Shown here one piece after another: positions 1 through 64,000 of a stretch of 64,000 nucleotides of DNA (positions are counted from its first letter, which is position 1; each line of letters opens with the position of its first letter). The translations under genes and the position numbers were made by a program. The stretch is from the UHGV virus genome UHGV-1410950. One strand, given 5' to 3'. Source of the stretch: a virus. The notes beneath the pieces were generated by a model. That model saw nothing but the letters and a program-made list of their open reading frames with translations, had not been told where the DNA came from and ran no database searches.

Positions 1-546
1 ACCGTCATCCACGTAGTAGATCGGGAAGAATTCGGCCCCGGTCGTGCCATCACCCTGCCAGCCCCACGTTGGGATAATTTGCAGACGCTCAGCGCCCGGC
101 TCGTTATAACCACGCGTACCCGCTGCCGGGTCGAGCAGTGACGGGTCATCAGCGGAGGTGATGATCTTCTGAATCATCCAGACGCCGATAACCACTGTTC
201 CGGTCTTCGAGATTGAGAAGCTGCCCGGCCCTACGCCGCGCATCGCGCCAGCTAGATAAATCGCACCAGATTCCAGCGTGACTTTCGCCATGGTGGAGTT
301 TGTCGGGTCGTCATCCAGAATGCAGCGTGCATCGCGGGAAATGTCGCCGTCCTTAAACAAGGAGTCAGCGATGCTTTTCAGGCGGGCCTGAGAAGCAGAT
401 ACGATTTCGTTTGCCTCAGCGGACTGGAAGATGCGCCCGGCGACAAACATCGGTCGGTCGTAGTTCTTCCCGTCTTGCGAGCCATCTAAGATGCGGTCAT
501 AGAATCCGTCGAGTGGAATCGTGCCGCCAGTCACAGGGGTAGACAT
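1..546 (-). CDS. Putative tail fibre / distal tail protein; 5' end present, 3' end runs off the window start
   Basis: Minus-strand ORF starting ATG at about 546 (MSTPVTGGTIPLDGF...), with a strong AAGGAG RBS 8 nt upstream. It is the last gene of the baseplate/tail module. No domain recognised. Confidence 0.4.
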   Translation of the reverse strand, partial: MSTPVTGGTIPLDGFYDRILDGSQDGKNYDRPMFVAGRIFQSAEANEIVSASQARLKSIADSLFKDGDISRDARCILDDDPTNSTMAKVTLESGAIYLAGAMRGVGPGSFSISKTGTVVIGVWMIQKIITSADDPSLLDPAAGTRGYNEPGAERLQIIPTWGWQGDGTTGAEFFPIYYVDDG

Positions 547-557
547 TCAGGCGCTCC

Positions 558-1109
558 TTAGAACTGGATAACGAATTCAAACTGCTGACGGATAGTTTCG
601 GCGCGAGTCAGTTTGTCGATGTACTCAAGCACCAGCAGCTGTCCCGGCGAGGTGTATTCAGCCACAGCATTTGGAGCCGCAGCAGCCATCAGATAATCCG
701 GGAAATTCGGGTTATAGGCATTCTGCCCGGCAGGCTGAGTTGCCAGCGGCACCGTATTAATAAACACACCCAGCTCACGGATAACAGGGTTAGTGCCCGG
801 CGCGTTCGGATCCACGGCTGCGTCTTTGAAGTCAAACGCAAAGCGCAGGTACAGGAATTTAGTCGGGTTCGTGGTGAATTCAAAACGGTTGCCCGGCACC
901 ACGATGGAGCCATTTGGATCCAGTACCACATAAGATTTTTGAGTCACCACGCGGCGACCGATTTCCTTCACCAGCTTGGTGGCAGATGCAGGTTCAGTCG
1001 GTCGGGAGGCATCCCATGACGGATCGCCAGCGCCCCACGCACAGTGAATGGTTTGGTTCATGATTGCGGTGGCCACTGCGGCGCGACCAGCTTCCACTAA
1101 AATTGCCAT
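558..1109 (-). CDS. Phage tail-associated protein (183 aa)
   Basis: ORF-track entry with a strong RBS (CAGGAGGGACT before the ATG). Sits between a baseplate gene and the fibre gene. Function inferred from position only. Confidence 0.4.
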   Translation of the reverse strand: MAILVEAGRAAVATAIMNQTIHCAWGAGDPSWDASRPTEPASATKLVKEIGRRVVTQKSYVVLDPNGSIVVPGNRFEFTTNPTKFLYLRFAFDFKDAAVDPNAPGTNPVIRELGVFINTVPLATQPAGQNAYNPNFPDYLMAAAAPNAVAEYTSPGQLLVLEYIDKLTRAETIRQQFEFVIQF

Positions 1110-1153
1110 AAGTCCCTCCTGAGGATTGGCTCTAGATTAAAGTCACGACGCTG

Positions 1154-2548
1154 TTAAGGTGTCGGGTTAGTTGGGTCAGTCGGGTCGCTGCCGTACAGCC
1201 AGTCATTACTGGTGTCCCAGTTATCCGGGTCTTCCCATGTAGCGCCGCTGATTTTCGTGGCGTAAACCTTCGCTCCGGTGAACATCCCACTGGCATTGAG
1301 GAAGAATTTATTTTCCTCTTTGTAGTGGTTAGAAAACACCATCCACTCATATGGCTTGCTCCATGTCTGGAAGCCGCGCCATGTACCTGCATCGCGCCAT
1401 GTTTTCAGCGCTTCTGGGTAGGCTTGGGCAAACTTAACGTCAGAAGCACCCAGCCCACCCATCCACGCGGCTACTACATGGGCGTCCGCCGTGTAGCTGA
1501 GCAGATGGCTGTCTTTGCCCCATACGCGGCCCAGCAGGCGCTCTTTTGGCGTCAGCATGGATTGCATAGAGGTGATCGCGGCTTTGTAGTGCATAGCCAG
1601 CTCGACCGGAGTATCAAAGCGCATATCATCGAGTCGGTAATACTCGTTGAAGGCGATGAAGGCTATGCGCATATCCCAGATACTCGTCCAGATCTCGCCT
1701 ACCAGCGGATCGTTGACGTAATAACGCATACGCGGCTCAGGCGTCATGATGTCAACGCCTGCGGCCTTGTTGCGCTGGATAATCGGGATAATCTTCTCAG
1801 TCCAGTCCAGCGGGGGAATGGTCTGGTAGCTGACAGGCTTAATCAGGAAGTACCCAATTGAGTCCTTATCATAGAAGCGGCTCGCGCTGTCAAAGCGACC
1901 GTAGTCGAGGCGGAAAATGTCATTCCACGGCTCCTCAATGGTCACATCGTACCCGGTCAGCTCCTTGATCGTGTTCTCAATGGCGATGGCGTTCACGCGG
2001 ATGCGAAACGCCTCTTTGGGAATCAGTGCCTGATAGTCTTTATCGCTCATCCCATCCGGGCGAGTGATGCCGAACAGCTTCCCCCAGTAGGCCAGCCAGC
2101 TGCCTTCTGCCTGCGTGATGATCATCTGCCTGAGGGCTTGGGTCACGGCGGCGCGGGCATCCCGGATCATCGTGGCATAGGCCCCCATAATCACATGCAG
2201 CTCGTCGGCAAAGCCCATAACCCATGACGGCGTAGCCTTCTGCACCAGTGTGCTACCCTCCAGCATGATGCGGGCGCTGAGCGCTTTGCTGTCAGTCTGG
2301 AGGTTGAAGATATCGAATCCATCCAAGGCCAGCTGTGCTGCCAGCTGCTCCACCGTCAGCGCGGTAAGGTCATACGTGTAATCGTATGTGCCACCGGGCA
2401 GCAGGTTGATAATCAGTTTTTCTTCGGCAACGTTCAGGCGCAGGTCTGAGGTTTTGCGTGAAATAGCAAACAGCCGGACTTCCTCGGCGGAGGTGTCAAA
2501 TACGGCGCGGTGCAGGTTACTCAGGAGGCGCTTTAGCGTTGTTTTCAT
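1154..2548 (-). CDS. Baseplate/tail protein (464 aa), in the Mu gp48 / P2 gpI-like position
   Basis: Long ORF directly downstream of the baseplate-J-like gene, with a 4-nt stop/start overlap. Call is positional. Confidence 0.4.
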   Translation of the reverse strand: MKTTLKRLLSNLHRAVFDTSAEEVRLFAISRKTSDLRLNVAEEKLIINLLPGGTYDYTYDLTALTVEQLAAQLALDGFDIFNLQTDSKALSARIMLEGSTLVQKATPSWVMGFADELHVIMGAYATMIRDARAAVTQALRQMIITQAEGSWLAYWGKLFGITRPDGMSDKDYQALIPKEAFRIRVNAIAIENTIKELTGYDVTIEEPWNDIFRLDYGRFDSASRFYDKDSIGYFLIKPVSYQTIPPLDWTEKIIPIIQRNKAAGVDIMTPEPRMRYYVNDPLVGEIWTSIWDMRIAFIAFNEYYRLDDMRFDTPVELAMHYKAAITSMQSMLTPKERLLGRVWGKDSHLLSYTADAHVVAAWMGGLGASDVKFAQAYPEALKTWRDAGTWRGFQTWSKPYEWMVFSNHYKEENKFFLNASGMFTGAKVYATKISGATWEDPDNWDTSNDWLYGSDPTDPTNPTP

Positions 2549-3675
2549 GGCAGCACGATCCCTAAGGTGGAGATAGTCACCTGATCATCGGAGGAGGTCA
2601 GCACCTCATTCTGTCCACAGGTGATGTTGGCGCTCATGGAAACCGTGACCTTTTCAATGCCAGCCACCTGCAATGCCGCCGATTTCACATCGTCCGGTCG
2701 CAGAATTTCCCCAGCTTGTACAGAGCCCAGCAGGCTGTAATAGGCGTTGCGGATGGATTGCTTAGTCGCTGGCGTCAGGGTGTAGCCAGACTGCATCCCG
2801 ACGAGGAAGGTCATCGGCACGACTCGCGCCGACATCGCGCCGACATCGGTACGCACCCCAGCAGCTGAGTAACCGGGAATCCTCTCTCCAGTCGTGGGAT
2901 CCTGATACCCGGTAATAATTTCCTGAGCGCGGGCCAGCAGCTCCGGGCTCGGAGAGCCAAGGTTAGACCAGATGTACAGATGGTTATAGCCCAGCGTGTA
3001 GTCATAGCCGCGTCGGGTGACGAATTCCACCATCACACCATTGGAGTCCCTGATCACCGCCGTAGTCAGCGCGTACATCAGGGATTCGTAGGTGCCACGG
3101 GAAAGGGATGCGATATACGACGCAAAGCGTACCATGCGATCCGCTTCGGTCTCCGCATCGCTGCCCCCGTTGATCTCCGCGTTGGAGATCGTGAAGTCTG
3201 CCGGGGCGAAGAAAGGCGAGGCGTTAATCTCACCTACGGCAGCATTACCCTTAAAGCCCGGTGATAATGCCTGCACAGGCACGCGGATAGTCGCCTCGGT
3301 AATTGGCCATGTCATTTGACCGCTCGACGCGTACTGGCGTCCATCCTTCGCCGTGAATACGGTGCCCTTCGGGATCGTAATCGGCTGAGTCAGCGGCTTG
3401 TTTGTGGTTACAGTGACGAGGCCAGACGCATAAGTAGCGCCCAATAGCGTGAAATTAAACGAGCGGTAAGTGGCGACCGGGATCGCCTCCAGCAGCCCGT
3501 TAAACATTTGGATGTAGAGCTCCTCGACCTCTTGGGCGGGAGCCTCAATCAGCGTTCGGGAAACAGAGCCCGGCTGGAGGTCAGTAATTTTAACGGTCGT
3601 GCCGCGCACATAGTTGAGCGCCCCGGCGACGATACTGACAAAGTTTTTGATCTGAAACATGCGCAGGCCCACCAT
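2545..3675 (-). CDS. Baseplate J-like protein (Mu gp47 / P2 gpJ family)
   Basis: 376-aa ORF. The N-terminal region (FQIKNFVSIVAGALNYVRG...LLEAIPVATYRSF) resembles the baseplate-J family, and size and position fit a Mu-like baseplate. A more likely start is the ATG at about 3660 (MFQIKNF...), which has a GGTGG-like RBS. Confidence 0.5.
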   Translation of the reverse strand: MVGLRMFQIKNFVSIVAGALNYVRGTTVKITDLQPGSVSRTLIEAPAQEVEELYIQMFNGLLEAIPVATYRSFNFTLLGATYASGLVTVTTNKPLTQPITIPKGTVFTAKDGRQYASSGQMTWPITEATIRVPVQALSPGFKGNAAVGEINASPFFAPADFTISNAEINGGSDAETEADRMVRFASYIASLSRGTYESLMYALTTAVIRDSNGVMVEFVTRRGYDYTLGYNHLYIWSNLGSPSPELLARAQEIITGYQDPTTGERIPGYSAAGVRTDVGAMSARVVPMTFLVGMQSGYTLTPATKQSIRNAYYSLLGSVQAGEILRPDDVKSAALQVAGIEKVTVSMSANITCGQNEVLTSSDDQVTISTLGIVLP

Positions 3676-3711
3676 CAGCAGAATGCCGATAGTGTGCCAT
3701 CACGACCAGCC

Positions 3712-4329
3712 TTAGACGTCCACCTTGAGGTCGATAGCTGCGCCAGCGATAGGCGTCAGATCGGCGCTGATACTCATCGCATCGCCGTTTTGGGTGGCGA
3801 CCACGCTGTTAACCGAAGCCACGCGGTAATCGGCTTTCAGCGACGCTTTGACGTAGCCAGCGCCCAGCGTGGTTTTCGTCGGGCCAGTTACCACACCATG
3901 CAGGAGATTCACCTTGCAGCCATATTCCGGGTGGCGATGAAGCTGCCCGGTCGGCGTGCGGATTCGGTGATTCAGCTGCTGAGTCAGATTATCGAGCCCT
4001 GCACACACCGCGAGATCCCCATCCACGGCTTTCAGACGACGGTTGACCATCAGGCAATCGCGTTCGAACAGCTGATCGTAATCAGTCTTGTCGGTGTATA
4101 CGCCTGCGGGTGCCGGGACGCGGATCAGGGAGCCATTCAGCAGCACGCCATCCTTCACGGCGGTAGGGTCATCCGTCAGATACGGATAGGTCAGCGAATT
4201 GAGCCAAAGCAGCTCAGCCCAGCGATTTGCGTCGTTGAGCTCGCGTCGAGCCACCGCTTGCAGGTCATCGCCGTATTGGGTCTGTACCAGCCGATAAGAC
4301 GGCATCTGGCGTTCGAATTCATTAGCCAT
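3712..4329 (-). CDS. Baseplate protein (205 aa; gp25/W-like or spike-associated position)
   Basis: ORF in a conserved baseplate gene string, overlapping the next gene. No motif recognised. Confidence 0.35.
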   Translation of the reverse strand: MANEFERQMPSYRLVQTQYGDDLQAVARRELNDANRWAELLWLNSLTYPYLTDDPTAVKDGVLLNGSLIRVPAPAGVYTDKTDYDQLFERDCLMVNRRLKAVDGDLAVCAGLDNLTQQLNHRIRTPTGQLHRHPEYGCKVNLLHGVVTGPTKTTLGAGYVKASLKADYRVASVNSVVATQNGDAMSISADLTPIAGAAIDLKVDV

Positions 4330-5506
4330 TGTAAGAGATCCCGTTATTAATCATGGTCAGGTGGCGATTGAGCTCAGCCACATCCTTAGGAGCCATTACC
4401 GGATCGTTGTTACCCAGCTCAGAAACGGAAGATGCTGCCGCGCTGGACAGCTGCACCGGGGATTTCTTGTCATCCATCAGAGCAAAGGCGTTACTGTCTA
4501 CGTAGAGGCTGCGTGCGCTACCGCCAGTCGTCGATGAGCAGTTTGACGCCCCGTACAGGCCATCGTAGTTGTCATACGTTTTACGCGGCTTGAGGGAGTT
4601 TTTAAAGATACACACCACTTCCTGAAACGAGCCGGAAACACGCATAAACGCCTGTTTAACATCATCAGGGATGCCCGCGATATTGGACAGCGTGCGGTTG
4701 AGGTTTACCCCGACGCGGGCCATATCGTGCGCGATGCCGATCAGATCATTCGCAGTACCGTTGATGGCGTTCTTCCCGGTAGCGATAACGCTGTTTACCG
4801 TGTTGAAAATGCGGTTTGCACTTTCGGTAAAGGCCCGGACGGTTGAGGCAAACGGCGCGATAGCGGCATCTTTCAGGTCAACCGCCTGTTTGATCCAGCC
4901 CTCAATATCCTTCCCGTAGCCCTCAATGGTGCTTACCACATCGCTCAGCGCTTTCAGTCCACCGAAGATAGAGCCAGAGAAGGGAAGGATCATCAGCGGG
5001 TTGTCAATGTCGGTATCGACACATTGCAGGTTCATCGAATACTGGAATAGCAGCGGACGGGAGCGGGAGCGGCGCAGCACAAAGTTGGACGGCGAGACCA
5101 CCCATGTAAAGTTGTTCAGCATATCTACGTACAGGAGTTTCACCTGACGGGGATCCTGCCCGTTGTCGATGGCCTGCTGTTTGGCCTGCGGGTACTGGTG
5201 CGCGATCAGCTGGTTGAGAGTTTCAAACGCCTGCGCACCATCCTCGCCGGAGCCCTGCGCGGTTCTCCAGCCCGTATGCCCGCTGATACTCAGTTTCGGC
5301 AGGCCCTCGCCAAACTGATCCTCCCAGCCCTGAACTCCACGCCCCAGCGTTTGCGTAACGTTGGAGCGTAGAGGTTCCTCGCGCGTAAAGTCTTCCGGGC
5401 GCAGCTTGAGCGTTACCGGGGAGTTGAGCCCGGACGGCGTTTGCAGCACGAAAGCAATTGGCTTTACGCCTGCTCGCTGGTCGGTTGGCCTGCTGCTTAG
5501 AAACAT
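4322..5506 (-). CDS. Baseplate hub-like protein (394 aa)
   Basis: Positional call: sits at the Mu gpP-like position after the spike-like gene. Confidence 0.35.
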   Translation of the reverse strand: MFLSSRPTDQRAGVKPIAFVLQTPSGLNSPVTLKLRPEDFTREEPLRSNVTQTLGRGVQGWEDQFGEGLPKLSISGHTGWRTAQGSGEDGAQAFETLNQLIAHQYPQAKQQAIDNGQDPRQVKLLYVDMLNNFTWVVSPSNFVLRRSRSRPLLFQYSMNLQCVDTDIDNPLMILPFSGSIFGGLKALSDVVSTIEGYGKDIEGWIKQAVDLKDAAIAPFASTVRAFTESANRIFNTVNSVIATGKNAINGTANDLIGIAHDMARVGVNLNRTLSNIAGIPDDVKQAFMRVSGSFQEVVCIFKNSLKPRKTYDNYDGLYGASNCSSTTGGSARSLYVDSNAFALMDDKKSPVQLSSAAASSVSELGNNDPVMAPKDVAELNRHLTMINNGISYNG

Positions 5507-5517
5507 GGATTATCCCC

Positions 5518-6300
5518 TTACTCCGGTGTTTTGGTCTTGCTGCCGCCAGACTGGACGCCACCATGAATGTGCCCGATTTGGCTGATATTGCCCGCGATCT
5601 GGTCGCCGTCAGATTTCACCATGCCGTTGGTCGTAATATCGCCATCGACGTGCAGTTTTTGCGTTGCGTGAACCATCGGCGTGTCCAGCAGAATACCGTC
5701 ACTCGCTTTGATAGTCGCCTGCGTACATTCCGCATAGATTTCGTCCTGGGCAATCAGGCGCACTTTACCATCAGGGGTAAAGGTCAGCTCCACCACGCTC
5801 CCAGCCATGCCAATGCGGAAATAAGGCTTTGTTCCGGTGTTCCGGTCAACAGCCAGATTTTTGTCAAAGTTTGCCCCGGCGAAGTCGCGGCGATCCGGTT
5901 TGGTACCCATGGTGATATACGCGCCGGACGGGTGCAGCAGCCCGGTGTTACCTTCTGCGTCGGTGTACCGGATCACGTCAGAGTCAGAGCGCTCAAACTC
6001 CAGCCCGTCCTCATCAAAGGTCATCTGGCTGATCTGCGGATACAGGAAGCCAGTGACGACCGGGGAGCTCCCGATAAAGTCCACCGTCGCCATGACCTCC
6101 TGCCCGGTCTGCTGGCTGATATTCCACTTATCCGCCCCACGGTCACGCACGCGGGGGATCTTGTTGCTCCCGGTACGCGCTGAGCCTGAGGCAGTCAGCA
6201 CCTGCACCCCGGCAAAGCGGGCATAATTGTCCACCATGATGAGGTCACAGGCGTGGTCTTTGGGATAGCTCGCCACCACAATGGCTTTACGCAGGGCCAT
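5518..6300 (-). CDS. Baseplate central-spike-like protein (260 aa)
   Basis: The C-terminus (HVDGDITTNGMVKSDGDQIAGNISQIGHIHGG) looks like a spike-apex region with an HxH motif. Position follows the DNA-circulation-like gene. Confidence 0.35.
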   Translation of the reverse strand: MALRKAIVVASYPKDHACDLIMVDNYARFAGVQVLTASGSARTGSNKIPRVRDRGADKWNISQQTGQEVMATVDFIGSSPVVTGFLYPQISQMTFDEDGLEFERSDSDVIRYTDAEGNTGLLHPSGAYITMGTKPDRRDFAGANFDKNLAVDRNTGTKPYFRIGMAGSVVELTFTPDGKVRLIAQDEIYAECTQATIKASDGILLDTPMVHATQKLHVDGDITTNGMVKSDGDQIAGNISQIGHIHGGVQSGGSKTKTPE

Positions 6301-7868
6301 CAGAAAATATCCTTTTTGAGAGAAAACAAGGCATCCAGATCCTTCCCGGCGCTGGTCAGGTCATTGCCACGGGTAGCCTGTTCTTTCAGCCATGGGCTTA
6401 CGCCGCCCCCGGTGCTGCTGACGCGCTCGGCAAATCCGGTACCGCGTGCAAATTCCAGCGACGTGCTGTACGAGTTGTACGGGATGAAATTATCCTGCAC
6501 GCTCATGATGTAGGCGCTCCATGTGATTTTTCCATCCAGCACGGTGAGGTAATCACCGCTGCGGAGCGCATCGGTTGAGTTATCCCGCGTCGGGCCACCC
6601 TTCATTGACAGTGCGCCAAACTCCAGCACCACGTTATCTTTGTTGGACTGGATCATGATGCCACGGCGATCATTAATCCAGTCTAGCATGTAGCCTCTGC
6701 GCTGCTCCTGAGGGTTCTGCTCCAGCCCGCTGGAAACGCTGGTCACATCGTCAGGGCTCATCACGGAATCCGCATACATGGCACGCACGCCATAGTATTT
6801 TTTCGCTGTGTTCGGGTATTCCATGGTCTGCTGAGTACCGCCAGCCATAATGGCCTCAACCTTGCGGTAAATATCATCGACCATCGCAAAGCGGCTGTTT
6901 GTCACCCAGTAATAGTTATAAACGCTCGAATCGTTGCGCGTCTGGCGGATATCGGAGATATAGCCATCTGGTACCGTTCCGTTTTTCGGCGGCTGCGGCA
7001 GGTTCTGAATGGCTAGCCCGGTCATCAGGTCAATGGCTGGTACCGGACGCCAGACGAGGTATACGCCATCCTCGCGGTCTTCAATAAAGAGCTCATTCCA
7101 TACGCCCACATCCAGATACTGCTTCATGAGGTCGTATACTGAGCCCTCCTGATTCATCCAGCTGTCAGACACTGAGCCTGAGGCTTGCAGATCAGGCTTG
7201 ATGACGCGCGGCACGCCGTTGTTTTTCGGCAGCAGGGTATCAAGCAGCGGGTTAATGGCCTTGTCCAGCAGCAGGTTGATGAATTCAGCCCCGGTGATGA
7301 CGTTCTTCACGTTGCCACCAAACTGCTCGAAGAAATTCCACCCGGTCAGCAGCGGTGCCGATCCGTGATAGCTTGGGATGTAGAGCAGCTGGAATGACTG
7401 GAGGATCTTGCCGTAATCCTGCCCACTCACCACCACCGTGCGCATCGGCTTGCCGTCCTTGCCCATCTGGCGACCACGGCTGATCTCGCTGACGAATCCG
7501 CGCATCTTAATCGGCAGGGGGTTCGGGCAGGGCCCAATCCCGCTCCACATGCGGATCTCTACCACGTCCATTGGCTCTACGAGCCCATAAATGGACTCCA
7601 GCCCGGCACTGTCCAGTACCGGGCCCATATTCTGCCCGGATACGTTCGGCTTGTCTGAGAAGCTCAGGGAGAAGGTACCGCAGGGTTGCCCGATGTTCTT
7701 CGTGGTGCTGATACTTGTCCCATCGCCAAAAAACGGCGTCAGGTCAATGTATGCCTCTTTGTTGGCATAGCGCTCAGAAGTAGGAAGGCCAGCATCTTTG
7801 GGCTGGCGCATGATGGACTTGTACAAGCGCACGCTAATCTTCGGCGTGGCAACGATAACCTTTGGCAT
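6300..7868 (-). CDS. Tail protein, DNA-circulation-like (Mu gpN position), 522 aa
   Basis: Large ORF immediately after the tape-measure gene, the typical position for this family in a contractile tail. No motif-level proof. Confidence 0.4.
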   Translation of the reverse strand: MPKVIVATPKISVRLYKSIMRQPKDAGLPTSERYANKEAYIDLTPFFGDGTSISTTKNIGQPCGTFSLSFSDKPNVSGQNMGPVLDSAGLESIYGLVEPMDVVEIRMWSGIGPCPNPLPIKMRGFVSEISRGRQMGKDGKPMRTVVVSGQDYGKILQSFQLLYIPSYHGSAPLLTGWNFFEQFGGNVKNVITGAEFINLLLDKAINPLLDTLLPKNNGVPRVIKPDLQASGSVSDSWMNQEGSVYDLMKQYLDVGVWNELFIEDREDGVYLVWRPVPAIDLMTGLAIQNLPQPPKNGTVPDGYISDIRQTRNDSSVYNYYWVTNSRFAMVDDIYRKVEAIMAGGTQQTMEYPNTAKKYYGVRAMYADSVMSPDDVTSVSSGLEQNPQEQRRGYMLDWINDRRGIMIQSNKDNVVLEFGALSMKGGPTRDNSTDALRSGDYLTVLDGKITWSAYIMSVQDNFIPYNSYSTSLEFARGTGFAERVSSTGGGVSPWLKEQATRGNDLTSAGKDLDALFSLKKDIF

Positions 7869-7870
7869 TC

Positions 7871-10654
7871 TTACCTCGTTGCGAAGCTGCGCGGTTGGCT
7901 AAAGCTGGAGCTCACTGGCAGCTGTTCGGTTTTAATAACCTGCCCCGACGAATCTTTATGCTGTACCTCCAGCGGAGCCGCCTTAATATCAATCCGTCCA
8001 CCAGTCTGAGGCATCGTTTTCGGGTCGATGTTGTTCAGGTCTTTCAGCTTATCTTCCCACGCATAGACGCCCGGCGCATAGTTCCGGTTTTCAGATGTGT
8101 AACGCCCGGCCCCGGTACCGCCGTTGTAACGGCTCAGGGCTTCATATTCGTTACCACCAGCAGCATCCAGATCGTCGCGGAGGTGCGCAGCACCAGCCAT
8201 GATATTCCCGCGTTGGGTGTAGATATCGTACTGGCGCATATATTTGGCGTTCCACTTCGGTACCAGCTGAGCAGCACCGATAGCGCCAGCGCGGCTGACC
8301 GCTTTGTTACTGAAACGGGATTCCTGCGCGATCAGTCCACGTAACAGGCTTGGGCGGATGTTGTACTTCTTCGCCGCGTCCTGAATGTCCTTTTCCATGC
8401 TTTTCGCGCGCGCAGCCATATCGCCCGGCACGTTCTCCGGCAGACTGGCTTTCGCGTTTTCGATCAGCGCCGCAGGTGAATCACCCAGACCTGAGGTATC
8501 AATCGCCCCGGTCTCAGTAGCCGTCAGGCCGTTGCCGTATGCAGCTGTGTGCGCGGCATCGAATCCGACCTGATTATATGCAGCCAGCTCCTGCTGCGTG
8601 ATCTGCTGCTGACGTTTCAGAGCACGGTAGCGGTCGCCTTCCGGGCCCATAGTTTGCAGCCCGACGCCTTTGTTTTGCAGGGCCTTCATTTCTTCGCCAT
8701 AGGCGTCGATACGCCAGCCATACTTGCGCTGACCACGGCGCAGCTGATCCTGACGCATCCCCTTCTCGTAATCGCTGCGCAGGCTGTCCTCGCTGCCACC
8801 AGTCATCTTGACCAGCGCCATGCGCATCACGTCCAGCGAAGGCAGAGCACGATCCGCGAAGCGGGTAAACGTGTTGTCCAGCTTCGCCACGTTATCGCGG
8901 ATCTGGCTACCTTCGGTTTTGGTACCACCATGGACGCTGACCAGCTCAGCCATGATGTCTTTCAGCTTCTCGGCATCATTGCCCTTATACGCACCCATCA
9001 GACGGGAGCGCTCGGAATCGGTCAGGTCTTTGCGGCCCAGATAGTCCTTCGCCATGTTGCCAAGGCCAGCGCCACCGCCTTCGATGATCCCCATCTGCGC
9101 CATCAGCTGCGGGTTGACGTTCAGCCCCAGACGTTTGGCGCGGGTATCAGCCCCGGTCAGCTGCGTCATTGAGGTATTGGCGAGGGTCATCGCCTCGTTG
9201 ACGCCAGTCCCCAGATGGTTAGCCAGCGCCATGTAATACTCAGGCGTGCCCTGCCCGTACTGGCGAGCCATCTGGCGTTTAACCATGTCAAACATGGTTG
9301 TACTGCCCTGCGGGCCAGCACCAAAGGCGCGACCGTATGGCGTATTAGCACCAAAGGCTGAGCTCAGCGTGCCAAACATCCCGGTTTCTTGGAATGATCG
9401 CAGCTGGTACGGGTTCAGGCCAGCAGCCATGCCCATTCTGGCGGTGAAGGCTTGGGATGCTTCGCCCATGTTTCCACCGCGCGTCAGAGAGGCGTTGACG
9501 CGGCTAAGGAGCGATGCCGCACCCTGCACATCCATGCCCGGCAATCCAGTTTGCATCAGGCCAGCCAGTGCGCCGCCATAGCCAGCGACGTTTGGCCCGG
9601 TCAGGCTTTGGCGTGCTGCCGTAGTGGCGAAGTTGGTGATCGCCTCCATGGCTTCATTGGCCTGCCCGAAAGCGCCTGATTTGCCGATAGCCTCACCGAT
9701 CAGCGCCCCCATGCGGCGAGTGTCCTGATCGGATCGACCGATATTAGCTCCGCGCAAACGGGCCATGCTCCCGGCGACGCCAGTCGGATCCAGCCCGAAG
9801 GAACGGGCCAGACCGCCTGAGGTCAGCAGCCCGGTCATTGGGTTCTCGCCCGGTCGCAGGTTTGCGCGGGAATAAGCTGACGCCATCGCAATGGCGTCTG
9901 AGGTCTTCATGCCCAGCGCATCAGCCAGCCCGCTAGGGCCACCGATAGCGCGTTTCCACGCCGCATAGGAGGCAACGCCCCCGACTTGGCGATAGAGTTT
10001 GTCCAGGCCGATTGCGTTATCCTGAGCCTGCCCGACCTTATCAGCGATAGCGCCGATGATTTTGCCGACGCCAAGCGCCGCCAGACCACCGACGAGGCCC
10101 ATAAGGCCAGCGCCAGCGCCACCAGAAAGGCCGGAGCTCAGCGCGTTGGACATTACACCACCTACCGGGCCAAACGCTCGCAGCCCGGATTGCATGACGT
10201 TAACCCCCTGAGCACCCCAGCCCTGCCTCCAGTTGTTTGGTACCGGAGGATTGTTTGGGTTTGGGTTCGGAGGTGTCGGTGTGCGCGGTGGCTTAGGCTT
10301 TGGGTTGTCGTCAAACTCCACGCCAAGGAATTGCAGCATGTTCTGCATTTTCTTGATGCGCTCAGCCTGATCGCCATACATCTTTTTCCAGTCTGCCATG
10401 AGCGGGTTAGTCTGGCCTTGGCCCGTCTTGCCCATGGTCGTTTTGAGCTCAGTCTGGATTTTCAGCAGCTTCTGCATCTGCTTGATGAAGGCGTCCAGAT
10501 CCTCTTTCGACTTGACGTTAATCGGCTCGAATTTCTGGTTGTTTGCCTGACCGACCTGCGACGCGAGGATGCGGATCTGGTCGTTAACCATCTGGATCTG
10601 CTGTTTCAGGTCTGCCGCATCGAACTGGGCACTAACCGGAATTTTAATTGCCAT
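7871..10654 (-). CDS. Tail tape-measure protein with C-terminal soluble lytic transglycosylase (SLT) domain
   Basis: 927 aa, Gly/Ala/Met-rich and coiled-coil-like, as expected for a tape measure. The C-terminus carries the SLT signature (AQESRFSNKAVSRAGAIGAAQLVPKW). It follows the G/GT-type chaperone pair. Confidence 0.8.
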   Translation of the reverse strand: MAIKIPVSAQFDAADLKQQIQMVNDQIRILASQVGQANNQKFEPINVKSKEDLDAFIKQMQKLLKIQTELKTTMGKTGQGQTNPLMADWKKMYGDQAERIKKMQNMLQFLGVEFDDNPKPKPPRTPTPPNPNPNNPPVPNNWRQGWGAQGVNVMQSGLRAFGPVGGVMSNALSSGLSGGAGAGLMGLVGGLAALGVGKIIGAIADKVGQAQDNAIGLDKLYRQVGGVASYAAWKRAIGGPSGLADALGMKTSDAIAMASAYSRANLRPGENPMTGLLTSGGLARSFGLDPTGVAGSMARLRGANIGRSDQDTRRMGALIGEAIGKSGAFGQANEAMEAITNFATTAARQSLTGPNVAGYGGALAGLMQTGLPGMDVQGAASLLSRVNASLTRGGNMGEASQAFTARMGMAAGLNPYQLRSFQETGMFGTLSSAFGANTPYGRAFGAGPQGSTTMFDMVKRQMARQYGQGTPEYYMALANHLGTGVNEAMTLANTSMTQLTGADTRAKRLGLNVNPQLMAQMGIIEGGGAGLGNMAKDYLGRKDLTDSERSRLMGAYKGNDAEKLKDIMAELVSVHGGTKTEGSQIRDNVAKLDNTFTRFADRALPSLDVMRMALVKMTGGSEDSLRSDYEKGMRQDQLRRGQRKYGWRIDAYGEEMKALQNKGVGLQTMGPEGDRYRALKRQQQITQQELAAYNQVGFDAAHTAAYGNGLTATETGAIDTSGLGDSPAALIENAKASLPENVPGDMAARAKSMEKDIQDAAKKYNIRPSLLRGLIAQESRFSNKAVSRAGAIGAAQLVPKWNAKYMRQYDIYTQRGNIMAGAAHLRDDLDAAGGNEYEALSRYNGGTGAGRYTSENRNYAPGVYAWEDKLKDLNNIDPKTMPQTGGRIDIKAAPLEVQHKDSSGQVIKTEQLPVSSSFSQPRSFATR

Positions 10655-10988
10655 TTACGTCTTCCCAGTCGTTAACTTCGGTTATGTCGGTTTCGCTATC
10701 TGCTGGAGTTAGCGCTGGCGTTTGCTGCTCGGCTTCCTGAGCCCACTCCTGCATAATTGCTTGCGCATCAAAGGATTCATCCTCTACGACATCCATCATC
10801 TTCGGATTATCCTGATACGTGTGGGCCCAGTATTCAGTCAGCCGTTCCTCAAACGTTGTCTCCATGTACAGGGGGCTGTTCGGCGGAAGGCGAAACGTCC
10901 GGCGATACCACAGATCCACTGTGTTCACCATTTGCCGCGCTGTTTTCTTCGCCCGGTGCTCTAGGTTTTCTGCGAAATGTTTCCTCAC
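10644..10988 (-). CDS. Tail assembly chaperone, frameshift-extension (T-like) portion
   Basis: Overlaps the upstream chaperone ORF by about 140 nt in a different frame, directly before the tape-measure gene. This is the classic programmed -1 frameshift arrangement. Acidic C-terminus. The slippery site was not pinpointed. Confidence 0.5.
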   Translation of the reverse strand: MRKHFAENLEHRAKKTARQMVNTVDLWYRRTFRLPPNSPLYMETTFEERLTEYWAHTYQDNPKMMDVVEDESFDAQAIMQEWAQEAEQQTPALTPADSETDITEVNDWEDVNGN

Positions 10989-11277
10989 GCTCTCTCAGGG
11001 CGGCGAACACACGCCCCAGCGTCTGATATGTCTCATCATCCAGCGGATCCATGTTCTCCATGTCCCAGCCTTCTGGCGCATCGACAATCAGCACGCGCAG
11101 AGTTGAAAGGTATTCAGCGAGAGTCATCAGCCATGCAGTAGGCTCCACGCCACCAGCCATGGATGCGTATTCGCGCTGGATCTCTACCTCAATGGTCATA
11201 GTGCGACGCGCCGCGCGGAAACGCCCGACATCAGGCACGTCAAAGTAGTAATCATTTGCTTTTGGTTGTCTTGCCAC
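10849..11277 (-). CDS. Tail assembly chaperone (G-like)
   Basis: 142 aa, lying between the tube gene and the tape-measure gene and overlapping the extension frame. Confidence 0.55.
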   Translation of the reverse strand: MARQPKANDYYFDVPDVGRFRAARRTMTIEVEIQREYASMAGGVEPTAWLMTLAEYLSTLRVLIVDAPEGWDMENMDPLDDETYQTLGRVFAALREREETFRRKPRAPGEENSAANGEHSGSVVSPDVSPSAEQPPVHGDNV

Positions 11278-11332
11278 GTTGGAATCCTCGTACAGGGGGA
11301 AAGGAGCCGCCCCGAAGGGCGGCTGATATCAC

Positions 11333-11755
11333 TTACGCGCCGTCGCCGCTCACGTCCAGCGCGTTAAACTGGGCGTTGGAGGTAACGATGGCGTGTTTCT
11401 GGGTCTCGATGGAACCAGATGCGTAGCTCACGCCAGTGTACTTACGCAGCAGAGCGCCAGTCAGGCCATCATACTGCTCAATGTCGAATACCAGACCTTG
11501 CAGCACGGCGTCGCCGTTCTCCGGCACAATGCCCGCAGCTTGCAGCTGGGACTTGTTCAGGAGCATGGCGCTCACGCTCAGCTGGTGACGCGCCATAGTC
11601 GGCACCCACTCCTGTACGTGAATGTCACCGATACCGGAAGCAGGTTCCGGCGCGTAGTCATCGTTCATAGAAATGTTCTGGATCAGGCCGATCTGCTTGC
11701 CATCAAAGATGACCTTGATCTGGTTGCCTGACCGTACATTGCGGTTCTGCTTCAT
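11333..11755 (-). CDS. Tail tube protein (140 aa)
   Basis: Small ORF immediately downstream of the sheath-sized ORF and upstream of the chaperones, matching contractile-tail gene order. Confidence 0.55.
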   Translation of the reverse strand: MKQNRNVRSGNQIKVIFDGKQIGLIQNISMNDDYAPEPASGIGDIHVQEWVPTMARHQLSVSAMLLNKSQLQAAGIVPENGDAVLQGLVFDIEQYDGLTGALLRKYTGVSYASGSIETQKHAIVTSNAQFNALDVSGDGA

Positions 11756-11765
11756 CGCTTACTCC

Positions 11766-13562
11766 TTAGACGGTCGCGGTGCCGCTGTACGGACGAGCGT
11801 ACATGGTCACGAGGATGTAGTTGTTAGGGACGACCGGGGATGCCTCGTACTGAATACGCATTACATCGCCCTCAACAGTCCCGGTAATGTTGCGGAATGC
11901 CGGGCTGTTTTCGTCACCCGCCAGCACTGCCGGGCCCATTGGTTCTGGCTTAGCCAGCTCAGTCAGCTGACCTTTAACAGTGCTCAGTGCCTGAGACAGC
12001 AGGATCGGGGACTGCTTGGAGCCGCGCAGCTGATCCACCGCCTGACGCACGTTACGCTGTGTGAAGTCGATAGCCACGCCGCAGGACTGCTCGCGTTTGT
12101 TGAATTTGCTATCAACCAGCCAGGTGGAAATGGACTGCGTGATTTTGTAGCCAGTATCGGTGTTCTCGATAGGCATCACGCCGCCAAGGATCAGCTCGTC
12201 GGTCTCGGTCGGGTTGTCCAGATCGCGCTCCAGCCCGTTCACACTGATCACCTTGTTGGTGAGCGGAGTGCCCGGATTCACGCCACCAAACGCGGCGGCC
12301 ACCAGTGCTGCGGTCATGTACGCCGGGCGCAGCGTCAGCACGCCAGTGTCGTCATACGCGTAGTGCCCGATGTGAACCAGAGAAACGCGGTCGCTGTTCA
12401 GTACCTTGGCGCGGCGAATTGCTTCCTCGTTGGAGGTGCTGATCGGCGTGCCGACGATAGCGCGGCGCTCTTTGTAGCGGTTTGAGTTGAACTCAACATG
12501 CGCCTTAACGAAACCATGTACGGCTTCATCACCTGAGCACGCTGCCACCCACTGCACGTTGCGCTCTTTCGCCAGCAGATCCAGAGCATTGCTCCAGTCA
12601 GCAGGCAGCGGAGCCACGACAGGCTGAGAGGTCAGGTATTTGTAATCCTGAATCTGCGGGCCATGCCAGATGTCAATCGCGTTAGCAGCGTTCAGCTCGA
12701 AGTCCAGCCAGTTGCCTACGGCATCCTTAAACCATTTCTGGAAGCTGTAGCCGTTCCAGTAAAAGTCGGCGTCCAGCGTTGGCGTAGCGGTATCAGTTTT
12801 ATATGCCTTCTGATCCAGCACGCTCGGAGACAGAGAACGATAACCAGTGCTCAGGAACGTCATTTCGAACGGTTTCGCGCCGGATGCGTTAGCGGTCACG
12901 CTGTTCACGTAATCAGCGATGTCGCCCAGCGTTTTATACTGGGTTAAATCCAGCTCAATCTTCTGGAATACGCCATCGCCGCCCTGCTCGTCAGTGACGA
13001 TCTCAAAGACGCCCGGAGCCACCAGAATATGGCAGTCCTTCTCTTTGATTTTGAGGTGTACGCCCGGCGCGTTGATGTCGTTGCCAGTCACAGACCATGC
13101 AGATGCGCCAGTGCCGCCAGCGACGGTCACGGTGTACAGGCCAGCTTTTGAGCCCTGCTCAATCTTGGCTTTGATGCCCAGATCGGTTTTGCTGTACGCC
13201 TTGCCTTTCAACGTGCCGAAAGCGCCAGTGGCATTCGTCGTCCCTGCGATAATTGGCAGGTCGAGGGTGGCCTGAAACGCTTTGTTTACGCGGATAGCGA
13301 TGACAGTCTGAGGAGAGCCAGTCTGAGAGGACGGGGAGAAGGCTTTCACCACCGCATCGCAGAGCTCGCCACCGACCAGCGCCTGTTTAGCCGCGTTGGG
13401 GGTGCTGAATTTCAGCAGTTTGAATGACTCACCACCATCAGCCTGACCGATGTAGGCAACAACGTTCGTTACCGACAGGTTCTGGTTCAGCATGGCGTCA
13501 TCGTTCACTGCGGATGCAGTGGTAGGCGTCGTCAGCAGTTGACCATTAAAAAATACGCTCAT
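11766..13562 (-). CDS. Tail sheath protein (598 aa)
   Basis: Size and position (before tube, chaperones and tape measure) fit a myovirus sheath. No motif verified, so a major tail protein with added domains cannot be excluded. Confidence 0.5.
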   Translation of the reverse strand: MSVFFNGQLLTTPTTASAVNDDAMLNQNLSVTNVVAYIGQADGGESFKLLKFSTPNAAKQALVGGELCDAVVKAFSPSSQTGSPQTVIAIRVNKAFQATLDLPIIAGTTNATGAFGTLKGKAYSKTDLGIKAKIEQGSKAGLYTVTVAGGTGASAWSVTGNDINAPGVHLKIKEKDCHILVAPGVFEIVTDEQGGDGVFQKIELDLTQYKTLGDIADYVNSVTANASGAKPFEMTFLSTGYRSLSPSVLDQKAYKTDTATPTLDADFYWNGYSFQKWFKDAVGNWLDFELNAANAIDIWHGPQIQDYKYLTSQPVVAPLPADWSNALDLLAKERNVQWVAACSGDEAVHGFVKAHVEFNSNRYKERRAIVGTPISTSNEEAIRRAKVLNSDRVSLVHIGHYAYDDTGVLTLRPAYMTAALVAAAFGGVNPGTPLTNKVISVNGLERDLDNPTETDELILGGVMPIENTDTGYKITQSISTWLVDSKFNKREQSCGVAIDFTQRNVRQAVDQLRGSKQSPILLSQALSTVKGQLTELAKPEPMGPAVLAGDENSPAFRNITGTVEGDVMRIQYEASPVVPNNYILVTMYARPYSGTATV

Positions 13563-13571
13563 GTGATCCCC

Positions 13572-13841
13572 TTAGATCAGCGGAGTTTCGAGGAATTCCG
13601 CATAACGTTTTTCGTAAGCGGATGGAATATCGCGCACGCGCCCGGCAGATGTCTCTTTCGTCCAGAAGCCAGTGATCAGCACATAGCGCTTTTCGGTCAA
13701 AGACAGACGCGTGCAAAACTCGTCAAGCGATAGTGGGATCTCAGTGCTTACTGCCGCTGCATCCACTTCCGCTGCGATTGCTTTTGATGGTTGTTTAGCC
13801 ATTAGGATTAACCTCAGTAATGACATCCACGATAGTGGCAT
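13572..13841 (-). CDS. Hypothetical small structural-module protein (89 aa)
   Basis: ORF-track entry overlapping the end of the neighbouring gene in another frame. Confidence 0.3.
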   Translation of the reverse strand: MPLSWMSLLRLILMAKQPSKAIAAEVDAAAVSTEIPLSLDEFCTRLSLTEKRYVLITGFWTKETSAGRVRDIPSAYEKRYAEFLETPLI

Positions 13842-14637
13842 CAGATTTAAGCCCTACGCGGATCGGCGCAGTGCAGTTGAAATTCCCGGTAACAAGGTAC
13901 ATAGGGGAATCATATTCGCCGCTCACCGCATCTTCGGTGCTCAGCGATAACTTAGGCAGCGTGATCCCGGCGTCTGCCAGCACGGTCAGATTGGCGATGA
14001 TCACACGGCGGATGGCCTTTCTCAGCTCCAGACGCTCATCCGGGTTGAGAGACCAGCCAGTAATGGAAATATTGACATCTGCGAGCCAGCCAGCCTGCTC
14101 AGTAAACATGTCGTCGGCTTCATCCATGTACTCAACGTTGATGGTGTCGCCAATAAAGCGCTCGCTTGGCTCCTCGCTTTCCAGCGACAGCGTGACGCAT
14201 GGCAGCATCAGGTTGTTTTCCATCTGCGGTGGCGCGGTGAAAACTTGGATATAGCCCAGCTCATTCATCAGCGTTTTGCGCTCGACCTCTACCATCAGCC
14301 CGGCTTCCAGACGGTCGCGCAGCAGCTGGAGCGTATCGGTAGACGCATCCTGATAGGTCGCCATCGGCGTCCCGTAGTTCTCGTTGCTGGGCTCCCAGAC
14401 GCCATTGACGTAGTAAAACGCCTTGTAGAAATACTTGACGTTGTTCTGGAGGAAGTGGTGATCGACAAACGCGATGTTGTCCCCCTCGTAAACGATAAGG
14501 GCGTCCGGGTCGCTCATGTCGTCCTTAATCCCTGAGCGGGGGAGGCGCAGCACTTGCCAAGCCGTCGCGCCAGCGGGAGGCTGGAGGAATACTTGCAGTG
14601 CGTTGCCGCAGGACTGTGGCAGAATCAGCGTAATCAT
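13795..14637 (-). CDS. Hypothetical tail/neck protein (280 aa)
   Basis: ORF in the structural module. The GCGTCGTGACGG motif lies immediately upstream of its start. Confidence 0.4.
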   Translation of the reverse strand: MITLILPQSCGNALQVFLQPPAGATAWQVLRLPRSGIKDDMSDPDALIVYEGDNIAFVDHHFLQNNVKYFYKAFYYVNGVWEPSNENYGTPMATYQDASTDTLQLLRDRLEAGLMVEVERKTLMNELGYIQVFTAPPQMENNLMLPCVTLSLESEEPSERFIGDTINVEYMDEADDMFTEQAGWLADVNISITGWSLNPDERLELRKAIRRVIIANLTVLADAGITLPKLSLSTEDAVSGEYDSPMYLVTGNFNCTAPIRVGLKSDATIVDVITEVNPNG

Positions 14638-14696
14638 GGCTATATTGTGCCGTCACGACGCCGGGCGTGATGCTAACCTTTGAATCGGAGGCGCTT

Positions 14697-15536
14697 ATGG
14701 CTAAAGACTATTCAATCCAGATCAACCTCGGCAGTACCATGGATATCCTCGGAACTATCAACAAAGAGGTGTTCCCCTACCTGCATCAGGCCGTCAACGC
14801 GGTCGGGAATAAGCTCGCCCAAAACTGGCAGGAGGAGGTATACAAGGCGAAATTGTGGAGCGGCGAAAAGGACAAATACGCCAAGTCAATCAGCTGGCAA
14901 ATGACCGGGGATTTCTCCGGCTATGTCGAGGCGACGTATAAATGGGCTGAGGAAATTGAGAGTGGACGCCCTGAGCGCGATCTGAAAAAGATGCTCAATA
15001 CCTCGCTGAAAGTCCGCCGTACAAAGTCCGGCAAACGCTTCCTCGTCATCCCCTTCCGGCATAACGTGAAGGATATGCCGGACGAGCTCTACGCGCAGGC
15101 CAAAGCGCTGGAAGCCTCCAAAGTCGTCGGGCAGACGCAACGCCGTACCGGGGAGGTAACTTTCCTCTCTCGCAAAACCGGGATGCAGCCCGCCAAGCGA
15201 CAGACGCCATTTCTGACCAACGTTAAGACGCATGGCCCGATGATGGTCAATCAGGCCCAGTACAAATGGGGCGGACGCATTCACGCGGGCTACTTCGGCC
15301 CTAACCCGAAAGGGAAGGTCGATCACGCGGCAGGCATGGTGCGGTTCGATACCAGCAGCGGCAAGCAGAAGTCCAGCGCCTATATGACATTCAGGATCAT
15401 GATGGAAGGCCAGCAGGGCTGGGTTGTGAAGCCACAGCCGGGAAAATGGATTGCGCGGAAGGTGCGCGACGATATGGCACCGAAGGCAGAGGAAGCATTC
15501 AAAGCCGCAATGGGCTGGACGCTGAAAGTGAAGTAA
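14697..15536 (+). CDS. Hypothetical basic protein; candidate moron (only plus-strand gene inside the tail module)
   Basis: Plus-strand ORF with a GGAGG RBS 7 nt before the ATG (MAKDYSIQ...). Lys/Arg-rich, no recognisable domain. Opposite in orientation to all flanking structural genes. Confidence 0.5.
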   Translation: MAKDYSIQINLGSTMDILGTINKEVFPYLHQAVNAVGNKLAQNWQEEVYKAKLWSGEKDKYAKSISWQMTGDFSGYVEATYKWAEEIESGRPERDLKKMLNTSLKVRRTKSGKRFLVIPFRHNVKDMPDELYAQAKALEASKVVGQTQRRTGEVTFLSRKTGMQPAKRQTPFLTNVKTHGPMMVNQAQYKWGGRIHAGYFGPNPKGKVDHAAGMVRFDTSSGKQKSSAYMTFRIMMEGQQGWVVKPQPGKWIARKVRDDMAPKAEEAFKAAMGWTLKVK

Positions 15537-15645
15537 AAAAAAAGCCGCGAGGCGAGTCGCGGCACGTCAAAGTAGGTATTAATAACAGCTTTTATTTTCA
15601 GGCAAATGGACTATAGACGGGGCTATCCGTCCGGTCAACGTCTTT

Positions 15646-16305
15646 TTAGCTGATATTCCTCGCACCTCGACCATACAGGTCGAATTTGCGAAGCACGACA
15701 CGTTTTGGCAGGCGCATCCCTTGGTGCTCGTTACGGTCTGACGGGTAGGCATCCAGCATGAAATATTCGCTGTAGCGCTCCCCGGTGATCGTGTACTGCT
15801 TGCCCGCTGGCGGCTCGCCACCGTTAGGCCATGTCAGTTTCCCCTTGGGGTCTACCTCAGGGATCCCGCCCTCAATAACGCCCGTCCTGGTATCATTAAG
15901 CCAGAATACCCGCTCAATGCTCTTAGGATAGCGCCTGAGGCGTTCAGTCGGTGCGCCGTGGGTCAGCACATCTGAGAAGCCGTCGAGGCCATCCAGCGTG
16001 GTTACGCGGTCATATTGTCCGCCCCAGTCCCATGCTGGCTGATCCTCCGGCAGACTCACCACCATGTCGCCATGTTCCCACAAGCCCATTTTTGCCCATT
16101 TCATCTGGGTTTCCTGACTGGCGACGCCCACCACCATTTCCTCCGGCGCATCCCAGATCCTGCCCATCCCGGTACAGAGCGGGCAGGTCGGGTCAGCAGA
16201 TCCAGACTGCGCATTACGGCACGGGCAGGCCCAGTTACGCGCCCAGAGGACGCGCTGACCGATATTATTCAGGTGACGGTTAAAGTTTTGTTGGCTGAAA
16301 CGCAT
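15646..16305 (-). CDS. Hypothetical structural protein with Cys4 zinc-ribbon-like motif
   Basis: 219 aa containing CPCRNAQSGSADPTCPLCTG. Followed on the minus strand by a hairpin plus U-run at about 15543-15566. Confidence 0.45.
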   Translation of the reverse strand: MRFSQQNFNRHLNNIGQRVLWARNWACPCRNAQSGSADPTCPLCTGMGRIWDAPEEMVVGVASQETQMKWAKMGLWEHGDMVVSLPEDQPAWDWGGQYDRVTTLDGLDGFSDVLTHGAPTERLRRYPKSIERVFWLNDTRTGVIEGGIPEVDPKGKLTWPNGGEPPAGKQYTITGERYSEYFMLDAYPSDRNEHQGMRLPKRVVLRKFDLYGRGARNIS

Positions 16306-16315
16306 ATTCTCCCCC

Positions 16316-17431
16316 TTAGAAAATCATGCTCCGCACGCCATGGATAGCAGCCTGCAAGCCACCATTCCCGCTTTTCTCCGGCCCGTCGATGATGCGATCG
16401 ATCTGGTCTTGATACTTGCTCAGATCGACGCTCATGGACTCGCTCAGGCCATCGGCGCTGATAGAGCCGGACTGCGGCAGGAAAGTGTCAGTGATGATCT
16501 TCGTCACCGCCAGTTTCATGATGGCGTCGATGAGGTCAGGGTACTGGGTAGCGGCGTCCACCAGCCCGGCAGTGTAGTCGAGGTGAACCATCTGCGGGAT
16601 GCGGCTTTGCCACGTCAGCGCGGTGAAGCCCAGCACGGAGGTAGTCACCAGCGTAGCGTTAGTCACCGGGATGATCTCAACGTGACCATACTTCTGATCG
16701 ATACGCAGCCACTCCTGCGGGATGTCGAAATACTGGCCCCCGGCAGACGGCATGATGAAGCGCAGGCGCTGCACGTTCACCACCGGATGATGACGCGTGA
16801 CAAAGTAGCCCCATTTGTCGCGGTCGAACATGGTAGGCTCGTAGTCCTGAGGCGTGTCTTTTACCCACGGCTCGCCGTTGAGCTCCGCGATCTGGTCATC
16901 GGTCGGAGTGCTTTGGAATACCCGCGTCGGGACGAGGAACACGCGCAGACGGCGAGAGATTTCGGCCTCGGCGGCAATCAGTTTGCGCCAGATATAATCA
17001 TCGGACACTTTCATATCGCGCAGGGCACCCGCTGACGCTGCCATAAGCTGATCCTCGCGCAGCTGCGGGATCACCAGCTCTTTGATAAACAGCTGCGACC
17101 GGGTGAGCTCAAACGGCTCCTTAATCTCAGCCGGGAACATGGCCCGACCGACCGGGAAGCCGGACACGCACAGGATCACGTCATTGCGCGTGGCGAATTC
17201 AGCCTGGTAAGGATCGGTCGTCCCGTCGATAACGATGACGATGGCACCATTTTTCAGGTTGGTACCCGTAGCAGTCAGGTCAACAGGCGTTTGCTTGTTG
17301 GCGATCAGCTGGCCCTGCTTGGTAATCAGCGCCCACGTCAGGGACTCCCCGCCAGTCAGCGCGATGGGTTTCCCGTCTTTTTTCAGCTCTACAATGACCG
17401 TGCTGACGGTATTGCGTTCAATGGTAATCAT
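16316..17431 (-). CDS. Hypothetical virion protein (371 aa; head-tail connector region)
   Basis: Long ORF between the head and tail modules, directly downstream of a terminator. Confidence 0.45.
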   Translation of the reverse strand: MITIERNTVSTVIVELKKDGKPIALTGGESLTWALITKQGQLIANKQTPVDLTATGTNLKNGAIVIVIDGTTDPYQAEFATRNDVILCVSGFPVGRAMFPAEIKEPFELTRSQLFIKELVIPQLREDQLMAASAGALRDMKVSDDYIWRKLIAAEAEISRRLRVFLVPTRVFQSTPTDDQIAELNGEPWVKDTPQDYEPTMFDRDKWGYFVTRHHPVVNVQRLRFIMPSAGGQYFDIPQEWLRIDQKYGHVEIIPVTNATLVTTSVLGFTALTWQSRIPQMVHLDYTAGLVDAATQYPDLIDAIMKLAVTKIITDTFLPQSGSISADGLSESMSVDLSKYQDQIDRIIDGPEKSGNGGLQAAIHGVRSMIF

Positions 17432-17443
17432 GCGTTACTCCAA

Positions 17444-17467
17444 TAAAAAAGCCGCCCTGAGGCGGCT
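17444..17467 (-). terminator. Intrinsic terminator (approximate coordinates)
   Basis: Minus-strand hairpin AGCCGCC-TCAG-GGCGGCT followed by T6, after the Ig-like protein gene. Confidence 0.5.
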
Positions 17468-17493
17468 TAACAGGGCTTTACGCCAGCTGCAAA

Positions 17494-17745
17494 TTACGAA
17501 ATAGTGATAGAGCAGGTTGCCGGAGATCCGGTGATGGTCTGCCCGGCCTTAGCCGTCGCTGTTACTGTCACTGTGCCAGTAGCATCAGCGTCCAGAGTCA
17601 ACACGCCAGTAGTCGGAGCTACTGCACCACCTTTAGAGCCAGCTACCGGGCTCACTACATAATCGAAGTCGGTCGCTACAGCGCCGCCCGTGCCAACATC
17701 AAACATCTGAGCGAAAGTCACAGTCGCGCCAGCGGCTGCGGTCAC
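17494..17745 (-). CDS. Bacterial Ig-like (Big_2-type) domain protein, 83 aa
   Basis: Thr/Ala/Val/Gly-rich beta-strand pattern (TVTVTATAKAGQTITGSPATCSITIS). Starts with GTG in a GTGA overlap with the stop of the upstream repeat protein, which suggests translational coupling. Confidence 0.5.
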   Translation of the reverse strand: MTAAAGATVTFAQMFDVGTGGAVATDFDYVVSPVAGSKGGAVAPTTGVLTLDADATGTVTVTATAKAGQTITGSPATCSITIS

Positions 17746-18173
17746 ACTGCAATGGTCTTAACCGGAGCAGGCGGCGTAATGCCAGCAATAACGGCGTCCA
17801 CAGCCTGATCCACGATATCACCGAAACCTATATCAGCCAGCCCCAGATTGAGGTTGTTAAGCACGCGCACCAGCTCGGCACGCTTATGCGGGGTAAGCGC
17901 CTGAGCAGCTGCCTCGCGCTGCGCCTGAGAGTGCAGGAAAGCCTGCATCAGGTCGCCAAAGCCTAGCTTGGCAGTGCCAAGGTTGAGATTGTTGAGCAGG
18001 CGTCCAATGTCGGAAGCCTGCGCATCGGTGATGCTGGTATCGGTCGTGCCAGTGTCCAGCAGGTTAACAAAGTGTGTCCCGAAGTCGGCGGCGGCGATGC
18101 CCAGATTCAGGTTGTTCAGCAGGTGCTTTAGTTTACCTTTTGAACTTTCAGAGAGTGTCACAAGGGCGACCAT
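17742..18173 (-). CDS. Triple-repeat protein (three copies of about 45 aa with LNNLNLGxxxxGFG)
   Basis: The protein and its DNA both show three tandem repeats of about 135 nt. Position fits a head decoration/accessory protein. Confidence 0.5.
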   Translation of the reverse strand: MVALVTLSESSKGKLKHLLNNLNLGIAAADFGTHFVNLLDTGTTDTSITDAQASDIGRLLNNLNLGTAKLGFGDLMQAFLHSQAQREAAAQALTPHKRAELVRVLNNLNLGLADIGFGDIVDQAVDAVIAGITPPAPVKTIAV

Positions 18174-18193
18174 AGCCGACTCCTATAAGCAGA

Positions 18194-18589
18194 TTATTCA
18201 GCCCCTTTAGCCGATTCCGCTGCCAGCCGCGCCTTGCGCTCAGCAGGAGTTTCGCGCTTAGGGGTTTGCGTATTTGCAGTGGCTTTTTTAGCCCCTGCCC
18301 CTTTCTGGATTTTACTGTCACTACCTGCCGCAGGGGCTTGCGGTTTCACTTCCGGCTTAATCTCCGGCTTAATCTCCGGCGCTGGTGTCTGAGGTGCTGG
18401 AGCCTGAGGTGCTTTTGGCGCTTCCTCAGCGATAAAACCGGGAATGCTCAGGTAACGCGCTGCCTGCTCCTCAGTGAGGTCTGGCGACAGGTAGCGGTAC
18501 TCGCCTTCCGGCGCTTCCAGCTGTGTGAAGGTCAGCCCATCCAGCAGACAATCCGGGCCCATACGGTGAATGTTAATTACTTTTGGCAT
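18194..18589 (-). CDS. Hypothetical head-associated protein with PEIKPEIKPEVKP repeats
   Basis: 131 aa with a Pro/Ala/Lys-rich C-terminus. Lies directly downstream of the capsid gene and its terminator. Confidence 0.45.
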   Translation of the reverse strand: MPKVINIHRMGPDCLLDGLTFTQLEAPEGEYRYLSPDLTEEQAARYLSIPGFIAEEAPKAPQAPAPQTPAPEIKPEIKPEVKPQAPAAGSDSKIQKGAGAKKATANTQTPKRETPAERKARLAAESAKGAE

Positions 18590-18607
18590 GATTAGAATCC
18601 TCAGTTT

Positions 18608-18637
18608 TCAGAAACAAAAGGGCCCCGTAGGGCCCTT
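18608..18637 (-). terminator. Intrinsic terminator after the major capsid gene (approximate coordinates)
   Basis: Minus-strand hairpin GAAGGGCCC-TACG-GGGCCCTT followed by TTTTGTTTCT. Confidence 0.6.
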
Positions 18638-18652
18638 CAAATCGCCTACTGG

Positions 18653-20185
18653 TTACTCACCAGTGTGCGGACGCCATTTTGCCTGAGTAGGCAGAATGTT
18701 TTTGATGTAGCCATGGTGCTTCGGCTTGGTAATACGCAGATAACCAAACAGGAACTGGAACCATGACATTACAGGCATCCCGCCTACACCGAATGGCAGA
18801 GGGATCTTGGTCATCGGTTGGAACTGACGCCAGCCGATAGCATCAGCGCCCGCGCCAAGGTTCAGCATAGGTACGCAGATGGTGCCCGGCAGAGTGCGGT
18901 TGTCGTCGTGGAACTTGGTCTTACCACCAGCGGAGCTAGAGGTATCAATTTTCACGTAACCGACCAGACGCATATCGCGCAGGGTGTCCAGATCATCAGC
19001 AGCTTTCGCCACGTCCTGACGACCACGATAGATGGCGAAGCCGCCGCAATCAGTGGATGCCGGGTTGGTGATGGACAGCACGATTTCTTCGCCAGAGGCA
19101 ACAGTAACCTGATCCACGATCACCGCTTCGGACAGGCCAGCGCCGGAGGTGCTGATACCTGCGATAGCGTAGACGTACTTACCAGCACGTTTGCCAGTGA
19201 AGCGAGCCGCGCCGTTAGTAGCCGCTGCGCCAGTTGTCGCGCCCGGTTTCAGTGCGGAGTTTTTCGCCGCCAGATCCGGGTTGGTCAGCTGGAACACATG
19301 CACCATCGGGTTGGTCTCGTCATGGATAAAGGTATCCATGTGAGTTTTCAGGGTGCCAGTAGTCAGGCGGATCCCGTTAACATGACCACCGATAGTTGGT
19401 GTGTTCTGGCCTTCTGGCATCCAGCGGAATGCTGGATCTAAGCCCATGTTCAGATCGTTCTGAACAGAGTTAGGCAGGAAGATATCGGTTGACTGGCCCC
19501 AGTTGCCGTAGGAGTTAACTTCTACGTTAATCTGAGACATCGGCTCAACGCTGTTCAGCGCGGTACCGTTCAGGTCAACGATGTGCTCCGGTGCCATTTT
19601 CCCCGCAGCCACTTCTTTGTCGATCTGGGTAAAGATACCGTCAAACTGCGTACTAACAACGTCAGCGTTACCATGATAAAGCAGGTAGTTGGCGTCGGTC
19701 AGCAGTTGCAGTGCGCCGTTACGTTCTTCGACCGCAATCGGCTCAGCGATGTTTTTACCGATGTTCAGGACATAGCCGACCTGACGCAGAGACATCAGGA
19801 ATTTGACCAGACCTACTTCACGGCTGTATTCGCCCTGTGCGGCACGTACAACGCCCATCTGGGTGTTGGTAGAACCACCAAGGAAACCACCGACAGATGA
19901 CTGGCGGCTGTATTCGTCAACGATGTTGATCGCGTTGGACTGCTGCAACATGTTGAACAGCGTAAAGTGCTTGTTCTCCTGAATCGTGGTCTTCATCGCA
20001 GTATCAAGAGACTGCACGCCTAACGCGCCGCCGCCCTGCAATTTGCTCACGTCAGTCTGATAGTCCGAAGCCTGAAGCGCTTTGGTCAGCTCCTCAAACT
20101 GGGCCATATTACCGCCCAGAGAGCCGCCAAGAGCAGCTGCGCCGCCCGGCAATGCGTTCTGGAACAGTTGGGCGATGTTTTGCAT
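18653..20185 (-). CDS. Major capsid protein (510 aa)
   Basis: Large ORF at the head-module position after the scaffold genes, followed by a strong terminator. Shares a 16-aa motif (GGGA[LF]GVQSLDT) with the upstream protease/scaffold ORF. Confidence 0.65.
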   Translation of the reverse strand: MQNIAQLFQNALPGGAAALGGSLGGNMAQFEELTKALQASDYQTDVSKLQGGGALGVQSLDTAMKTTIQENKHFTLFNMLQQSNAINIVDEYSRQSSVGGFLGGSTNTQMGVVRAAQGEYSREVGLVKFLMSLRQVGYVLNIGKNIAEPIAVEERNGALQLLTDANYLLYHGNADVVSTQFDGIFTQIDKEVAAGKMAPEHIVDLNGTALNSVEPMSQINVEVNSYGNWGQSTDIFLPNSVQNDLNMGLDPAFRWMPEGQNTPTIGGHVNGIRLTTGTLKTHMDTFIHDETNPMVHVFQLTNPDLAAKNSALKPGATTGAAATNGAARFTGKRAGKYVYAIAGISTSGAGLSEAVIVDQVTVASGEEIVLSITNPASTDCGGFAIYRGRQDVAKAADDLDTLRDMRLVGYVKIDTSSSAGGKTKFHDDNRTLPGTICVPMLNLGAGADAIGWRQFQPMTKIPLPFGVGGMPVMSWFQFLFGYLRITKPKHHGYIKNILPTQAKWRPHTGE

Positions 20186-20246
20186 CGTTTACTCTCCTGA
20201 GTAGTTAAAGTATTCCCGACCGTAGAGCGGCGGGAGTCGGGAAAAA

Positions 20247-20936
20247 TTACAGGCCAGTGCCCAGCACTTTCGCCAGAATCGCCGGATCAGGCTGATAACC
20301 GTTGCGCAGTGCGCAGTCGATCATGTTCAGCTGCACGCCAGTGATCTTGCCTTCGTTGTATGCAACGTTGGACTTAATCATCAGGTCAGCGCCAGTGATC
20401 TGGGTATCTTCCGGCTGCTCAGTCGTTGCCTGAGTACCTGCCATGGATTTTGCCATCACGACAACCTGAGATTTACGCCCGGCACCCTGAGCGCCTGCAT
20501 TAATCTGGTTCTGCTGCAATGATTTGATCAGCTCGCCCTGAGCAGCGATGGTGTTGCCCATGCGCTCCATCATCTGCATCATCAGCGGGAAACCAGTATT
20601 CAGCGCTTCGTTGGTGCTGTTTACGGATTTTTGCAGGGTTTCCAGCACTTCGGTGGCGTCGATCATCTGCTCACCATTTGCGCCTTCTACCGCAGGCAGA
20701 GATTTAGTCAGATCGGCGTTTTCGCCCTGACCTTTGTTCTCGCCGTTCTCATCTTTGTTCTCGTCGGTGTTTTCACCGGAACCAGCGCCAGCGCCTTCGC
20801 CGTTGTTGGCAGGGGATTCACCCGCAGCCGCCTGGATATTTTTGTCATCCTGAGCGGCTGGAATTGATTTCGCTAAAGTCTCTTTCTGCGTAGCATCGAG
20901 AGTCTGGAGCGTTTCCAGCAGATTTTTAAAGGACAT
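20247..20936 (-). CDS. Scaffolding-like acidic protein (229 aa)
   Basis: Highly acidic and low-complexity (ENTDENKDENGENKGQGEN), lying between the protease/scaffold and capsid genes. Confidence 0.5.
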   Translation of the reverse strand: MSFKNLLETLQTLDATQKETLAKSIPAAQDDKNIQAAAGESPANNGEGAGAGSGENTDENKDENGENKGQGENADLTKSLPAVEGANGEQMIDATEVLETLQKSVNSTNEALNTGFPLMMQMMERMGNTIAAQGELIKSLQQNQINAGAQGAGRKSQVVVMAKSMAGTQATTEQPEDTQITGADLMIKSNVAYNEGKITGVQLNMIDCALRNGYQPDPAILAKVLGTGL

Positions 20937-20939
20937 AAT

Positions 20940-21824
20940 TTAGCCTCTTTGTTGTAAGGAAATATCGCTCAGAAAGCGATGCACCCAAGCAGCCGCCTCG
21001 GATGGCGACATACTAAAGTTTGCGGCGCAGTATTGCGCCAGACCTTCTTCTGAGGTCAGGTAATCGGCGGTGATAGCACCGGAGATTAACGCGACGCTCA
21101 GCTGGTCACGGAACTCGTAATAGCTGATCGGCTGGTTGCTGCCCGTATCAAGCGACTGCACACCAAAGGCACCGCCGCCAGTCAGCTGGCTCATATCGCT
21201 GCAATAAGACGCCTCCAGCGCCTTGCTCAGCACGATCCCGCCCATGGATTTGGTCAGGGTGCCGATAGGAGACAGGGAGGCAGTGCGCAGATGCTGGTTA
21301 ACTGGCGTCTGGGACAGCGCGATATTCGTCCAGCGGACTTTATCGACCATTGTGACTTTTTGCTGGGTTTCCGGGTCTACCTGCACGCTTTTAGCGAGCA
21401 CGGCACCACCGACAGAAGGGTACCAGCGCTGAGGCGGATTAAGCTGCGTCATTGATTCCCAGACCATGTTTGCATTCTCAGCCATCGGGCCAGTGCCCTC
21501 ATACAGCTGCGCTTTTACAAACGTGGTGTTGCCATCGATCTTGACATCGACCGGGCGACCAATTTCGTAGCTTTTGGCTTCTTTGAGCGACATCCCCAGC
21601 TTTTGCCCGATAACGGTAAAGTGGTCAATGTCGATGTTACCGAACTTTAAAAACAGGTCGGTACTCTCAGCGAGGGCCTTAGCCATGATCTTCTCATTCG
21701 TCTGGTCGAGCCCTTCATTGGACGCCTCCAGAAAGATAAAACGCTTCCCGCCCTCGGCTTTCGCGTGGGCTTTGAGCATCATATCCATGCGGATAAGGTT
21801 GTCGGTATTCTCGGTGTCGATCAT
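20940..21824 (-). CDS. Prohead protease / scaffold-like protein (294 aa)
   Basis: Lies between the MuF-like gene and the scaffold. Its C-terminus shares the GGGAFGVQSLDT motif with the capsid N-terminus. Catalytic residues not verified. Confidence 0.4.
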   Translation of the reverse strand: MIDTENTDNLIRMDMMLKAHAKAEGGKRFIFLEASNEGLDQTNEKIMAKALAESTDLFLKFGNIDIDHFTVIGQKLGMSLKEAKSYEIGRPVDVKIDGNTTFVKAQLYEGTGPMAENANMVWESMTQLNPPQRWYPSVGGAVLAKSVQVDPETQQKVTMVDKVRWTNIALSQTPVNQHLRTASLSPIGTLTKSMGGIVLSKALEASYCSDMSQLTGGGAFGVQSLDTGSNQPISYYEFRDQLSVALISGAITADYLTSEEGLAQYCAANFSMSPSEAAAWVHRFLSDISLQQRG

Positions 21825-21877
21825 GGGGTTTGCCCTTTCAAAACATGCTTAAATTCTGCCGTCACGACGCAAATACG

Positions 21878-22981
21878 TCATGCAAGGATTTTTTCGAGCA
21901 GCGCCGCAAAATCAGGATCGTCACCCGGTTGCGCTTTCGTGGTGGACACCCAGCGCCCCCGGCAGTGTGGATGCGCCAGCCCGGCAGGAAGTTGCCAGAG
22001 CTCATCCTCAGATCGCTTCACCAGCTTCCCGGCGACGCGCTTATATGGCGACGCTGAGCGCCCGATATTGTTTTTACCGGGCCAGATCATCGTCGCGGGA
22101 TCCTTGTTGGGGTAATCAGCCGGAACTACCGTGGCGATCTTCCCGTGAATCTTTTTGCAGAATGGGCAGGCGGTGCCGTACATTTCGACGCGCTTCACTT
22201 TTGACATCGGCTCGCACGCGGCGATAAAGCCCTGTAATTGGCACTCGCCAGCCTCTGTGACGGCGATTCGACGCCAGTCCCTGTTCAGCTGCGCGAAGTT
22301 GTCAAAAAGCTCCTGCTGGAGCGCCTGCTGCGTTCCCGGCTGGCCCAGCTGTTTACGCTCCTCGCTGCGCATGATCACACCGCGCATCATCTTCCGGGTG
22401 TTGTCCGCCAGATTGACCACGTTCTCAGCCGCGCGAGCGCTGGCAAAGTCCAGCGTGGTCTTTTCGATTTTGGTCAGCGGTACGCCACCGGACTCCTCTT
22501 TGGTGTTAGGGAGGGCCATCAGCAGCTTGGCGGCGTCGTTAGCCGTCAGCTCTTTCTCCCAGTTAGCCTGGACTTTTCCCAGCAGCGTGGCTTTGGTTGC
22601 CAGCCAGTCGGCTTCCGCGATCAGGACATCCTTCGGCATGTAGGTTTGCACCGTCAGCTCGACGGCGAGAAAATGATCGTCCAGTGTCCACTGATCGAAC
22701 GGCAGCACGCGCAGGTACAGATCCACCAGCTCGCGCTCCTCCTCAGTCCAGACCTGCATCATGCCCACCTGCGGCTTTGGCTGCGGTTTTCCGGCCTTCT
22801 GGTTCTTACCCAGCTCCCACGCCTCAATCGCCTTTCTGACGTTGCCCAGATGCAGCAGGCCGCGCTGGGTGAACAGCTCCACCAGCTTGCGGATAAGCGG
22901 GCTTTCGTGCGGACGCCAGATATCGCCATCTTCGCCACCGCGAATGGCTTTGTGCATGGTCTCCAGCACTTCATTGGTCAC
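21878..22981 (-). CDS. Head morphogenesis protein (Mu gpF / SPP1 gp7 family)
   Basis: 367 aa directly after the portal. Carries the family's C-terminal Cys/His cluster (CPFC...HPHCRC) and has typical size and position. Confidence 0.65.
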   Translation of the reverse strand: MTNEVLETMHKAIRGGEDGDIWRPHESPLIRKLVELFTQRGLLHLGNVRKAIEAWELGKNQKAGKPQPKPQVGMMQVWTEEERELVDLYLRVLPFDQWTLDDHFLAVELTVQTYMPKDVLIAEADWLATKATLLGKVQANWEKELTANDAAKLLMALPNTKEESGGVPLTKIEKTTLDFASARAAENVVNLADNTRKMMRGVIMRSEERKQLGQPGTQQALQQELFDNFAQLNRDWRRIAVTEAGECQLQGFIAACEPMSKVKRVEMYGTACPFCKKIHGKIATVVPADYPNKDPATMIWPGKNNIGRSASPYKRVAGKLVKRSEDELWQLPAGLAHPHCRGRWVSTTKAQPGDDPDFAALLEKILA

Positions 22982-23243
22982 GTATGGCGTGAGCGATGTC
23001 AGATCGAGCGTAATGATGGCGTAGTCTCCTTAAATTAGGTGCCCCCCTTCTGGGAGGGGCGTGCAACCATTCGGCTACCCTTGCGGGCTGGTTGCTGCGT
23101 TCGCTGGCACAGTCACGCAGAGGCCCATCAGCCTCACCCTCAGTCAGCGTGAGGGAGGATTCCCCGGAGGCTCAACCTCCTCCAAGCCCCGGCGACTAGC
23201 GGGGAATGCACAGGTTTGCTTTCGCAATCGGAGCACCAAAAAC

Positions 23244-25055
23244 TTACAGGTCAGGCAGACCAAACGATTTGTAGAGCCCTTCCTCGTCGAGGTTCTGCAA
23301 CGTGTTATGCAGCTCATCGAATTTTTTCTTATTGTCGGCTTGCAGCTGCTCCTGCTCGGCCTGCTGCTGTGCAGCTGCGTCGGCGTCGTCAGGGTTGGCA
23401 GGATCAGCGCCCGGCTCCTCGCCCGGCTGCTGTAGCTCGGCCTGCTGCGCCATCTGCTCGGCCTGAATATCAGCGTTGACCTTAGCCATATAAGGCTGCA
23501 TCGAAACGCTGTTAAGCGGGGAGTTAGCCCAGTCTTCTTTGATTTCTTCCCAGTTGCGAGCGCGGCGTGCTTCGTTGACGGTAAGGAGCGTTTTCTCCTC
23601 GTCCCACGCCTGCTTCGGATCCTTCTCATCCAGACCTGTCCAGCGGAACACGTACTTATCTGAGAAGTCGGAAATGATGTAATCGGTGAATAAGTCCTCG
23701 AAGTGCGACAGCAGCGGTCGCAGGCCCTTATCCTTCGAGTTGATCAGCTTCTCCTCCGTGTCACTGCCGGACAGCGAACTGGTACCAGCAGTGAAGGATT
23801 CGAAGTTGATCTCGTCCGGGGCGATGCCATAAATAGCGCAGATGATCGCGGTTAAGAACGTCATCCATTTGGCAAACATGATCTCGTTAACGTCTACGCC
23901 AAAGTTTTCAAATTTCGCCGTGGATTCCGAAGTTTTGGAAACCATGACGGGCAATGTCCATGCGTTATTGATGCCCTTCACCATGCTATTCCAGTACCGC
24001 TTAAAGGAGTTGAGATCCTCGGTAGAATAGTCGCCGGAGAGATGGAGCAGACCTTTCGGGATGGCGTTCGAGTCGAAATACTTCTGGTTGTACGTCATGG
24101 CGTTCAGGAAGCCCGTGACGGTGTTTACCAGCAGCTCAGTTTCGCTCATCCCGTAACCGCCGTTCAGCACATCGGTGCGGGTGTTGCGCGGAACATAGAT
24201 CAGGTCGTTGTAGGTGTAAGCGGTGCGGATGTTACCCTGCACCACCTGTAATGCGAAAATCTCATCATCGCCCTTGTAGCCGTCCTCAGTACAGAGGCGG
24301 ATCGTGGCACCATCGACGGCATAAAGCCCGTCCATGCCCAGCGAGCGGTTTTTCTTGAATTCGGTCTCAATCGGCGCGGAGTCCATCACCAGCGAGTCGC
24401 GCACCAGCTTGCTCATGAAGCCTGAGAAGTTATCGCGCTTGAGGCGAGCACGCACGCGGGGGTTACTCTCCCAGCCGCAGTTTTGCATGAACATTTGCAG
24501 CGCGTTGATGGAGTCCTGCTCGGCTTTCGCCAGCTTCTGTGAGCCGTTCTGCTCTTTCAGACGGATCTGGAAGCCGGGGCCCACGCCCTTCTCACTGGCG
24601 CGGCAGAAGCGTTTGATCTGGCGGATGCGGGTCATCACCACCGCCGACAGGATTGGCGTCTTGTCCACCATGTAGCGCATGGCATCAAAGCCAAAGTTTG
24701 TCGGACGCTCGTACCAGTCGCCCAGAATCTGCACCTGACGGTCATCCAGCCAGACAGACTGCATACCTTCTTTCTTGCCCTCGCGGACAGCCTGAGAAGG
24801 GTAATCGACCAGCGTATTTTTCTGGAGGGACTTGTAAAATTCCTGATCAGCATATGACTGGGCAATATGCTGAATCAGCGGAGCCAGATCCGGCACGCTG
24901 GAAGGCATTGCAGCTTTCTGCGCTTGCGCCATCGCATCCTGCTGTTCGTCGGCAGGCGCGGCAGGGTTGTGCGCGGTTTGGATGGCGTTGTCAGACATAC
25001 GGTTAACCTTTGCAAAGTAGTCCGCAGAGAGTGACATCACGACATCACGACGCAA
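23244..25055 (-). CDS. Portal protein (about 600 aa)
   Basis: Large ORF at the head of the morphogenesis module. Acidic Gln/Glu-rich C-terminus. The probable true start is the ATG at about 24998 (MSDNAIQ...), which has an RBS. Confidence 0.65.
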   Translation of the reverse strand: MRRDVVMSLSADYFAKVNRMSDNAIQTAHNPAAPADEQQDAMAQAQKAAMPSSVPDLAPLIQHIAQSYADQEFYKSLQKNTLVDYPSQAVREGKKEGMQSVWLDDRQVQILGDWYERPTNFGFDAMRYMVDKTPILSAVVMTRIRQIKRFCRASEKGVGPGFQIRLKEQNGSQKLAKAEQDSINALQMFMQNCGWESNPRVRARLKRDNFSGFMSKLVRDSLVMDSAPIETEFKKNRSLGMDGLYAVDGATIRLCTEDGYKGDDEIFALQVVQGNIRTAYTYNDLIYVPRNTRTDVLNGGYGMSETELLVNTVTGFLNAMTYNQKYFDSNAIPKGLLHLSGDYSTEDLNSFKRYWNSMVKGINNAWTLPVMVSKTSESTAKFENFGVDVNEIMFAKWMTFLTAIICAIYGIAPDEINFESFTAGTSSLSGSDTEEKLINSKDKGLRPLLSHFEDLFTDYIISDFSDKYVFRWTGLDEKDPKQAWDEEKTLLTVNEARRARNWEEIKEDWANSPLNSVSMQPYMAKVNADIQAEQMAQQAELQQPGEEPGADPANPDDADAAAQQQAEQEQLQADNKKKFDELHNTLQNLDEEGLYKSFGLPDL

Positions 25056-25071
25056 AATAATTTAAATACCC

Positions 25072-25100
25072 TCTTGCTATCATCTTTTTTGCGTGCTTTA
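25072..25100 (+). promoter_or_regulatory. Sigma70-like promoter for the plus-strand tRNA transcription unit (approximate coordinates)
   Basis: TTGCTA, then a 17-nt spacer, then TTTAAT. Reads into a roughly 350-nt leader and the tRNA elements. Confidence 0.35.
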
Positions 25101-25451
25101 ATCCATCCCGTAGCGCTGATTGGGATGTTTTCCGATATTGAAATTTAACTTAGAAAGTTAATGTCAGTTATGGGACGGAAAGCATCAACCAATGAGCGCT
25201 TGGCTTTGACTACTCAATACGGATTTGTCGTTATTTCGCGTATACGGTTGTCAAGTGCTCAGCCAAATCCGATAAACCGGGTAGATCGATTCAGACGGCT
25301 AAGTGGAGCCTGACGATGAAAGCGCCGGATGAGGATGGCGAATGGCAAGCTACTGGCCTGACTTAATCTCTTTCAAAGTAAAGAGTAAATCTGGGCGGCG
25401 ATAGTCCATAGAATCAATATCGCAATCGGGTGAAAATCCCGTTCAAATTCT

Positions 25452-25581
25452 ACCGATTAGTGACGATGAAAGGGGCCTTCGCGATCCCCAAGTAATTGGC
25501 AGGTTGCCTTAGGTCACAAGCCGCAGCGGAGATTGCAAGCGAAGCTGTAGGATAGAGGTTCGACTCCTCTGATCGGTGCCA
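25452..25581 (+). ncRNA. tRNA 3'-half-like element (T-arm + acceptor 3' strand + CCA), degenerate
   Basis: AGAGG-TTCGACT-CCTCT T-arm followed by GATCGGT, G and CCA. A 7-nt complementary strand ACCGATT lies about 125 nt upstream, but the intervening sequence does not form canonical D or anticodon arms. Confidence 0.3.
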
Positions 25582-25723
25582 TTTTTGCGGTTACACAAGT
25601 GTGCAGATAGCGTGACGAGGAAAGGCGTTCCGTGCGACGCTGGAGGCGATGGTAGGGTAAGCACCCTCTCCTATGACTCACGACTCAACCTCTCCGGGTA
25701 ACGACCGGAGCCGCAAAACAGAT

Positions 25724-25847
25724 TGAAGCGTAGCTCATTGGCAGAGCAGCACACGGATGCGGATCCGCGCCAGCACAAGGCTCCTTCGGGGTGTGCCGCT
25801 GGCTCCAGAAGTGTATGTAACTGGTTCGATCCCAGTCGCTTCAACCA
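25724..25847 (+). tRNA. tRNA-Trp(CCA)-like gene interrupted by a 49-nt insertion (about 25754-25802)
   Basis: Perfect 7-bp acceptor stem (TGAAGCG/CGCTTCA), U8, canonical D-arm (GCTC-ATTGGCA-GAGC), T-arm ACTGG-TTCGATC-CCAGT, discriminator A and CCA. The 3' anticodon side is canonically spaced: loop CTCCAGA (U33, anticodon CCA, close to E. coli tRNA-Trp CUCCAAA), a 4-bp stem pairing with GCACA, and a 5-nt variable loop. With 49 nt removed the gene is 75 nt long. Confidence 0.4.
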
Positions 25848-25851
25848 TTTT

Positions 25852-25927
25852 GATTCTGTAGCTACAGCGGTAGAGCGGCGCACTGTTAATGCGCGGGTCG
25901 CTGGTTCGAATCCAGCCAGAATCGCCA
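25852..25927 (+). tRNA. tRNA-Asn (anticodon GUU), phage-encoded
   Basis: 76 nt with a 7-bp acceptor stem (GATTCTG/CAGAATC), anticodon stem GCGCA/TGCGC with loop CTGTTAA, T-arm GCTGG-TTCGAAT-CCAGC, discriminator G and encoded CCA. Its sequence differs from the E. coli asn tRNAs. It follows the Trp-like gene after a 4-nt spacer. Confidence 0.85.
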
Positions 25928-26092
25928 GAGTAATCATGGGTTGGTTACAAGCCTGTCAGAAGGCAATCCCGCCCCGGCTTCTCCTCAGGTCGCCGGGGCA
26001 CCTTCCCAGAATTAAGGGCAGTCCCTTACTTCTGCGTCGGTAAGAGCGGAGAATCAGGAAATTTCGACCGTAGTACCAAAACATTGCTTCCT

Positions 26093-26121
26093 TGCCGCCC
26101 CCGTGGGCGGCTTTTTTTTAG
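26093..26121 (+). terminator. Intrinsic terminator closing the tRNA unit (approximate coordinates)
   Basis: GCCGCCC-CCGT-GGGCGGC followed by T8. Confidence 0.6.
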
Positions 26122-26136
26122 CCTGAGGAGTAACCC

Positions 26137-26664
26137 ATGAATATCTTTCGCCGCATCCTGAATAAAATCTTTGGCATCCCACCAGTGCCACCAGAGCCGA
26201 AGATCGAGCCGCCAAAGTTCGGCGGTGATTTCCCGCGCCCGGTCTCCGTCACCATGAAGGCTACTCAGACCGTCAAGCAGGATCCGATGGCTGCGGCGGT
26301 CGCCCGTGCAAAAAGGGACGCGGAGAAAACTGCCGTAAAAGGCAACGTCAGCAGCGCGAGCAGCAGCTCCACCACACGCCCGGCATATGATCCACTCATG
26401 GATCCACTTAACCCGTTAAGCCCGCTATATGTTGGCGTAACAGTTGAGGAGCCGCGCCACCGCGTACAGCATCAGGAGGCGACGACGATCAGCGATACCA
26501 CGCACCGACACGTTGCCAGCCATTCTGAGCCAGTACGCAGCCACAGCTCACACAGCAGCAGCCATTCGAGCCATGACTATGGCAGCAGCCACTCAAGCCA
26601 CAGCAGCCACGACAGCGGCAGCTATGACCACGGCAGCAGCCACCATAGCGGCAGCGACTGGTAA
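26137..26664 (+). CDS. Hypothetical His/Ser-rich protein (175 aa)
   Basis: GAGGAG RBS 7 nt before the ATG. Proline-rich N-terminal half and a C-terminal SHSSHSSHSSHD low-complexity tail. Convergent with the terminase gene, with stop codons abutting. Confidence 0.5.
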   Translation: MNIFRRILNKIFGIPPVPPEPKIEPPKFGGDFPRPVSVTMKATQTVKQDPMAAAVARAKRDAEKTAVKGNVSSASSSSTTRPAYDPLMDPLNPLSPLYVGVTVEEPRHRVQHQEATTISDTTHRHVASHSEPVRSHSSHSSSHSSHDYGSSHSSHSSHDSGSYDHGSSHHSGSDW

Positions 26665-29280
26665 TTAGTCGTCACCTTTCGAAATGAAGCCGGAGCAGCC
26701 AATATCCTCCGGCTTCACCTGCATCATGATCTCATGGCAGGATCTGGTCTCCGGGTCGTAGTTCACACAGCGCCCGCAAACATCCCCGCGATACTTCACG
26801 CTGTTCACCTCCTCCATGTAGCTCACCAGCGTCTGATCGACGCCGATATCCAGCGGACTCAGGCGCTCGATCTTCACCTGCGGTGCATCCGGCAGAATAA
26901 ACGTACTGGTGCCATGGGCGCGGCTCCATGCGACATCGCATAGCAGGTTTGCGTAGGAGAAGTGGGGATCGATGCCGATTTTCTTCACGCTGCGCTTGTA
27001 CTGGTTCGTTTCCTCGTCCTTCTCAGCCACCAGCGCCGTTTTGGTGAAGTGCGTGAACATTACCGGGGCCACGGCTTCCACGCGCGTGACGCCCTTCTCA
27101 CGAATCTCCTGCACCAGCCCCTGAGGGTCTGGGATGAGGCAGATTGGCTCGTCGGCAGTGAAGCGGGCCATGGAGACCTGCATACACTTATACTGGTCAA
27201 TGCGGACGGTGTAGCGATCCTGTTCGTTCTCGTCGGTGCGCACATCGGACTTGTCCAGCTTCATGCTGTCATTCCACTGGATCATGCCATCCGCTACAGT
27301 ACCGAAGCTATTACAGATGAATACCCGGCCTTTGTGACGGTTGGCGAAGCGTTTGGCGTCGTTGTAGTTCGGGTTGATTTCCACCACGCAGCAAGCCACG
27401 CCGTACTGATTCATCAGCTCGCTACAACGGGCAAACGGATCCTCGCTGTAAATCATTTCGATGTGGACAATCGCTTGGTGCCCGGAGGGCAGTCGCTCCT
27501 TGATAACCACCACGTTAAACTGGCCCATCTGGTCAATACCCATGTAGCAGTTATCTGCGCGGGACTTCCACTGCACGCCGAAACGCAGACCATGCTTAAC
27601 GCAATTTGCCAGGTGTTCCAGCGTTACCGGAACCAGCGACGGATCGAGGAACGGCTTGCCCAGTTTACGGTTATAGAAGTTTTTCATATCCGTAGCGTTG
27701 TTGAAGGCGGAAATAATCTCGCCGGGGCTGATTGTCGGTGACAGGAACTGCGGAAAGTGCGCCGACCGGATGCACATTTCCCCTTCCTCATTCTCCGGCG
27801 CATCCGGGATCCATTCCCCGCGCTGCGTGTCCTCAATCCAGCCTCCGCAGCTGTAGCAGACATATCGGTGGCGTCTGGTGTCCGGGTCGTACTTAATGCA
27901 CTGCGGGAAATAGTCATCCAGCGGTTTCTTTTCGAGGCAGTGCGGGCACTCGGTATGGAAACGGTACTGGGATCCCAGCTTGTACCAGTGGTGGATATCG
28001 GAGTCGGGCCAGTTGGCGGTGGAGCCCATCAGGCTGTAACGGATCGGGGATGCAGACAGACGCTCACGCGTTTTCTCCATCTGCTCCAGTGACATTTCCT
28101 GCACCTCATCGAAGCTCAGGACATCCATCGGGATGGATTCGGTAGTCGCGCGGCCCGATGTCCAGCTGAATACAAACATGGCCTCACCGATGCGACGGGT
28201 ACGCACGTTACCCTCGCCTTTCTTGCGACCGCCGCCTTTCTCATCGTCCTGCACCATGAGCGCATGTACCTCAGGTACGGTGCGCACAATCGGCATGAAG
28301 CGCTCGGAGGACTTGATCCCCGCCAGCGCGGCATCCGGCAAGAACATGCCGATAGTCATCGGTTGGAAGCGCAGGCCAAGGTAAATAACAGCGAGCATTT
28401 CCATGACGGTAAAGCCCACCTGCGCACACTTCATCAGCACCAGCGTTTTACGGTATGCCTCCTCGACGGTGCTGGGGATCTGGTCATAAATCCACGCCAT
28501 CGCCGGGCGGTTATCCAGCTTGAACGGGCGACCATCCACTTTGAGGCCCGTTTCGCCCAGCCGGATGCACCACTCCAGAAAGGTCTCGTTTGGCTTGAGG
28601 ATTTTCTGGGAAGCGGTCAGTACAAAGGTCGTATCGAGGAATTCAGCATCATAGCGCTGGCGCTTCTCATCCCCGGTCGTGCTGTCCATTTTCTCCAGGA
28701 ATGCCGCGTCGAGGTTGTGGCGGTTGGTCTCGGTCGGCACGCGGCGTCGGAACCAGTCAGGATCCAGCTCGGCTTCCATCCACAGGCGATAAAAGTCGTG
28801 ATTCTTCCCGTAGGCACCGGACAGGAACCATGCACTGCCGTGGTATTCGCGCAGGCACTCAGCCAGCGTGTCACCCCAGATCTGCATGAAGTTGTAAATC
28901 TCGCGCACGTCATCAACGATCATCAGGCCATACTGCCCGTTGACCTCTTTCATGCTATCAGCCGCATAAAGATCAATGTACTGGCCCGACAGCAACGTGA
29001 TTCGCCTGCTGGTTGAGCTCTTGATGAGCGGATCGATGGCCTGCACGATACGCGTGCGCACCTCCATGAGGTCTTTATACGTGGCGCTCATCCACATCGC
29101 CGGGGCAGGGTTATTCATGATGCCCTGTTTACCAGCCACCAGAGCCTCTATGCCAAGCGTTGTCTTTCCGGCCTTCTCGCCCATGGCAATAACGTTAAAA
29201 CGCGCTGCACGGTCGATACAGGTTTGCAGCGCCTCGTTCAGAATGGGTAATTTGATTTTGATGGTTTTTTGACGAGCCAT
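26665..29280 (-). CDS. Terminase large subunit (lambda GpA-like) with about 200-aa C-terminal extension
   Basis: 871 aa. N-terminal Walker-A-like GEKAGKT. Central zinc-finger region (HTECPHCLEKK...YVCYSCGGW) resembles gpA's CPHCGEEQ...LCEHNAC. A further Cys cluster lies at the C-terminus (CGRCVNYDPETRSCHE). Confidence 0.75.
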   Translation of the reverse strand: MARQKTIKIKLPILNEALQTCIDRAARFNVIAMGEKAGKTTLGIEALVAGKQGIMNNPAPAMWMSATYKDLMEVRTRIVQAIDPLIKSSTSRRITLLSGQYIDLYAADSMKEVNGQYGLMIVDDVREIYNFMQIWGDTLAECLREYHGSAWFLSGAYGKNHDFYRLWMEAELDPDWFRRRVPTETNRHNLDAAFLEKMDSTTGDEKRQRYDAEFLDTTFVLTASQKILKPNETFLEWCIRLGETGLKVDGRPFKLDNRPAMAWIYDQIPSTVEEAYRKTLVLMKCAQVGFTVMEMLAVIYLGLRFQPMTIGMFLPDAALAGIKSSERFMPIVRTVPEVHALMVQDDEKGGGRKKGEGNVRTRRIGEAMFVFSWTSGRATTESIPMDVLSFDEVQEMSLEQMEKTRERLSASPIRYSLMGSTANWPDSDIHHWYKLGSQYRFHTECPHCLEKKPLDDYFPQCIKYDPDTRRHRYVCYSCGGWIEDTQRGEWIPDAPENEEGEMCIRSAHFPQFLSPTISPGEIISAFNNATDMKNFYNRKLGKPFLDPSLVPVTLEHLANCVKHGLRFGVQWKSRADNCYMGIDQMGQFNVVVIKERLPSGHQAIVHIEMIYSEDPFARCSELMNQYGVACCVVEINPNYNDAKRFANRHKGRVFICNSFGTVADGMIQWNDSMKLDKSDVRTDENEQDRYTVRIDQYKCMQVSMARFTADEPICLIPDPQGLVQEIREKGVTRVEAVAPVMFTHFTKTALVAEKDEETNQYKRSVKKIGIDPHFSYANLLCDVAWSRAHGTSTFILPDAPQVKIERLSPLDIGVDQTLVSYMEEVNSVKYRGDVCGRCVNYDPETRSCHEIMMQVKPEDIGCSGFISKGDD

Positions 29281-29326
29281 AAGAAGTCCATGCGAAAGAA
29301 CCGGCCCAGAAGGGCCGGAAGAGGGA

Positions 29327-32182
29327 TTAATAGAATTTTTTACGCAGAGCCGTGAGCTTTTTCTTGGCCTCTTCGGGATCAGACAGAGCGGACTCCAAAG
29401 CGCTGACTACCGCGTCCAGAATATCGCTGTTTTCATTAATTCCCTTAATAGCCGGGGCAATCATGCTGGTGTAGTTCAGCGACAAGAATGTGCCATCACT
29501 AACCAGTTTGCCATTTTCATAATGCTCCTTTTCGAAAGAGGAAACGGCAATAGGCCAGTGAGGCTCGACGTCCTGGGCAATCAGTCCCATCTGATCAAGG
29601 CCATCCATCTTAAAGGTCACAGTCCTCAAAGAACGAAGGTTATCTCGAGCTTTTCCAAGCGGGGTGATATTACTTTTCAGGTGGATATCCGAACCAAATG
29701 ACGGTTGAGCTACCATCCACGTAGAACCATCGGCGTTAATTCTCAACCCTGATTCCCTGTGGTCGGTAGAGGTACCATTGCTGCGAGAAAAAGTCAGGTT
29801 AAGAAAGTAACCATATCTCCCGTCACGCTGGTTAACAACCTCTAAACCACCACGAGCATATCCGTGCATATGCCCGTTAAAATATGCTCCAGTAGGATCG
29901 CCAGCATCATTCCGGCTAGTTACGCCTACATAGTCATTCTTCCCTTGCAGCAGAAATAAAACCCCATTAACCGTTCCTGAGGTTTTACCATCAATACTGG
30001 TATAACCGGCCTCAGCCTTGCTCACCAATTCACCCTGAGCCTGAGGGAGCGTCCACTTTTTAGTAATTGCAGAACCACCCGACGGCGATACCTGCTCGAT
30101 CTCCGGCGCATAGTTTCCACCGACTACACCAGCAGCACGCAGAGTGACAGCCATGTGATTGACACCGTTGATCTGATAAACAGAGCGAAGGTCTCCACCT
30201 TTCAGCGCCGTATTATTGCTCGGCAGCGCAGTATCGCCATTAATCACACTCCACGACGTATTCGCGGCAACAAATCCACCCGATGCACGAATGACCCAGA
30301 CCCCAACGAAGCTACGGGGCAATACGTCATCCGTGATATTATCACGACCGTAGACACTATCAGAAATGGACGCATCAAGGGACAGTCTGTTTGACGAAGA
30401 CCCTGTTCCGCTAGGAGTATAAACGCTCCCGTTAGCACCATTATAAGTTGTTAAAGAACGCTCACCACCATCTAAACCACCTTCACCACCAGCTATTTTA
30501 ACGCTACCTTTGATGTTTGGTACGGCGGCCTTATACACCAGACCATCCATACCGGAGTTACCACCATCACCACGAGCGAACAGCGCCTTAATTGAGTTGG
30601 ACTGAACACCATTACGGTCAGGTACACGGAAGGTGGTAGAACCATTGCCGAGAGAGTATCTACCACGTTTAGTATGGTCTGCTAACCACTCAGCATCACT
30701 GATAGGTGTAAGCATCTGAGCGTATGCCCAAAGCTCAGGCCAGTCTGCGCGATTCAGCAATTGTCCGTCAGAAACGACTTCGTAAGGCTGAATGAATGCG
30801 CGGCTGTCGCGAAGATGGAAATCACCGACGCCGTAGTTCATCACGCCATTCATGGAGGCACCACCAGCGCCGCCAGAAGCCGAACGTAGCTGTCTCATGG
30901 TTACGGCGTCATAATCACCAACGGCATCGCCGCCCAGTTTCAGCGGGCCAGATAGCCCGGTCATGGAGGTAATGTCGTCATTTACCCCTGATTTTGCGCT
31001 TTTACGCCAGTCCGTGAATACGCTTCCATCATAGCTTCGTGACGCAATACGCCCGCTTTTGGCGATGTAAATCTGCGTAACACCACCAGATACCCCGATT
31101 GGGAATACAATCAGCTGCCCGGTTTCATCAAACGGGAAGTTATTGGCTGCGACAGCGCCAGCAACACTAGTGAGAGATACCACGCCATAATGCGCCGGAA
31201 GGATGCGATCATTCAGGTTGATAACCGTTGTAATGACATCCAGCTGGGCGATGGCTTTCACTTCGGATGCCGCAGGCGGGTTATCGCTGGCATACATCCG
31301 GCGCGGCGTACTCCAGCTGTTACCTGACCGGGTGACGCGGTAGAGCCACGTTGGCGTCGCACCCTCAGAGCCGAAAGTGAACACGGTGGAGGTGCGATCC
31401 TCATTAATGCCTTCGCAGTGGATGCGCCACCCGGTAGCCCCGGCACCAGTGATACCAGCCGGGAATCCGTTCGCTGTAGTAGCGTCTGCGGCTTTCACGC
31501 GCATAGTTTCACCTACGCGCCAAACGTGCGAGGTGATCGTGTCTCCGGTGGCGGCGAAGTCGAAGTAAGGCAGTTTGATGCCCATAAGGCCAGCATAAGC
31601 CGCTGTAAGCACCGCGCCGTCGCTGGTGATGGTTGGGCTGGCGATCTCCTGATCGGTCAGGGAACGGGCGATATTCAGCGCTACGCCTCCGGTCGGCTGA
31701 GCACCGCTGCTGTGTGTCCAGTCGATTGTTGCACCGTTACCCGCGATCAGTAGGCCAGTCCATTTGCGCGGTGCAGTGCTCGGCGCGATGTTAAACCAGA
31801 TCTCATACGTATCAGCTGCGACCTCGACCAGCTTGCCGCCAAGGATGGTCGCTGAATTTACGCCAAGGTTAGTCTGGGCAGTAACGGTGATGCGTGCCGG
31901 ATCACCGACAGTGGTCACAGAGCCGTCGCCTGTCTGCATGACAATGTTGGCGAAGCCAGTACCAGTCACCACCATCAGCGTAATGGCAATTTTGCCCTGC
32001 GCTAGATTGGAGATCTTGCCCATCTTCTGCCAGCTATCTGACGTGATATCCCAGTCAGTGAGCATCACGGCATTTTTATCCAGCATGGTCAGAGCATCGG
32101 TCAGCTTGCCCACATCAATTTTTAACGGGTTGGTCAGGTATGGGACAGGAAGCCCAAGCCGGGGAGTAGTTTTGTCCACCAT
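29327..32182 (-). CDS. Tail fibre/tailspike protein with C-terminal peptidase-S74 intramolecular chaperone domain
   Basis: 951 aa. The C-terminus (DIHLKSNITPLGKARDNLRSLRTVTFKMDGLDQMGLIAQDVEPHWPI) matches the endosialidase-type self-cleaving chaperone. GC drops to about 47% in the distal third (29327-30700). Confidence 0.8.
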   Translation of the reverse strand: MVDKTTPRLGLPVPYLTNPLKIDVGKLTDALTMLDKNAVMLTDWDITSDSWQKMGKISNLAQGKIAITLMVVTGTGFANIVMQTGDGSVTTVGDPARITVTAQTNLGVNSATILGGKLVEVAADTYEIWFNIAPSTAPRKWTGLLIAGNGATIDWTHSSGAQPTGGVALNIARSLTDQEIASPTITSDGAVLTAAYAGLMGIKLPYFDFAATGDTITSHVWRVGETMRVKAADATTANGFPAGITGAGATGWRIHCEGINEDRTSTVFTFGSEGATPTWLYRVTRSGNSWSTPRRMYASDNPPAASEVKAIAQLDVITTVINLNDRILPAHYGVVSLTSVAGAVAANNFPFDETGQLIVFPIGVSGGVTQIYIAKSGRIASRSYDGSVFTDWRKSAKSGVNDDITSMTGLSGPLKLGGDAVGDYDAVTMRQLRSASGGAGGASMNGVMNYGVGDFHLRDSRAFIQPYEVVSDGQLLNRADWPELWAYAQMLTPISDAEWLADHTKRGRYSLGNGSTTFRVPDRNGVQSNSIKALFARGDGGNSGMDGLVYKAAVPNIKGSVKIAGGEGGLDGGERSLTTYNGANGSVYTPSGTGSSSNRLSLDASISDSVYGRDNITDDVLPRSFVGVWVIRASGGFVAANTSWSVINGDTALPSNNTALKGGDLRSVYQINGVNHMAVTLRAAGVVGGNYAPEIEQVSPSGGSAITKKWTLPQAQGELVSKAEAGYTSIDGKTSGTVNGVLFLLQGKNDYVGVTSRNDAGDPTGAYFNGHMHGYARGGLEVVNQRDGRYGYFLNLTFSRSNGTSTDHRESGLRINADGSTWMVAQPSFGSDIHLKSNITPLGKARDNLRSLRTVTFKMDGLDQMGLIAQDVEPHWPIAVSSFEKEHYENGKLVSDGTFLSLNYTSMIAPAIKGINENSDILDAVVSALESALSDPEEAKKKLTALRKKFY

Positions 32183-32270
32183 TTCCGGGATCTCTCTTGT
32201 TCAGGAATAGCTGACATTCTGGAATCACTACGGGGAAATAAAAAGCCCGGACGGTGCCGGGCTGGAAGGT

Positions 32271-32525
32271 TTACCACTTGAATTGTCGCTGCTCGTCCTC
32301 GCAGAGCCCGAACAGCTTATGCACGCCACAGTAAACAGCCCCGGCGACGACGACCACCATCACAAGGCCCATCAGCATGGAACCGAAGCCAAGAGACGCA
32401 AGGCCAGAAGTAATGCCTGCTGCACTCAATCCTGAAACCTTCCCCAGAAGGCTGATCAGCAGGATAGGCGTTCCTGCCGCTGCTGCACCTGCTGTGACTT
32501 GTTTTGCCACTGTGTACCCGTTCAT
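32271..32525 (-). CDS. Small membrane protein (84 aa), holin-like candidate
   Basis: Two to three predicted TM helices (PILLISLLGKVSGLSAAGI...LMGLVMVVVVAGAVY) and a charged C-terminus. Followed by a terminator at about 32231-32255. Confidence 0.4.
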   Translation of the reverse strand: MNGYTVAKQVTAGAAAAGTPILLISLLGKVSGLSAAGITSGLASLGFGSMLMGLVMVVVVAGAVYCGVHKLFGLCEDEQRQFKW

Positions 32526-32953
32526 TACCGCCCCTTTTTATGTGTCGCTGAGCGGTGCTGTCCGCTGTAGCGATGGTTTTCATATGCTGGATCGTCAAAA
32601 AATCCAGCACGCTGAGCACCTTTGCCGGAGTAGGCAGAATAAGGCGGTTTAGGCTGGAGACCTGCCATCACATGCCACACGTCATAACAGGCATCGTGGA
32701 ATTTTTTATCCGTGGTCGAATCTTTGAAATTGCTGTACATCATTTCAGAGACGTACTGCACCAGCATGGCTTGCAGCTCCTCGCGGTTAACGATCACACG
32801 GAACTGATAATCGCGGTAATCGTGCGTGACCACTTCTTTGGTCGGGAAATATTTGCTCAGGTGCTCTTTACGGCGAGCGCGTACTTGGATCACTTCCGGG
32901 TCTTGCTTGTCTACGACAGCTGACAGGAAGCCATCAGATAAAATCAGCCACAT
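32525..32953 (-). CDS. Hypothetical protein (142 aa)
   Basis: ORF-track entry. Its stop overlaps the next gene's start (ATGA-type). No domain recognised. Confidence 0.45.
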   Translation of the reverse strand: MWLILSDGFLSAVVDKQDPEVIQVRARRKEHLSKYFPTKEVVTHDYRDYQFRVIVNREELQAMLVQYVSEMMYSNFKDSTTDKKFHDACYDVWHVMAGLQPKPPYSAYSGKGAQRAGFFDDPAYENHRYSGQHRSATHKKGR

Positions 32954-33014
32954 GGCGTATTCCTCAGGTTGGATTGATTAACGACTGAGATAATACGTCA
33001 TGCGTGCCGTATGG

Positions 33015-33878
33015 TCAATCTTTTTTCTTACCTAAATACGCGTCAAGCACCATTTGGTCGGTCTTCATGTTCATCAGCTCGCGCAGCTTGTCTTTCGGTG
33101 CTAGCTTGACGGCCTGCGTTTCCCAGCCCATTGCCACCGGGGATCCTCCGACGCGCTTCGCCAGATACATGCGAGAAACGGACGTGGTGCGCTCAAAGTC
33201 ACCCAGTACGCCAGTGATCTCGATCTGTAGCCCTGACTCCTCCCATGTCTCTTTTATGGCGTTCTGCTGGAGCGTGAGCCCCGGCTCAGTACCACCCTTC
33301 GGGAAAGTGTTCTGGTAGCCGCCGAAAGCGTTGGTCGGGCTGATAATCCACACGCGACCGTCAGGCTCCTCAATGATGACGCCGGACGCCGGACGCTTCC
33401 CGGCTGGTACCATTAACGGCTGCTCGGTCATCTGTTTGGTACCCTTCACAAAAGCCCATCCCGCGTCGGTCTTCGGTGCTCCAGTCCACGGCGCGACCGG
33501 GACGCCGTTCAGCTCCTGCGGCGCAGCACCATTAGGCGTGAAGGTGGCCACCTCGTTGCTTGCTGCCCACGTTGGCGCTTCGGTCGGCTTACTCGGATGG
33601 TTTACCACGACGCGATTGCCCTTCTCCCCTAAGCGTGGGTGATGGACAATTTTCGTCGGCATTCCTTTGCTGGCGGTCGTCCTGTGCGTGCCGTATGGCG
33701 TTGTGGGCAGCGTTGGTTTGCGGAAATAGGCTTTCTTGGCCTGAGGCTTCGCAGGCGCTTTGGGGGCCGCAGGCGCGTCAGGTTTGGCTGCTGCCTTCCC
33801 GTTGTCGTGCGGCTTCACCCAGACGCCATCGCTCCGGCGATAACCCTTCACCTGCGCTTTCAGGAAAAGTTTAGTCAT
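33015..33878 (-). CDS. Nudix hydrolase with Pro/Ala/Lys-rich N-terminal extension
   Basis: Start ATG at 33878 with a GGAAGG RBS, overlapping the upstream stop (AATGACTAA). Nudix box GGTEPGLTLQQNAIKETWEESGL matches GGxxExGExxxxAAxREx2EExG with Lys in place of Arg. The N-terminus contains AKPDAPAAPKAPAKPQAKK. Confidence 0.65.
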   Translation of the reverse strand: MTKLFLKAQVKGYRRSDGVWVKPHDNGKAAAKPDAPAAPKAPAKPQAKKAYFRKPTLPTTPYGTHRTTASKGMPTKIVHHPRLGEKGNRVVVNHPSKPTEAPTWAASNEVATFTPNGAAPQELNGVPVAPWTGAPKTDAGWAFVKGTKQMTEQPLMVPAGKRPASGVIIEEPDGRVWIISPTNAFGGYQNTFPKGGTEPGLTLQQNAIKETWEESGLQIEITGVLGDFERTTSVSRMYLAKRVGGSPVAMGWETQAVKLAPKDKLRELMNMKTDQMVLDAYLGKKKD

Positions 33879-34353
33879 TGCCTTCCACTCCCAGCATCCA
33901 CTGCGCCATGGATTCGACGCTGTTCTGCACGCGGGCGGCGATCTCAGCATCCTTTCCGCCCTTGTCAAATGCCTGGTAAATACTGATCGCAAAGCGGGCC
34001 ATAGCGTGCGCGACGATCAGCGCGGGATCCGTTTCATCCTTCGCCAGCCCCTTCACGTTCTGAATCCAGCGCGGCAGCGCGAAGTCATTCCAGCCCGGCA
34101 GCACGCTAAAGCCTGCGGTGTTACCCACAAAGATGTTAGCGGTGTTCAGCGCCTGCGCACGGTCGGCCTCCAGCGCTTCTTTCTCAGTCATCTGGTTGGC
34201 CTGCACCTTAGCGATGCGTCCCACGATGTCCTTGGCGAAGTTATTCAGGATGGTGCGTGCCACGTTGATATCGCCCAGATAAACGCTGCCATCAGCAGCG
34301 TTCAGACCTTCGATAAACCACGTTGGATCAGTATGTCGGTTCAATTCAGCCAC
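33871..34353 (-). CDS. Hypothetical protein (160 aa), translationally coupled to the Nudix gene
   Basis: Its stop overlaps the Nudix start. Lies immediately downstream of the giant gene. Confidence 0.45.
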   Translation of the reverse strand: MAELNRHTDPTWFIEGLNAADGSVYLGDINVARTILNNFAKDIVGRIAKVQANQMTEKEALEADRAQALNTANIFVGNTAGFSVLPGWNDFALPRWIQNVKGLAKDETDPALIVAHAMARFAISIYQAFDKGGKDAEIAARVQNSVESMAQWMLGVEGND

Positions 34354-34362
34354 AGAGCCCCC

Positions 34363-37300
34363 TTATACGCTCGGCAGGATGATACATTCCACAACGGTCA
34401 TGCCGCTGCCGCCAAAGCCATCGGCGTCCTTAGTCCCCGATTCGTTCACCTTAGTGATGAGGAGGCGGGTATTAGGTGGCAGGATAATTTCTTTTTCCCC
34501 GGTATGGTGCGAGATAGATCCACCACTCGGAAGCGAGCCAGCGCCCGCATAGATACCTTTTACGCCGGGGCCTGCTGTCATTTTGAGGTGAATATTACCA
34601 CTCCACACGTCTGGACTGATAGACGTGGACATAATTGCAGGCTCCATGATGACCTTGCCTACCGACGCTTTCAGCTTGGAGAGATCACCGCTGCCCAGAC
34701 TGAATTTGCGCCCGAACGTGGTACCCGGCGAAATTTCATGGCCCATACCAGACAGCGCCTGCGCTGCTGCTTTCGCTTCTGCGCTTGGGTTGCCCTTCCA
34801 CAGTCCGCTGTTCATCTGCTTATAACTGCTACCAGTATACGCCTGCACGGCCTGTTTTTGTGTCATCGGCAGCTTTTCCCACACTTCCTGTGCTGCTTTG
34901 GCATAAGTGTTTGTGGTCAGCGTGCCAGCCTTGAACGTGGTTTTAGTAATGCCAAGGTCTTCCGGCTCAACAATCCCCGGATGGCCCAGTACCAGCAGGT
35001 TCCCGATCTTGTCTGCATCGTTACCGCTCCAGTTTTCCGGCTTGTATTCTTCGTGCATCGAATACAGCGGGTGATCGCCGCCGATACGGAACTGCTCGGC
35101 TTCATGCCCGGCAAGCTGGCTCTTAATCTCGTTAATCGCCTGCATCGCGTAGCCTTTGATATGCTGCGATGGGTGATCGAGCACTGGCACCTGTCCGGTA
35201 ACAGCTCCGGTGTCTTTGTCAAAGGTTGGCGCGGTCAGGCCGCGAATGGCTTCCGGGTCTCCGGTCAGCGCCGCAGAATAAATGGCCTGCGCCGCGTCGT
35301 GGTTCCCTTTGTTCAGGAACTCTTTGGAGGACGGGCCGGATTTGCCAACGCCAGACCAGTTGAGGAAGTCAGGCGGGGTACTGATTTTCTCCGGCTTGAA
35401 TTTCTGCATTTTGATGATCTTCTCGGCTTCCGGGTACTTCTCAGCCAGATACTCTTTGCGCTTGATGAGCGTTTCCACCAGCTCCTTTTTCGCCTTATCA
35501 TCGCCCGGCCCATACTGGTTGACCATGTGCGCAATTTTGGCGTCGGAGATAGCCAGTACCTTGGAGACAGACGCGGCGATATCGGCCTCAGTCATGCCAC
35601 CGAAGACGGCTGCGCTGTTCGCGTTCATCTTCGGATCCATCAGTGACTCCAGCTCCTTAACGACAGGGCCAAATTCTTTCTTCGCACCCTGCGCACGGAA
35701 CATCAGCGAGCCGCCCGCATCGACGCGGTGAATGGTGCCGTCATCTTTCAGCTGCACGTTGTCTTTCGCCAGCCCCACGACATCCCAGTTACCCAGCCAC
35801 GCATCAACGGCGAAGCCTTCCAGCATCCCCTTGGCCTTCGCCAGCGCTGCATGGGTTTTGGCCTTCTTGATGTTCTCCCACTTCGAGGCAATAGCCATTT
35901 TCCCGTCCTTGGTGACGATCATGGCGTCCTGCGCGGACAGCCCAGCGGCGCTATACAGTTTCGCTGCCAGCACCTCAGCCTTGGCGTGCTCCTCGTTATC
36001 CGGGAACTTCACATACCATTCCTGCCCATCGGCGTCCTTCATTTTCATGCCTTCATTCGAACCGCCTTGGTTGCCCCCGGTCACTGTCCACTCATCGACG
36101 CTGATCGGCTCTTTCTTCTTCCACTGGTACTTTTTGACCTCCATCGGGCCATCAGCGGCAAGGCCATTCTCTGCCGGGTTGCTGGTCGCGGCGGTAGCCT
36201 TCATCAGCTGCGCGACGCCATTCATAGCATAGGTGCCATTCACCTCAGGGTTATAACCTGACTTAACCTTTATCCCATTAGCCATCAGCATCATCGACGC
36301 ATATTGCGCCAGCGCCTTTTTACCCGGCGCGGTCGGGCCATACTCCGTTGAGACCTTAATTTTCATCCCAAACTCGCCATAAATCAGCATCGAACCATCG
36401 GCTTTCTGCATGATGACGCCTTTGGTGCCGCCGCCTTTGGTCAGCTTGGCTTTGAGGTTATCTACATATTTCATGTAGTGATCCTGCTGCCAAGCGCTCA
36501 GGCCAAGCGCAGCGAAGTCAGGCGCTGGGATCTCGTCAGGATTGGCCCTAACCCAGCGCCCGTTTTTCAGGATCAGCATCCCGTTGGCACCCGGCTTCAT
36601 GTCGCCTTCTTTTGGGCCATCGTCGGCCTTCTTCGCATCTTCTTCGGCTACGGTATTCTTGATAGCCGTCAGGATCCCGTCGATAGCCACAGTGGCAAAA
36701 TCGTTGATGGTCAGCACGCTTTTAATGGTGCTGACTGCATCAACCTTGTCCGGGTTGGCGTCGTAGTATTCCTTGCACGCCACCGATGCTTTGACGACCT
36801 TTTGCAGCCCGCTTTTGGTCTCCGCGATGCTCTTGATGTCGTCCAGCAGTTTCAGGTCAATCATTCCCAGATCCGGCGCGGCAGTTTCCGGTGCTGGCGC
36901 AGGCTCCTCAGCTCCGGTGATCTGATCCTGTACAAAGGTCATGGTGCTGATTGCGTAATCAGTCATGCTCATTTTGACCAGATCGGTTCCCTGATTCGCC
37001 ATCAGCGCATACGCGGATTCTTTGACGCTGTTCAGCACAGCCTCTTTCATTTCCTTCGAGTCGGTGTACTTCGCCAGCATCGCCATCGCTGCCAGACCAT
37101 CCAGTGCATCGGCATCCGCCATGCTATCGCCTTTGTAGCTGGCTTTCGGGATCCCCTGCGGGACGCCGTGCATGTTGATGCTGTCTTTCAGTGTGGACTG
37201 TAGGACAGGGATATGTGACACGTTATCGCCTGCGGCCTTCACGATGTCCTGATAGGTGGCAGGGTTGTCGCCTTTCTTCGCCACGTACTCCTGCACAGCC

Positions 37301-40300
37301 ATCAGCGTTTCGAGGTTGTCTTTGGCGTTGTTGAAGACCAGCCCAAGGTCATACATGTTTTTCGGCTTTTCCGGCGCAGCGGTCAGCTTGCTGATAACCT
37401 CAGCCATGTACTCCTTGTACTTATTACCGTTGATCGTGGTGCCCGGCGTCGCGTTCTGCTCATATTTCATGGCCTCGATGAGCAGCTTTTTGCTGTTCTC
37501 ATCCTTCGCCAGTGTTGCGGCGATGGCGTAGCCCTGAAAATCAGTTGCCTCGGTCGAGTAGAAACCAACATCCGGCTTAATTGGCAGATTGAACGGCTTC
37601 CCGTGCTTCTTAAAGTAATCCTGCCCGATTTCAGACGCGGCGTAGACGTGCCCGCTATTCATTTTCAGGATGTTGTCGATAACGGTCGTGTATGCGCCCT
37701 TATCGCCATTGTTGTCCTTGATGAATTCCAGACCGATAGCACTCGCATCATCGCCGTTAGCGCCAGCCAACGCCTGTTTGAGCGCCACAATCTCGCTGCC
37801 CGCGCTGCCATTTGCTGAGGTCTCAGGCATGTCCTGCTGTAAGATCCAGTGCCCGTTATGGAAGACCAGCGTACCGCCTTTACCCTGCTTGGTATCACCC
37901 TCCTGCGGGCCATCCTCTACCAGCCACTTATTGACCTCCTGCTGGTACAGTTTAACCTGCACAGCAGCTGGCTCGGAAAGGTGAAGCTCGCTCAGCTCAT
38001 TAAAGTGCTTGGCGATCACATCAGGATCCGATTCTTTGCCTTTGTGAATTTCTTCGGCAATGACGTTATAGAGGGTCTGCACTTTCGTGCCATAGGTTTT
38101 CACCGTATCGCTGGTTGGTGATACCAGAGGTTTTTCTGGCTCAGTGCCGTAAGTCTCGCTCCACCATTTCCCGTAGGCTTTCTTACCTGCGATAAAGAAT
38201 TCATTTGCCAGCTCGTTAAAGCCATTGTCCTTCATGGCCTCAGCCATCGCCACCAGATGCGGCGCATCGTGACCGTTAGCCGTCATCCAGTCGCCAGCCA
38301 TCGCATCGGCTTGCTTTTCGTCCTTGGCATCTGTCAGCATGTCAAACGCACTTTCCCACAGAGCGTAATCGTTCAGGATCGCTTTCTTCTCCTGCTTACG
38401 CTCATGCTTAGTGGCAGTCTGCTCGGATTTCGCCGCAGCCTGAGACTTCTCGGCCCATGAATCGTACAGCTTCCCGACGCTGGACTCGGAGAAGGCCAGA
38501 TCGCTACCGTAATAGGTAGACGCCTGCTCAATGAATGCCTCGCCTTTTGTCTTCGCCCACTCGTTGAACTCAGCCACATCGGCAAAATCCGGCAGCTGCG
38601 GCTCAGGGGTTGGCGCACGCTCCTGCTTGATCTGCGGTGGCGTCGGCAGGGATTTCACGGAGATATCGCCCAGCTCTTTCTTGGCGGCGGTCACGGCTTC
38701 GATGATCCACGCGGACAGATCAACCTTCTGGAAGGCATCAATCAGGTTCTGGTCATCACGGATCACTGTCACCATGTCGTTGATGTTGTCCACAGCCAGC
38801 GCCCAGTTACCCGCGTTGAGGTCATTCTGGATGTCCTCACAGATGCCGTCGATAAACGCATCACCAGTCTGCGGAGGATTGGAGAAAGTCTTCACTCCCT
38901 CAGGCTTAGGCGCAGCAGCAAGGCCCAGAGACTCCGCCAGATTGACCGCAGGCTCTTTGCCAGCCATTACCTGCTGGTAAACCTCATTCTGCGTGTTGGA
39001 GAAGCCGGAGATATGGCCCCAGTCGCCCTTCTCGTTAACCCACATACCAGAGCCCGGATTCTTCGGATCCGCGACGATGACTGCGCTGGTATTGGTCGGG
39101 TAAACGCCTGCGTCTGGAGTCGTGGACAGCACGCCATTCCACATGTTCTTGATGACGTTTTGCTGCTTCTTGGTCAGGTGATTCGGCTTGCCCAGCTCCA
39201 CCAGCTCGGTCGGGTACTCGCTATGGTGATAGTCGGAAATGTAGCCCAGATTGTCCGGGGTTTTGGTGTTGCCACCAAAGCCGATCAGTTTCAGGTACTG
39301 GCCCGCTTGGAACGGTTTCGCCAGCGGCTCCCCCTTCTTGCTCATAGGCCATGCGGTCGCGTGCCCCATCAGCACTTTCAGGTACGGGTTGCCGTCCTTG
39401 TCATAGGTCTGGATGATCGAGCCAGCAGGCAGGTTAGGCATGTCAGAGATAGACAGCTTCTGGCCCTTTTTGAACTCACCAGCGACAGGCTGATCCTTGA
39501 GCGGCTCGCCAGTCTCCTGATTGTGCCAGCGACCGTCTTTGAAGACCTGCATCCCGTTTTTGCCCATGCGGGTTTCACCTTCCTGCGGGCCTTCCTCAGC
39601 CCGGACGGCTTTCTGCTGCTCAACCTCGGCGCTGGCCTTCTGATCCTTTTCTGCCTGGCTAAACTGGCCCAGCATTGGATGCACGGCGTCTTTGCCGATG
39701 ACCACTTTGATGTCAGGGTAGCCCAGCGCTGCCAGCGCGTTATTCGCAGCCTTGGCGACTTTGAGCCCGTAGGTGTTTTTGCCGTAGGTCATCGCCAGAA
39801 TGCCGTTGATGTTGCCTACTTCGCCAGCGGCCTTGATAGCGGCGATCTGCGCGTTGTAGCTCTTGGCATTCTTAATGTTCTCCGCGACGGCGAACTGGCT
39901 CCAGTCGATAGCTTCCATGGCCTTCTTCGACACGGATGCTTTCGGGGCTGGCTTGCCTTCGGCGGTGTCCGGCTGCGCCGGGGAGGTAGCGATGATTTCA
40001 ACCGCGCTCAATGGGCTCGGCTCCTCGGACTGCACCAGCGGCTTATTCGGATTCTCACCCGTCAGCAGCGCCAGCTTTTGCCCGTAGAGGTTCAGCAGCT
40101 TTTTGCTGTTCGGGGTGATGCCCTTCCAGCTTTTCGCCTTGCTCTTGATAGCTTCCAGCTCCGCCAGACTGGTGGCGTCGATGACCTTCTGAGCCTGCGC
40201 CTCATACGCGGTGCGCACGCCAGTGGAGTTTTTGCCGGATTCAAATTTAGGCATGACGATTTCGCCTGGCTTCGGTGCTTCGGCAGCAGGTGTTGAGGCT

Positions 40301-46843: not shown

Positions 46844-48355
46844 TCAAAAGGCATCGTCATCTTCATCAGGATCCGGCAGGTGCCGATCCTCGGTCTCCTC
46901 CGGGAATTCCTCTCCGGTGTAGAAGTGGACGGCCTTGCGCCCGGTAAGGTTCTGCCAGCGACGAATCGCCACATCTGCGAATCCCAGATCCAGCTCCATC
47001 ACGCGTGCGCATACGCCCATTCGCTCGGCGGCCACCAGTGAAGTACCAGAGCCGGAGAAGGGATCCACCATGATGTCATTGAGGCGCACGGTGTTCTTCA
47101 TCATGCGCTCCCACAGCTCCACGGGCTTCTGCGTCGGGTGCAGGTCGCTGCGGTCAGGACGCGGCACGCTGACCACGCTGCCCAGCATTGACTCCACCTT
47201 GGCGTCGCCTTCCACCCGCATGATGAGATCGCCGTACTGGAAATACCAGTTACCCTCGGCATCCTGTTTGAATGGGCTTGAGTCGCCAAACTCCGCGACG
47301 GTCGTTTGCTTCCTGCCACCGTGCCAGCGGTGCTTGGCACCCTTGCGCCAGCCGTACAGGATTGGTTCATGGATGCTTTGGAAGTCAGCCATGCCCAGTG
47401 TCATGCTGTTCTTCTTCCAGATGACATTCTGGGAGAAGTGGAAACCGACCTTTTCAAACGCCCAGCGCAGGCCATGGGCCATCTTGTCGGAGTGGCTGAT
47501 ATAGGTCACGCCGCCCGGCTGCATCGCGTCATAGGCGCAGCTCAGGACATTGACGAGGAACTGATTAAAGTCCTCCTCGTTTTTCCAGTCGTTAGCGATC
47601 CCGCCAGTGCGCGAGCGCTCGCCTCCGATAGCCTTATCCATGCGCTTATTCTTCTTGCCCACATCGACGTTATACGGGGGATCGGTCAGCATCATGTTGG
47701 CCTTCTCGCCCTGCATCAGCGCCAGCCAGCTTTCCGGCTGCTCAGCATCACCCACGTACAGGCGATGAGCGCCCAGCACCCACAGGTCGCCCGGACGGCT
47801 CTTTGGCTCATCAGGCAGCGGTGGGGCATCATCAGGATCGCTGTCACCACCTCCTCCCTCCATCGGCGGCAGCTTCATGATCTCGTCCAGCTGCTCAGGG
47901 TCGAAGCCGATAACATCCAGATCGTAGTCCAGATCAGCCAGGGCATTCATTTCGATGCGCAGCATGTCCATGTTCCACTCGGACGCCCGGCCCAGCTGGT
48001 TATCCGCGATGATGTACGCGCGGCGCTTAGCCTCATCCCAGCCAGTGCAGTCCAGCGTCGGCACCATGCCAATAGGGATCGGCGTGCCATCCGGGAAAGC
48101 AATTTGCTTGCCCTCGCTGTACAGCTTCATCGCTGCCAGCTGGCGTCCATGGCCTGCCACAATCCCTTGCTCATCGACGAGGATGGCATTAGTCCACCCG
48201 AATTCAAGCATCGACGCGGCGACCTTCTGGACGTGTGCCGGGCTATGGTCATTTGAGTTGTTCACGTAGGGGATGAGGCTATCAACCGGGCGCAGCCGGA
48301 TCATCGGGGGGATCACGTCCAGCCCCAGCATCTTGTTAAAATCTTTATCAGCCAC
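46844..48355 (-). CDS. ParB-like nuclease domain fused to DNA N6-adenine/N4-cytosine methyltransferase (DPPY family)
   Basis: 503 aa with an N-terminal ParB/Srx-like segment and a C-terminal methyltransferase with LTDPPYNVDVGKK (motif IV) and an AdoMet-binding region (MVDPFSGSGTS). Confidence 0.8.
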   Translation of the reverse strand: MADKDFNKMLGLDVIPPMIRLRPVDSLIPYVNNSNDHSPAHVQKVAASMLEFGWTNAILVDEQGIVAGHGRQLAAMKLYSEGKQIAFPDGTPIPIGMVPTLDCTGWDEAKRRAYIIADNQLGRASEWNMDMLRIEMNALADLDYDLDVIGFDPEQLDEIMKLPPMEGGGGDSDPDDAPPLPDEPKSRPGDLWVLGAHRLYVGDAEQPESWLALMQGEKANMMLTDPPYNVDVGKKNKRMDKAIGGERSRTGGIANDWKNEEDFNQFLVNVLSCAYDAMQPGGVTYISHSDKMAHGLRWAFEKVGFHFSQNVIWKKNSMTLGMADFQSIHEPILYGWRKGAKHRWHGGRKQTTVAEFGDSSPFKQDAEGNWYFQYGDLIMRVEGDAKVESMLGSVVSVPRPDRSDLHPTQKPVELWERMMKNTVRLNDIMVDPFSGSGTSLVAAERMGVCARVMELDLGFADVAIRRWQNLTGRKAVHFYTGEEFPEETEDRHLPDPDEDDDAF

Positions 48356-48890
48356 GTTCGATCACCACTCTAATGTTGGTTTCATTGCCATTGCCCTTAT
48401 CCAGCCCCCACGCCTTACGCTCCCCGTTCTGGGTGTTGGTCAGCGTTTCGGAGGTGATTTTGGCGAGTTTAGCCAGATCAAAGTTTTTGTCTTTGATGGC
48501 CTGATAGGCGAGGGTGCGCGGGTAGTCCCATTCCTTCTGGTGCTTCTCCAGCAGGTTGGCGCGAGCCAGCGCAGCGAACTCGGCGGTAATCTCATCCGCC
48601 AGCGCGTTGAGCTCGTCCTCAGTGACTACGCCCAGTTTGGCCCGGCGCTTCTTGAACTCCTCCAGCGCCTCTTTGCTCATCCCGCTCAGGTTGGGATCCT
48701 GCTTGCGCCAGCCCTCCACGCGGACTTTTCCAGAAATGGTGTCAGGCGCTACGTTAAATTCCTTGGCGAGAAGCGACGGCGTGGCTTCCGGGTCACTCTC
48801 GTAACGGATCCGCAGTGCCGTCCATGCCTCTGCCGACAGCTTGACGCGAGGCTTGCGCCCCGTGGCTTTTGTCTTACGCGGCGTCACCAT
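48348..48890 (-). CDS. HTH DNA-binding protein (180 aa); possible terminase small-subunit-like
   Basis: The N-terminal segment (LAKEFNVAPDTISGKVRVEGW) resembles the HTH of Terminase_5/TerS-like proteins. Lies far from the large terminase gene. Confidence 0.35.
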   Translation of the reverse strand: MVTPRKTKATGRKPRVKLSAEAWTALRIRYESDPEATPSLLAKEFNVAPDTISGKVRVEGWRKQDPNLSGMSKEALEEFKKRRAKLGVVTEDELNALADEITAEFAALARANLLEKHQKEWDYPRTLAYQAIKDKNFDLAKLAKITSETLTNTQNGERKAWGLDKGNGNETNIRVVIERG

Positions 48891-49049
48891 AATTTCCTCC
48901 TTTAGCGCCGTCCTTGGCGCGGGTGTTAATGACTGGATTCCTGACGTTTCTTTTCCTCTGCGGTGCAGAGGTCAAGCAGCGTCTGCGAGTGGGCAGCGAA
49001 AGACTGCGCCAGCGTTGAGAGGCTGTTTCTCAGGTTGTGCATGTTGTGC

Positions 49050-49454
49050 TCATCGGCCTGCACGGCTACATGCGTCAGATGAGCAGCGGTGTTTGCACTG
49101 TCCTTTGCCAGCTCCAGCAGGTTTGGGAACGGTGTGAACATCGAACAATTCAGCATCGAGGTTTCGGACATTTGGGGTCTCCTTGCGGACGAATAACTGG
49201 TGGAATCGTGCGGGCTGCAACAGGAGCGTGCCGCCTCGCGGCGCGGTAACGAGGTATTGTCCGGCCTGCGGGCGCATCAGGGTAGCCCACTCAGGATTCA
49301 CCACCAGCGGCGCGATATCCTCATGGAACACGATGACCATGCCTGCGGTCGGGTGCAATTTCATATCCCGGATGCGGTGCGCTGTCACCATGGGCAGCTG
49401 GTAGGGCACGCGGGGGCGATAATGGCTCAGGCCAAACGGGCTATTCTTCTGCAT
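49050..49454 (-). CDS. Hypothetical protein
   Basis: ORF-track entry only. Confidence 0.3.
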   Translation of the reverse strand: MQKNSPFGLSHYRPRVPYQLPMVTAHRIRDMKLHPTAGMVIVFHEDIAPLVVNPEWATLMRPQAGQYLVTAPRGGTLLLQPARFHQLFVRKETPNVRNLDAELFDVHTVPKPAGAGKGQCKHRCSSDACSRAGR

Positions 49455-49842
49455 GACTTCCTACCCATCCAAACGGGGTTTTATAAAATCCAGCCTCGAT
49501 CATGGAGGCTTCGGACAGCTTCTTGAGGCGGGCGTACAGCTCAGGCGCTTTTCCGGTGCCAGATTCCTGACCTTTCCGGTAGAGCGCAGCCAGCACATCC
49601 CACTCATCCAGATACGGAGCAAGGCGCGGGCAGTTGAGTTTCATCAGATCGAAACGGGATCGCAGCTCCGGCACGGCTTCCATCAGGCGATAACAGCGAC
49701 CAAAGTCAGACGGGTCATGCGGGATGTCTCCGCCTTTTACCGGGCGAATAGCAGCTTTCAGCATGGTTTTTGATGATGAGCCAGTATCGTTACCCAGCGA
49801 CCACTCCAGCAGCTTAAACATCGTATCGACTGGCATACTCAT
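49441..49842 (-). CDS. Hypothetical protein (133 aa)
   Basis: ORF-track entry only. Confidence 0.35.
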   Translation of the reverse strand: MSMPVDTMFKLLEWSLGNDTGSSSKTMLKAAIRPVKGGDIPHDPSDFGRCYRLMEAVPELRSRFDLMKLNCPRLAPYLDEWDVLAALYRKGQESGTGKAPELYARLKKLSEASMIEAGFYKTPFGWVGSHAEE

Positions 49843-50135
49843 GCGCCGGGCCCTCCAGCAACGTGACGCGCCGGGCCATCAGCAGGCCATCCGCCATCAA
49901 CGGGAGCGGCTGACGGCTTCGGGTATTCGCGGGTGTCATTCACATCGCGCAGGCAGGTGATAGCGCGGTTGTACGCCGTCCAACAGGTTACGCCCAGCTC
50001 GCTGTCATGCACGCGGGAGACTACGCCTGTGATTTTGGTTTCCTTCGACGGGTAATTTGCTGTCTGGTCTGGATCATCGCAGGAGGCGACCAGAAACGGC
50101 ACCAGTGCGGCGATCAGCAGTTTGGCCTTCATCAT
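49839..50135 (-). CDS. Small lipoprotein (98 aa); candidate Cor/Llp-type superinfection-exclusion protein
   Basis: Signal peptide with lipobox (MMKAKLLIAALVPFLVAS-C). Size and type resemble phage exclusion lipoproteins. Confidence 0.5.
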   Translation of the reverse strand: MMKAKLLIAALVPFLVASCDDPDQTANYPSKETKITGVVSRVHDSELGVTCWTAYNRAITCLRDVNDTREYPKPSAAPVDGGWPADGPARHVAGGPGA

Positions 50136-50207
50136 TGGGTTGTCCTTGTTAAAAAGCGCTCAGAGAGCGTCTGAGCGCGTTATGGTTGATTCTATTCTTT
50201 TTTGCGA

Positions 50208-50999
50208 CTACTCGCCAGCAGCAAGCGGAACAGCGCATTGATGACTAGCATTAAACGGGTATATCAGCCCGCACTTGTCACAGCACTTTGTCAGGCTGGA
50301 TCCCTGCCAGTGTTGCAGGTTGTTGTTTGGGTTCCACGGGCTCTTTGGATCCTTCCAGTCGAAAGGCTCGCAGAATGATGCAGGTCTCAGCTCGACTGAA
50401 TTACTGGCGCATTGATTTCCCCAAGTATGCCAGCCTTGGAGAGATTCACGCGCGAATAGCTCAATGCGTGGCACATCGCCATACAGCTCCTCGATGCGGT
50501 GGAAAATCTCTTTCGGCTTCTCGGAGTGCTCGCCCAGACAGGAGAAGATAATCTGGCGCACGCTGGCGCTGGCACGCTCCAGACCTTTGCCACGGACGGC
50601 GATCAGGGCGCTTTCCTGATTCTGGCGCGAGTAGTTGCCACCGTTGATTTTTACCTCGGCGTTCAGGAAGTCCAGCAGGTCTTCCCAGTCGAAGAACTCA
50701 GACCTATCCAGCTTGCGGTTAAATCGCTCAGGCGCGTTCTTGTTGAACTTCACCCACGTAAACGCTGTCATTGACCGGACATCGAAGCCCCACGCCTCAG
50801 CCAGTGCCACGGCCTCCTCGGCGTGCGTGGAGGTGTACCACATCACCAGCACGGCATCATCATCAGCCAGCGTCTCCACGGGCAGGCGCTTCATGTCACG
50901 CAGGCTCATGGTCGGGTAGTGGTTCTCAGCCGCCCCATTGCTGATCGTGTTGTTGTACTGCCACGGCGGATCGCACAGGATAACTTTGTACTTACCCAC
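50208..50999 (-). CDS. DNA N6-adenine methyltransferase, MT-A70/Dam-like (DPPW motif)
   Basis: ILCDPPWQYNN near the N-terminus, typical of phage MT-A70-family Dam enzymes. Confidence 0.7.
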   Translation of the reverse strand: MGKYKVILCDPPWQYNNTISNGAAENHYPTMSLRDMKRLPVETLADDDAVLVMWYTSTHAEEAVALAEAWGFDVRSMTAFTWVKFNKNAPERFNRKLDRSEFFDWEDLLDFLNAEVKINGGNYSRQNQESALIAVRGKGLERASASVRQIIFSCLGEHSEKPKEIFHRIEELYGDVPRIELFARESLQGWHTWGNQCASNSVELRPASFCEPFDWKDPKSPWNPNNNLQHWQGSSLTKCCDKCGLIYPFNASHQCAVPLAAGE

Positions 51000-51261
51000 G
51001 GTTGCCCCCTTTGATTCGGGCCAGCTTATCGGCGGTGTTTTCGGTCGGCTGATACTTGGCGTTGGGGAATACCTTCGCCAGCACCTCAGAGTTGTTCACC
51101 TGATCAATGGCCTCGCACATGCAGGTATAACCAGCTGGCAGCGCGTCGAGGTCGGGGATTTTACCGCACTTACATGGTCTCATGGTCTGATTTCCCCTGA
51201 TTGCTGGCGTCCAGCGCCTTTTCCAGCTGGTCGATGGCGACAGCCTGCACCAGCTTCCCAT
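50992..51261 (-). CDS. Hypothetical small Cys-rich protein
   Basis: Probable internal start MRPCKCGKIPDLD... with a CxC...CxC motif. Confidence 0.3.
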   Translation of the reverse strand: MGSWCRLSPSTSWKRRWTPAIRGNQTMRPCKCGKIPDLDALPAGYTCMCEAIDQVNNSEVLAKVFPNAKYQPTENTADKLARIKGGNRG

Positions 51262-51715
51262 ACTGACGGAAACAGGTGATGACCTTTCCTGCTTCGTCCC
51301 GGAGGTTGTCGATATAGCCGACGAGTGAGCCGCCCTCAGGGATCTCGCACTCCTGCGCTAGCTGGTAATAAATATCGGCAGCGTCCCGGTAAGCGGTCTG
51401 CCCGGTTCCCGGCTTAATCAGCAGCTCCTCGCGCAGAGCATCGCGCTCAGTGCTGGTGTTGTGCAGCTGGGTGCGCAGTCGGGCCAGCTCAATCTCCTGC
51501 TGCTCCAGCAGTGTGGTCAGCTCGGCATTGGCGTCGCGCTGGCTGTTCAGCTCGGCAGGCTTCAACAGGGCCAGCTGAGACATCAGGGAGTCAATCTCAC
51601 GGTGCAGCGTTTCAGTGTGGATCTGCCCGTTGCGGTACAGGCGCACCAACGAGTTAAATTGCTTGCGCAAGGTCTCGTAATCCTCGGCGGGTTTCGGGTT
51701 GAATTCGGTAGCCAT
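51170..51715 (-). CDS. Hypothetical coiled-coil protein (181 aa)
   Basis: Heptad-rich central region. Confidence 0.35.
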   Translation of the reverse strand: MATEFNPKPAEDYETLRKQFNSLVRLYRNGQIHTETLHREIDSLMSQLALLKPAELNSQRDANAELTTLLEQQEIELARLRTQLHNTSTERDALREELLIKPGTGQTAYRDAADIYYQLAQECEIPEGGSLVGYIDNLRDEAGKVITCFRQYGKLVQAVAIDQLEKALDASNQGKSDHETM

Positions 51716-51717
51716 GG

Positions 51718-51999
51718 TTATTCGCCCTCTTTCGGGGTTGTGGTCTTCTCCGCACGCAGCACCATGCGGGTGCCATCCTCCAGATCCCAGTGAATCTCAC
51801 CGCCCTCAGCCATCACCAGCTGATACACCAGCTGAGCGGCCTCATTAGTCACATCACGGCCCCGGTCATTGCCGACGCGGTGAAGATGACCGTTATCCAT
51901 CCGCTTCATCTTCGCCAGCTGGATGGTCTTTGTGAGCGGGGAGAATCCCAGCTCCAGACGCGGGGCGCGTTTGACTTCTACGCCTACTTTGTTAGCCAT
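51718..51999 (-). CDS. Hypothetical protein (93 aa)
   Basis: ORF-track entry. Confidence 0.35.
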   Translation of the reverse strand: MANKVGVEVKRAPRLELGFSPLTKTIQLAKMKRMDNGHLHRVGNDRGRDVTNEAAQLVYQLVMAEGGEIHWDLEDGTRMVLRAEKTTTPKEGE

Positions 52000-52001
52000 G
52001 G

Positions 52002-52478
52002 TTAATCCTTGAAAAAAGTTACCCAGTGGGTGTTTGCCCGGATGCCGGACGGATGACCGAAAGCGGGTTTCATTTCCGCCAGTTTGAGCAGCTCGCGGGT
52101 TGGCACATGCAGCTCATTCCATTTGAAGATCAGCGTGCCGTGCGGCTTGAGCACGCGCCATGCCTCAGCGAATCCGGCGCGGATGTCATCGCGCCATGTC
52201 TTCTTGTTCAGGATGCCGTACTTCTTGCCCTGCCAGCCGTTTGGCCCGCACTTGAGCAAATGAGGCGGGTCGAACACGATGAGGCTAAACGTGGCGTCGG
52301 CAAACGGCAGCGCCCGGAAGTCAGCCACGATGTCGGGATGGATTTTCAGCTCCCGGTCATCGCATAAGATATGCTCCTCGTCCCGGATATCCATGAAGAC
52401 GACGCGGGGATCCTCCCGGTCGAACCAAAACATGCGCGAACCGCAGCACATGTCGAGAATGGGTTTGTTAGTGGTCAT
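52002..52478 (-). CDS. Small SAM-dependent DNA methyltransferase-like protein (DPPH motif)
   Basis: ILDMCCGSR (motif I-like) followed by LIVFDPPHL (motif IV). 158 aa. Confidence 0.6.
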   Translation of the reverse strand: MTTNKPILDMCCGSRMFWFDREDPRVVFMDIRDEEHILCDDRELKIHPDIVADFRALPFADATFSLIVFDPPHLLKCGPNGWQGKKYGILNKKTWRDDIRAGFAEAWRVLKPHGTLIFKWNELHVPTRELLKLAEMKPAFGHPSGIRANTHWVTFFKD

Positions 52479-52723
52479 GCGGCCTTCTTTTTGGTTTTGT
52501 GGTACACGGCCCAGCTCAGGGCATCCAGCTTCTTCATCCCCTTGGTGTCATACAGGAAGATGGTCGGCCTGCCGTTCTCTACGCAGCGCCCATCGGCGTC
52601 GCGGGGATTGGCGTGCTCCTCTTTGACCTGCCGCTCCAGCTCGGCAAGGTCATCGAAAGAGTGCTGGGCCAGCAGGTGCGCTTTCCAGCCGTAATTACGG
52701 ATTTTCACGATCCCGCTCCTCAT
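52475..52723 (-). CDS. Hypothetical protein (82 aa)
   Basis: ORF-track entry with a 4-nt overlap to the downstream gene. Confidence 0.3.
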   Translation of the reverse strand: MRSGIVKIRNYGWKAHLLAQHSFDDLAELERQVKEEHANPRDADGRCVENGRPTIFLYDTKGMKKLDALSWAVYHKTKKKAA

Positions 52724-53168
52724 GCGCCACGCCTGACTCTTTGAGCATATCGGTCGCCGTGTCCAGTGTGACGATCACCCATGAATCTGGGTTCATCATG
52801 TCTTCCATCGTGCGCCCGTTGGTTGCCAGCTTGCGGGCCAGCTTCTTCTCCATCTGGTGATTCTCGTCCTCGATCACCTTGATGAAAGACTCAGGGAAAA
52901 AGCTGGTCGCCATCTGCTCCAGCGTCCTGCGCAGGCGCGGGGATTCAACAGAGCGCAGGCGGTAGCGGGCGCAGCCATTCAGCGCTTGTCGCACGCTGCG
53001 CTTGTCATACTTAGCGGCGGCACGGCACAAATTGAGGATGTCCAGCGTGTCCGGGAATTCAGCGTACTGGCTGAGGCGGATCATCTGCTGGACGGGGCTC
53101 AGTTTCATGGGTCGGTTATCCTTGCGTTGGTTATTCTTCGAGTACAGCAGCCAGCTTCTTCCTGGCAT
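52695..53168 (-). CDS. Hypothetical protein
   Basis: ORF-track entry. Likely start MKLSPVQQMIRL. Confidence 0.35.
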   Translation of the reverse strand: MPGRSWLLYSKNNQRKDNRPMKLSPVQQMIRLSQYAEFPDTLDILNLCRAAAKYDKRSVRQALNGCARYRLRSVESPRLRRTLEQMATSFFPESFIKVIEDENHQMEKKLARKLATNGRTMEDMMNPDSWVIVTLDTATDMLKESGVAHEERDRENP

Positions 53169-53355
53169 CTTTTAGTTGTTGCGCATACATCCAGTCAGTG
53201 CCCCCGTACTCGCGGCGAATGGTGATATCGACAGTCCGCCCGCAGTCGAGGCGGCGGCGCAGGTAATACCCGCCATACGGGAAATGCTCATCGGCTGGAA
53301 TGGGCATATTGGTGATTTTCTTAGACATTGCGGGCCTCTCTCTCTTTGGTGGCAA
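53131..53355 (-). CDS. Hypothetical small protein
   Basis: ORF-track entry. Likely start MSKKITNMPIP. Confidence 0.3.
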   Translation of the reverse strand: MPPKRERPAMSKKITNMPIPADEHFPYGGYYLRRRLDCGRTVDITIRREYGGTDWMYAQQLKDARKKLAAVLEE

Positions 53356-53578
53356 AATGCAGTTGCATTACACGGTCGTGTAATTCCATTCTGGCATCAC
53401 GGCCTCGCTTTTTCTCGATGGCATCCAGCAGCGCATAACGGTCGGCCTTGGTCGGGAGGTTCAGCACGTACCGGGCCTCACATTCCAGTAACCATTCGCG
53501 GGAATCGCTTGGCACCTGCTGACCATTCACCAGCTCCACCAGTGGGGCCTTCCAGCTGCACGCGTTTCTCGTTTCCAT
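53321..53578 (-). CDS. Hypothetical protein (85 aa)
   Basis: ORF-track entry. Confidence 0.35.
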   Translation of the reverse strand: METRNACSWKAPLVELVNGQQVPSDSREWLLECEARYVLNLPTKADRYALLDAIEKKRGRDARMELHDRVMQLHFATKEREARNV

Positions 53579-53680
53579 AGTCTGCTCCTTACGTCATATG
53601 CGACGTTGATAATACATCATTTATGATGCGACGCAAACAAAAAAGGCCCGCATTAGCGAGCCTTATTGAGATCGAACTTA

Positions 53681-54244
53681 TTACCGGACGGTGTGGATTG
53701 TTGCGCCAGCGCTGTTCATCACAAACACGGAGTCGCCGGGGTAGACGAACTGATAAAACACGCCTTTGGTAAACTCGTTATCGTTCAGCGCCCCGCGCTC
53801 ATGATGCTCGGCATCCAGCACGACAATGCCCAGAGCCTGACCGATCCAGAATTCCGGGCGACGGTGTTCGATCATTTCCTCAGGGTAGAGGATTTTGGTC
53901 GCCTCGGCGTCCTCGTAGAATGGAGGATGAAATTCGAGGTAATCATACCCGCCCAGCTCTTTCCAGTCGTTAGTCTTGCCGTAGTTGCAGCACCCCACGG
54001 TTTCCTCAACAGGCAGCGAGTTGATGTAATCGCTCTCGCGGTTGTTGCACTCCACCAGATGTGCCATAACCTGATCCCATGTCTCGGAACCGGGCAGCGC
54101 GATAACTGGCGTCTTGACCTCATGGATCACCACAACATTGTTGATAATAGTCTTGATAGTAAACATGTCTTTCTCCTGATTTCTTCGGCTTCTGGTTGAA
54201 TTGCCGCATCGCTGCGGCATCAGGAGAATACTGTCACGACGCAT
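53681..54244 (-). CDS. Hypothetical protein
   Basis: Likely start MFTIKTIINN at about 54166 with an AGGAGAAAGAC RBS. The GCGTCGTGAC motif and a hairpin lie upstream. Confidence 0.4.
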   Translation of the reverse strand: MRRDSILLMPQRCGNSTRSRRNQEKDMFTIKTIINNVVVIHEVKTPVIALPGSETWDQVMAHLVECNNRESDYINSLPVEETVGCCNYGKTNDWKELGGYDYLEFHPPFYEDAEATKILYPEEMIEHRRPEFWIGQALGIVVLDAEHHERGALNDNEFTKGVFYQFVYPGDSVFVMNSAGATIHTVR

Positions 54245-54579
54245 TAAAACTCGTCACCCACGTAAAATACAAGTACCCCACTAACTAACTCCCATCTCCA
54301 CTTATCATCTTCGATGATTTTTTCTTTATCACCGACATCTAATATCGACTCTTTTCCGAAAACATCATCAACAAAAACAAGCCGCCCATAATCACCGCAA
54401 ATAATTGGTGCCATTTCTGATATTCCTTCACCATACGAAGCCCAGCCTATAATCGGGACGTAGAATGAATTCAGCCCCTTGAGGTGTGCCGCTGCTTCTA
54501 CTTTTCCTGCTTCAACCTCCACATACCAGAACTGACCTGCGGGGCATGGGATAAAACTATTTGAATTTATTTTTGACAT
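54244..54579 (-). CDS. Hypothetical protein (111 aa) in a low-GC islet
   Basis: Local GC is about 40% against about 57% in the flanks. No domain recognised. Confidence 0.4.
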   Translation of the reverse strand: MSKINSNSFIPCPAGQFWYVEVEAGKVEAAAHLKGLNSFYVPIIGWASYGEGISEMAPIICGDYGRLVFVDDVFGKESILDVGDKEKIIEDDKWRWELVSGVLVFYVGDEF

Positions 54580-54585
54580 TATTAA

Positions 54586-54768
54586 TTACCTCTCTGGTCT
54601 ACGTTGATTATCAATTATTTTATTTAGTTCAGTGGTTAGTAGCCAGTAGCTGCCCCCCGGTCTCGTTATGCCGTCAGGTGCTGGGATTTTTCCCAAAATA
54701 ACCAAACGCTCTAATTGGCGAATGCTAACTCTTAATTTTTTCGCCATGTCTGGCTTAAAAACTCGCAT
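54586..54768 (-). CDS. Excisionase/AlpA-like winged-HTH DNA-binding protein (about 60 aa) in the low-GC islet
   Basis: Start MRVFKPDMAKKL with an AAGGAA RBS. The motif RQLERLVILGKIPAP...GGSYW resembles Xis/TorI/AlpA-type wHTH proteins. Confidence 0.4.
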   Translation of the reverse strand: MRVFKPDMAKKLRVSIRQLERLVILGKIPAPDGITRPGGSYWLLTTELNKIIDNQRRPER

Positions 54769-54994
54769 GGGTTGATTCCTTGCGTAATAGCCGGACGTAA
54801 TAGACCAGCCATGATTTCGGGGTGATGGTGCCGGGCAACATAGCCGGAAGTTGGGCCACATGCTTATCAAGCACCTCAGTGATTATGGCGTCCCGCGAAG
54901 CGGCGGGATCACCATCAATGCGTTGCAGCATTTCAGCCAGGCATAACCGGGCGCTTTGCCGCAGCGCATTTTTCAGCTCCTGCGGCAGTGCCAT
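54755..54994 (-). CDS. Hypothetical protein (79 aa)
   Basis: ORF-track entry. Confidence 0.3.
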   Translation of the reverse strand: MALPQELKNALRQSARLCLAEMLQRIDGDPAASRDAIITEVLDKHVAQLPAMLPGTITPKSWLVYYVRLLRKESTHASF

Positions 54995-55539
54995 TATTGC
55001 GCCGGGGCCTGCGCGTCACCATCAAGCGGGTGCGCAGCAGGATCAGCGGTCGCGCCAGCTCCTACCAGCTCGTTTTCCGGCCCAGCCACTTCCGGCTTTG
55101 GGGTGGCAACATCTGCCGGGTTAGCCTGCCAGCGACGATAGAGATCCATCGCTTTGGCCTGCTCCTCTGCACGCTTCTGGAAATGCTCGCCAAACTCGCG
55201 CGGGTAGAACCAGACATCATCGATCAGGTTGCCGATGCCAATAATCTGATTCCCCTGAATGGCGATACGGCACGCCTGACCATTCAGCGCTTCCCACGTA
55301 GCCACTCCAACGGTGCTCAGCACGCGACCGATGTACGAGATACCGAAAGCAGTCTGCTGGTCTTCCTGCTCCATTGACTGCGCATCAGCGTGCAGGATGT
55401 AGCCGCCAAAGTTAACGCCCAGATTAGCCGCTTTCAGCTGAATGGACGAATTCATGGTAGAGCCATCCCATCCCAGCTGGGTGTTAACGATACGGGCGTT
55501 GAGCACCTCAACCGGGCGCTGTTCAGTGGTTTGTTCCAT
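54994..55539 (-). CDS. Hypothetical protein (181 aa)
   Basis: ORF-track entry. No confident family assignment. Confidence 0.4.
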   Translation of the reverse strand: MEQTTEQRPVEVLNARIVNTQLGWDGSTMNSSIQLKAANLGVNFGGYILHADAQSMEQEDQQTAFGISYIGRVLSTVGVATWEALNGQACRIAIQGNQIIGIGNLIDDVWFYPREFGEHFQKRAEEQAKAMDLYRRWQANPADVATPKPEVAGPENELVGAGATADPAAHPLDGDAQAPAQ

Positions 55540-55548
55540 GGTAAATCC

Positions 55549-55911
55549 TTATCGGGTTTGTTTTGAATGGTCGAGCTCGGCAAGCGCCTCACTCATCTTT
55601 TCGAGTGCTTCAATCATCTGCCCACTGGCTGACAGTGGGCCGCGCGTGCTGGCCTGTTCTGTCAGCAGCTTGCAGGCATCAACAACCTTCCTGATAGCTG
55701 GCAGGGAGCCCATAGACAGCATCTGCATGAAATAGAACTCCCCCGGCATGATGGTTGACAGCATTTCGCCGCTGCCTGCCGGATCTCTGCGGCCTTCTTC
55801 CTTACGCTGATAATTGCGAAGGGTATGGCCCAGCAGGTCAGCCATTGCCTGCTGCGTCATGCCTGCGGCAATGCGGGCCTCACGTACTTCTGCCCCGGTG
55901 ATTTTAATCAT
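55549..55911 (-). CDS. XRE-family (Cro/CI-type) HTH transcriptional regulator
   Basis: The N-terminal segment (EVREARIAAGMTQQAMADLLGHTLRNYQRKEEG) is a canonical HTH_XRE. Confidence 0.7.
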   Translation of the reverse strand: MIKITGAEVREARIAAGMTQQAMADLLGHTLRNYQRKEEGRRDPAGSGEMLSTIMPGEFYFMQMLSMGSLPAIRKVVDACKLLTEQASTRGPLSASGQMIEALEKMSEALAELDHSKQTR

Positions 55912-55957
55912 TGGTGTTTCCTGCTTAGTTCAAAGGTACGGCAAGTGTAGCACGTCA

Positions 55958-56428
55958 TCACTGACGCAATCCAGCATTCTGGTAGTTTGCATACTTGGCG
56001 TCGGTCGCCATTTCATCCAGCATCGCCCGCAGGCCGCTGACGCCGTGACGCATGATCCCAAAGTGAAGGGCGGCGTGCAGGAATACATCGGCGTTGTTGT
56101 CTCCTTGGCGATTGACGCGGGGGATGATGGTCTTGCTGTTAGACATCCCGGTATCGACGGGGATGATGACCTGCCCGCCCAGCTGGGGAGCACGCTCGCC
56201 CGGCAGCATGTCGCGCAGCCAGCGCTTACACGCAATGGCCTGCTCCAGCGCCTTTTCAGCCGTGCGGTGCTCGCTGACAGTGGCGGCGTGGCACAGTGCC
56301 CCGTTAACCATGCCGGACAGGATGACGCGACGGCCTTTGGTCGCCACAATCAGATCCGCGTAACCTTCGGCCTTGGCCTGCTTCACGCACGCGGCGAGGT
56401 GGTGTTTGCTTGGTGCGCTCTTAGCCAT
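55958..56428 (-). CDS. Hypothetical protein (156 aa)
   Basis: ORF-track entry. Confidence 0.4.
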   Translation of the reverse strand: MAKSAPSKHHLAACVKQAKAEGYADLIVATKGRRVILSGMVNGALCHAATVSEHRTAEKALEQAIACKRWLRDMLPGERAPQLGGQVIIPVDTGMSNSKTIIPRVNRQGDNNADVFLHAALHFGIMRHGVSGLRAMLDEMATDAKYANYQNAGLRQ

Positions 56429-56708
56429 TCTCGCGGTCTCCTCGCATTGCCAGAATCATATCGTGTGCGAACTCGGCACCTTCCAGCGTCTTGAGATACT
56501 TCTCAGCTTTTTCCTGGTCGAATTCATCAAATACCTTATCGCGGTTGCCTTCGCCCACTTCCCCCTCAGGGAATGAGAAACCCATATCCAGCTCAGCATC
56601 CTGAGCCATAACAATCAGGGACAGCTTTGGGCGGTCGTCATCATCGAATGACTTCTTAACGAGCAGCTGGCGACCGTGCGCCTCGAATACTTTTGCAAAA
56701 CGTTCCAT
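56421..56708 (-). CDS. Hypothetical acidic protein (about 95 aa)
   Basis: Internal start MERFAKVFEAHG with an AAGGA RBS. Confidence 0.4.
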   Translation of the reverse strand: MERFAKVFEAHGRQLLVKKSFDDDDRPKLSLIVMAQDAELDMGFSFPEGEVGEGNRDKVFDEFDQEKAEKYLKTLEGAEFAHDMILAMRGDRENG

Positions 56709-56781
56709 GGGGAATCCTTGGTTGTCGGTTGGTGAAGTTTTTATTATACGCCATAGGTGACACGCCAACAATGACGCATAA

Positions 56782-56803
56782 TAAAAAAGCCCCCGCAGGG
56801 GCT
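56782..56803 (-). terminator. Intrinsic terminator after the adhesin gene (approximate coordinates)
   Basis: Minus-strand hairpin AGCCCC-TGCG-GGGGCT followed by T6. Confidence 0.5.
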
Positions 56804-56820
56804 TCTAATTACAGATCGGT

Positions 56821-57975
56821 TTACCAGCCGTATGAAGCCCCGACGCCGACTACAAAGTTATGCTGGGTGTCGTTGGACACGGACGCCTTAATAACGGTGT
56901 TCTGAGAGGCGCGGGCAGAGAAGCCGACAGCCAGCGCAGATTCGCCATCAGTGTTACCAGCGCCAGCGCCGATAGCAAAGGTCTGGTGCTCCAGTACCTG
57001 CGGGATGTTTGCCATGGCGGCGACGCCTGCGATACCTGCTGACGCACGTTTGCGGTTGTCATCGATCTGCTTGTTCAGGTCGGCAAACTTGCTATTGGTC
57101 TGCGATTCCAGCCCCTGAATGCGCTGCTCATGGTTGGCAATATCGGCGGTGTTCTGGGCTACACGCTTATTGGTCGCATCCAGAGCCTGACGGTTCGCCT
57201 CAGAGTGGGCATACGCCGCATCAGCGCGAGACTGCGCATACGCGCCAGTGTCCTGCGCCTGTTTCACGCCAGCGCTCAGCGTGGTGAACTGGCTTGAGCG
57301 GGTGGAGGTCTCAGCCGCCAGAGCGGAATCCTGACGCTGCTGGTCTACAGCAAAATCAGCCTGGTTGACTTTGGTCGCCAGAGCATTGGTGTTGCTGGTA
57401 ATGCGCAGGTCATGGTCAGCCAGTGCCGCATCATGCTGCTGGTCGGCAGCTTTGCGGTCATTGGTCTCATTGGTAAGAGCCACGCCGTTACCCACTACGC
57501 CTGCCAGTGCGGCATCCGCTTTATCACTATTCGTGGAGATCAGCGCATCCTGATCGTTGTCGCGGACTGCCTGTGCAGCCTTATCGGCATCATACGCGGT
57601 CTGGTCAACCTTATCAGCCAGGCCATTCAGTGCCGCCTGCGCATCGGTCTTGGCAGAGCCAGCCAGATTCAAAGCAGAGCTCGCTTCCTGCTGTGCGGCG
57701 TCCGCTTTCTGGTCAACGGCGATCACACCCAGCTTGGTGCTTTGCAGGTCGGCATCCACACTGGTGATGCGGTCGCCCAGTTGAGTATCGCGGGTTTCAG
57801 AGTCCAGCTTGTTCTGGGTGATTTGGTTCTGGTGATCGTTGATCAGGTCGCTGGTTACATTTGCGCGGGCGTCCTGAATGCGGTCATATGCAGACGGGGA
57901 CGGATTCGGAGCAGCAATCGCTGCGGAAGTGGTGGCAGTAAAAGTCAGAGCGATAGCCAGCTTGGTCAGTTTCAT
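56821..57975 (-). CDS. Trimeric autotransporter adhesin (YadA/Eib-like) moron
   Basis: Signal peptide MKLTKLAIALTFTATTSAAIAAP. Long coiled-coil stalk with repeated Q/A/D-rich heptads. C-terminal YadA-type beta-barrel anchor ending ...NFVVGVGASYGW. Confidence 0.7.
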   Translation of the reverse strand: MKLTKLAIALTFTATTSAAIAAPNPSPSAYDRIQDARANVTSDLINDHQNQITQNKLDSETRDTQLGDRITSVDADLQSTKLGVIAVDQKADAAQQEASSALNLAGSAKTDAQAALNGLADKVDQTAYDADKAAQAVRDNDQDALISTNSDKADAALAGVVGNGVALTNETNDRKAADQQHDAALADHDLRITSNTNALATKVNQADFAVDQQRQDSALAAETSTRSSQFTTLSAGVKQAQDTGAYAQSRADAAYAHSEANRQALDATNKRVAQNTADIANHEQRIQGLESQTNSKFADLNKQIDDNRKRASAGIAGVAAMANIPQVLEHQTFAIGAGAGNTDGESALAVGFSARASQNTVIKASVSNDTQHNFVVGVGASYGW

Positions 57976-58151
57976 TTAAAGCCTCATTATTAGGTGGTTT
58001 ATTGGGTGTTTCCCGTGTTGACGAGGAGAACTATACGGCACGCATGACGCGTCCGCAATAGCGCAATGATAAATTTTCCGTATTATTCCGCTGGAATGAT
58101 TCAGGGGACTGATTGGAAAGGAGATTTATTTTAGCCCCCGTGGGCTGGGGG

Positions 58152-58374
58152 CTAAAGATTAGCGCGGGATGAATGGCTTCTGGGTGAAGACCTCAGCCTG
58201 AGGGAAGTCAAAAGAGACCTCCGGTGCCATTGCCTGAGAAGGCAGTGACTTGATGTGCTGGGATCCATCTGGCAGGAATACGCCAGCAAGGTAACGCGGC
58301 ACCTGAATGACGTTTGCAGCCAGTGCATAGCCCGGTGGTGCTGCGGGATTAACGGTATCGTCGATTGTAGCCAT
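58152..58374 (-). CDS. Hypothetical small protein (71 aa)
   Basis: ORF-track entry. Confidence 0.3.
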
Positions 58375-58419
58375 GGGTAAAAAGCCCTCGTTATGTCTGA
58401 GGGCTCCAGTATGCCGTCA

Positions 58420-58641
58420 CTACCTCCGGCGATTAATCTCATGGTACAGCGCAGCCATAAAAATACCGATGGCGACGGGCCAGCACAGCATGACCATCAG
58501 CAGCGTCTGGGGTGGCATCTTCTTCCCGGCGATCCCCATTTTGTCTGAGATGAAGTCAATCATGATAACTGCTGCGCCTATCAGCAGCGCGACAGCACCG
58601 TACACTTGCAGCTTCTCCAGCCAGAATTCACTCACTGCCAT
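58420..58641 (-). CDS. Small membrane protein (73 aa)
   Basis: Two hydrophobic helices. Confidence 0.35.
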   Translation of the reverse strand: MAVSEFWLEKLQVYGAVALLIGAAVIMIDFISDKMGIAGKKMPPQTLLMVMLCWPVAIGIFMAALYHEINRRR

Positions 58642-58829
58642 GGCTCCTCATACCAGGTGGAAAGCGCCACATATGCGGTGACGGGCCAGAGCGCCGCCTG
58701 AATGAGCAGGAAGCCCACGGCTTTACGCTTCGGGTGCATACGCGGCACCCATTTGCGCAGGCCCAGCAGCAGCACCACTAAAAAGCCAGCCCAGTACAGG
58801 GCCAGCGATACGATGATTTCAGTCTGCAT
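58632..58829 (-). CDS. Small membrane protein (65 aa)
   Basis: Two hydrophobic helices. Overlaps the next gene. Confidence 0.35.
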   Translation of the reverse strand: MQTEIIVSLALYWAGFLVVLLLGLRKWVPRMHPKRKAVGFLLIQAALWPVTAYVALSTWYEEPWQ

Positions 58830-59238
58830 TGTGCAATGCCTTCCCGATCCGCTCGATGCCTTTCAGCGCCTGCTCCAGATTGTCAAAGCCTGCGGCCTTC
58901 ACCATCTGGTCGATGCGCTCAACGGCGTCTGTCATCTGGTTGCCCATGTCCAGCAGCAGGATAACCAGCTCAGGCCGGACGATATCGACAAATTGCCGCA
59001 CCGCAGCACGCCCGGCTAACGTGTCCTGCCAGTCTCCGTGGATGGATGACAGCACGGTGGCCGCCACGCGCATCTTCACCTCATGCTCCGGCGTGATGTC
59101 GGTCATCGGCGCACGGGGTTCAGCTTTGTGAATCGGTCGCGCGGCTTCGCGTTGTCCACGATAGCTTTGACGATGGCCTGCGCTTCTTCTCGCGTTCTTA
59201 CGTTTTGCTGGCTTGAGGTGTCCGATTGAGACTGGCAA
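58819..59238 (-). CDS. Hypothetical protein
   Basis: ORF-track entry. Confidence 0.3.
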   Translation of the reverse strand: MPVSIGHLKPAKRKNARRSAGHRQSYRGQREAARPIHKAEPRAPMTDITPEHEVKMRVAATVLSSIHGDWQDTLAGRAAVRQFVDIVRPELVILLLDMGNQMTDAVERIDQMVKAAGFDNLEQALKGIERIGKALHNAD

Positions 59239-59690
59239 AGCAAATCCTCCATGGCTTTCATCACAGCGTCCCGCTGGGCTTCCAGCAGGTCGATTTTGTC
59301 TTGTTGTTTCTGGTGGCGCTGGTACGAGTGCCAGTTACCGCCTTGGCGCATACTCAGCTGGATATCCCGCACCTCATCCGGCGTCAGCACAGTCAGCGGC
59401 TGCTCCGGGGTGAGGATCATGCAGTTGTTTTCCCAGTCCATGCCGCGCATCAGGGCTTGAGCCTCGACGTGCGGGATTGGGCCCATCGTGCTGTCACGCG
59501 GGATGACAGGGATGATCAGGCGCTCAGCAGGGTGAGTGCTGCGGGAATTGTCCGCCAGTGCTTCGAGGGCTTTGGCGGCGGTAATCGGTTCAAGCGGTCG
59601 GGCCATTGGGTTTCTCCGGTTGATAGATAACTGATTCAATCCAGTGGGCATCATCCCCCATGCAGTGACATTTGCTCTCCAGCGGTTCAT
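59103..59690 (-). CDS. Hypothetical protein
   Basis: ORF-track entry. The overlap with neighbours leaves the start uncertain. Confidence 0.3.
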   Translation of the reverse strand: MNRWRANVTAWGMMPTGLNQLSINRRNPMARPLEPITAAKALEALADNSRSTHPAERLIIPVIPRDSTMGPIPHVEAQALMRGMDWENNCMILTPEQPLTVLTPDEVRDIQLSMRQGGNWHSYQRHQKQQDKIDLLEAQRDAVMKAMEDLLCQSQSDTSSQQNVRTREEAQAIVKAIVDNAKPRDRFTKLNPVRR

Positions 59691-59991
59691 CCAGCCCCTC
59701 AGCCTCGCAGGAGGAGCAGGTGAACAGCTTGCGCGGGTTGCCTAACGTTGCGTGCTGCATTCTCATGGCGACGCGCATACGCTGGTTTTCTTCCTGAGTC
59801 TCTTTCAGCTCATCCAGCAGGGACTTGATGCGCTCGGCGTTCCATTCCTCATCGGTCTGGTCGTACAGCTTGCACGCGCCCATGTAGTCGCCGGGACTGT
59901 TTTTCTTGTGCTCGATGATCTCCACGGCGAGGTCATACATGCGCTGCTTGTCAGCCTGGCTGATTCTGCTCATCCGGCCCCCCAAGCGCAT
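59590..59991 (-). CDS. Hypothetical Cys-containing protein
   Basis: CSSCEAEG...CHC motif. Confidence 0.3.
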   Translation of the reverse strand: MRLGGRMSRISQADKQRMYDLAVEIIEHKKNSPGDYMGACKLYDQTDEEWNAERIKSLLDELKETQEENQRMRVAMRMQHATLGNPRKLFTCSSCEAEGLDEPLESKCHCMGDDAHWIESVIYQPEKPNGPTA

Positions 59992-60508
59992 ATTTCAGGT
60001 AGTCAGTATCTCCAGTGTCACGGTGAGCCAGATTGCCCTGACTGTTTGTGACAAACTGACCTTTAGGCAGGTAGACACGCGGGAACAGACCATGCCATTT
60101 CCCCTCGGTGATGGTTGGATGCCCACCCTTGAGGTGCGTCGGGCCGCAGGCGCTACACAGTTTCATGCCTTCTCGCTCCGGCGCATAGCTCCAGTCAAAC
60201 GAGCTCGGCGCGTGGTAGAACATGCCTACGCCGCACGCGGTGTTTTCCGCACAGCCGCAGCGCTCACATTGGAAGATGCTCATCAGTGAACTCCCAGAAT
60301 CAAAATCGGTCGCAGCTTCGCCAGCACGGCAAAGCCGATAATCAGGTATGCCAGCAGCCATCGCACATCGGCCCAAGTCATCGCGGTGCGGCCTGCAACA
60401 TGCCAGCGGTGAATCTGCCAGAGCGGAAGCAGCAGGAAGCACAGGATCAGCGCCAGCATGACGCTTTGCCCTGTCATCGCGCTTTCTCCTCCTCCAGAGT
60501 TTCCTCAA
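59951..60508 (-). CDS. Hypothetical zinc-ribbon protein
   Basis: CERCGC...CSACGP motif. The true start is probably an internal Met. Confidence 0.3.
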   Translation of the reverse strand: MRKLWRRRKRDDRAKRHAGADPVLPAASALADSPLACCRPHRDDLGRCAMAAGIPDYRLCRAGEAATDFDSGSSLMSIFQCERCGCAENTACGVGMFYHAPSSFDWSYAPEREGMKLCSACGPTHLKGGHPTITEGKWHGLFPRVYLPKGQFVTNSQGNLAHRDTGDTDYLKYALGGPDEQNQPG

Positions 60509-60839
60509 TGATGCGCCCGGCTACCCAGTTGCTCAGGTTCTTGCGGGACGGAAGTCGCTTATAGCGGCCTTTGTGCCCGTTACGCTGCCCGCGCTGGGAA
60601 TTCCAGCGGCGCAGGGTTGGCGCGTTGATTTTGGGCGGCAGCTTGGTCGGTTGAAGGGCCAGCTGTAATGCGGCGAGATACTGCACGCAGCTCTCATCGA
60701 CGTTAGCGTCTGGGCCGATGTTAAGCCCGGTCTCGTTATTGAGCACCTTGCGCACCAGCTCCAGCGGCATGTTGGCGATGCGTGCCGCCAGCTCCGGTTG
60801 GTGCTCATTGAGCCATGCGGTCAGGATTGCGCGGCTCAT
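60474..60839 (-). CDS. Hypothetical protein (121 aa)
   Basis: ORF-track entry. Confidence 0.35.
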   Translation of the reverse strand: MSRAILTAWLNEHQPELAARIANMPLELVRKVLNNETGLNIGPDANVDESCVQYLAALQLALQPTKLPPKINAPTLRRWNSQRGQRNGHKGRYKRLPSRKNLSNWVAGRIIEETLEEEKAR

Positions 60840-60950
60840 AAGACTACTCCAGCAGGAATGGTCATCGTTGGAATCCTTGGGTAATGTGCCGGGCGGTGTG
60901 CCCGGCCTTGATGAGACAATAGCGGATTATTTACGTCTTGTACAGCGTAA

Positions 60951-61499
60951 TTATTTGGCGCGTGTCAAAACTGCGCTGTAAGTGGTCATCGGGTGGATCT
61001 CGTAGCAGCCATTGCAGAGCAGGTGATTGTTAGTCATATGCAGGTGCCCGCAGCCATCACAGCGATAAACTGTCTGCGTCAGCGCATTGGTGCCACCCTC
61101 GCGCAGCCAGAGCGGTACGGCGGCGATCCGGTTGTGCAGCTCGCCAGCCTCCTCGCAGCACTCGTTGTGCGCCATCGCCTCATTGCGCATGTCTTCCTCG
61201 GAACCAACGCAGCTCTCGGAGTAGTAAACCTTTCCGGTGTCCACGTACATCAGGCCCCACGTAAACGGCTCATTGCGGTCGGCAGCAGTGCAACGAGCCG
61301 CAAGCGCCTCGGCTTCCTCGGCAATGCGCTCGGCGTTTTTCAGGTGCTCGGATTTCATGGCTTGGCCCTCAGTTGGTTGATGACCTCCAGCACATCCTCC
61401 AGCGCGATGTGTGAAGTGGTGTACTTCTGCGGCAGCGCCTTGAGGTTGGAGATCAGGCGATTCACCTCGATCACATCCGACTCCGGCGCGAGGCGGCAC
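60951..61499 (-). CDS. Hypothetical zinc-binding protein
   Basis: C-terminal CDGCGHLHMTNNHLLCNGC motif. The true start is probably internal. Confidence 0.3.
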   Translation of the reverse strand: MPPRAGVGCDRGESPDLQPQGAAAEVHHFTHRAGGCAGGHQPTEGQAMKSEHLKNAERIAEEAEALAARCTAADRNEPFTWGLMYVDTGKVYYSESCVGSEEDMRNEAMAHNECCEEAGELHNRIAAVPLWLREGGTNALTQTVYRCDGCGHLHMTNNHLLCNGCYEIHPMTTYSAVLTRAK

Positions 61500-62683
61500 A
61501 TCACCTCAGGCAGTTTGCAGTTGATTGGCTCGCCAGCGAACAGCGGCAGGACGTACAGCCCGCCAGTTTCGTTGCAGTGCTTCACCGCATCTTCCTCGCT
61601 CCACAGGAGATAGGTCTGATATCCGTGGACATCCACCCAGAAGCGCGGGCGCGGTCGCAGGGCTTCGGCAATGCAGCGGATCAGGCAGATGGCGTTGTCC
61701 TCGGTAGTGTCACCCATCAGGTTCTGGATGGCGTCGTGAACATCGGGGAGGTCGCTGATCCCCTTGTAGTCCTGCCAGCTCATGCCAGTGTTGATGGGTG
61801 GCTGCTGAGTCAGGCGCTCGATTCCATCCAGCGCAATACGCATCGCTTGGATTGCCGCCTGCCCGTCTGGCAGCGTGCCATAACGTTCGAAGCAGTCCAG
61901 CAGGTTACGCATGATTTGCGGGGTCAGCTCTTTGTAAGCGTGCTCCAGCGGGCCAGTGATCAGTTTGGGTTTTTTGCACATGGTGCGGCTGTAGTAATCA
62001 GACCAGATCTCAGGCTTGACCGTACCAGTCTGCTTTGGCTGGCTGTAGGCGTAATGTTTCAGAGCGCCCACGGTGGCGCTGGCAGCGTGCTGCGGGTGAC
62101 TGATAGCGCCCAGAGCCGCGCCCAGCAATCCACGCGGGACGGTGATCGGGTCGTTGTCGTCCTCCAGTGATGCGACGGTCTTCGCGGTCAGCTCCGGGGT
62201 GATCTCCGGTTCAGGCTTCGCGGTGCTCCAGCCGTGATGGTGCATAAACGCGGCATAGGCCATCACATCGCGCGGGTCGCCTTTCTGGATGTGGTGCATC
62301 AGATCGGCGCGGCAATCGTCCTCCCAGTCGTGGCGCATCCAGCCTACCGGGTCAGCCTTGCGCTTGTTCTGCGCGGCGAGCAGCTTATTGCCCAGCGCCT
62401 GCGCGGTATCGACGATCAGATACTGCGTCGAGCGGGCCAGCCCTTCCGGCAGCTTAACGGTGAAGTGCTCCATGCCATCCGGCCCCATTGCTGGCTCGGC
62501 TTTGCGGCTGGCATCGCGCAGCTGGTCGATCAGGGTGCGGATAAGTCCGCCGTAGTTCGGTGCCAGCGCCAACATGGCGTTATCCAGCTCATAGCCTGCG
62601 TCGGTGGAGTGCTCGCCAGCGGCCTCAGCTGACACTGCTCTTTCGTACAGGTCAGCCAGTTGTTGCTCGGTGTAGGTGCTCAT
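61355..62683 (-). CDS. Hypothetical protein (442 aa)
   Basis: Long ORF containing a His-rich patch (DLMHHIQKGDPRDVMAYAAFMHHHGW). Confidence 0.45.
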   Translation of the reverse strand: MSTYTEQQLADLYERAVSAEAAGEHSTDAGYELDNAMLALAPNYGGLIRTLIDQLRDASRKAEPAMGPDGMEHFTVKLPEGLARSTQYLIVDTAQALGNKLLAAQNKRKADPVGWMRHDWEDDCRADLMHHIQKGDPRDVMAYAAFMHHHGWSTAKPEPEITPELTAKTVASLEDDNDPITVPRGLLGAALGAISHPQHAASATVGALKHYAYSQPKQTGTVKPEIWSDYYSRTMCKKPKLITGPLEHAYKELTPQIMRNLLDCFERYGTLPDGQAAIQAMRIALDGIERLTQQPPINTGMSWQDYKGISDLPDVHDAIQNLMGDTTEDNAICLIRCIAEALRPRPRFWVDVHGYQTYLLWSEEDAVKHCNETGGLYVLPLFAGEPINCKLPEVMCRLAPESDVIEVNRLISNLKALPQKYTTSHIALEDVLEVINQLRAKP

Positions 62684-63045
62684 TCGGTTCGATCCTTGGT
62701 TTGTTGATATGCCACCGCGCCAGCTCCGGTGACAACGGTCTGGTGCCAGTGGTTTGGCTGCTTAGCCGCAGCCCGTGGGTTGGCAAAATCAATTAGCCCC
62801 AAGCGGTACAGCACTGGGATGCTGGGCGCGTTTACTGGTGTTGTAGTGCGGAACCATTCCCCACGGGACACGCCGATATCTGGCCTGTTCTCGTGGGCCT
62901 TCTTTCCATCACCGCGCAGGCTGTAGCTGGTGCCGGACATAATGCGGCGCAGGGTGTAAACCTGCGCCATGGTCAGCTTTGGAGGCTTAACCATTGGTCT
63001 TCTCTTTCGCGTTGATAGCGTTGATATGCGACTGCACCAGCGCAC
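62680..63045 (-). CDS. Hypothetical protein
   Basis: ORF-track entry. Confidence 0.3.
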   Translation of the reverse strand: MRWCSRISTLSTRKRRPMVKPPKLTMAQVYTLRRIMSGTSYSLRGDGKKAHENRPDIGVSRGEWFRTTTPVNAPSIPVLYRLGLIDFANPRAAAKQPNHWHQTVVTGAGAVAYQQTKDRTE

Positions 63046-63919
63046 GGATAGCCGCCATGACAGGAACAGGCGGACGGTTCAGCTTATCGCCGCACAGGTC
63101 ATCAATCGCGCCGATGATAGCCCGGTCGGCGTTGCGCTCGGTCATCACGGTGCGCAGCAGCTCGTCGTGTTTGTGCTGGGCGACGGACAGGCCCTTGATG
63201 AACGTGTACAGCTCAGTAACGTTGTCGCGCCAGTCGTCTTTGACTTCCAGCTCATAGTTGCCGATCAGTGTGGCGATTGCGTTGCGCGGCGCGTTGAATT
63301 TCTCCTCCAGACGGTTAGCCAGCACCTCCCACGGATGGTTGGCATATGGCGCGGCGTCGGTTGCTGGGCTATCCCACTCTACCAGCTCACAGATGCGGTC
63401 ATGCAGGATCATGGCACCGCCGCGATAGCGGGTGATGGTGTTCACGTAGTCACGGATGCCGATCAGCAGCTCAGGGAGTGACGGCAGCATGTCAGGGGTG
63501 GACGGCTGAATCATGCAGAGCGCCATCACTTCGCGCTTGAATGGGTCAAGTGTAGTCTGCGATGACCGGACGCTGGTCAGGTCGTTAGCCAGCTTGGTGA
63601 CGAGCGCCGGAAGCTCTTTCGGATTTTCGACGACGACGCCCAGCACGCGCTGGATATCTTTCAGGGTGCAGTATGCAGTGTCACGCTCGCCGCGTGCTAG
63701 TGCCAGCTCCTGATCAGCTTTAGCCAGCTGGCCTGCGGTCTCTTTGTTGGCTTCGCGGGACTGGCGCAGATTGTCGAACAGCTCCGCCGTGATGGCAGGC
63801 AGATCGCCGTATTCGTAGTCCGGGTCAACCTCCAGAGAGGTGCGGATGTCGTGCAGGATGGTTTTGCAGTCAGCCAGATCAACGGTGGCATCTGCCAGCG
63901 CGTTGGTGCGCTCGGTCAA
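62987..63919 (-). CDS. Hypothetical coiled-coil protein (310 aa)
   Basis: ORF-track entry. An upstream gene continues to the window end. Confidence 0.4.
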   Translation of the reverse strand: MTERTNALADATVDLADCKTILHDIRTSLEVDPDYEYGDLPAITAELFDNLRQSREANKETAGQLAKADQELALARGERDTAYCTLKDIQRVLGVVVENPKELPALVTKLANDLTSVRSSQTTLDPFKREVMALCMIQPSTPDMLPSLPELLIGIRDYVNTITRYRGGAMILHDRICELVEWDSPATDAAPYANHPWEVLANRLEEKFNAPRNAIATLIGNYELEVKDDWRDNVTELYTFIKGLSVAQHKHDELLRTVMTERNADRAIIGAIDDLCGDKLNRPPVPVMAAIRALVQSHINAINAKEKTNG

Positions 63920-64000
63920 CAGGTCGGCATTCTCTTTGAAGTTGCGGACGTAGGTCAGCAGGCTGCTCGGCGTTGCATCAAGCTTGCCAGTGATACTGCG

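What the first reader, a model, noticed from the sequence alone, without database searches (positions are those of the whole stretch)
25072..26121. Compact plus-strand tRNA unit with a phage-specific tRNA-Asn(GUU), opposite in orientation to the whole genome
A promoter, a 350-nt leader, a degenerate tRNA 3'-half, the interrupted Trp-like gene, a 4-nt spacer, a canonical tRNA-Asn and a strong terminator form the only plus-strand transcription unit other than two morons. The Asn tRNA differs from host asn tRNAs. Phage tRNAs are increasingly linked to evasion of anticodon-nuclease defences, and GUU/QUN anticodon tRNAs are targets of colicin E5-type and related nucleases. The first element (25452-25581) has a T-arm, acceptor and CCA but no D or anticodon arms. 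It could be a remnant or a tRNA-like stable RNA, like T4's unexplained RNA species in its tRNA cluster.
Basis: partly seen in the sequence, partly recalled or inferred. Interest (0 to 1): 0.55.

Follow-up and report, generated by a model that had tools for sequence, protein, structure and literature searches.

The report
Phage tRNA-Asn operon with tRNA-framed RNAs
Next to one ordinary phage tRNA-Asn gene lie three oversized RNAs built on a tRNA frame, and one of them belongs to a conserved, unnamed RNA family shared with unrelated phages such as Salmonella phage Vi01; what these RNAs do is unknown.

Summary
The window is a ~95-kb myovirus, 99.8% identical to Enterobacter phage phiT5282EW. The plus-strand block lies between the portal and large-terminase genes.

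Confirmed: tRNA-Asn(GUU) at 25852-25927, the terminator at 26094-26119, the 4-nt spacer and the strand bias. The tRNA is 78% identical to the E. coli asn tRNA, but its anticodon loop is the same, so nothing in the sequence points to nuclease evasion. Asn-rich, AAC-biased structural genes fit plain tRNA supply.

The rest needs re-reading. Three adjacent RNAs carry a tRNA frame with extra helices where the anticodon arm should be:
- U1, 25452-25581
- U3, 25724-25847, the "Trp-like" gene, which has no usable anticodon loop

A covariance model built without the window hits U2 at 89.5 bits (E 3e-19). The family occurs in tRNA regions of Ackermannviridae, in Pectobacterium phage Amona and in uncultured relatives. 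Covariation is strong (19 of 40 pairs) and Rfam 15 has no match.

A near-identical phage carries a 93-nt hairpin instead of U1-U3, so the array is a dispensable cassette. The closest precedent is T4 RNAC/RNAD, whose function is also unknown.

The parts
25074..25102 (+). Candidate promoter: TTGCTA, 17-nt spacer, TGc-TTTAAT (extended -10 type, but T instead of A at position 2 of the -10 hexamer).
   Evidence: Read from the sequence. The block 25084-25127 is conserved in relative L011, which has a TTGCAC-17-TTTAAT arrangement. It occurs once in the window. The sigma-70 scan does not call it. It could instead belong to the divergent portal gene. Unverified.
25103..25451 (+). Structured leader. Its parts are the 12-mer TGACGATGAAAG at 25311-25322 followed by a GC hairpin ('U0'), the hairpin 25368-25385, the hairpin 25398-25423, and a terminal conserved motif CAATCGGGTGAAAATCCCGTTCAAATTC at 25423-25450.
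   Evidence: This is the most variable patch against ECML-606-1 (79% in 25200-25400). Stems are kept by compensatory changes: GCGATA/TATCGC versus GCGTCG/CGGCGC in ECML, and CTCTTT/AAAGAG versus CCCCTTT/AAAGGGG in L012. The terminal motif recurs directly upstream of tRNA-Tyr and tRNA-Gln in Ackermannviridae and in L011.
25452..25581 (+). U1: an oversized tRNA-framed RNA. It has a 7-bp acceptor stem, about 95 nt of extra helices, a canonical T arm, G73 and an encoded CCA. It contains the 12-mer TGACGATGAAAG at 25461-25472.
   Evidence: Frame scan; 12-mer statistics; not a tRNA by Rfam at E<=10 or by ARAGORN. The only homologues are identical copies in phiT5282EW and ECML-606-1, and its pattern is absent from IMG/VR. 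The internal fold is unresolved.
25584..25722 (+). U2: a member of a conserved phage RNA family. It has an acceptor stem (25584-25590 / 25711-25717), a D-like hairpin, and a long arm ending in a three-way junction that holds the invariant GACGAGGAAAGGCG...GUGCGA...GAUGGU...CACC-UCUCC. A T-like hairpin sits at 25692-25710. No CCA is encoded.
   Evidence: Model R1, built without the window, gives 89.5 bits, E 2.8e-19, full length. Covariation: 19 of 40 pairs changed on both sides and 95.9% of cells paired, against 34-45% in the slid controls. An independent MAFFT/RNAalifold run shows 14 compensatory pairs. 39 phage records match. No Rfam match.
25724..25847 (+). U3: a tRNA-framed RNA with a 7-bp acceptor stem, a D arm (GCTC-ATTGGCA-GAGC), about 65 nt in place of the anticodon arm and variable loop, a T arm, A73 and an encoded CCA. 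It has no canonical anticodon stem-loop.
   Evidence: The unconstrained MFE fold is a cloverleaf frame with two hairpins inside the 'anticodon' stem. ARAGORN -i gives 'Arg(tcg)' with a 29-nt intron. No Rfam tRNA hit. No homologues outside this phage lineage. It weakly resembles the tRNA-Ser(GCU) that precedes tRNA-Asn in Ackermannviridae.
25848..25851 (+). A 4-nt U-rich spacer, the likely site of precursor cleavage.
   Evidence: Sequence. Ackermannviridae have the same arrangement, CCA-AATT-tRNA-Asn.
25852..25927 (+). Canonical tRNA-Asn(GUU) with G73 and an encoded CCA.
   Evidence: It is 78% identical to the host tRNA-Asn, with an identical anticodon loop. The best E. coli matches are 83% and lie on ~110-kb plasmids.
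25928..26093 (+). Structured trailer with hairpins at about 25930-25948, 25951-25964, 25971-25999 (loop CUCCUCAGG) and about 26000-26041. Two of its segments are complementary to the ribosome-binding site and start codon of the next ORF.
   Evidence: Fold z-score -2.3. It is homologous to the L011 trailer, and hairpin stems are kept by compensatory changes. Inverted repeats 25976-25989/26122-26135 and 25931-25942/26132-26143. The pairing is not conserved in L011.
26094..26119 (+). Intrinsic terminator: GCCGCCC-CCGT-GGGCGGC followed by T8.
   Evidence: An equivalent terminator sits directly before the orthologous ORF in L011.
26137..26664 (+). A 175-aa protein with a Ser/His-rich C-terminus. 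It is probably expressed by read-through of the terminator and so belongs to the same plus-strand unit.
   Evidence: Annotated in PQ352032. No Pfam or PHROG family. Translation. An orthologous ORF is visible by eye in the L011 DNA; the translation attempted was out of frame. Only 18 nt separate the terminator from the ATG.

Best explanation
The block is a phage tRNA-type operon inserted as an accessory, moron-like cassette between the terminase and portal genes. One transcript would carry a structured leader, three oversized RNAs built on a tRNA frame (U1, U2, U3), one true tRNA-Asn(GUU) and a structured trailer that ends in a terminator.

Inferred processing: the tRNA frame is a 7-bp acceptor helix stacked on a T arm, with NCCA in U1 and U3. 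Together with the short U/A-rich spacers, it would make each unit a substrate for the host tRNA-maturation enzymes. These are RNase P at the 5' end, RNase E in the spacers, and 3' trimming or the CCA enzyme. The frame would also make the products stable.

Products: tRNA-Asn supplies decoding capacity for Asn-rich, AAC-biased late genes. The three tRNA-framed RNAs cannot decode, because the anticodon arm is replaced by extra helices. They would act in trans through those helices. For U2, the conserved three-way-junction arm is the selected part, and it most likely binds a host or host-defence component that has not been identified.

Shown here: the anatomy, U2 family membership and covariation, cassette variability, and non-identity to the host tRNA. 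Inferred: co-transcription, processing, stability and trans action.
For: - The only three acceptor plus T-arm frames in 64 kb are adjacent on one strand, and each is followed by NCCA (shuffles give 0-1).
- U2 matches an independently built covariance model over its full length (89.5 bits, E 2.8e-19).
- The family structure is supported by compensatory changes in every helix except one.
- Family members always lie in or beside tRNA genes, on the same strand, in unrelated phages. In Ackermannviridae they are upstream of the tRNA cluster. In Amona the element is 6 nt upstream of tRNA-Met. In L034 and L018 they lie next to tRNA-Tyr and tRNA-Met.
- The core is conserved while the frame decays. The window's U2 has a non-canonical T loop, and L034 has no T arm.
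- Modules are exchanged at module boundaries. L012 replaces 25384-25848 with a 93-nt hairpin that ends exactly at the tRNA-Asn 5' end. L011 has different modules in the same slot.
- The leader-end motif is shared with the sequence upstream of Ackermannviridae tRNAs.
- Precedent: T4 RNAC and RNAD are made from the tRNA region (PMC3014915), and rnaC has the same frame.
- Asn usage is 4.9% overall and about 6% in the head and portal genes.
Against: - There are no expression or end-mapping data.
- The promoter is unverified.
- U1 and U3 have no homologues outside three near-identical genomes, so their folds have no covariation support.
- Their MFE z-scores are unremarkable, from -0.2 to -1.3.
- A near-identical phage lacks U1-U3, so they are dispensable and could be neutral.
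- U2 lacks an encoded CCA and, in this phage, a canonical T loop, so its processing by the tRNA route is uncertain.
- No binding partner or target can be named.
- The 100% identity of 25421-26200 with ECML-606-1 is not exceptional in genomes that are 96-100% identical elsewhere.
Confidence: 0.55

Rival explanations
1. Relics. U1 and U3, and possibly this phage's U2, are decaying tRNA pseudogenes or hitch-hiking remnants of a tRNA cluster acquired from an Ackermannviridae-like source. Only tRNA-Asn is functional.
For: - U1-U3 are absent from a phage with a 100%-identical portal.
- U1 and U3 have no homologues elsewhere.
- U3-Asn resembles the tRNA-Ser(GCU)-4 nt-tRNA-Asn pair of Ackermannviridae.
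- U2 here has lost the canonical T loop.
Against: - U2 keeps all seven helices through three compensatory pairs in the long-arm stem relative to Ackermannviridae. Neutral decay does not do that.
- Acceptor stems, T arms and CCA of U1 and U3 are all intact.
- The insertions form stable helices rather than scrambled sequence.
Confidence: 0.2
2. The unit exists to deliver a nuclease-resistant or replacement tRNA-Asn against anticodon nucleases such as the colicin E5 type, and the neighbouring elements are a remnant and an interrupted tRNA.
For: - The tRNA is phage-specific, at 78% identity to the host.
- Phage tRNAs are known to counter tRNA-cleaving defences, according to the literature cited in PMC13056530.
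Against: - The anticodon loop is identical to the host's, and the stem differs by only two pairs.
- Asn-rich, AAC-biased late genes give a simpler reason for carrying the tRNA.
- This view does not explain the conserved U2 family or the cassette behaviour.
Confidence: 0.12
3. A long cis-acting 5' region. The whole structured RNA, with its terminator as an attenuator, mainly controls expression of the downstream Ser/His-rich protein (26137-26664).
For: - The ORF starts 18 nt after the terminator and has no promoter of its own.
- The same terminator-then-RBS layout is present in L011.
- Trailer segments are complementary to the Shine-Dalgarno sequence and start codon.
Against: - The complementarity is not conserved in L011.
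- Inverted repeats of similar length occur by chance in the same 1.9 kb.
- This view does not explain the tRNA frames, or U2 homologues that lie in other phages with no such ORF.
Confidence: 0.1
4. U3 and/or U1 are intron-containing tRNA genes that are spliced into functional tRNAs (Trp or Arg).
For: - ARAGORN with introns allowed gives a tRNA-like call.
- A CUCCAGA heptamer could be read as a Trp anticodon loop.
Against: - Bacterial and phage tRNA introns are group I ribozymes longer than 200 nt. Here the inserts are 29-65 nt, and there is no Rfam intron hit.
- The two readings, Trp and Arg, are mutually exclusive.
- No RNA ligase or splicing endonuclease was found among the proteins scanned.
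Confidence: 0.03

Closest known systems
Bacteriophage T4 RNAC and RNAD (species 1 and 2 stable RNAs, genes rnaC and rnaD)
   Same: They are small stable RNAs encoded inside a phage tRNA operon, on the same strand as the tRNAs and a few nt from them. rnaC has a 7-bp acceptor-like stem plus a canonical T arm around an oversized body (91-nt frame). Their function is unknown (PMC3014915).
   Different: There is no sequence or core-structure homology. Models R1 and R2 hit rnaC only at the level of ordinary tRNAs, about 16 bits. The U2 family has a conserved three-way-junction arm and occurs in Ackermannviridae, Amona and this lineage, not in T4.
Canonical phage tRNA clusters, including tRNAs proposed to evade anticodon nucleases
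   Same: tRNA-Asn(GUU) is a normal member of this class. It is phage-specific in sequence and has an encoded CCA.
   Different: Its anticodon loop is identical to the host's. The three neighbouring RNAs fail the tRNA model.
Engineered 'tRNA scaffold' for expressing recombinant RNAs in E. coli (Ponchon and Dardel; recalled from my own knowledge, not checked here)
   Same: The anticodon arm of a tRNA is replaced by a foreign structured RNA, while the acceptor, D and T arms are kept so that the cell processes and stabilises the chimera. U3 and the Ackermannviridae U2 have exactly this architecture.
   Different: That scaffold is a laboratory design. Here it would be natural and evolutionarily conserved. 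Processing and stability were not tested.
Bacterial Y RNA-like YrlA (a tRNA-mimicking non-coding RNA bound by Rsr/Ro60; PMC4201824 appeared in the listing)
   Same: It is a non-coding RNA with a tRNA-like module in enterobacteria and some phages.
   Different: As I recall, the topology is permuted: in YrlA the RNA ends form the Ro-binding stem and the acceptor-like stem is closed. There is no Rfam hit, and no rsr gene was seen.
tmRNA
   Same: It has an acceptor plus T-arm tRNA-like domain around a large insert.
   Different: ARAGORN makes no tmRNA call at default settings. There is no G3:U70 pair and no tag ORF. The only hit is a weak sub-threshold 'tmRNA_permuted' match on the Ackermannviridae copy (26 bits against a gathering score of 47).

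Membership tests
Canonical tRNA (Rfam RF00005 / ARAGORN) | Scores above the tRNA covariance-model gathering threshold, with a full cloverleaf that includes a 7-nt anticodon loop. | tested here: met
   Applies to 25852-25927 only: 61.5 bits against 29, anticodon GTT.
Canonical tRNA (Rfam RF00005 / ARAGORN) | The same criterion applied to U1 (25452-25581), U2 (25584-25722) and U3 (25724-25847). | tested here: not met
   No tRNA hit at E<=10 over 24900-26300. ARAGORN at default settings finds none. Only with introns allowed does U3 get an implausible 'Arg(tcg)' call with an intron and a long variable arm.
tRNA-like frame (acceptor helix stacked on a T arm, the RNase P / CCA-enzyme minihelix) | A 7-bp acceptor stem directly abutting a 5-bp T stem with a TTCRANY loop, followed by NCCA. 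| tested here: met
   U1 and U3 meet it, as does tRNA-Asn (chance 0-1 per window). U2 meets it in Ackermannviridae, but in the window it has a 6-bp stem with loop GTAACGA and no CCA.
U2-type phage RNA family (defined here, models R1 and R2) | A full-length match to a covariance model built from other phages, with all helices retained. | tested here: met
   Window 25584-25722: 89.5 bits, E 2.8e-19, model positions 1-150 of 150, two non-canonical pairs. Family covariation.
U2-type phage RNA family (defined here, models R1 and R2) | U1 or the leader ('U0') as further members. | tested here: not met
   With filters off over 25050-25583, only the T arm scores (5.9 bits). The iterated model R2 finds nothing there. 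The only link is the shared 12-mer TGACGAKGAAAG, present three times against an expectation of 0.04.
T4 RNAC/RNAD-type stable RNAs of tRNA operons | Encoded within a tRNA operon on the tRNA strand, with a tRNA-like terminal domain. | tested here: met
   Position and frame. T4 rnaC shows the same frame.
T4 RNAC/RNAD-type stable RNAs of tRNA operons | Sequence or structure homology to rnaC or rnaD. | tested here: not met
   BLAST of the block gives no hit to the rnaC/rnaD region of T4-like phages, only to their tRNA-Asn. Model R1 gives scaffold-level scores only.
T4 RNAC/RNAD-type stable RNAs of tRNA operons | Accumulates as a discrete stable RNA, processed by the tRNA-maturation enzymes. | not testable with these tools
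   Needs RNA from infected cells.
Intron-containing tRNA gene (bacterial or phage group I intron) | A self-splicing group I intron (longer than 200 nt, helices P1-P9) in the anticodon loop. | tested here: not met
   The inserts are 29-65 nt, and there is no Intron_gpI or other ribozyme hit at E<=10.
Integration-site (att) tRNA remnant | The tRNA or its 3' part is identical to a host gene and flanked by att-like direct repeats. | tested here: not met
   The best E. coli match is 83%, on plasmids, and the tRNA is 78% identical to the chromosomal asn tRNA. No flanking direct repeats.
Anticodon-nuclease-evading phage tRNA | Anticodon-loop differences from the host isoacceptor. | tested here: not met
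   The loop CUGUUAA is identical. Differences lie in the acceptor stem, D arm, two anticodon-stem pairs, variable loop and T arm. Actual nuclease sensitivity cannot be tested here.
tmRNA | A tRNA-Ala-like domain with G3:U70 plus a tag reading frame. | tested here: not met
   No tmRNA from ARAGORN at default settings. The acceptor stems lack G3:U70.

The most novel reading that the evidence does not exclude
The oversized tRNA-framed RNAs would be natural 'tRNA-scaffolded' effector RNAs. This applies above all to the U2 family, which is conserved from Vi01-type Ackermannviridae to this myovirus and to Pectobacterium phage Amona. On this reading, phages borrow the host tRNA-maturation and stability pathway to produce decoys or aptamers that neutralise a tRNA-directed or RNA-sensing defence, or that sequester a host factor. 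They trade these RNAs as cassettes inside tRNA operons. A sub-variant concerns U3. It has intact acceptor, D and T arms, A73 and an extra arm, so a synthetase that ignores the anticodon could charge it, giving a charged but non-decoding tRNA.
Probability: 0.2. Interest if true: 0.8.

Novelty: new variant of a known kind. Interest (0 to 1): 0.55.

Why it matters
Phage tRNA regions are usually annotated only for canonical tRNAs. T4's RNAC and RNAD have been known since the 1970s without a function.

This block shows that tRNA-framed, non-decoding RNAs recur in phage tRNA operons. At least one family is conserved with compensatory changes across unrelated enterobacterial phages, including the well-studied Vi01, KpS110 and Kuttervirus groups. 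That family is unannotated in all 39 matching records and has no match in Rfam 15. The elements also behave as swappable accessory cassettes.

This gives a concrete, testable handle on what such RNAs do. There is a defined family, a natural deletion variant, and culturable phages on E. coli, Salmonella and Klebsiella. It also points to a natural counterpart of the engineered tRNA scaffold.

Tried and rejected
- Rfam 15, at gathering thresholds and at E<=10, on the block and on Ackermannviridae and Amona loci. Nothing matched U1, U2 or U3. The marginal hits (FMN, suhB, anti-hemB, tmRNA_permuted) are chance or come from the terminator or T arm.
- Ribozyme and riboswitch readings of the GACGAGGAAAGG core (hammerhead, fluoride, ykkC, RNase P P4, sarcin-ricin loop, k-turn or C/D box). 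These rest only on short resemblances I recalled, with no model support, so I dropped them.
- U1 as a U2 paralogue. The covariance models do not support it, and alignment beyond the 12-mer is poor.
- U3 as a derivative of tRNA-Ser(GCU). It is the best-scoring tRNA in pairwise alignment, and the pairing with tRNA-Asn is the same. However, the shared 11-mer occupies different structural positions, so the result is inconclusive.
- Searches for more family members. Two patterns found nothing in 185,579 reference genomes, so there is no sign of a chromosomal or prophage reservoir. Only two metagenome contigs matched.
- IMG/VR patterns for U1 found none. For U3 there was one chance hit, inside an Ogr-like zinc-finger CDS.
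- Long-range leader pairing 25130-25141/25414-25425. It is broken in ECML-606-1, so I rejected it.
- Trailer-RBS pairing. It is not conserved in L011.
- The 49-codon ORF at 25161-25310 in the leader. It has no conserved counterpart in L011 and its frame is disrupted in ECML-606-1, so I rejected it.
- A prohead-RNA (phi29 pRNA-like) role, suggested by the position between terminase and portal. I rejected it because the near-identical phage L012 lacks the array.
- Literature searches for a described family found none. The 2023 catalogue of viral structured RNAs (PMC10690425) mentions tRNA-like candidates only generically.
- The 260-nt gap downstream of portal. Its fold z-score is 0.1, so there is no evidence of structure.
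Full report
**What the window is**

Region 25000-26200 is 99.8% identical to Enterobacter phage phiT5282EW (PQ352032, 95.5 kb) and 94% identical to Escherichia phage ECML-606-1. These are the only two close relatives among 50,697 phage records. PHROG and Pfam hits identify a contractile-tailed phage:

| Coordinates (all - strand) | Gene |
|---|---|
| 11766-13562 | tail sheath |
| 18653-20185 | major head protein |
| 23244-24998 | portal |
| 26665-29280 | large terminase |

The finding therefore lies in a 1.67-kb gap between terminase and portal, on the opposite strand. In the annotated twin genome, 49 CDS lie on the - strand over 50 kb. Only two CDS and the tRNA lie on the + strand. One of those two CDS is the ORF immediately downstream of the finding.

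**Checking the observation**

Several elements are real:
- tRNA-Asn(GTT) at 25852-25927 (ARAGORN; Rfam 61.5 bits).
- The terminator, a 7-bp G:C stem followed by T8 at 26094-26119.
- The 4-nt spacer TTTT at 25848-25851.

I wrote a scan for a 7-bp acceptor stem directly abutting a canonical T arm, with 60-230 nt between the ends. It finds exactly three frames in the 64-kb window, adjacent on the + strand and each followed by NCCA:
- 25452-25577 (126 nt)
- 25724-25843 (120 nt)
- 25852-25923 (72 nt, the tRNA)

Twenty shuffled windows gave 0-1 frames. They are complete tRNA frames with oversized bodies, not a 3' half and not a recognisable Trp gene. The Rfam tRNA model does not hit either one, even at E<=10. 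The minimum-energy fold of this element is a cloverleaf frame whose "anticodon" stem encloses two hairpins and has no 7-nt anticodon loop.

The promoter (TTGCTA-17-TGcTTTAAT, 25074-25102) is not called by the consensus scan. The block is conserved in a relative whose portal is 80% identical (L011). It lies in a divergent intergenic region, however, and could serve the portal gene instead.

BLAST at low stringency showed that 25597-25690 is about 79% identical to unannotated DNA in many Ackermannviridae and in Pectobacterium phage Amona. The Ackermannviridae include Klebsiella KpS110 and other Taipeivirus, Salmonella Vi01 and other Kuttervirus, and the Agtrevirus pSal-SNUABM-02. In all, 39 records match.

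In those phages the element is a roughly 150-nt RNA with these parts:
- a 7-8-bp acceptor stem;
- a D-like hairpin;
- a long arm ending in a three-way junction;
- a 9-nt linker;
- a canonical T arm (GTCGG-TTCGATT-CCGAC).

I built covariance model R1 from six sequences, none from the window: four Ackermannviridae variants, Amona and one metagenome contig. R1 hits window 25584-25722 over its full length at 89.5 bits, E 2.8e-19. All seven helices are kept and only two pairs are non-canonical.

The long-arm stem differs from the Ackermannviridae version by three compensatory pairs, GCGUGA/UCACG against GGCAGA/UCUGC. Across ten sequences, 19 of 40 pairs show changes on both sides and 95.9% of cells are paired. 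Controls with the 3' partners slid by one to three columns give 34-45%. That alignment is model-fitted, but the independent MAFFT/RNAalifold run already showed 14 compensatory pairs.

R1 also finds diverged members in uncultured relatives of this phage:
- L034 and L042 score 40 bits. These copies lie next to tRNA-Tyr and lack the T arm entirely.
- L018 scores 19.5 bits and lies next to tRNA-Met.

The family has no match in Rfam 15. Two patterns found nothing in 185,579 reference genomes. I call this element U2.

In the window, U2 has lost the canonical T loop (GTAACGA) and has no encoded CCA, yet its three-way-junction core is intact. Selection therefore acts on the core rather than on tRNA likeness.

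**Relations among the units**

The 12-mer TGACGAKGAAAG occurs three times in the window, at 25311, 25461 and 25613. That is 150 and 152 nt apart, and each copy is followed by a GC-rich hairpin. The expected count per window is 0.04. This suggests that the leader ("U0"), U1 and U2 share an origin or a motif. The covariance models do not recognise U0 or U1 as family members, though, and alignment beyond the 12-mer is poor.

U1 and U3 have no homologues outside three near-identical genomes. U3 followed by 4 nt and tRNA-Asn mirrors the tRNA-Ser(GCU)-AATT-tRNA-Asn pair of Ackermannviridae. Ser(GCU) is also the best-scoring tRNA in pairwise alignment with U3, but the shared 11-mer sits in different structural positions, so descent is unproven.

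The last 28 nt of the leader (CAATCGGGTGAAAATCCCGTTCAAATTC, 25423-25450) recur immediately upstream of tRNA-Tyr or tRNA-Gln in Ackermannviridae and in L011. Together with U2 and the Asn pairing, this suggests that the block draws on the same module pool as Ackermannviridae tRNA regions. Those regions contain 2-3.5 kb of ORF-free DNA packed with further stem-closed RNAs.

**Cassette behaviour**

An IMG/VR genome with a 100%-identical portal (L012, 95.5 kb) keeps the leader, tRNA-Asn, trailer and ORF. It replaces window 25384-25848, that is U1 to U3, with a 93-nt long hairpin. The right breakpoint is exactly the 5' end of tRNA-Asn.

The 80%-portal relative L011 has the same layout: conserved promoter block, leader-end motif, trailer hairpins, terminator and orthologous ORF. 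It carries different internal modules, and a 65-nt mini tRNA-like RNA ending in ACCA takes the place of tRNA-Asn. More distant relatives carry their tRNAs downstream of portal on the structural-gene strand. The slot is therefore an accessory, modular locus.

ECML-606-1 differs mainly in the leader (79% identity in 25200-25400). Several leader hairpins there are maintained by compensatory changes. The 100% identity of 25421-26200 is not exceptional, because the two genomes are 96-100% identical elsewhere.

**The tRNA itself**

The E. coli asn tRNA sequence I used is present at 100% identity in 5425 of 5426 complete genomes, with a median of four copies. The phage tRNA matches it at 59 of 76 positions. 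Its anticodon loop (CUGUUAA) is identical and it has G73. Differences lie in the acceptor stem, D arm, two anticodon-stem pairs, variable loop and T arm.

The best E. coli matches to the phage tRNA are 79-83% and lie on ~110-kb plasmids. No direct repeats flank it. The suggested test for nuclease evasion, anticodon-loop differences, comes out negative.

Asn codons make up 4.9% of 17,125 phage codons and about 6% in the major head and portal genes, with AAC outnumbering AAT 593 to 245. Ordinary supply for late genes is a sufficient explanation.

**Downstream end**

The ORF at 26137-26664 encodes 175 aa with a Ser/His-rich C-terminus and has no family assignment. It begins 18 nt after the terminator's T-run, and L011 has the same arrangement. 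It is probably expressed by read-through and belongs to the same unit.

Two trailer segments are complementary to its Shine-Dalgarno sequence and start codon: 25976-25989 pairs with 26122-26135, and 25931-25942 pairs with 26132-26143. This is not conserved in L011, and repeats of comparable length occur by chance in the same region, so I record it only as a lead.

**Mechanism**

The best-supported reading is a polycistronic tRNA-type precursor. Established knowledge of E. coli tRNA maturation says that an acceptor/T-arm stack with a 3' NCCA is what RNase P recognises, and that RNase E cuts in A/U-rich spacers. U1 and U3 meet these requirements, and each has a U at position -1. They would be released and stabilised like tRNAs, but they cannot decode.

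This is the architecture of the laboratory "tRNA scaffold" (my own knowledge). It also matches T4 RNAC and RNAD, which are made from the tRNA region and still have no known role (PMC3014915). T4 rnaC shows the same frame in my scan but has no homology to U2.

What the extra arms bind is unknown. The accessory, swappable nature of the cassette and the current literature on tRNA-directed defences make a host-defence or host-factor target the most attractive guess. Nothing here tests it.

**Verdict**

The real interest lies in the tRNA-framed RNAs, especially the conserved U2 family. I rate this a new variant of a known kind, with interest 0.55.

Noticed in passing
L003 2045-4283; L006 2523-4923; L049 9091-9677: Ackermannviridae (KpS110, Vi01 and others) carry 2-3.5 kb of ORF-free, unannotated DNA upstream of and within their tRNA clusters. 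It is packed with stem-closed small RNAs, each ending in ...CCAAAUU-like spacers. These include further oversized tRNA frames (for example L049 9964-10109, 146 nt) and a tRNA-like RNA with an expanded D loop (L005 2224-2320).
   Followed up: partly
L003 3767-3980 (and L005 4118-4228): The Rfam family STnc100, described as a gammaproteobacterial sRNA, matches the Ackermannviridae non-coding region above its gathering score (48.7 against 47 bits). That 'Salmonella sRNA' family may therefore have phage relatives.
   Followed up: no
L012 3522-3616 (- strand), equivalent to window 25384-25848: A phage with a 100%-identical portal has a 93-nt long hairpin (about a 20-bp stem) in place of U1-U3. This is a natural deletion or replacement variant that could be used for genetics.
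   Followed up: yes
L011 3403-3467 (- strand): In the relative whose portal is 80% identical, the position of tRNA-Asn is taken by a 65-nt mini tRNA-like RNA. It has a 7-bp acceptor stem, a canonical T arm and ACCA, apparently lacks a D arm, and is not called by ARAGORN.
   Followed up: partly
window 26137-26664 (+): A 175-aa protein with a Ser/His-rich repetitive C-terminus (...SHSSHSSSHSSHDYGSSHSSHSSHDSGSYDHGSSHHSGSDW). It is conserved in L011 and has no Pfam or PHROG family. It starts 18 nt after the terminator, and its ribosome-binding site and start codon are complementary to two trailer segments.
   Followed up: partly
window 34363-41118 (-): A 2251-aa ORF with a C-terminal ADP-ribosyltransferase exoenzyme domain (PF03496, E 5e-9) and no PHROG match. 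It may be a giant virion-delivered toxin-like protein.
   Followed up: no
window 56821-57975 (-): A 384-aa protein ending in a YadA-like membrane-anchor domain (PF03895, E 6e-12). This is the anchor of trimeric autotransporter adhesins and is unusual in a phage.
   Followed up: no
window 46844-48355 and 50208-50999 (-): Two DNA methyltransferases, one N6_N4_Mtase and one MT-A70, lie close together in the early region.
   Followed up: no
L056 308-458 (- strand) and the ORF at 658-1617 (-): In a metagenome contig, the U2-type RNA sits downstream of a 319-aa HNH-type endonuclease-like ORF. A promoter-like TTGACG-N17-TATATT lies about 230 nt upstream of the RNA, and a terminator follows it. HNH genes also lie in the Ackermannviridae RNA region, which hints at mobility through homing endonucleases.
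   Followed up: no
L056 (reverse-complement coordinates ~2515-2545) and L018 6690-6712: A second shared module lies upstream of U2-type RNAs: a hairpin with a conserved GAAAGA loop and a covarying stem (CUUCG-GAAAGA-CGAAG against CCUCG-GAAAGA-CGAGG). Amona and L056 also share ACAACAGGTAAGAGC upstream.
   Followed up: no
window 14698-15537 (+; coordinates as annotated in PQ352032): This is the only other plus-strand CDS in 50 kb of an otherwise uniformly minus-strand genome (280 aa, unannotated function).
   Followed up: no

Follow-up and report, generated by a model that had tools for sequence, protein, structure and literature searches.

The locus examined here raises the question of what a phage gene may be that bears every outward mark of a tRNA and also carries 49 additional nucleotides in its anticodon arm. 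The gene lies in the window, meaning the whole 64,000-nucleotide stretch of viral DNA that was analysed (UHGV virus genome UHGV-1410950). The initial annotation described it as a tRNA-Trp(CCA)-like gene split by an insertion, and offered three readings of the extra nucleotides, namely a novel small intron, a pseudogene, and a non-functional tRNA mimic or decoy. The window belongs to a tailed phage of Enterobacter or E. coli with a genome of ~95 kb, and over the region its identity to Enterobacter phage phiT5282EW is 99.8%, and that to Escherichia phage ECML-606-1 is 97.7%. The gene, hereafter the candidate, is placed within a 1.1-kb non-coding gap (Table 1). Together with two other tRNA-shaped RNAs, termed TL1 and MID, it belongs to a 463-nt cassette located just 5' of a true tRNA-Asn; the three are arranged head to tail, with the candidate as the last. 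TL1, MID, the candidate and the tRNA-Asn follow one another on one strand, 1-4 nt apart. A protein-coding reading of the candidate was rejected, as the overlapping ORFs have no PHROG match.

Table 1. Features of the RNA locus and of its borders, in window coordinates
Feature	Positions	Strand	Details
Portal gene	23244-25055	minus	One border of the 1.1-kb gap
RNA cassette, ~463 nt	25385-25847	+	Leader hairpins, TL1, MID and candidate; carried by the window, phiT5282EW and ECML-606-1
TL1, 130-nt tRNA-like RNA	25452-25581	+	Acceptor 7 bp ACCGATT/GATCGGT; T arm AGAGG-TTCGACT-CCTCT; discriminator G; CCA
MID, tRNA-like RNA	25583-25718	+	Closing stem TTTTGCGG/CCGCAAAA (5' strand also written UUUUGCGG); conserved core
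Candidate, 124-nt tRNA-shaped RNA gene	25724-25847	+	CCA encoded; bounds from sequence, and exactly these from the ARAGORN intron option
Candidate acceptor stem	25724-25730 / 25837-25843	+	TGAAGCG / CGCTTCA, 7/7 pairs
Candidate D arm	25733-25747	+	GCTC-ATTGGCA-GAGC; strands 25733-36 / 25744-47, D stem 4/4; A14, G18G19
Candidate remodelled anticodon arm	25749-25814	+	Predicted closing stem GCAC (25749-52) / GUGU (25811-14) around a three-way junction; MFE fold = centroid fold
Candidate 5' anticodon-stem strand	25749-25753	+	GCACA
Candidate insert, 49 nt	25754-25802	+	
Candidate payload hairpin a	25754-25767	+	CGGAU-GCGG-AUCCG; predicted fold
Candidate payload hairpin b	25769-25803	+	GCCAGC/GCUGGC stem, ACAA internal loop, upper stem capped C(UUCG)G at 25784-89; predicted fold
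Candidate CTCCAGA segment	25803-25809	+	Anticodon loop of the initial annotation; predicted single-stranded joining strand of the junction
Candidate AGTGT segment	25810-25814	+	
Candidate T arm	25820-25836	+	ACTGG-TTCGATC-CCAGT; 5/5 pairs, canonical T loop
Candidate discriminator	25844	+	A
Candidate CCA	25845-25847	+	
tRNA-Asn(GUU), bona fide	25852-25927	+	4 nt 3' of the candidate; ARAGORN; Rfam tRNA model 61.5 bits
POST, RNA trailer	25928-26093	+	Strongly structured, 3' of tRNA-Asn; fold z = -3.4
Intrinsic terminator	26094-26119	+	Closes the RNA cluster
Small ORF	26137-26664	plus	Other border of the gap
Large terminase gene	26665-29280	minus	Beyond the small plus-strand ORF

The tRNA body of the candidate is complete. 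The cloverleaf has a 7-bp acceptor stem, a D arm with G18G19, a T loop of the TTCRA type, a discriminator and an encoded CCA, and in addition T8, A9 and A26 are present and the variable region reads ATGTA. The hallmarks named in the initial annotation (7-bp acceptor, U8, D arm, T arm, discriminator and CCA) can thus all be read from the sequence with their pairs intact, and the boundaries that it gave for the gene and for the 49-nt insert are exact. A covariance model built from the candidate (R1) scores ordinary tRNAs at 42-44 bits with E values of ~1e-8, T4 tRNA-Thr being one example, and on the strength of these scores the tRNA body is far beyond chance. The automatic detection of the gene depends on the tool. 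With its intron option ARAGORN returned the exact bounds, as the initial annotation had proposed to check; in default mode it did not call the candidate and reported only the neighbouring tRNA-Asn, and the Rfam tRNA model gave no match to the candidate even at E<=10 in a 411-nt slice. Furthermore, Rfam has no family that matches the candidate, TL1 or MID, either at the gathering threshold or at E<=10.

The assignment to tRNA-Trp could not be upheld. Removal of the insert had been said to leave a 75-nt tRNA very close to enterobacterial tRNA-Trp. A search with this excised 75-mer in 5,426 complete E. coli genomes returned no tRNA-Trp at E<=10, its sole matches being three 25-nt T-arm matches to tRNA-Asn genes, and its best matches among phages were to tRNA-Met, tRNA-Asn and one unannotated site (75-80% identity). 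Moreover, the choice of the excised segment can give rise to three different anticodons (CCA, CAG and UCG). For the excised form the ARAGORN call is Leu(CAG); for the unexcised gene it is Arg(UCG), together with a 29-nt intron and a long variable region. G73 is known to be required by E. coli TrpRS. The candidate has A73 as its discriminator, a G37 after the CCA anticodon and, upon excision, an A31-A39 mismatch, so that neither a CCA in a canonical arm nor G73 nor relatedness to tRNA-Trp is found. A tRNA-Trp split by an intron is not supported in view of these three features, the ambiguity of the anticodon and the lack of similarity to tRNA-Trp.

All single-excision products of the candidate were enumerated, and none of them has a canonical anticodon arm. 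The best of them is the one proposed in the initial annotation (GCACA / CTCCAGA / AGTGT). It is near canonical, with T33 and R37 present and four of the five anticodon-stem positions paired (three Watson-Crick pairs and one G-U), the fifth being the A31-A39 mismatch. Group I introns measure ~200 nt or more and possess a conserved catalytic core (P1-P9). At 49 nt the insert is far too short for this group, and neither a group I signature nor any other Rfam intron family was detected in the candidate at the gathering threshold or at E<=10. Bulge-helix-bulge introns, in turn, need their motif (two 3-nt bulges and a 4-bp helix) as well as a splicing endonuclease. The motif is absent at 25753/54 and 25802/03 from both the MFE and the centroid folds, and no Pfam match to an RNA ligase, RtcB, a polynucleotide kinase or a splicing endonuclease was obtained in a scan of ~40 larger phage ORFs that cover the whole phiT5282EW-type genome. 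The candidate therefore resembles the intron-containing tRNAs (group I, or archaeal and eukaryal bulge-helix-bulge) in having extra anticodon-arm sequence in an otherwise normal tRNA gene, but differs from them in that neither a group I core nor a bulge-helix-bulge motif was detected and excision leaves no canonical arm.

Small inserts also occur in other phage tRNA genes. A pattern consisting of a standard D arm and a standard T arm set 30-60 nt too far apart matched at least 120 stretches of IMG/VR. Among the 123 matches listed, 91 have an in-register acceptor stem of 6-7 bp, which correspond to 83 distinct sequences, and many of these long tRNAs are called at full length by the Rfam tRNA model via a local end in the anticodon loop. 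At least 37 of the 83 distinct sequences listed become perfectly canonical after one excision; the other 46 cannot be restored in this way, as is the case for the candidate. About 20 of the 37 restorable genes, among the matches listed, share an insert of 41-56 nt within the 5' anticodon-stem strand, after nt 28 or 29, which is composed of an A-rich run, a covarying hairpin, an invariant ACAGCAA and a U-rich run. This ACAGCAA class covers at least 11 different anticodons, and several members may occur on a single contig. One member is an annotated 122-nt tRNA-Lys(ttt) of the cultured Erwinia jumbo phage pEa_SNUABM_50, and some of the phages with insert-bearing long tRNAs infect Enterobacterales. 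No description of small non-group-I inserts in phage tRNAs or of the ACAGCAA class was found in the literature; a large survey of viral structured RNAs names 'tRNA or tRNA-like' candidates in general terms only (PMC10690425). These genes make it more plausible a priori that a small insert in a phage tRNA can be functional and possibly spliced, and this side observation may matter more than the candidate alone.

Since removal of the insert yields a perfect tRNA for many phage tRNAs with 40-56-nt inserts, the candidate too may be read as a functional decoding tRNA with a new small intron, removed by a pathway other than group I or bulge-helix-bulge splicing. We regard this as improbable. Its 49 nt would then represent a kind of small intron undescribed in bacteria and their viruses, spliced in Enterobacterales and akin in principle to the 41-56-nt inserts, to which we likewise attach little likelihood. 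The intact tRNA body with its encoded CCA, the T33 and R37 of the loop after excision, the 37 or more restorable sequences out of the 83 listed, and the ~20 listed inserts of the ACAGCAA type with the annotated pEa_SNUABM_50 gene all speak in its favour. The candidate shares with the ACAGCAA class a tRNA body with 40-56 extra nucleotides in the anticodon arm of a phage gene. However, the class has its insert after nt 28/29 and yields a flawless tRNA on removal, whereas the insert of the candidate is at 31/32, has no ACAGCAA and another topology, and leaves no fully canonical product. The same reading is opposed by the ambiguous anticodon, the A73 and the missing resemblance to tRNA-Trp, by the lack of an Rfam intron family and of a predicted bulge-helix-bulge, by the lack of an RNA ligase or endonuclease in the phage ORFs scanned, and by the neighbours TL1 and MID, neither of which can be restored to a tRNA.

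Structure prediction suggests instead that the anticodon arm has been rebuilt. In place of a 5-bp anticodon stem and a 7-nt loop, the candidate has 58 nt between the strands of a closing stem, and these are predicted to form a three-way junction. The insert, placed at 31/32, consists in order of a hairpin, CGC, CAGCACAA and a second hairpin. The statement of the initial annotation that the insert ends in TGTGC proved to be inaccurate, as TGTGC is located at 25792-96, 6 nt short of the insert end. Most likely, the candidate is a tRNA-derived gene that has lost decoding, the 7-nt anticodon loop having been replaced by the predicted three-way junction of ~58 nt. The fold is no more stable than that of shuffled sequence (z = -1.0 for the whole element and z = -0.67 for the insert arm), so that thermodynamics alone supports nothing for the candidate. 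The insert holds an internal 10-nt repeat, CAGCACACGG / CAGCACAAGG, the copies of which are 24 nt apart. Neither a target-site duplication nor terminal repeats were found around the 49 nt, the internal 10-mer being the only repeat. The segment ACACGGAUG, which we take to resemble a CsrA site, plays no part in the argument.

The two neighbouring RNAs place the candidate in a wider context. TL1 has no D arm and is provided with a three-way junction in its place. A distant counterpart is found in Vi01 (L041, ~3093-3213), in which GTGAC/GTCAC is changed to CTGAC/GTCAG. The only Rfam tmRNA match in the cassette is a T-arm fragment of 8.6 bits in TL1. MID has a hairpin at the T-arm position, and its counterparts are more numerous: blastn finds them at 78-80% identity in Vi01-like Ackermannviridae and in Pectobacterium phage Amona, and more distant ones are present in two IMG/VR relatives of the window phage (L026 and L034). 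All the MID counterparts adjoin tRNA genes, all are unannotated, and they bear a true T arm (e.g. GUCGG-UUCGAAU-CCGAC in Vi01); their alignment contains compensatory pairs. As relatives of TL1 and MID are located beside tRNA genes in unrelated phages and show compensatory changes, non-decoding tRNA-shaped RNAs appear from sequence comparison to be recurrent at phage tRNA loci, and the candidate sits among such RNAs.

The cluster is conserved locally and shows a presence/absence polymorphism. Compared with ECML-606-1, it is 99.6-100% identical over ~700 nt, and the flanking 250-nt bins have identities of 79% and 82-84%. The metagenomic IMG/VR phage L004, whose portal protein is 100% identical, is entirely without the segment corresponding to 25385-25847 of the window. 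The cassette is replaced there by a 96-nt near-perfect long hairpin (z = -6.4), and the identical tRNA-Asn and the trailer are retained. In a second relative with 80% portal identity (L003), the leader hairpin in the orthologous gap is accompanied by a pair of long hairpins and a mini tRNA-like RNA of 69 nt, and the trailer shows compensatory changes. POST is conserved in L003 as well as in L004. In the comparison of orthologous loci that the initial annotation had called for, the insert is kept at ~100% in the two other carriers and the whole cassette is absent from L004. The exchange in L004, taken together with the other structured RNAs in the gap of L003, shows that the site is a variable slot for structured RNAs and that the three tRNA-like RNAs behave as one exchangeable cassette. 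The 100% identity among the three phages that carry the cassette could be due to recent exchange and not to selection. An 11-nt complementarity was also seen between the loop of a leader hairpin (25410-20) and the junction of the candidate with tRNA-Asn; as it is not conserved in ECML-606-1, it is attributed to chance.

These comparisons bear on a further explanation, according to which the candidate is a cis-acting part of the precursor that gives no discrete RNA and acts as a processing or folding aid, or as an RNase entry site setting the yield of tRNA-Asn. The location of the candidate 4 nt 5' of tRNA-Asn on the same strand would agree with such a role, as would the conserved structured leader and trailer that border the locus. 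However, L004 has the identical tRNA-Asn without the cassette, and the encoded CCA, the discriminator and the perfect acceptor stem mark a released and end-matured RNA, not a spacer. A cis-acting part is accordingly considered very improbable.

The search for homologues of the candidate itself was extensive. Beyond the two near-identical phages, none was found by blastn in phage GenBank records, E. coli genomes and plasmids, by a D-arm/T-arm pattern in IMG/VR, by two structure-aware patterns in JGI metagenomes, by a payload pattern in GTDB genomes, or by local blastn and nhmmer against ~166 loci. When the covariance model was applied to 64 loci, the alignments were confined to generic tRNA bodies and in no case included the payload. 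A gut-phage family (beginning AGGTGTG...) has the motifs GGATGCG and AGCACAA(A)GG in common with the candidate. It was rejected as a homologue, as a bridging pattern returned only the family, the candidate and chance matches, and the architecture differs. No description of the candidate RNA was found in the literature. Because no homologues were found, the payload fold has no covariation support, and it is here that any functional claim for the candidate is weakest.

The lack of homologues is one of several points that would also suit a degenerating tRNA gene, that is, a gene that received a 49-nt insertion or duplication in the anticodon arm and persists as a non-functional passenger co-transcribed with its neighbours. 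The arm after excision is nearly canonical, with the A31-A39 mismatch and G37 as its flaws, the internal 10-nt repeat suggests a local duplication, the folding energy is non-significant, and the cassette is dispensable in L004. On the other side, the pairs of the acceptor, D and T stems and the conserved tertiary nucleotides are all intact, and the gene is part of an island of ~100% identity between flanks that are 16-21% divergent. Furthermore, the candidate contains a cUUCGg-capped hairpin, and both of its neighbours are conserved tRNA-like RNAs that are not tRNAs. Decay of a former tRNA is for these reasons judged unlikely, though it comes to mind before an intron or a cis-acting element. 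Of the three readings offered in the initial annotation, the tRNA mimic fits the cassette context best, and the headline of an intron-split tRNA-Trp is not supported by the sequence, the excision products and the intron tests.

For 50 years it has been known that phage tRNA clusters can encode small stable tRNA-like RNAs, of which the T4 species 1 and 2 RNAs are an example. Their function is still unknown (PMC3014915). T4 rnaC and rnaD are similar to the candidate in that they are RNAs of 119-139 nt whose genes are arranged in tandem with tRNA genes, in one orientation and only a few nt apart; T4 packs tRNA-Arg, rnaD and rnaC in the same tandem way. In addition, the end of rnaC is formed by a canonical T arm (CCGGG-TTCGAAT-CCCGG) and an acceptor-like stem, so that the tandem packing with tRNAs and the tRNA-like acceptor/T-arm terminus are common to both. 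Homology to rnaC and rnaD was not detected, R1 giving only 19.3 bits on the T arm of rnaC and blastn giving no match. The candidate also differs in anatomy, as rnaC has no D arm, cloverleaf or encoded CCA, whereas the candidate keeps the cloverleaf and is altered only in the anticodon loop.

Two other kinds of RNA invite comparison. tmRNA and the bacterial Y RNA YrlA likewise join a mimic of the acceptor and T arm to a non-tRNA module. However, ARAGORN reports no tmRNA, and Rfam gives no tmRNA or YrlA match to the candidate. Its 3:70 pair is A3-U70 and not the G3:U70 of tmRNA, and it has no tag reading frame. YrlA differs in that the two ends of the RNA are located in the Ro-binding stem and not in an acceptor stem. 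A closer likeness is offered by the engineered 'tRNA scaffold', which retains the body of a tRNA and carries a foreign structured RNA in place of the anticodon stem-loop (PMC3753655). Such a tRNA carrying foreign RNA is correctly processed, stable and nuclease-resistant in E. coli (PMC3753655). The scaffold is man-made, whereas the candidate is natural, and its payload and processing are putative. Judged by its predicted anatomy, the candidate would be the cleanest natural example of a 'tRNA scaffold' found, with a complete tRNA body and only the anticodon loop exchanged.

The reading preferred here is that the candidate is a non-decoding, tRNA-scaffolded stable RNA like the T4 species 1 and 2 RNAs. 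It is held at roughly even confidence, and its transcription, processing, stability and function are what we infer. According to this proposal, the candidate, TL1, MID, tRNA-Asn and POST would be transcribed in one plus-strand precursor, which the terminator (26094-26119) would bring to an end. Host RNase P and the enzymes that trim 3' ends would recognise the tRNA body and release the candidate, and the same body would confer tRNA-like stability on it. With processing and stability both provided by the tRNA body, an RNA of ~124 nt would accumulate and present the two-hairpin module, making it a natural counterpart of the engineered 'tRNA scaffold'. This module would serve as the functional payload, and its most plausible role may be to sequester or misdirect a host tRNA-binding factor, for example a modification enzyme or a defence nuclease that targets tRNAs.

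Phage tRNAs replace or evade host tRNAs that have been cleaved, and phage tRNA genes are increasingly tied to the evasion of tRNA-targeting defences (PMC10264068, PMC13096335). On a more speculative reading, slightly less radical than that of a new small intron, the candidate, TL1 and MID would together represent a mobile cassette of natural tRNA-scaffolded decoys against such defences of the host. Near-identical Enterobacter and E. coli phages that differ only by the 463-nt three-RNA cassette constitute a natural experiment, and as phages with and without it exist, a comparison of host range and of sensitivity to defences is directly feasible. If the candidate is indeed a decoy for tRNA-targeting defences, an RNA-based form of counter-defence would be added to the picture of phage tRNAs that replace or evade cleaved host tRNAs.

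MID, one of two tRNA-like RNAs lying upstream and on the same strand of CAND, the tRNA-shaped RNA gene with an insert in its anticodon arm, represents a conserved and unannotated family of tRNA-like RNAs. Besides an acceptor-like stem and a T arm, its members share the core ...AUAG..GACGAGGNAAGGCGU..ACGC..GAUGG..GACUC..CUCA. Relatives of the window phage carry them next to tRNA genes, as do Pectobacterium phage Amona and Ackermannviridae (Vi01, KpS110). No match to the family was found in Rfam. The second RNA, TL1 (130 nt), combines a perfect acceptor stem, a T arm and CCA with a three-way junction at the position of the D arm. In its distant counterpart in Salmonella phage Vi01, the pairing GUGAC/GUCAC is replaced by the compensatory CUGAC/GUCAG. 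Moreover, the motif GUGACGA(U/G)GAAAGG is common to TL1 and MID.

Positions of the RNA features, related loci and proteins (L047-L166 are IMG/VR loci with tRNA-shaped genes whose D and T arms lie too far apart)
Feature	Genome or locus	Position
Leader hairpins, TL1, MID and CAND (cassette)	window	25385-25847
Leader hairpin	window	25397-25425
TL1	window	25452-25581
TL1 counterpart	Vi01 (L041)	about 3093-3213
MID	window	25583-25718
MID counterpart	L041	2479-2625
MID counterpart	L042	2480-2627
MID counterpart	L043	about 2464-2612
MID counterpart	L026	about 7163-7306
MID counterpart	L034	about 2777-2893
Trailer after tRNA-Asn	window	25928-26093
Terminator	window	26094-26119
tRNA-Asn	ECML-606-1 (L002)	6515-6590
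Hairpin in place of cassette	L004	3577-3676 (minus)
Mini tRNA-like RNA	L003	3409-3481 (minus)
Non-coding stretch	L041	about 2030-4420
Cloverleaf-like element	L041	about 2226-2312
ACAGCAA-class loci	among L047-L166, for example L083, L095, L123, L125	6304-6877 (L083)
ACAGCAA-class locus	L285	2498-2619
Insert at 33/34	L071, L101, L166, L067	
Insert at 37/38, Tyr GTA	L052, L091, L146, L153	
Further loci of recurring 100-130-nt families	L048, L074, L115, L160, L165; L059 and relatives	
ProQ-like protein, 146 aa	window	41357-41797 (minus)
2,251-aa protein	window	34363-41118 (minus)

Upstream of its tRNA-Met, Vi01 carries approximately 2.4 kb of unannotated non-coding DNA, which is dense with tRNA-like and other structured RNAs, among them one cloverleaf-like element whose anticodon arm is remodelled. 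Additionally, L003, a relative sharing 80% portal identity with the window phage, has a 69-nt mini tRNA-like RNA in place of tRNA-Asn. This RNA possesses the acceptor GGUAGCG/CGUUACC, a T arm and A + CCA, is devoid of a D arm, and received no call from ARAGORN.

A large class of phage tRNA genes is interrupted after nt 28 or 29, within the anticodon stem's 5' strand, by 41-56 extra nt. In this insert an A-rich run and a covarying hairpin precede an invariant ACAGCAA, which is followed by a U-rich run, and a single excision leaves a flawless tRNA; at least 11 anticodons are represented among the matches listed. Some contigs bear several such genes, and a member is also present in a cultured phage, namely the 122-nt tRNA-Lys(ttt) of Erwinia jumbo phage pEa_SNUABM_50. 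A new small intron and a fifth arm are both possible readings of the insert; no published description of the class was found in the literature searched. Further recurring families of tRNA-shaped genes, 100-130 nt in length, occur in IMG/VR, some of them with a T-arm-like hairpin (GG-TTCAACT-CC) inside an anticodon-loop insert. The gut-sample families AGGTGTG... and ACCCAAG... are not restorable to canonical tRNAs.

The leader hairpin reads GCGAUA...UAUCGC in the window and GCGUCG...CGGCGC in ECML-606-1; all three changed pairs are kept, in a stretch that is otherwise diverging fast. The tRNA-Asn of ECML-606-1, identical in sequence to that of the window, is unannotated in its GenBank record. 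The trailer following tRNA-Asn is strongly structured (z = -3.4; none of 200 shuffles folds as well), is conserved in both L004 and L003, in the latter with some compensatory pairs, and is possibly another ncRNA. Among the proteins of the window, one of 146 aa weakly matches the phage ProQ C-terminal-like domain and may be an RNA-binding partner for structured RNAs. Another, of 2,251 aa, has an ADP-ribosyltransferase domain at its C-terminal end.

The cassette of leader hairpins, TL1, MID and CAND is carried by three phages. In the metagenomic phage L004, whose portal protein is 100% identical to that of the window phage, its place is taken by a 96-nt near-perfect hairpin (z = -6.4), and tRNA-Asn and the trailer show no difference between the two. 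The window phage and L004 represent a natural with/without pair for the cassette.

Follow-up and report, generated by a model that had tools for sequence, protein, structure and literature searches.

In the window (the whole 64,000-nucleotide stretch of viral DNA analysed here), an open reading frame on the minus strand (56821..57975; ATG start, TAA stop) encodes a protein of 384 amino acids that matches the 'adhesin' family PHROG 17426 (E = 2.8e-59) and has 420 homologues (best E = 1e-231). An identical protein (P0002) is present on two metagenome contigs of 96,049 bp. The carrier is a metagenomic myovirus-type genome of about 96 kb, a tailed phage of enterobacteria with a gpA-type terminase and, in its relatives, a tail sheath, and it is 92–97% identical to the isolated phages phiT5282EW (97%) and ECML-606-1. 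A near-identical contig of 95,985 bp was reached through cluster members, and a metagenome scan with the Dda-like helicase yielded no confirmed locus. The elements of the locus, in the direction of transcription, are:

58130..58156, minus strand: 10-bp GC-rich hairpin directly after the stop codon of the upstream gene (folding, relatives)
58030..58058, minus strand: predicted sigma-70-type promoter, TTGCGG-17 nt-TATAGT, 55 nt upstream of the ATG (sequence, conservation)
57982..57985, minus strand: Shine-Dalgarno GAGG, 6 nt before the ATG (sequence)
56821..57975, minus strand: coding sequence of a headless trimeric-autotransporter-type protein, 384 aa, stop codon at 56821-56823 (open reading frame list, Pfam YadA_anchor, PHROG 17426)
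57913..57975, minus strand: codons of the predicted Sec signal peptide, residues 1-21, cleavage after A-I-A (sequence features, conservation, low pLDDT)
57010..57891, minus strand: codons of the helical coiled-coil stalk, residues 29-322 (AlphaFold2 secondary structure, heptad harmonics)
56824..57003, minus strand: codons of the YadA-type membrane anchor, residues 325-384, four beta strands, C-terminal ...SYGW (PF03895, PDB sequence matches, Foldseek)
56785..56806, minus strand: intrinsic terminator, 9-bp GC-rich stem, 4-nt loop and U6, starting 14 nt past the stop codon (terminator scan, folding)
56743..56771, minus strand: predicted restart promoter, TTGTTG-17 nt-TATAAT, for the next gene (ATG at 56708) (sequence)

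The original prediction of a phage-borne protein of the trimeric autotransporter adhesin (TAA) type, with a signal peptide, a coiled-coil stalk and a C-terminal YadA-type anchor ending in W, was borne out in each of these parts at the level of sequence and model. The N-terminus (MKLTKLAIALTFTATTSAAIA, with APNPS beyond the cleavage site) has a pair of lysines, a hydrophobic stretch and a cleavage motif of the A-x-A type, so that the n-, h- and c-regions of a predicted signal peptide can be read off directly up to A-I-A; it holds no cysteine, and the protein is therefore not a lipoprotein. The N-terminus with its signal peptide is kept in 30 of the 34 aligned homologues, and residues 1–24 have a pLDDT below 50 in the AlphaFold2 model. 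In the same monomer model a helix covers residues 29–322 and runs up to the anchor, with four short breaks (121–124, 161–164, 203–204 and 244–245), and the hydropathy power of the stalk peaks at periods of 2.3, 3.5–3.75 and 6.65–6.7, i.e. at the heptad harmonics. These c. 290 helical residues with heptad periodicity fit a coiled-coil stalk, whose trimeric state is predicted.

The stalk is a mosaic in its middle, where the alignment shows cassette indels and differing lengths among relatives: total length ranges from 307 to 590 aa among homologues, and the phiT5282EW homologue has a 61-aa insertion between SD(K)ADAALAGV repeats. PSAYDRIQD, the N-terminal tip of the mature protein, is conserved in phage and plasmid variants alike, unlike the variable mid-stalk. 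A binding tip engaged in an arms race should itself vary.

The anchor matches PF03895 (YadA_anchor) over residues 325–384 (E = 5.7e-12; score 46 bits, the cut-off being 22.7) along the full length of the profile (positions 1–60). Four strands are modelled at residues 333–382, the significant Foldseek matches in the PDB are exclusively anchors of Hia, AtaA and YadA (E from 1e-6 to 9e-4; target TM-score 0.64–0.82), and sequence searches of the PDB match the anchors of the same three proteins. The C-terminus reads ...V-G-A-S-Y-G-W, with W384 nearly invariant in the alignment. At E ≤ 1, Pfam detected neither YadA_head nor YadA_stalk/neck nor any further globular domain in the 384-aa protein, which is modelled as helical from residue 29 onward with no globular head. 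YadA_head and YadA_stalk were formerly called Hep_Hag and HIM, and an adhesive head is a common but not obligatory part of type Vc proteins. As a control for the headless call, the E. coli protein P0065 does score for the head and neck domains with the same tool.

Upstream, TTGCnn-17-TAyAGT is retained in seven of eight aligned upstream regions, from phages and plasmids, despite diverged flanks, the eighth (fHe-Yen8-01) having TTGCGC-18-TAGTAT instead; within the window, the predicted adhesin promoter is the single match to TTGC-N19-TAYAGT. A stricter sigma-70 scan did not report it, as just three of the six positions of the −35 hexamer agree, and the promoter call therefore rests on conservation. 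The window, phiT5282EW and the plasmid copies all keep the motif TGAGGC around the Shine-Dalgarno sequence. The hairpin behind the upstream gene (−17.8 kcal/mol, z = −4.96) has no clean U-tract here, and its counterparts in relatives precede a TTTAT; the hairpin is predicted to insulate the adhesin unit on its 5′ side. At the other end, the strong intrinsic terminator that had been claimed was found at 56806..56785 (−20.2 kcal/mol, z = −3.98, none of 200 shuffles being as stable). The spacer of the predicted restart promoter beyond it resembles that of the adhesin promoter, the two being the only matches to GACGCGTCA-N5-GNCGTATAGT in 64 kb with up to three mismatches (chance expectation 0.02).

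Small open reading frames on the same strand, DNA methyltransferases among them, form the 23-kb run that contains the gene; the structural module, within which the ordinary tail fibres are encoded, lies downstream of this run, and the nearest tail gene is at least 24 kb away. The non-structural location and the ordinary tail fibres elsewhere speak against a virion gene. Its placement among early genes, as first proposed, is a reasonable reading of the position, early timing resting on that position and the predicted promoter. Pfam and PHROGs returned nothing informative for the flanking open reading frames except an HTH_3 domain in the one at 55549..55911. PADLOC matched the adhesin gene to no known defence family; among eight neighbours it gave one weak match (E = 0.0014), to the HTH open reading frame. 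The gene has a GC content of 58.2% (region, 55.6%; window, 56.2%), and its GC3 (0.64) falls inside the range of its neighbours. The term 'moron', also part of the original prediction, thus holds in one respect: the gene has its own terminator and a predicted, conserved promoter apart from the flanking operon, but its base composition does not deviate from that of the genome. Expression from a repressed prophage, a further mark of morons in lambdoid phages, may not apply to a clade in which no lysogeny module was found.

The position of the gene is shared by all six enterobacterial members of the clade examined, the relatives being phiT5282EW, ECML-606-1, fHe-Yen8-01 and two contigs of 88–93 kb. 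The matched part of the adhesin is 57–63% identical, compared with 37–61% for neighbouring proteins, and one of the relatives that share the position has flanking proteins of just 38–57% identity. The gene is absent from the distant relatives Aeromonas ST4 and Bordetella PHB04, as are its flanking genes. Recently acquired cargo was not supported, given the neighbour-like GC content and a position that is shared even where the flanks have diverged. Links to host genes are found at the 3′ end of the gene, where the last c. 100 residues are near-identical to those of headed TAAs of E. coli and Enterobacter and 238 bp share 92% nucleotide identity with a TAA gene on an E. coli plasmid. In a genome scan, chromosomal relatives in Enterobacteriaceae matched in the C-terminal half only; the same scan gave one full-length match, at 37%, on a contig of an Enterobacter metagenome-assembled genome. 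Small mobilizable plasmids of several genera have taken up a 3.7-kb block with the adhesin gene, as would suit a protein that is of use at the cell surface by itself, and an HNH endonuclease adjoins the gene both in phiT5282EW and in the plasmid copies. Taken together, the gene may have been acquired from host TAA genes by the ancestor of the enterobacterial clade and kept since, and would still recombine with them.

The more specific identification as an Eib/YadA-like adhesin did not extend beyond the anchor. Eib proteins are reportedly built, according to the structure papers on EibD, from a YadA-like head, a neck and an immunoglobulin-binding stalk. The solved EibD fragments (2XQH and 2XZR) gave no match at E ≤ 1 when all PDB chains were searched by phmmer with the single sequence or with a 34-sequence profile; the profile showed a weak similarity to the P22 gp26 tail needle (E = 7.5e-4). 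With no head or neck and no similarity to EibD at this threshold, the protein does not belong to the Eib family as judged by sequence. Its stalk and anchor recur in headed TAAs of E. coli, Salmonella and Enterobacter (P0065, 397 aa; the plasmid-encoded P0055, 466 aa), with 64% identity over 276 residues. These begin with a YadA_head repeat and YadA_stalk/neck, whereas the N-terminal part of the phage protein is limited to a signal peptide and coiled coil. The headed E. coli proteins P0058–P0066 (379–409 aa) were themselves considered as Eib and rejected, the head of P0065 matching SadA, BpaC and YadA, not EibD.

Nor was the carrier found to be the prophage that lysogenic conversion, as initially envisaged, implies. 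We found no integrase, repressor module or partition system in the window, nor any of these in the remainder of the phiT5282EW genome (97% identical); many open reading frames are unannotated, and for c. 5 kb of the window's own contig close relatives stand in. ST4 and PHB04 carry an integrase at a slot where this clade has none. When 5,426 complete E. coli genomes and 72,556 PLSDB plasmids were searched, nothing matched the structural region. The relatives were obtained as free phages, and the single recorded source among them is sewage. Judged by its gene content, the carrier is not a recognisable prophage, and lysogeny appears unlikely.

Genes with a YadA anchor occur in at least 74 phage records, mostly of lytic phages, where they are labelled variously as 'adhesin', 'tail protein' or 'virulence gene'. 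Short, headless, signal-peptide-bearing genes in lytic phages were noted in 2013 with no function assigned (PMC3728262). Four unrelated groups of lytic phages encode short TAAs with a signal peptide, no YadA_head or YadA_stalk and a location outside the structural modules, examples being phiEco32 gp119, Erwinia S6 gp046, Cronobacter GAP32_424, Salmonella SKML-39 gp201 and the genes of FSL SP-058/076. At three better-annotated loci, the adhesin gene lies up to c. 1 kb downstream of genes for small membrane proteins or lipoproteins (S6 gp044/gp045, GAP32_423 and the window open reading frames at 58420..58829). The literature on phage TAAs that we found consists of genome descriptions, with no report of function, and none was found on the three closest phages by name.

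We consider it somewhat probable that the gene encodes a headless type Vc fibre made by the phage in the infected cell, as a surface protein of 'lytic conversion'. A host-type promoter and ribosome-binding site would drive an isolated transcription unit, and the Sec signal peptide would send the fibre protein to the periplasm, where the four-strand anchor with its aromatic end may be assembled by BAM into a 12-strand trimeric barrel. About 290 coiled-coil residues would then be threaded out to give a headless rod of c. 40 nm on the host outer membrane, the trimer and its surface display both being predicted from sequence. Since the phage clade shows no lysogeny module, we infer that the protein acts in lytic growth, and the conversion of the cell surface would take place during lytic growth and not in a lysogen. 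A lead for lytic expression is the fHe-Yen8-01 homologue, which is annotated as 'phage particle associated', i.e. was detected in a phage preparation. The role that we prefer is a surface coat that would reduce access to receptors, such that superinfecting phages might be excluded and fewer progeny lost on debris. Counting against this are the lack of a PADLOC match to a known defence family, the conserved tip of the mature protein and the fact that generic fibre coats are not known to block receptors, T5 Llp acting by specific binding. Next most likely, the fibre could stick infected cells to neighbouring cells or surfaces, and we infer exclusion over adhesion.

As an adhesion or aggregation factor, the protein would glue the infected cell to neighbours or surfaces so that progeny are released beside new hosts, a role that we hold to be rather doubtful. 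TAAs as a class mediate adhesion and autoaggregation, which are established for YadA, EibD and UpaG; the modelled rod of c. 40 nm would probably reach beyond the O-antigen layer, a comparison that is an estimate, and the mature tip is conserved as for a fixed ligand. Against this stand the missing head domain, the usual binding module, and the usually homotypic nature of TAA autoaggregation, by which infected cells would be joined together and not to fresh hosts. Eib-like cargo for lysogenic conversion or virulence, expressed from a prophage and conferring immunoglobulin binding and serum resistance, is unlikely, even though the gene is a TAA in a promoter-gene-terminator layout, related proteins on plasmids and chromosomes of Enterobacteriaceae could plausibly serve there as adhesins or in serum resistance, and distant phage relatives carry an integrase. 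The protein lacks head and neck and resembles the EibD passenger nowhere at E ≤ 1, and the clade has no lysogeny module, turned up neither integrated nor as a plasmid among 5,426 E. coli genomes and PLSDB, and has members isolated as free phages.

A neutral or selfish passenger, in which a recombined piece of a host TAA gene would serve no purpose in the phage, could account for an anchor near-identical to those of host TAAs and for the mobile element (HNH endonuclease) adjoining the gene in phiT5282EW and the plasmid copies. We regard it as quite improbable, as the intact reading frame, signal peptide, promoter and ribosome-binding site are kept clade-wide across a divergence that takes neighbouring proteins to 37–61% identity, the composition matches the genome, and analogous genes occur in unrelated lytic phages. 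Least probable is a virion fibre or receptor-binding protein, which the fHe-Yen8-01 record suggests ('receptor binding protein / phage particle associated protein'), as do the filing of PHROGs 17426 and 26246 under 'tail' and the weak resemblance to the P22 gp26 needle, another trimeric coiled coil. The label is not specific, since a primase and methyltransferases are also 'particle associated' in that record. We rejected this reading because of the conserved cleavable signal peptide, which would export the protein from the cytoplasm where virions assemble, the complete beta-barrel anchor with its terminal aromatic residue, and the position of the gene far from the structural module with its own predicted promoter and terminator; the same gene also occurs on plasmids that have no virion genes.

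If the protein does remodel the surface of the infected cell, as the favoured reading of a lytic-conversion fibre has it, it would represent a new class among the few known phage factors of exclusion or 'lytic conversion'; should the phage gain nothing from it, all that is left is a common product of recombination among host adhesin genes. The variable labels given to phage YadA-anchor genes affect the safety assessment of therapeutic phages. The locus is a clean study case, being a well-delimited unit with isolated close relatives, a variable stalk and a plasmid-borne copy. More tentatively, it is possible that unrelated lytic phages of Enterobacterales (this clade, Kuravirus, N4-like phages, Ackermannviridae and jumbo phages) display a headless TAA fibre via Sec and BAM as a general device of lytic conversion, which would exclude rivals and spare progeny from debris, or tether cells to fresh hosts, and which small plasmids may later have domesticated.

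Among known systems, the early T5 lipoprotein Llp, said to have been described as 'lytic conversion' by Decker and colleagues in 1994, is similar in that a lytic phage makes its own envelope protein in the infected cell. Llp is a small lipoprotein that acts by specific binding to the FhuA receptor; it has no homology to the fibre in the window, and the likeness is one of mode, not of ancestry. The Eib proteins (EibA, C, D, E, F and G, from lambdoid prophages) are likewise phage-borne TAAs with a YadA-type anchor and a promoter-gene-terminator style of insertion, whereas the protein described here has neither head nor neck and its carrier is not a lambdoid prophage. With the type Vc proteins YadA, Hia and AtaA it shares a signal peptide, a predicted coiled-coil stalk leading into a four-strand anchor and a terminal aromatic residue, but it is headless, short (384 aa) and encoded by a phage in which no lysogeny module was found, where those proteins are encoded by chromosomes or virulence plasmids. 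The closest counterparts are the 'adhesin' and 'agglutinating adhesin' genes of other phages (PHROGs 17426 and 26246), which also combine a signal peptide, a headless fibrous passenger and a YadA anchor, so that this kind of gene is already known from lytic phages and the present locus adds one more. Only the C-terminal 100–190 residues can be aligned with those proteins (52–65% identity); the phiEco32 passenger is collagen-like, GAP32 and SKML-39 have longer repeat stalks, and the version in the clade of the window is distinguished by a conserved N-terminal tip and a cassette structure of its own.

The adhesin gene is certainly real as judged from sequence, since its product has 420 homologues (best E = 1e-231). 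The features of its locus are:

58632..58829 and 58420..58641, minus strand: overlapping small ORFs (65 and 73 amino acids) with two hydrophobic segments each, just upstream of the adhesin cassette
58156..58130, minus strand: upstream 10-bp hairpin, rich in GC, right behind the preceding gene (-17.8 kcal/mol, z = -5.0)
58058..58030, minus strand: predicted sigma-70-like promoter, TTGCGG-17-TATAGT, between the upstream hairpin and the adhesin ATG
56821..57975, minus strand: adhesin ORF, ATG start, 384 amino acids
56806..56785, minus strand: intrinsic terminator starting 14 nt after the stop codon (-20.2 kcal/mol, z = -4.0)
56771..56743, minus strand: second predicted promoter, TTGTTG-17-TATAAT, immediately past the terminator

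The descriptive elements of the original prediction (signal peptide, coiled-coil stalk, YadA-type anchor with a final W, terminator) were all borne out. The N-terminus, MKLTKLAIALTFTATTSAAIA followed by APNPS, displays two lysines, a hydrophobic core and an A-x-A motif, is kept in 30 of the 34 aligned homologues and, because it contains no cysteine, is predicted to be a non-lipoprotein Sec signal peptide. In an AlphaFold2 model built on the 34-homologue alignment (mean pLDDT 74.6), residues 29-322 are helical, with four interruptions of 2-4 residues each, and are followed by four beta strands at residues 333-382. Hydropathy showed the harmonics of a heptad repeat, with periodicity peaks at 2.3, 3.5-3.75 and 6.65-6.7 residues. 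The proposed HMM comparison aligned all 60 positions of Pfam YadA_anchor with residues 325-384 (E = 5.7e-12), the anchor was also recovered by fold comparison, and the protein ends in SYGW.

The likeness to YadA held for the anchor only. Neither YadA_head nor YadA_stalk/neck was found in the adhesin by Pfam search even at E <= 1, while the same tool detected both in related headed proteins. With no head or neck domain, and with the solved EibD fragments unmatched by either the sequence or the 34-sequence profile, assignment to the Eib family was not upheld. Apart from a weak coiled-coil similarity to the P22 tail needle, matches to solved structures by sequence, profile or fold were confined to the AtaA, Hia and YadA anchors. 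The protein is predicted to be a head-less stalk-plus-anchor trimeric autotransporter adhesin (TAA). Its last ~100 residues recur almost unchanged in TAAs encoded on chromosomes and plasmids of E. coli, Enterobacter and Salmonella, which carry small heads that the phage protein lacks; the headed E. coli homologue P0065 is 64% identical to it over 276 residues. These near-identical C-termini, together with 92% DNA identity between a 238-bp stretch of the gene and a plasmid-borne TAA gene of E. coli, point to apparently ongoing recombination between phage adhesin and host TAA genes.

The strong terminator of its own attributed to the gene consists of a 9-bp GC-rich hairpin with a U6 tail downstream of the stop, and a GAGG ribosome-binding site lies 6 nt upstream of the ATG. 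A promoter scan missed the adhesin promoter because its -35 hexamer is weak. Of eight upstream regions aligned from phage and plasmid copies, seven nevertheless keep the pattern TTGCnn-17-TAyAGT within diverged surrounding sequence, the exception being Yersinia phage fHe-Yen8-01 (TTGCGC-18-TAGTAT). The spacer of the second promoter resembles that of the adhesin promoter and is its sole other match in the 64 kb (0.02 expected by chance). With predicted promoters and hairpins on its flanks, the gene would form an insulated promoter-gene-terminator cassette, a putative moron by anatomy. In the isolated Enterobacter phage phiT5282EW, a 178-amino-acid HNH/AP2-type homing endonuclease ORF (L001 8114..8650, corresponding to window 56713-56820) directly follows the adhesin gene, overlapping it by 11 bp, and stands where the window has the terminator and restart promoter.

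A colinear block of ~3.7 kb (window 58879..55099, minus strand) was also found on plasmids at 69-75% nucleotide identity. It comprises the two small membrane ORFs, a 71-amino-acid ORF, the promoter region, the adhesin gene, an HTH ORF and a 181-amino-acid ORF; the two ORFs at 55958..56771 are absent or replaced by an HNH ORF, an HNH_3 ORF occupying the post-adhesin spot as in phiT5282EW. The block was located at L009-L011 and L032 (AP022423.1, positions 5486-8799). Its carriers are plasmid contigs that also encode IncFII RepA, MobA, resolvase and Tn3 genes, and complete plasmids, one from Klebsiella (12.4 kb, mobilizable) and one from E. coli (56.5 kb). Across genera, identity among the plasmid copies is 99.8%. 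The small ORFs 58420..58641 and 58632..58829, which accompany the cassette onto plasmids, had no family match, and no homologues of them were detected in fHe-Yen8-01 or in two related 88-93-kb contigs.

The metagenome contig whose first 64 kb form the window (96,049 bp, JGI 3300045988; an identical ENA contig exists) shares 92-97% identity with two isolated phages, phiT5282EW (95.5 kb) and Escherichia ECML-606-1 (95.0 kb). More remote relatives are Aeromonas ST4, Bordetella PHB04 and the sewage phage fHe-Yen8-01, which has a 92.5-kb genome and a tail sheath. Nearly all window genes lie on the minus strand, including:

64000 down to 41000, minus strand: series of small ORFs, several DNA methyltransferases among them, that includes the adhesin gene
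34363..41118, minus strand: ORF of 2,251 amino acids with an ADP-ribosyltransferase exoenzyme domain (PF03496, E = 4.9e-9) at its extreme C-terminus

Past the 2,251-amino-acid gene come a tail fibre gene and then gpA-type terminase, portal, capsid and tail genes. The fHe-Yen8-01 homologue of this large protein is annotated as particle associated, and by analogy the protein may be an effector that is packaged and injected, as T4 Alt is. The early-region methyltransferases (46844..48355, 50208..50999 and 52002..52478, minus strand), comprising a ParB-N-domain/N6_N4 methylase fusion, an MT-A70 methylase and a small ORF with faint methyltransferase matches only, probably serve anti-restriction self-methylation.

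No integrase, repressor module or partition system was found in the window or in the remaining 29 kb of phiT5282EW, which encode a primase, helicases, SSB, a RecE-like exonuclease, an endolysin and a tail fibre. ST4 (L012 33293..34462) and PHB04 (L017 36771..38084) carry an integrase directly after a Dda-like helicase and before the lysis genes, adjoining tRNA-Lys in ST4. At the same slot in phiT5282EW and a near-identical 95,985-bp contig (compared from L008 1686 and L018 11114 onward) the helicase is followed by the lysis genes; the result for this contig merges one more place with mostly identical neighbours, presumably the window's own contig. Integration ability thus appears to have been lost or gained inside one phage family. 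Searches of 5,426 complete E. coli genomes and 72,556 plasmids gave no match to the structural region. Given these absences, in genomes where many ORFs are without annotation, the clade looks virulent or at least non-integrating, and the proposed prophage and lysogenic conversion found no support. The replicative helicase of the 95,985-bp contig (L018 2424..5207; 927 amino acids) contains an intein and LAGLIDADG homing-endonuclease domains, both missing from that of phiT5282EW (576 amino acids).

The adhesin gene holds the same position among colinear flanking genes in phiT5282EW, ECML-606-1, fHe-Yen8-01 and the two 88-93-kb contigs. In the three most distant carriers its alignable part is 57-63% identical, against 37-61% for neighbouring proteins, and its GC (58%) and GC3 match those of its neighbours. 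Conservation is seen in the signal peptide, at the mature tip (PSAYDRIQD) and over the 150 C-terminal residues. Cassettes make up a mosaic mid-stalk (whole-protein length 307 to 590 amino acids among relatives), with a 61-amino-acid insertion between SD(K)ADAALAGV repeats in phiT5282EW. ST4 and PHB04 lack both the gene and its neighbours, and so offer no clean empty site for comparison. Shared position, conserved parts and neighbour-like GC indicate that the enterobacterial clade probably gained the gene at its root and has kept it, and that it is not recent cargo. A full-length relative only 37% identical was detected on an Enterobacter sp. MAG contig (JALCNW010000018.1, 61.5 kb; L021 6001..7209), which may represent another phage lineage with the same kind of gene.

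Overall, a phage-borne TAA with moron-like anatomy stands, whereas Eib membership, a prophage carrier and lysogenic conversion cargo do not: a prophage state was not demonstrated for the carrier, and the gene is unlikely to be conversion cargo. Host RNA polymerase would transcribe the cassette, Sec would export the product and BAM would assemble its anchor into a trimeric 12-strand barrel, displaying a coiled coil of ~290 residues (about 40 nm) on the infected cell. As no lysogeny module was found, we place this action in lytic growth, as 'lytic conversion', the term used for the T5 lipoprotein Llp; such a role, if true, would make the finding more significant.

We favour a surface coat that would limit receptor access, giving superinfection exclusion and sparing progeny from debris, and rank a role in adhesion or aggregation second. 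The record for the fHe-Yen8-01 homologue notes its detection in phage preparations, but in that record the primase and methyltransferases bear the same label, which therefore does not show a virion part, and the signal peptide and barrel anchor also argue against one. The annotation does suggest that the homologue is expressed during lytic infection.

By tblastn the YadA anchor was found in 74 phage records, mostly of lytic phages. Literature searches returned no functional study of phage TAAs; Moreno Switt et al. (2013; PMC3728262) recorded yadA homologues in virulent Salmonella phages and phiEco32, not near tail genes, and assigned no function. We looked at four unrelated groups: Kuravirus phiEco32 (gp119), N4-like Erwinia phage S6 (gp046), jumbo phage GAP32 (GAP32_424) and Ackermannviridae phage SKML-39 (gp201). 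All four proteins, like the adhesin, combine a signal peptide, a fibrous passenger without YadA_head or YadA_stalk and a YadA anchor, and all four genes lie away from structural genes. In S6 and GAP32, small membrane or lipoprotein genes precede the gene by at most ~1 kb, just as the two small ORFs of the window precede its adhesin gene by ~1 kb or less. This kind of gene is already known from lytic phages, and the window adhesin adds one more.
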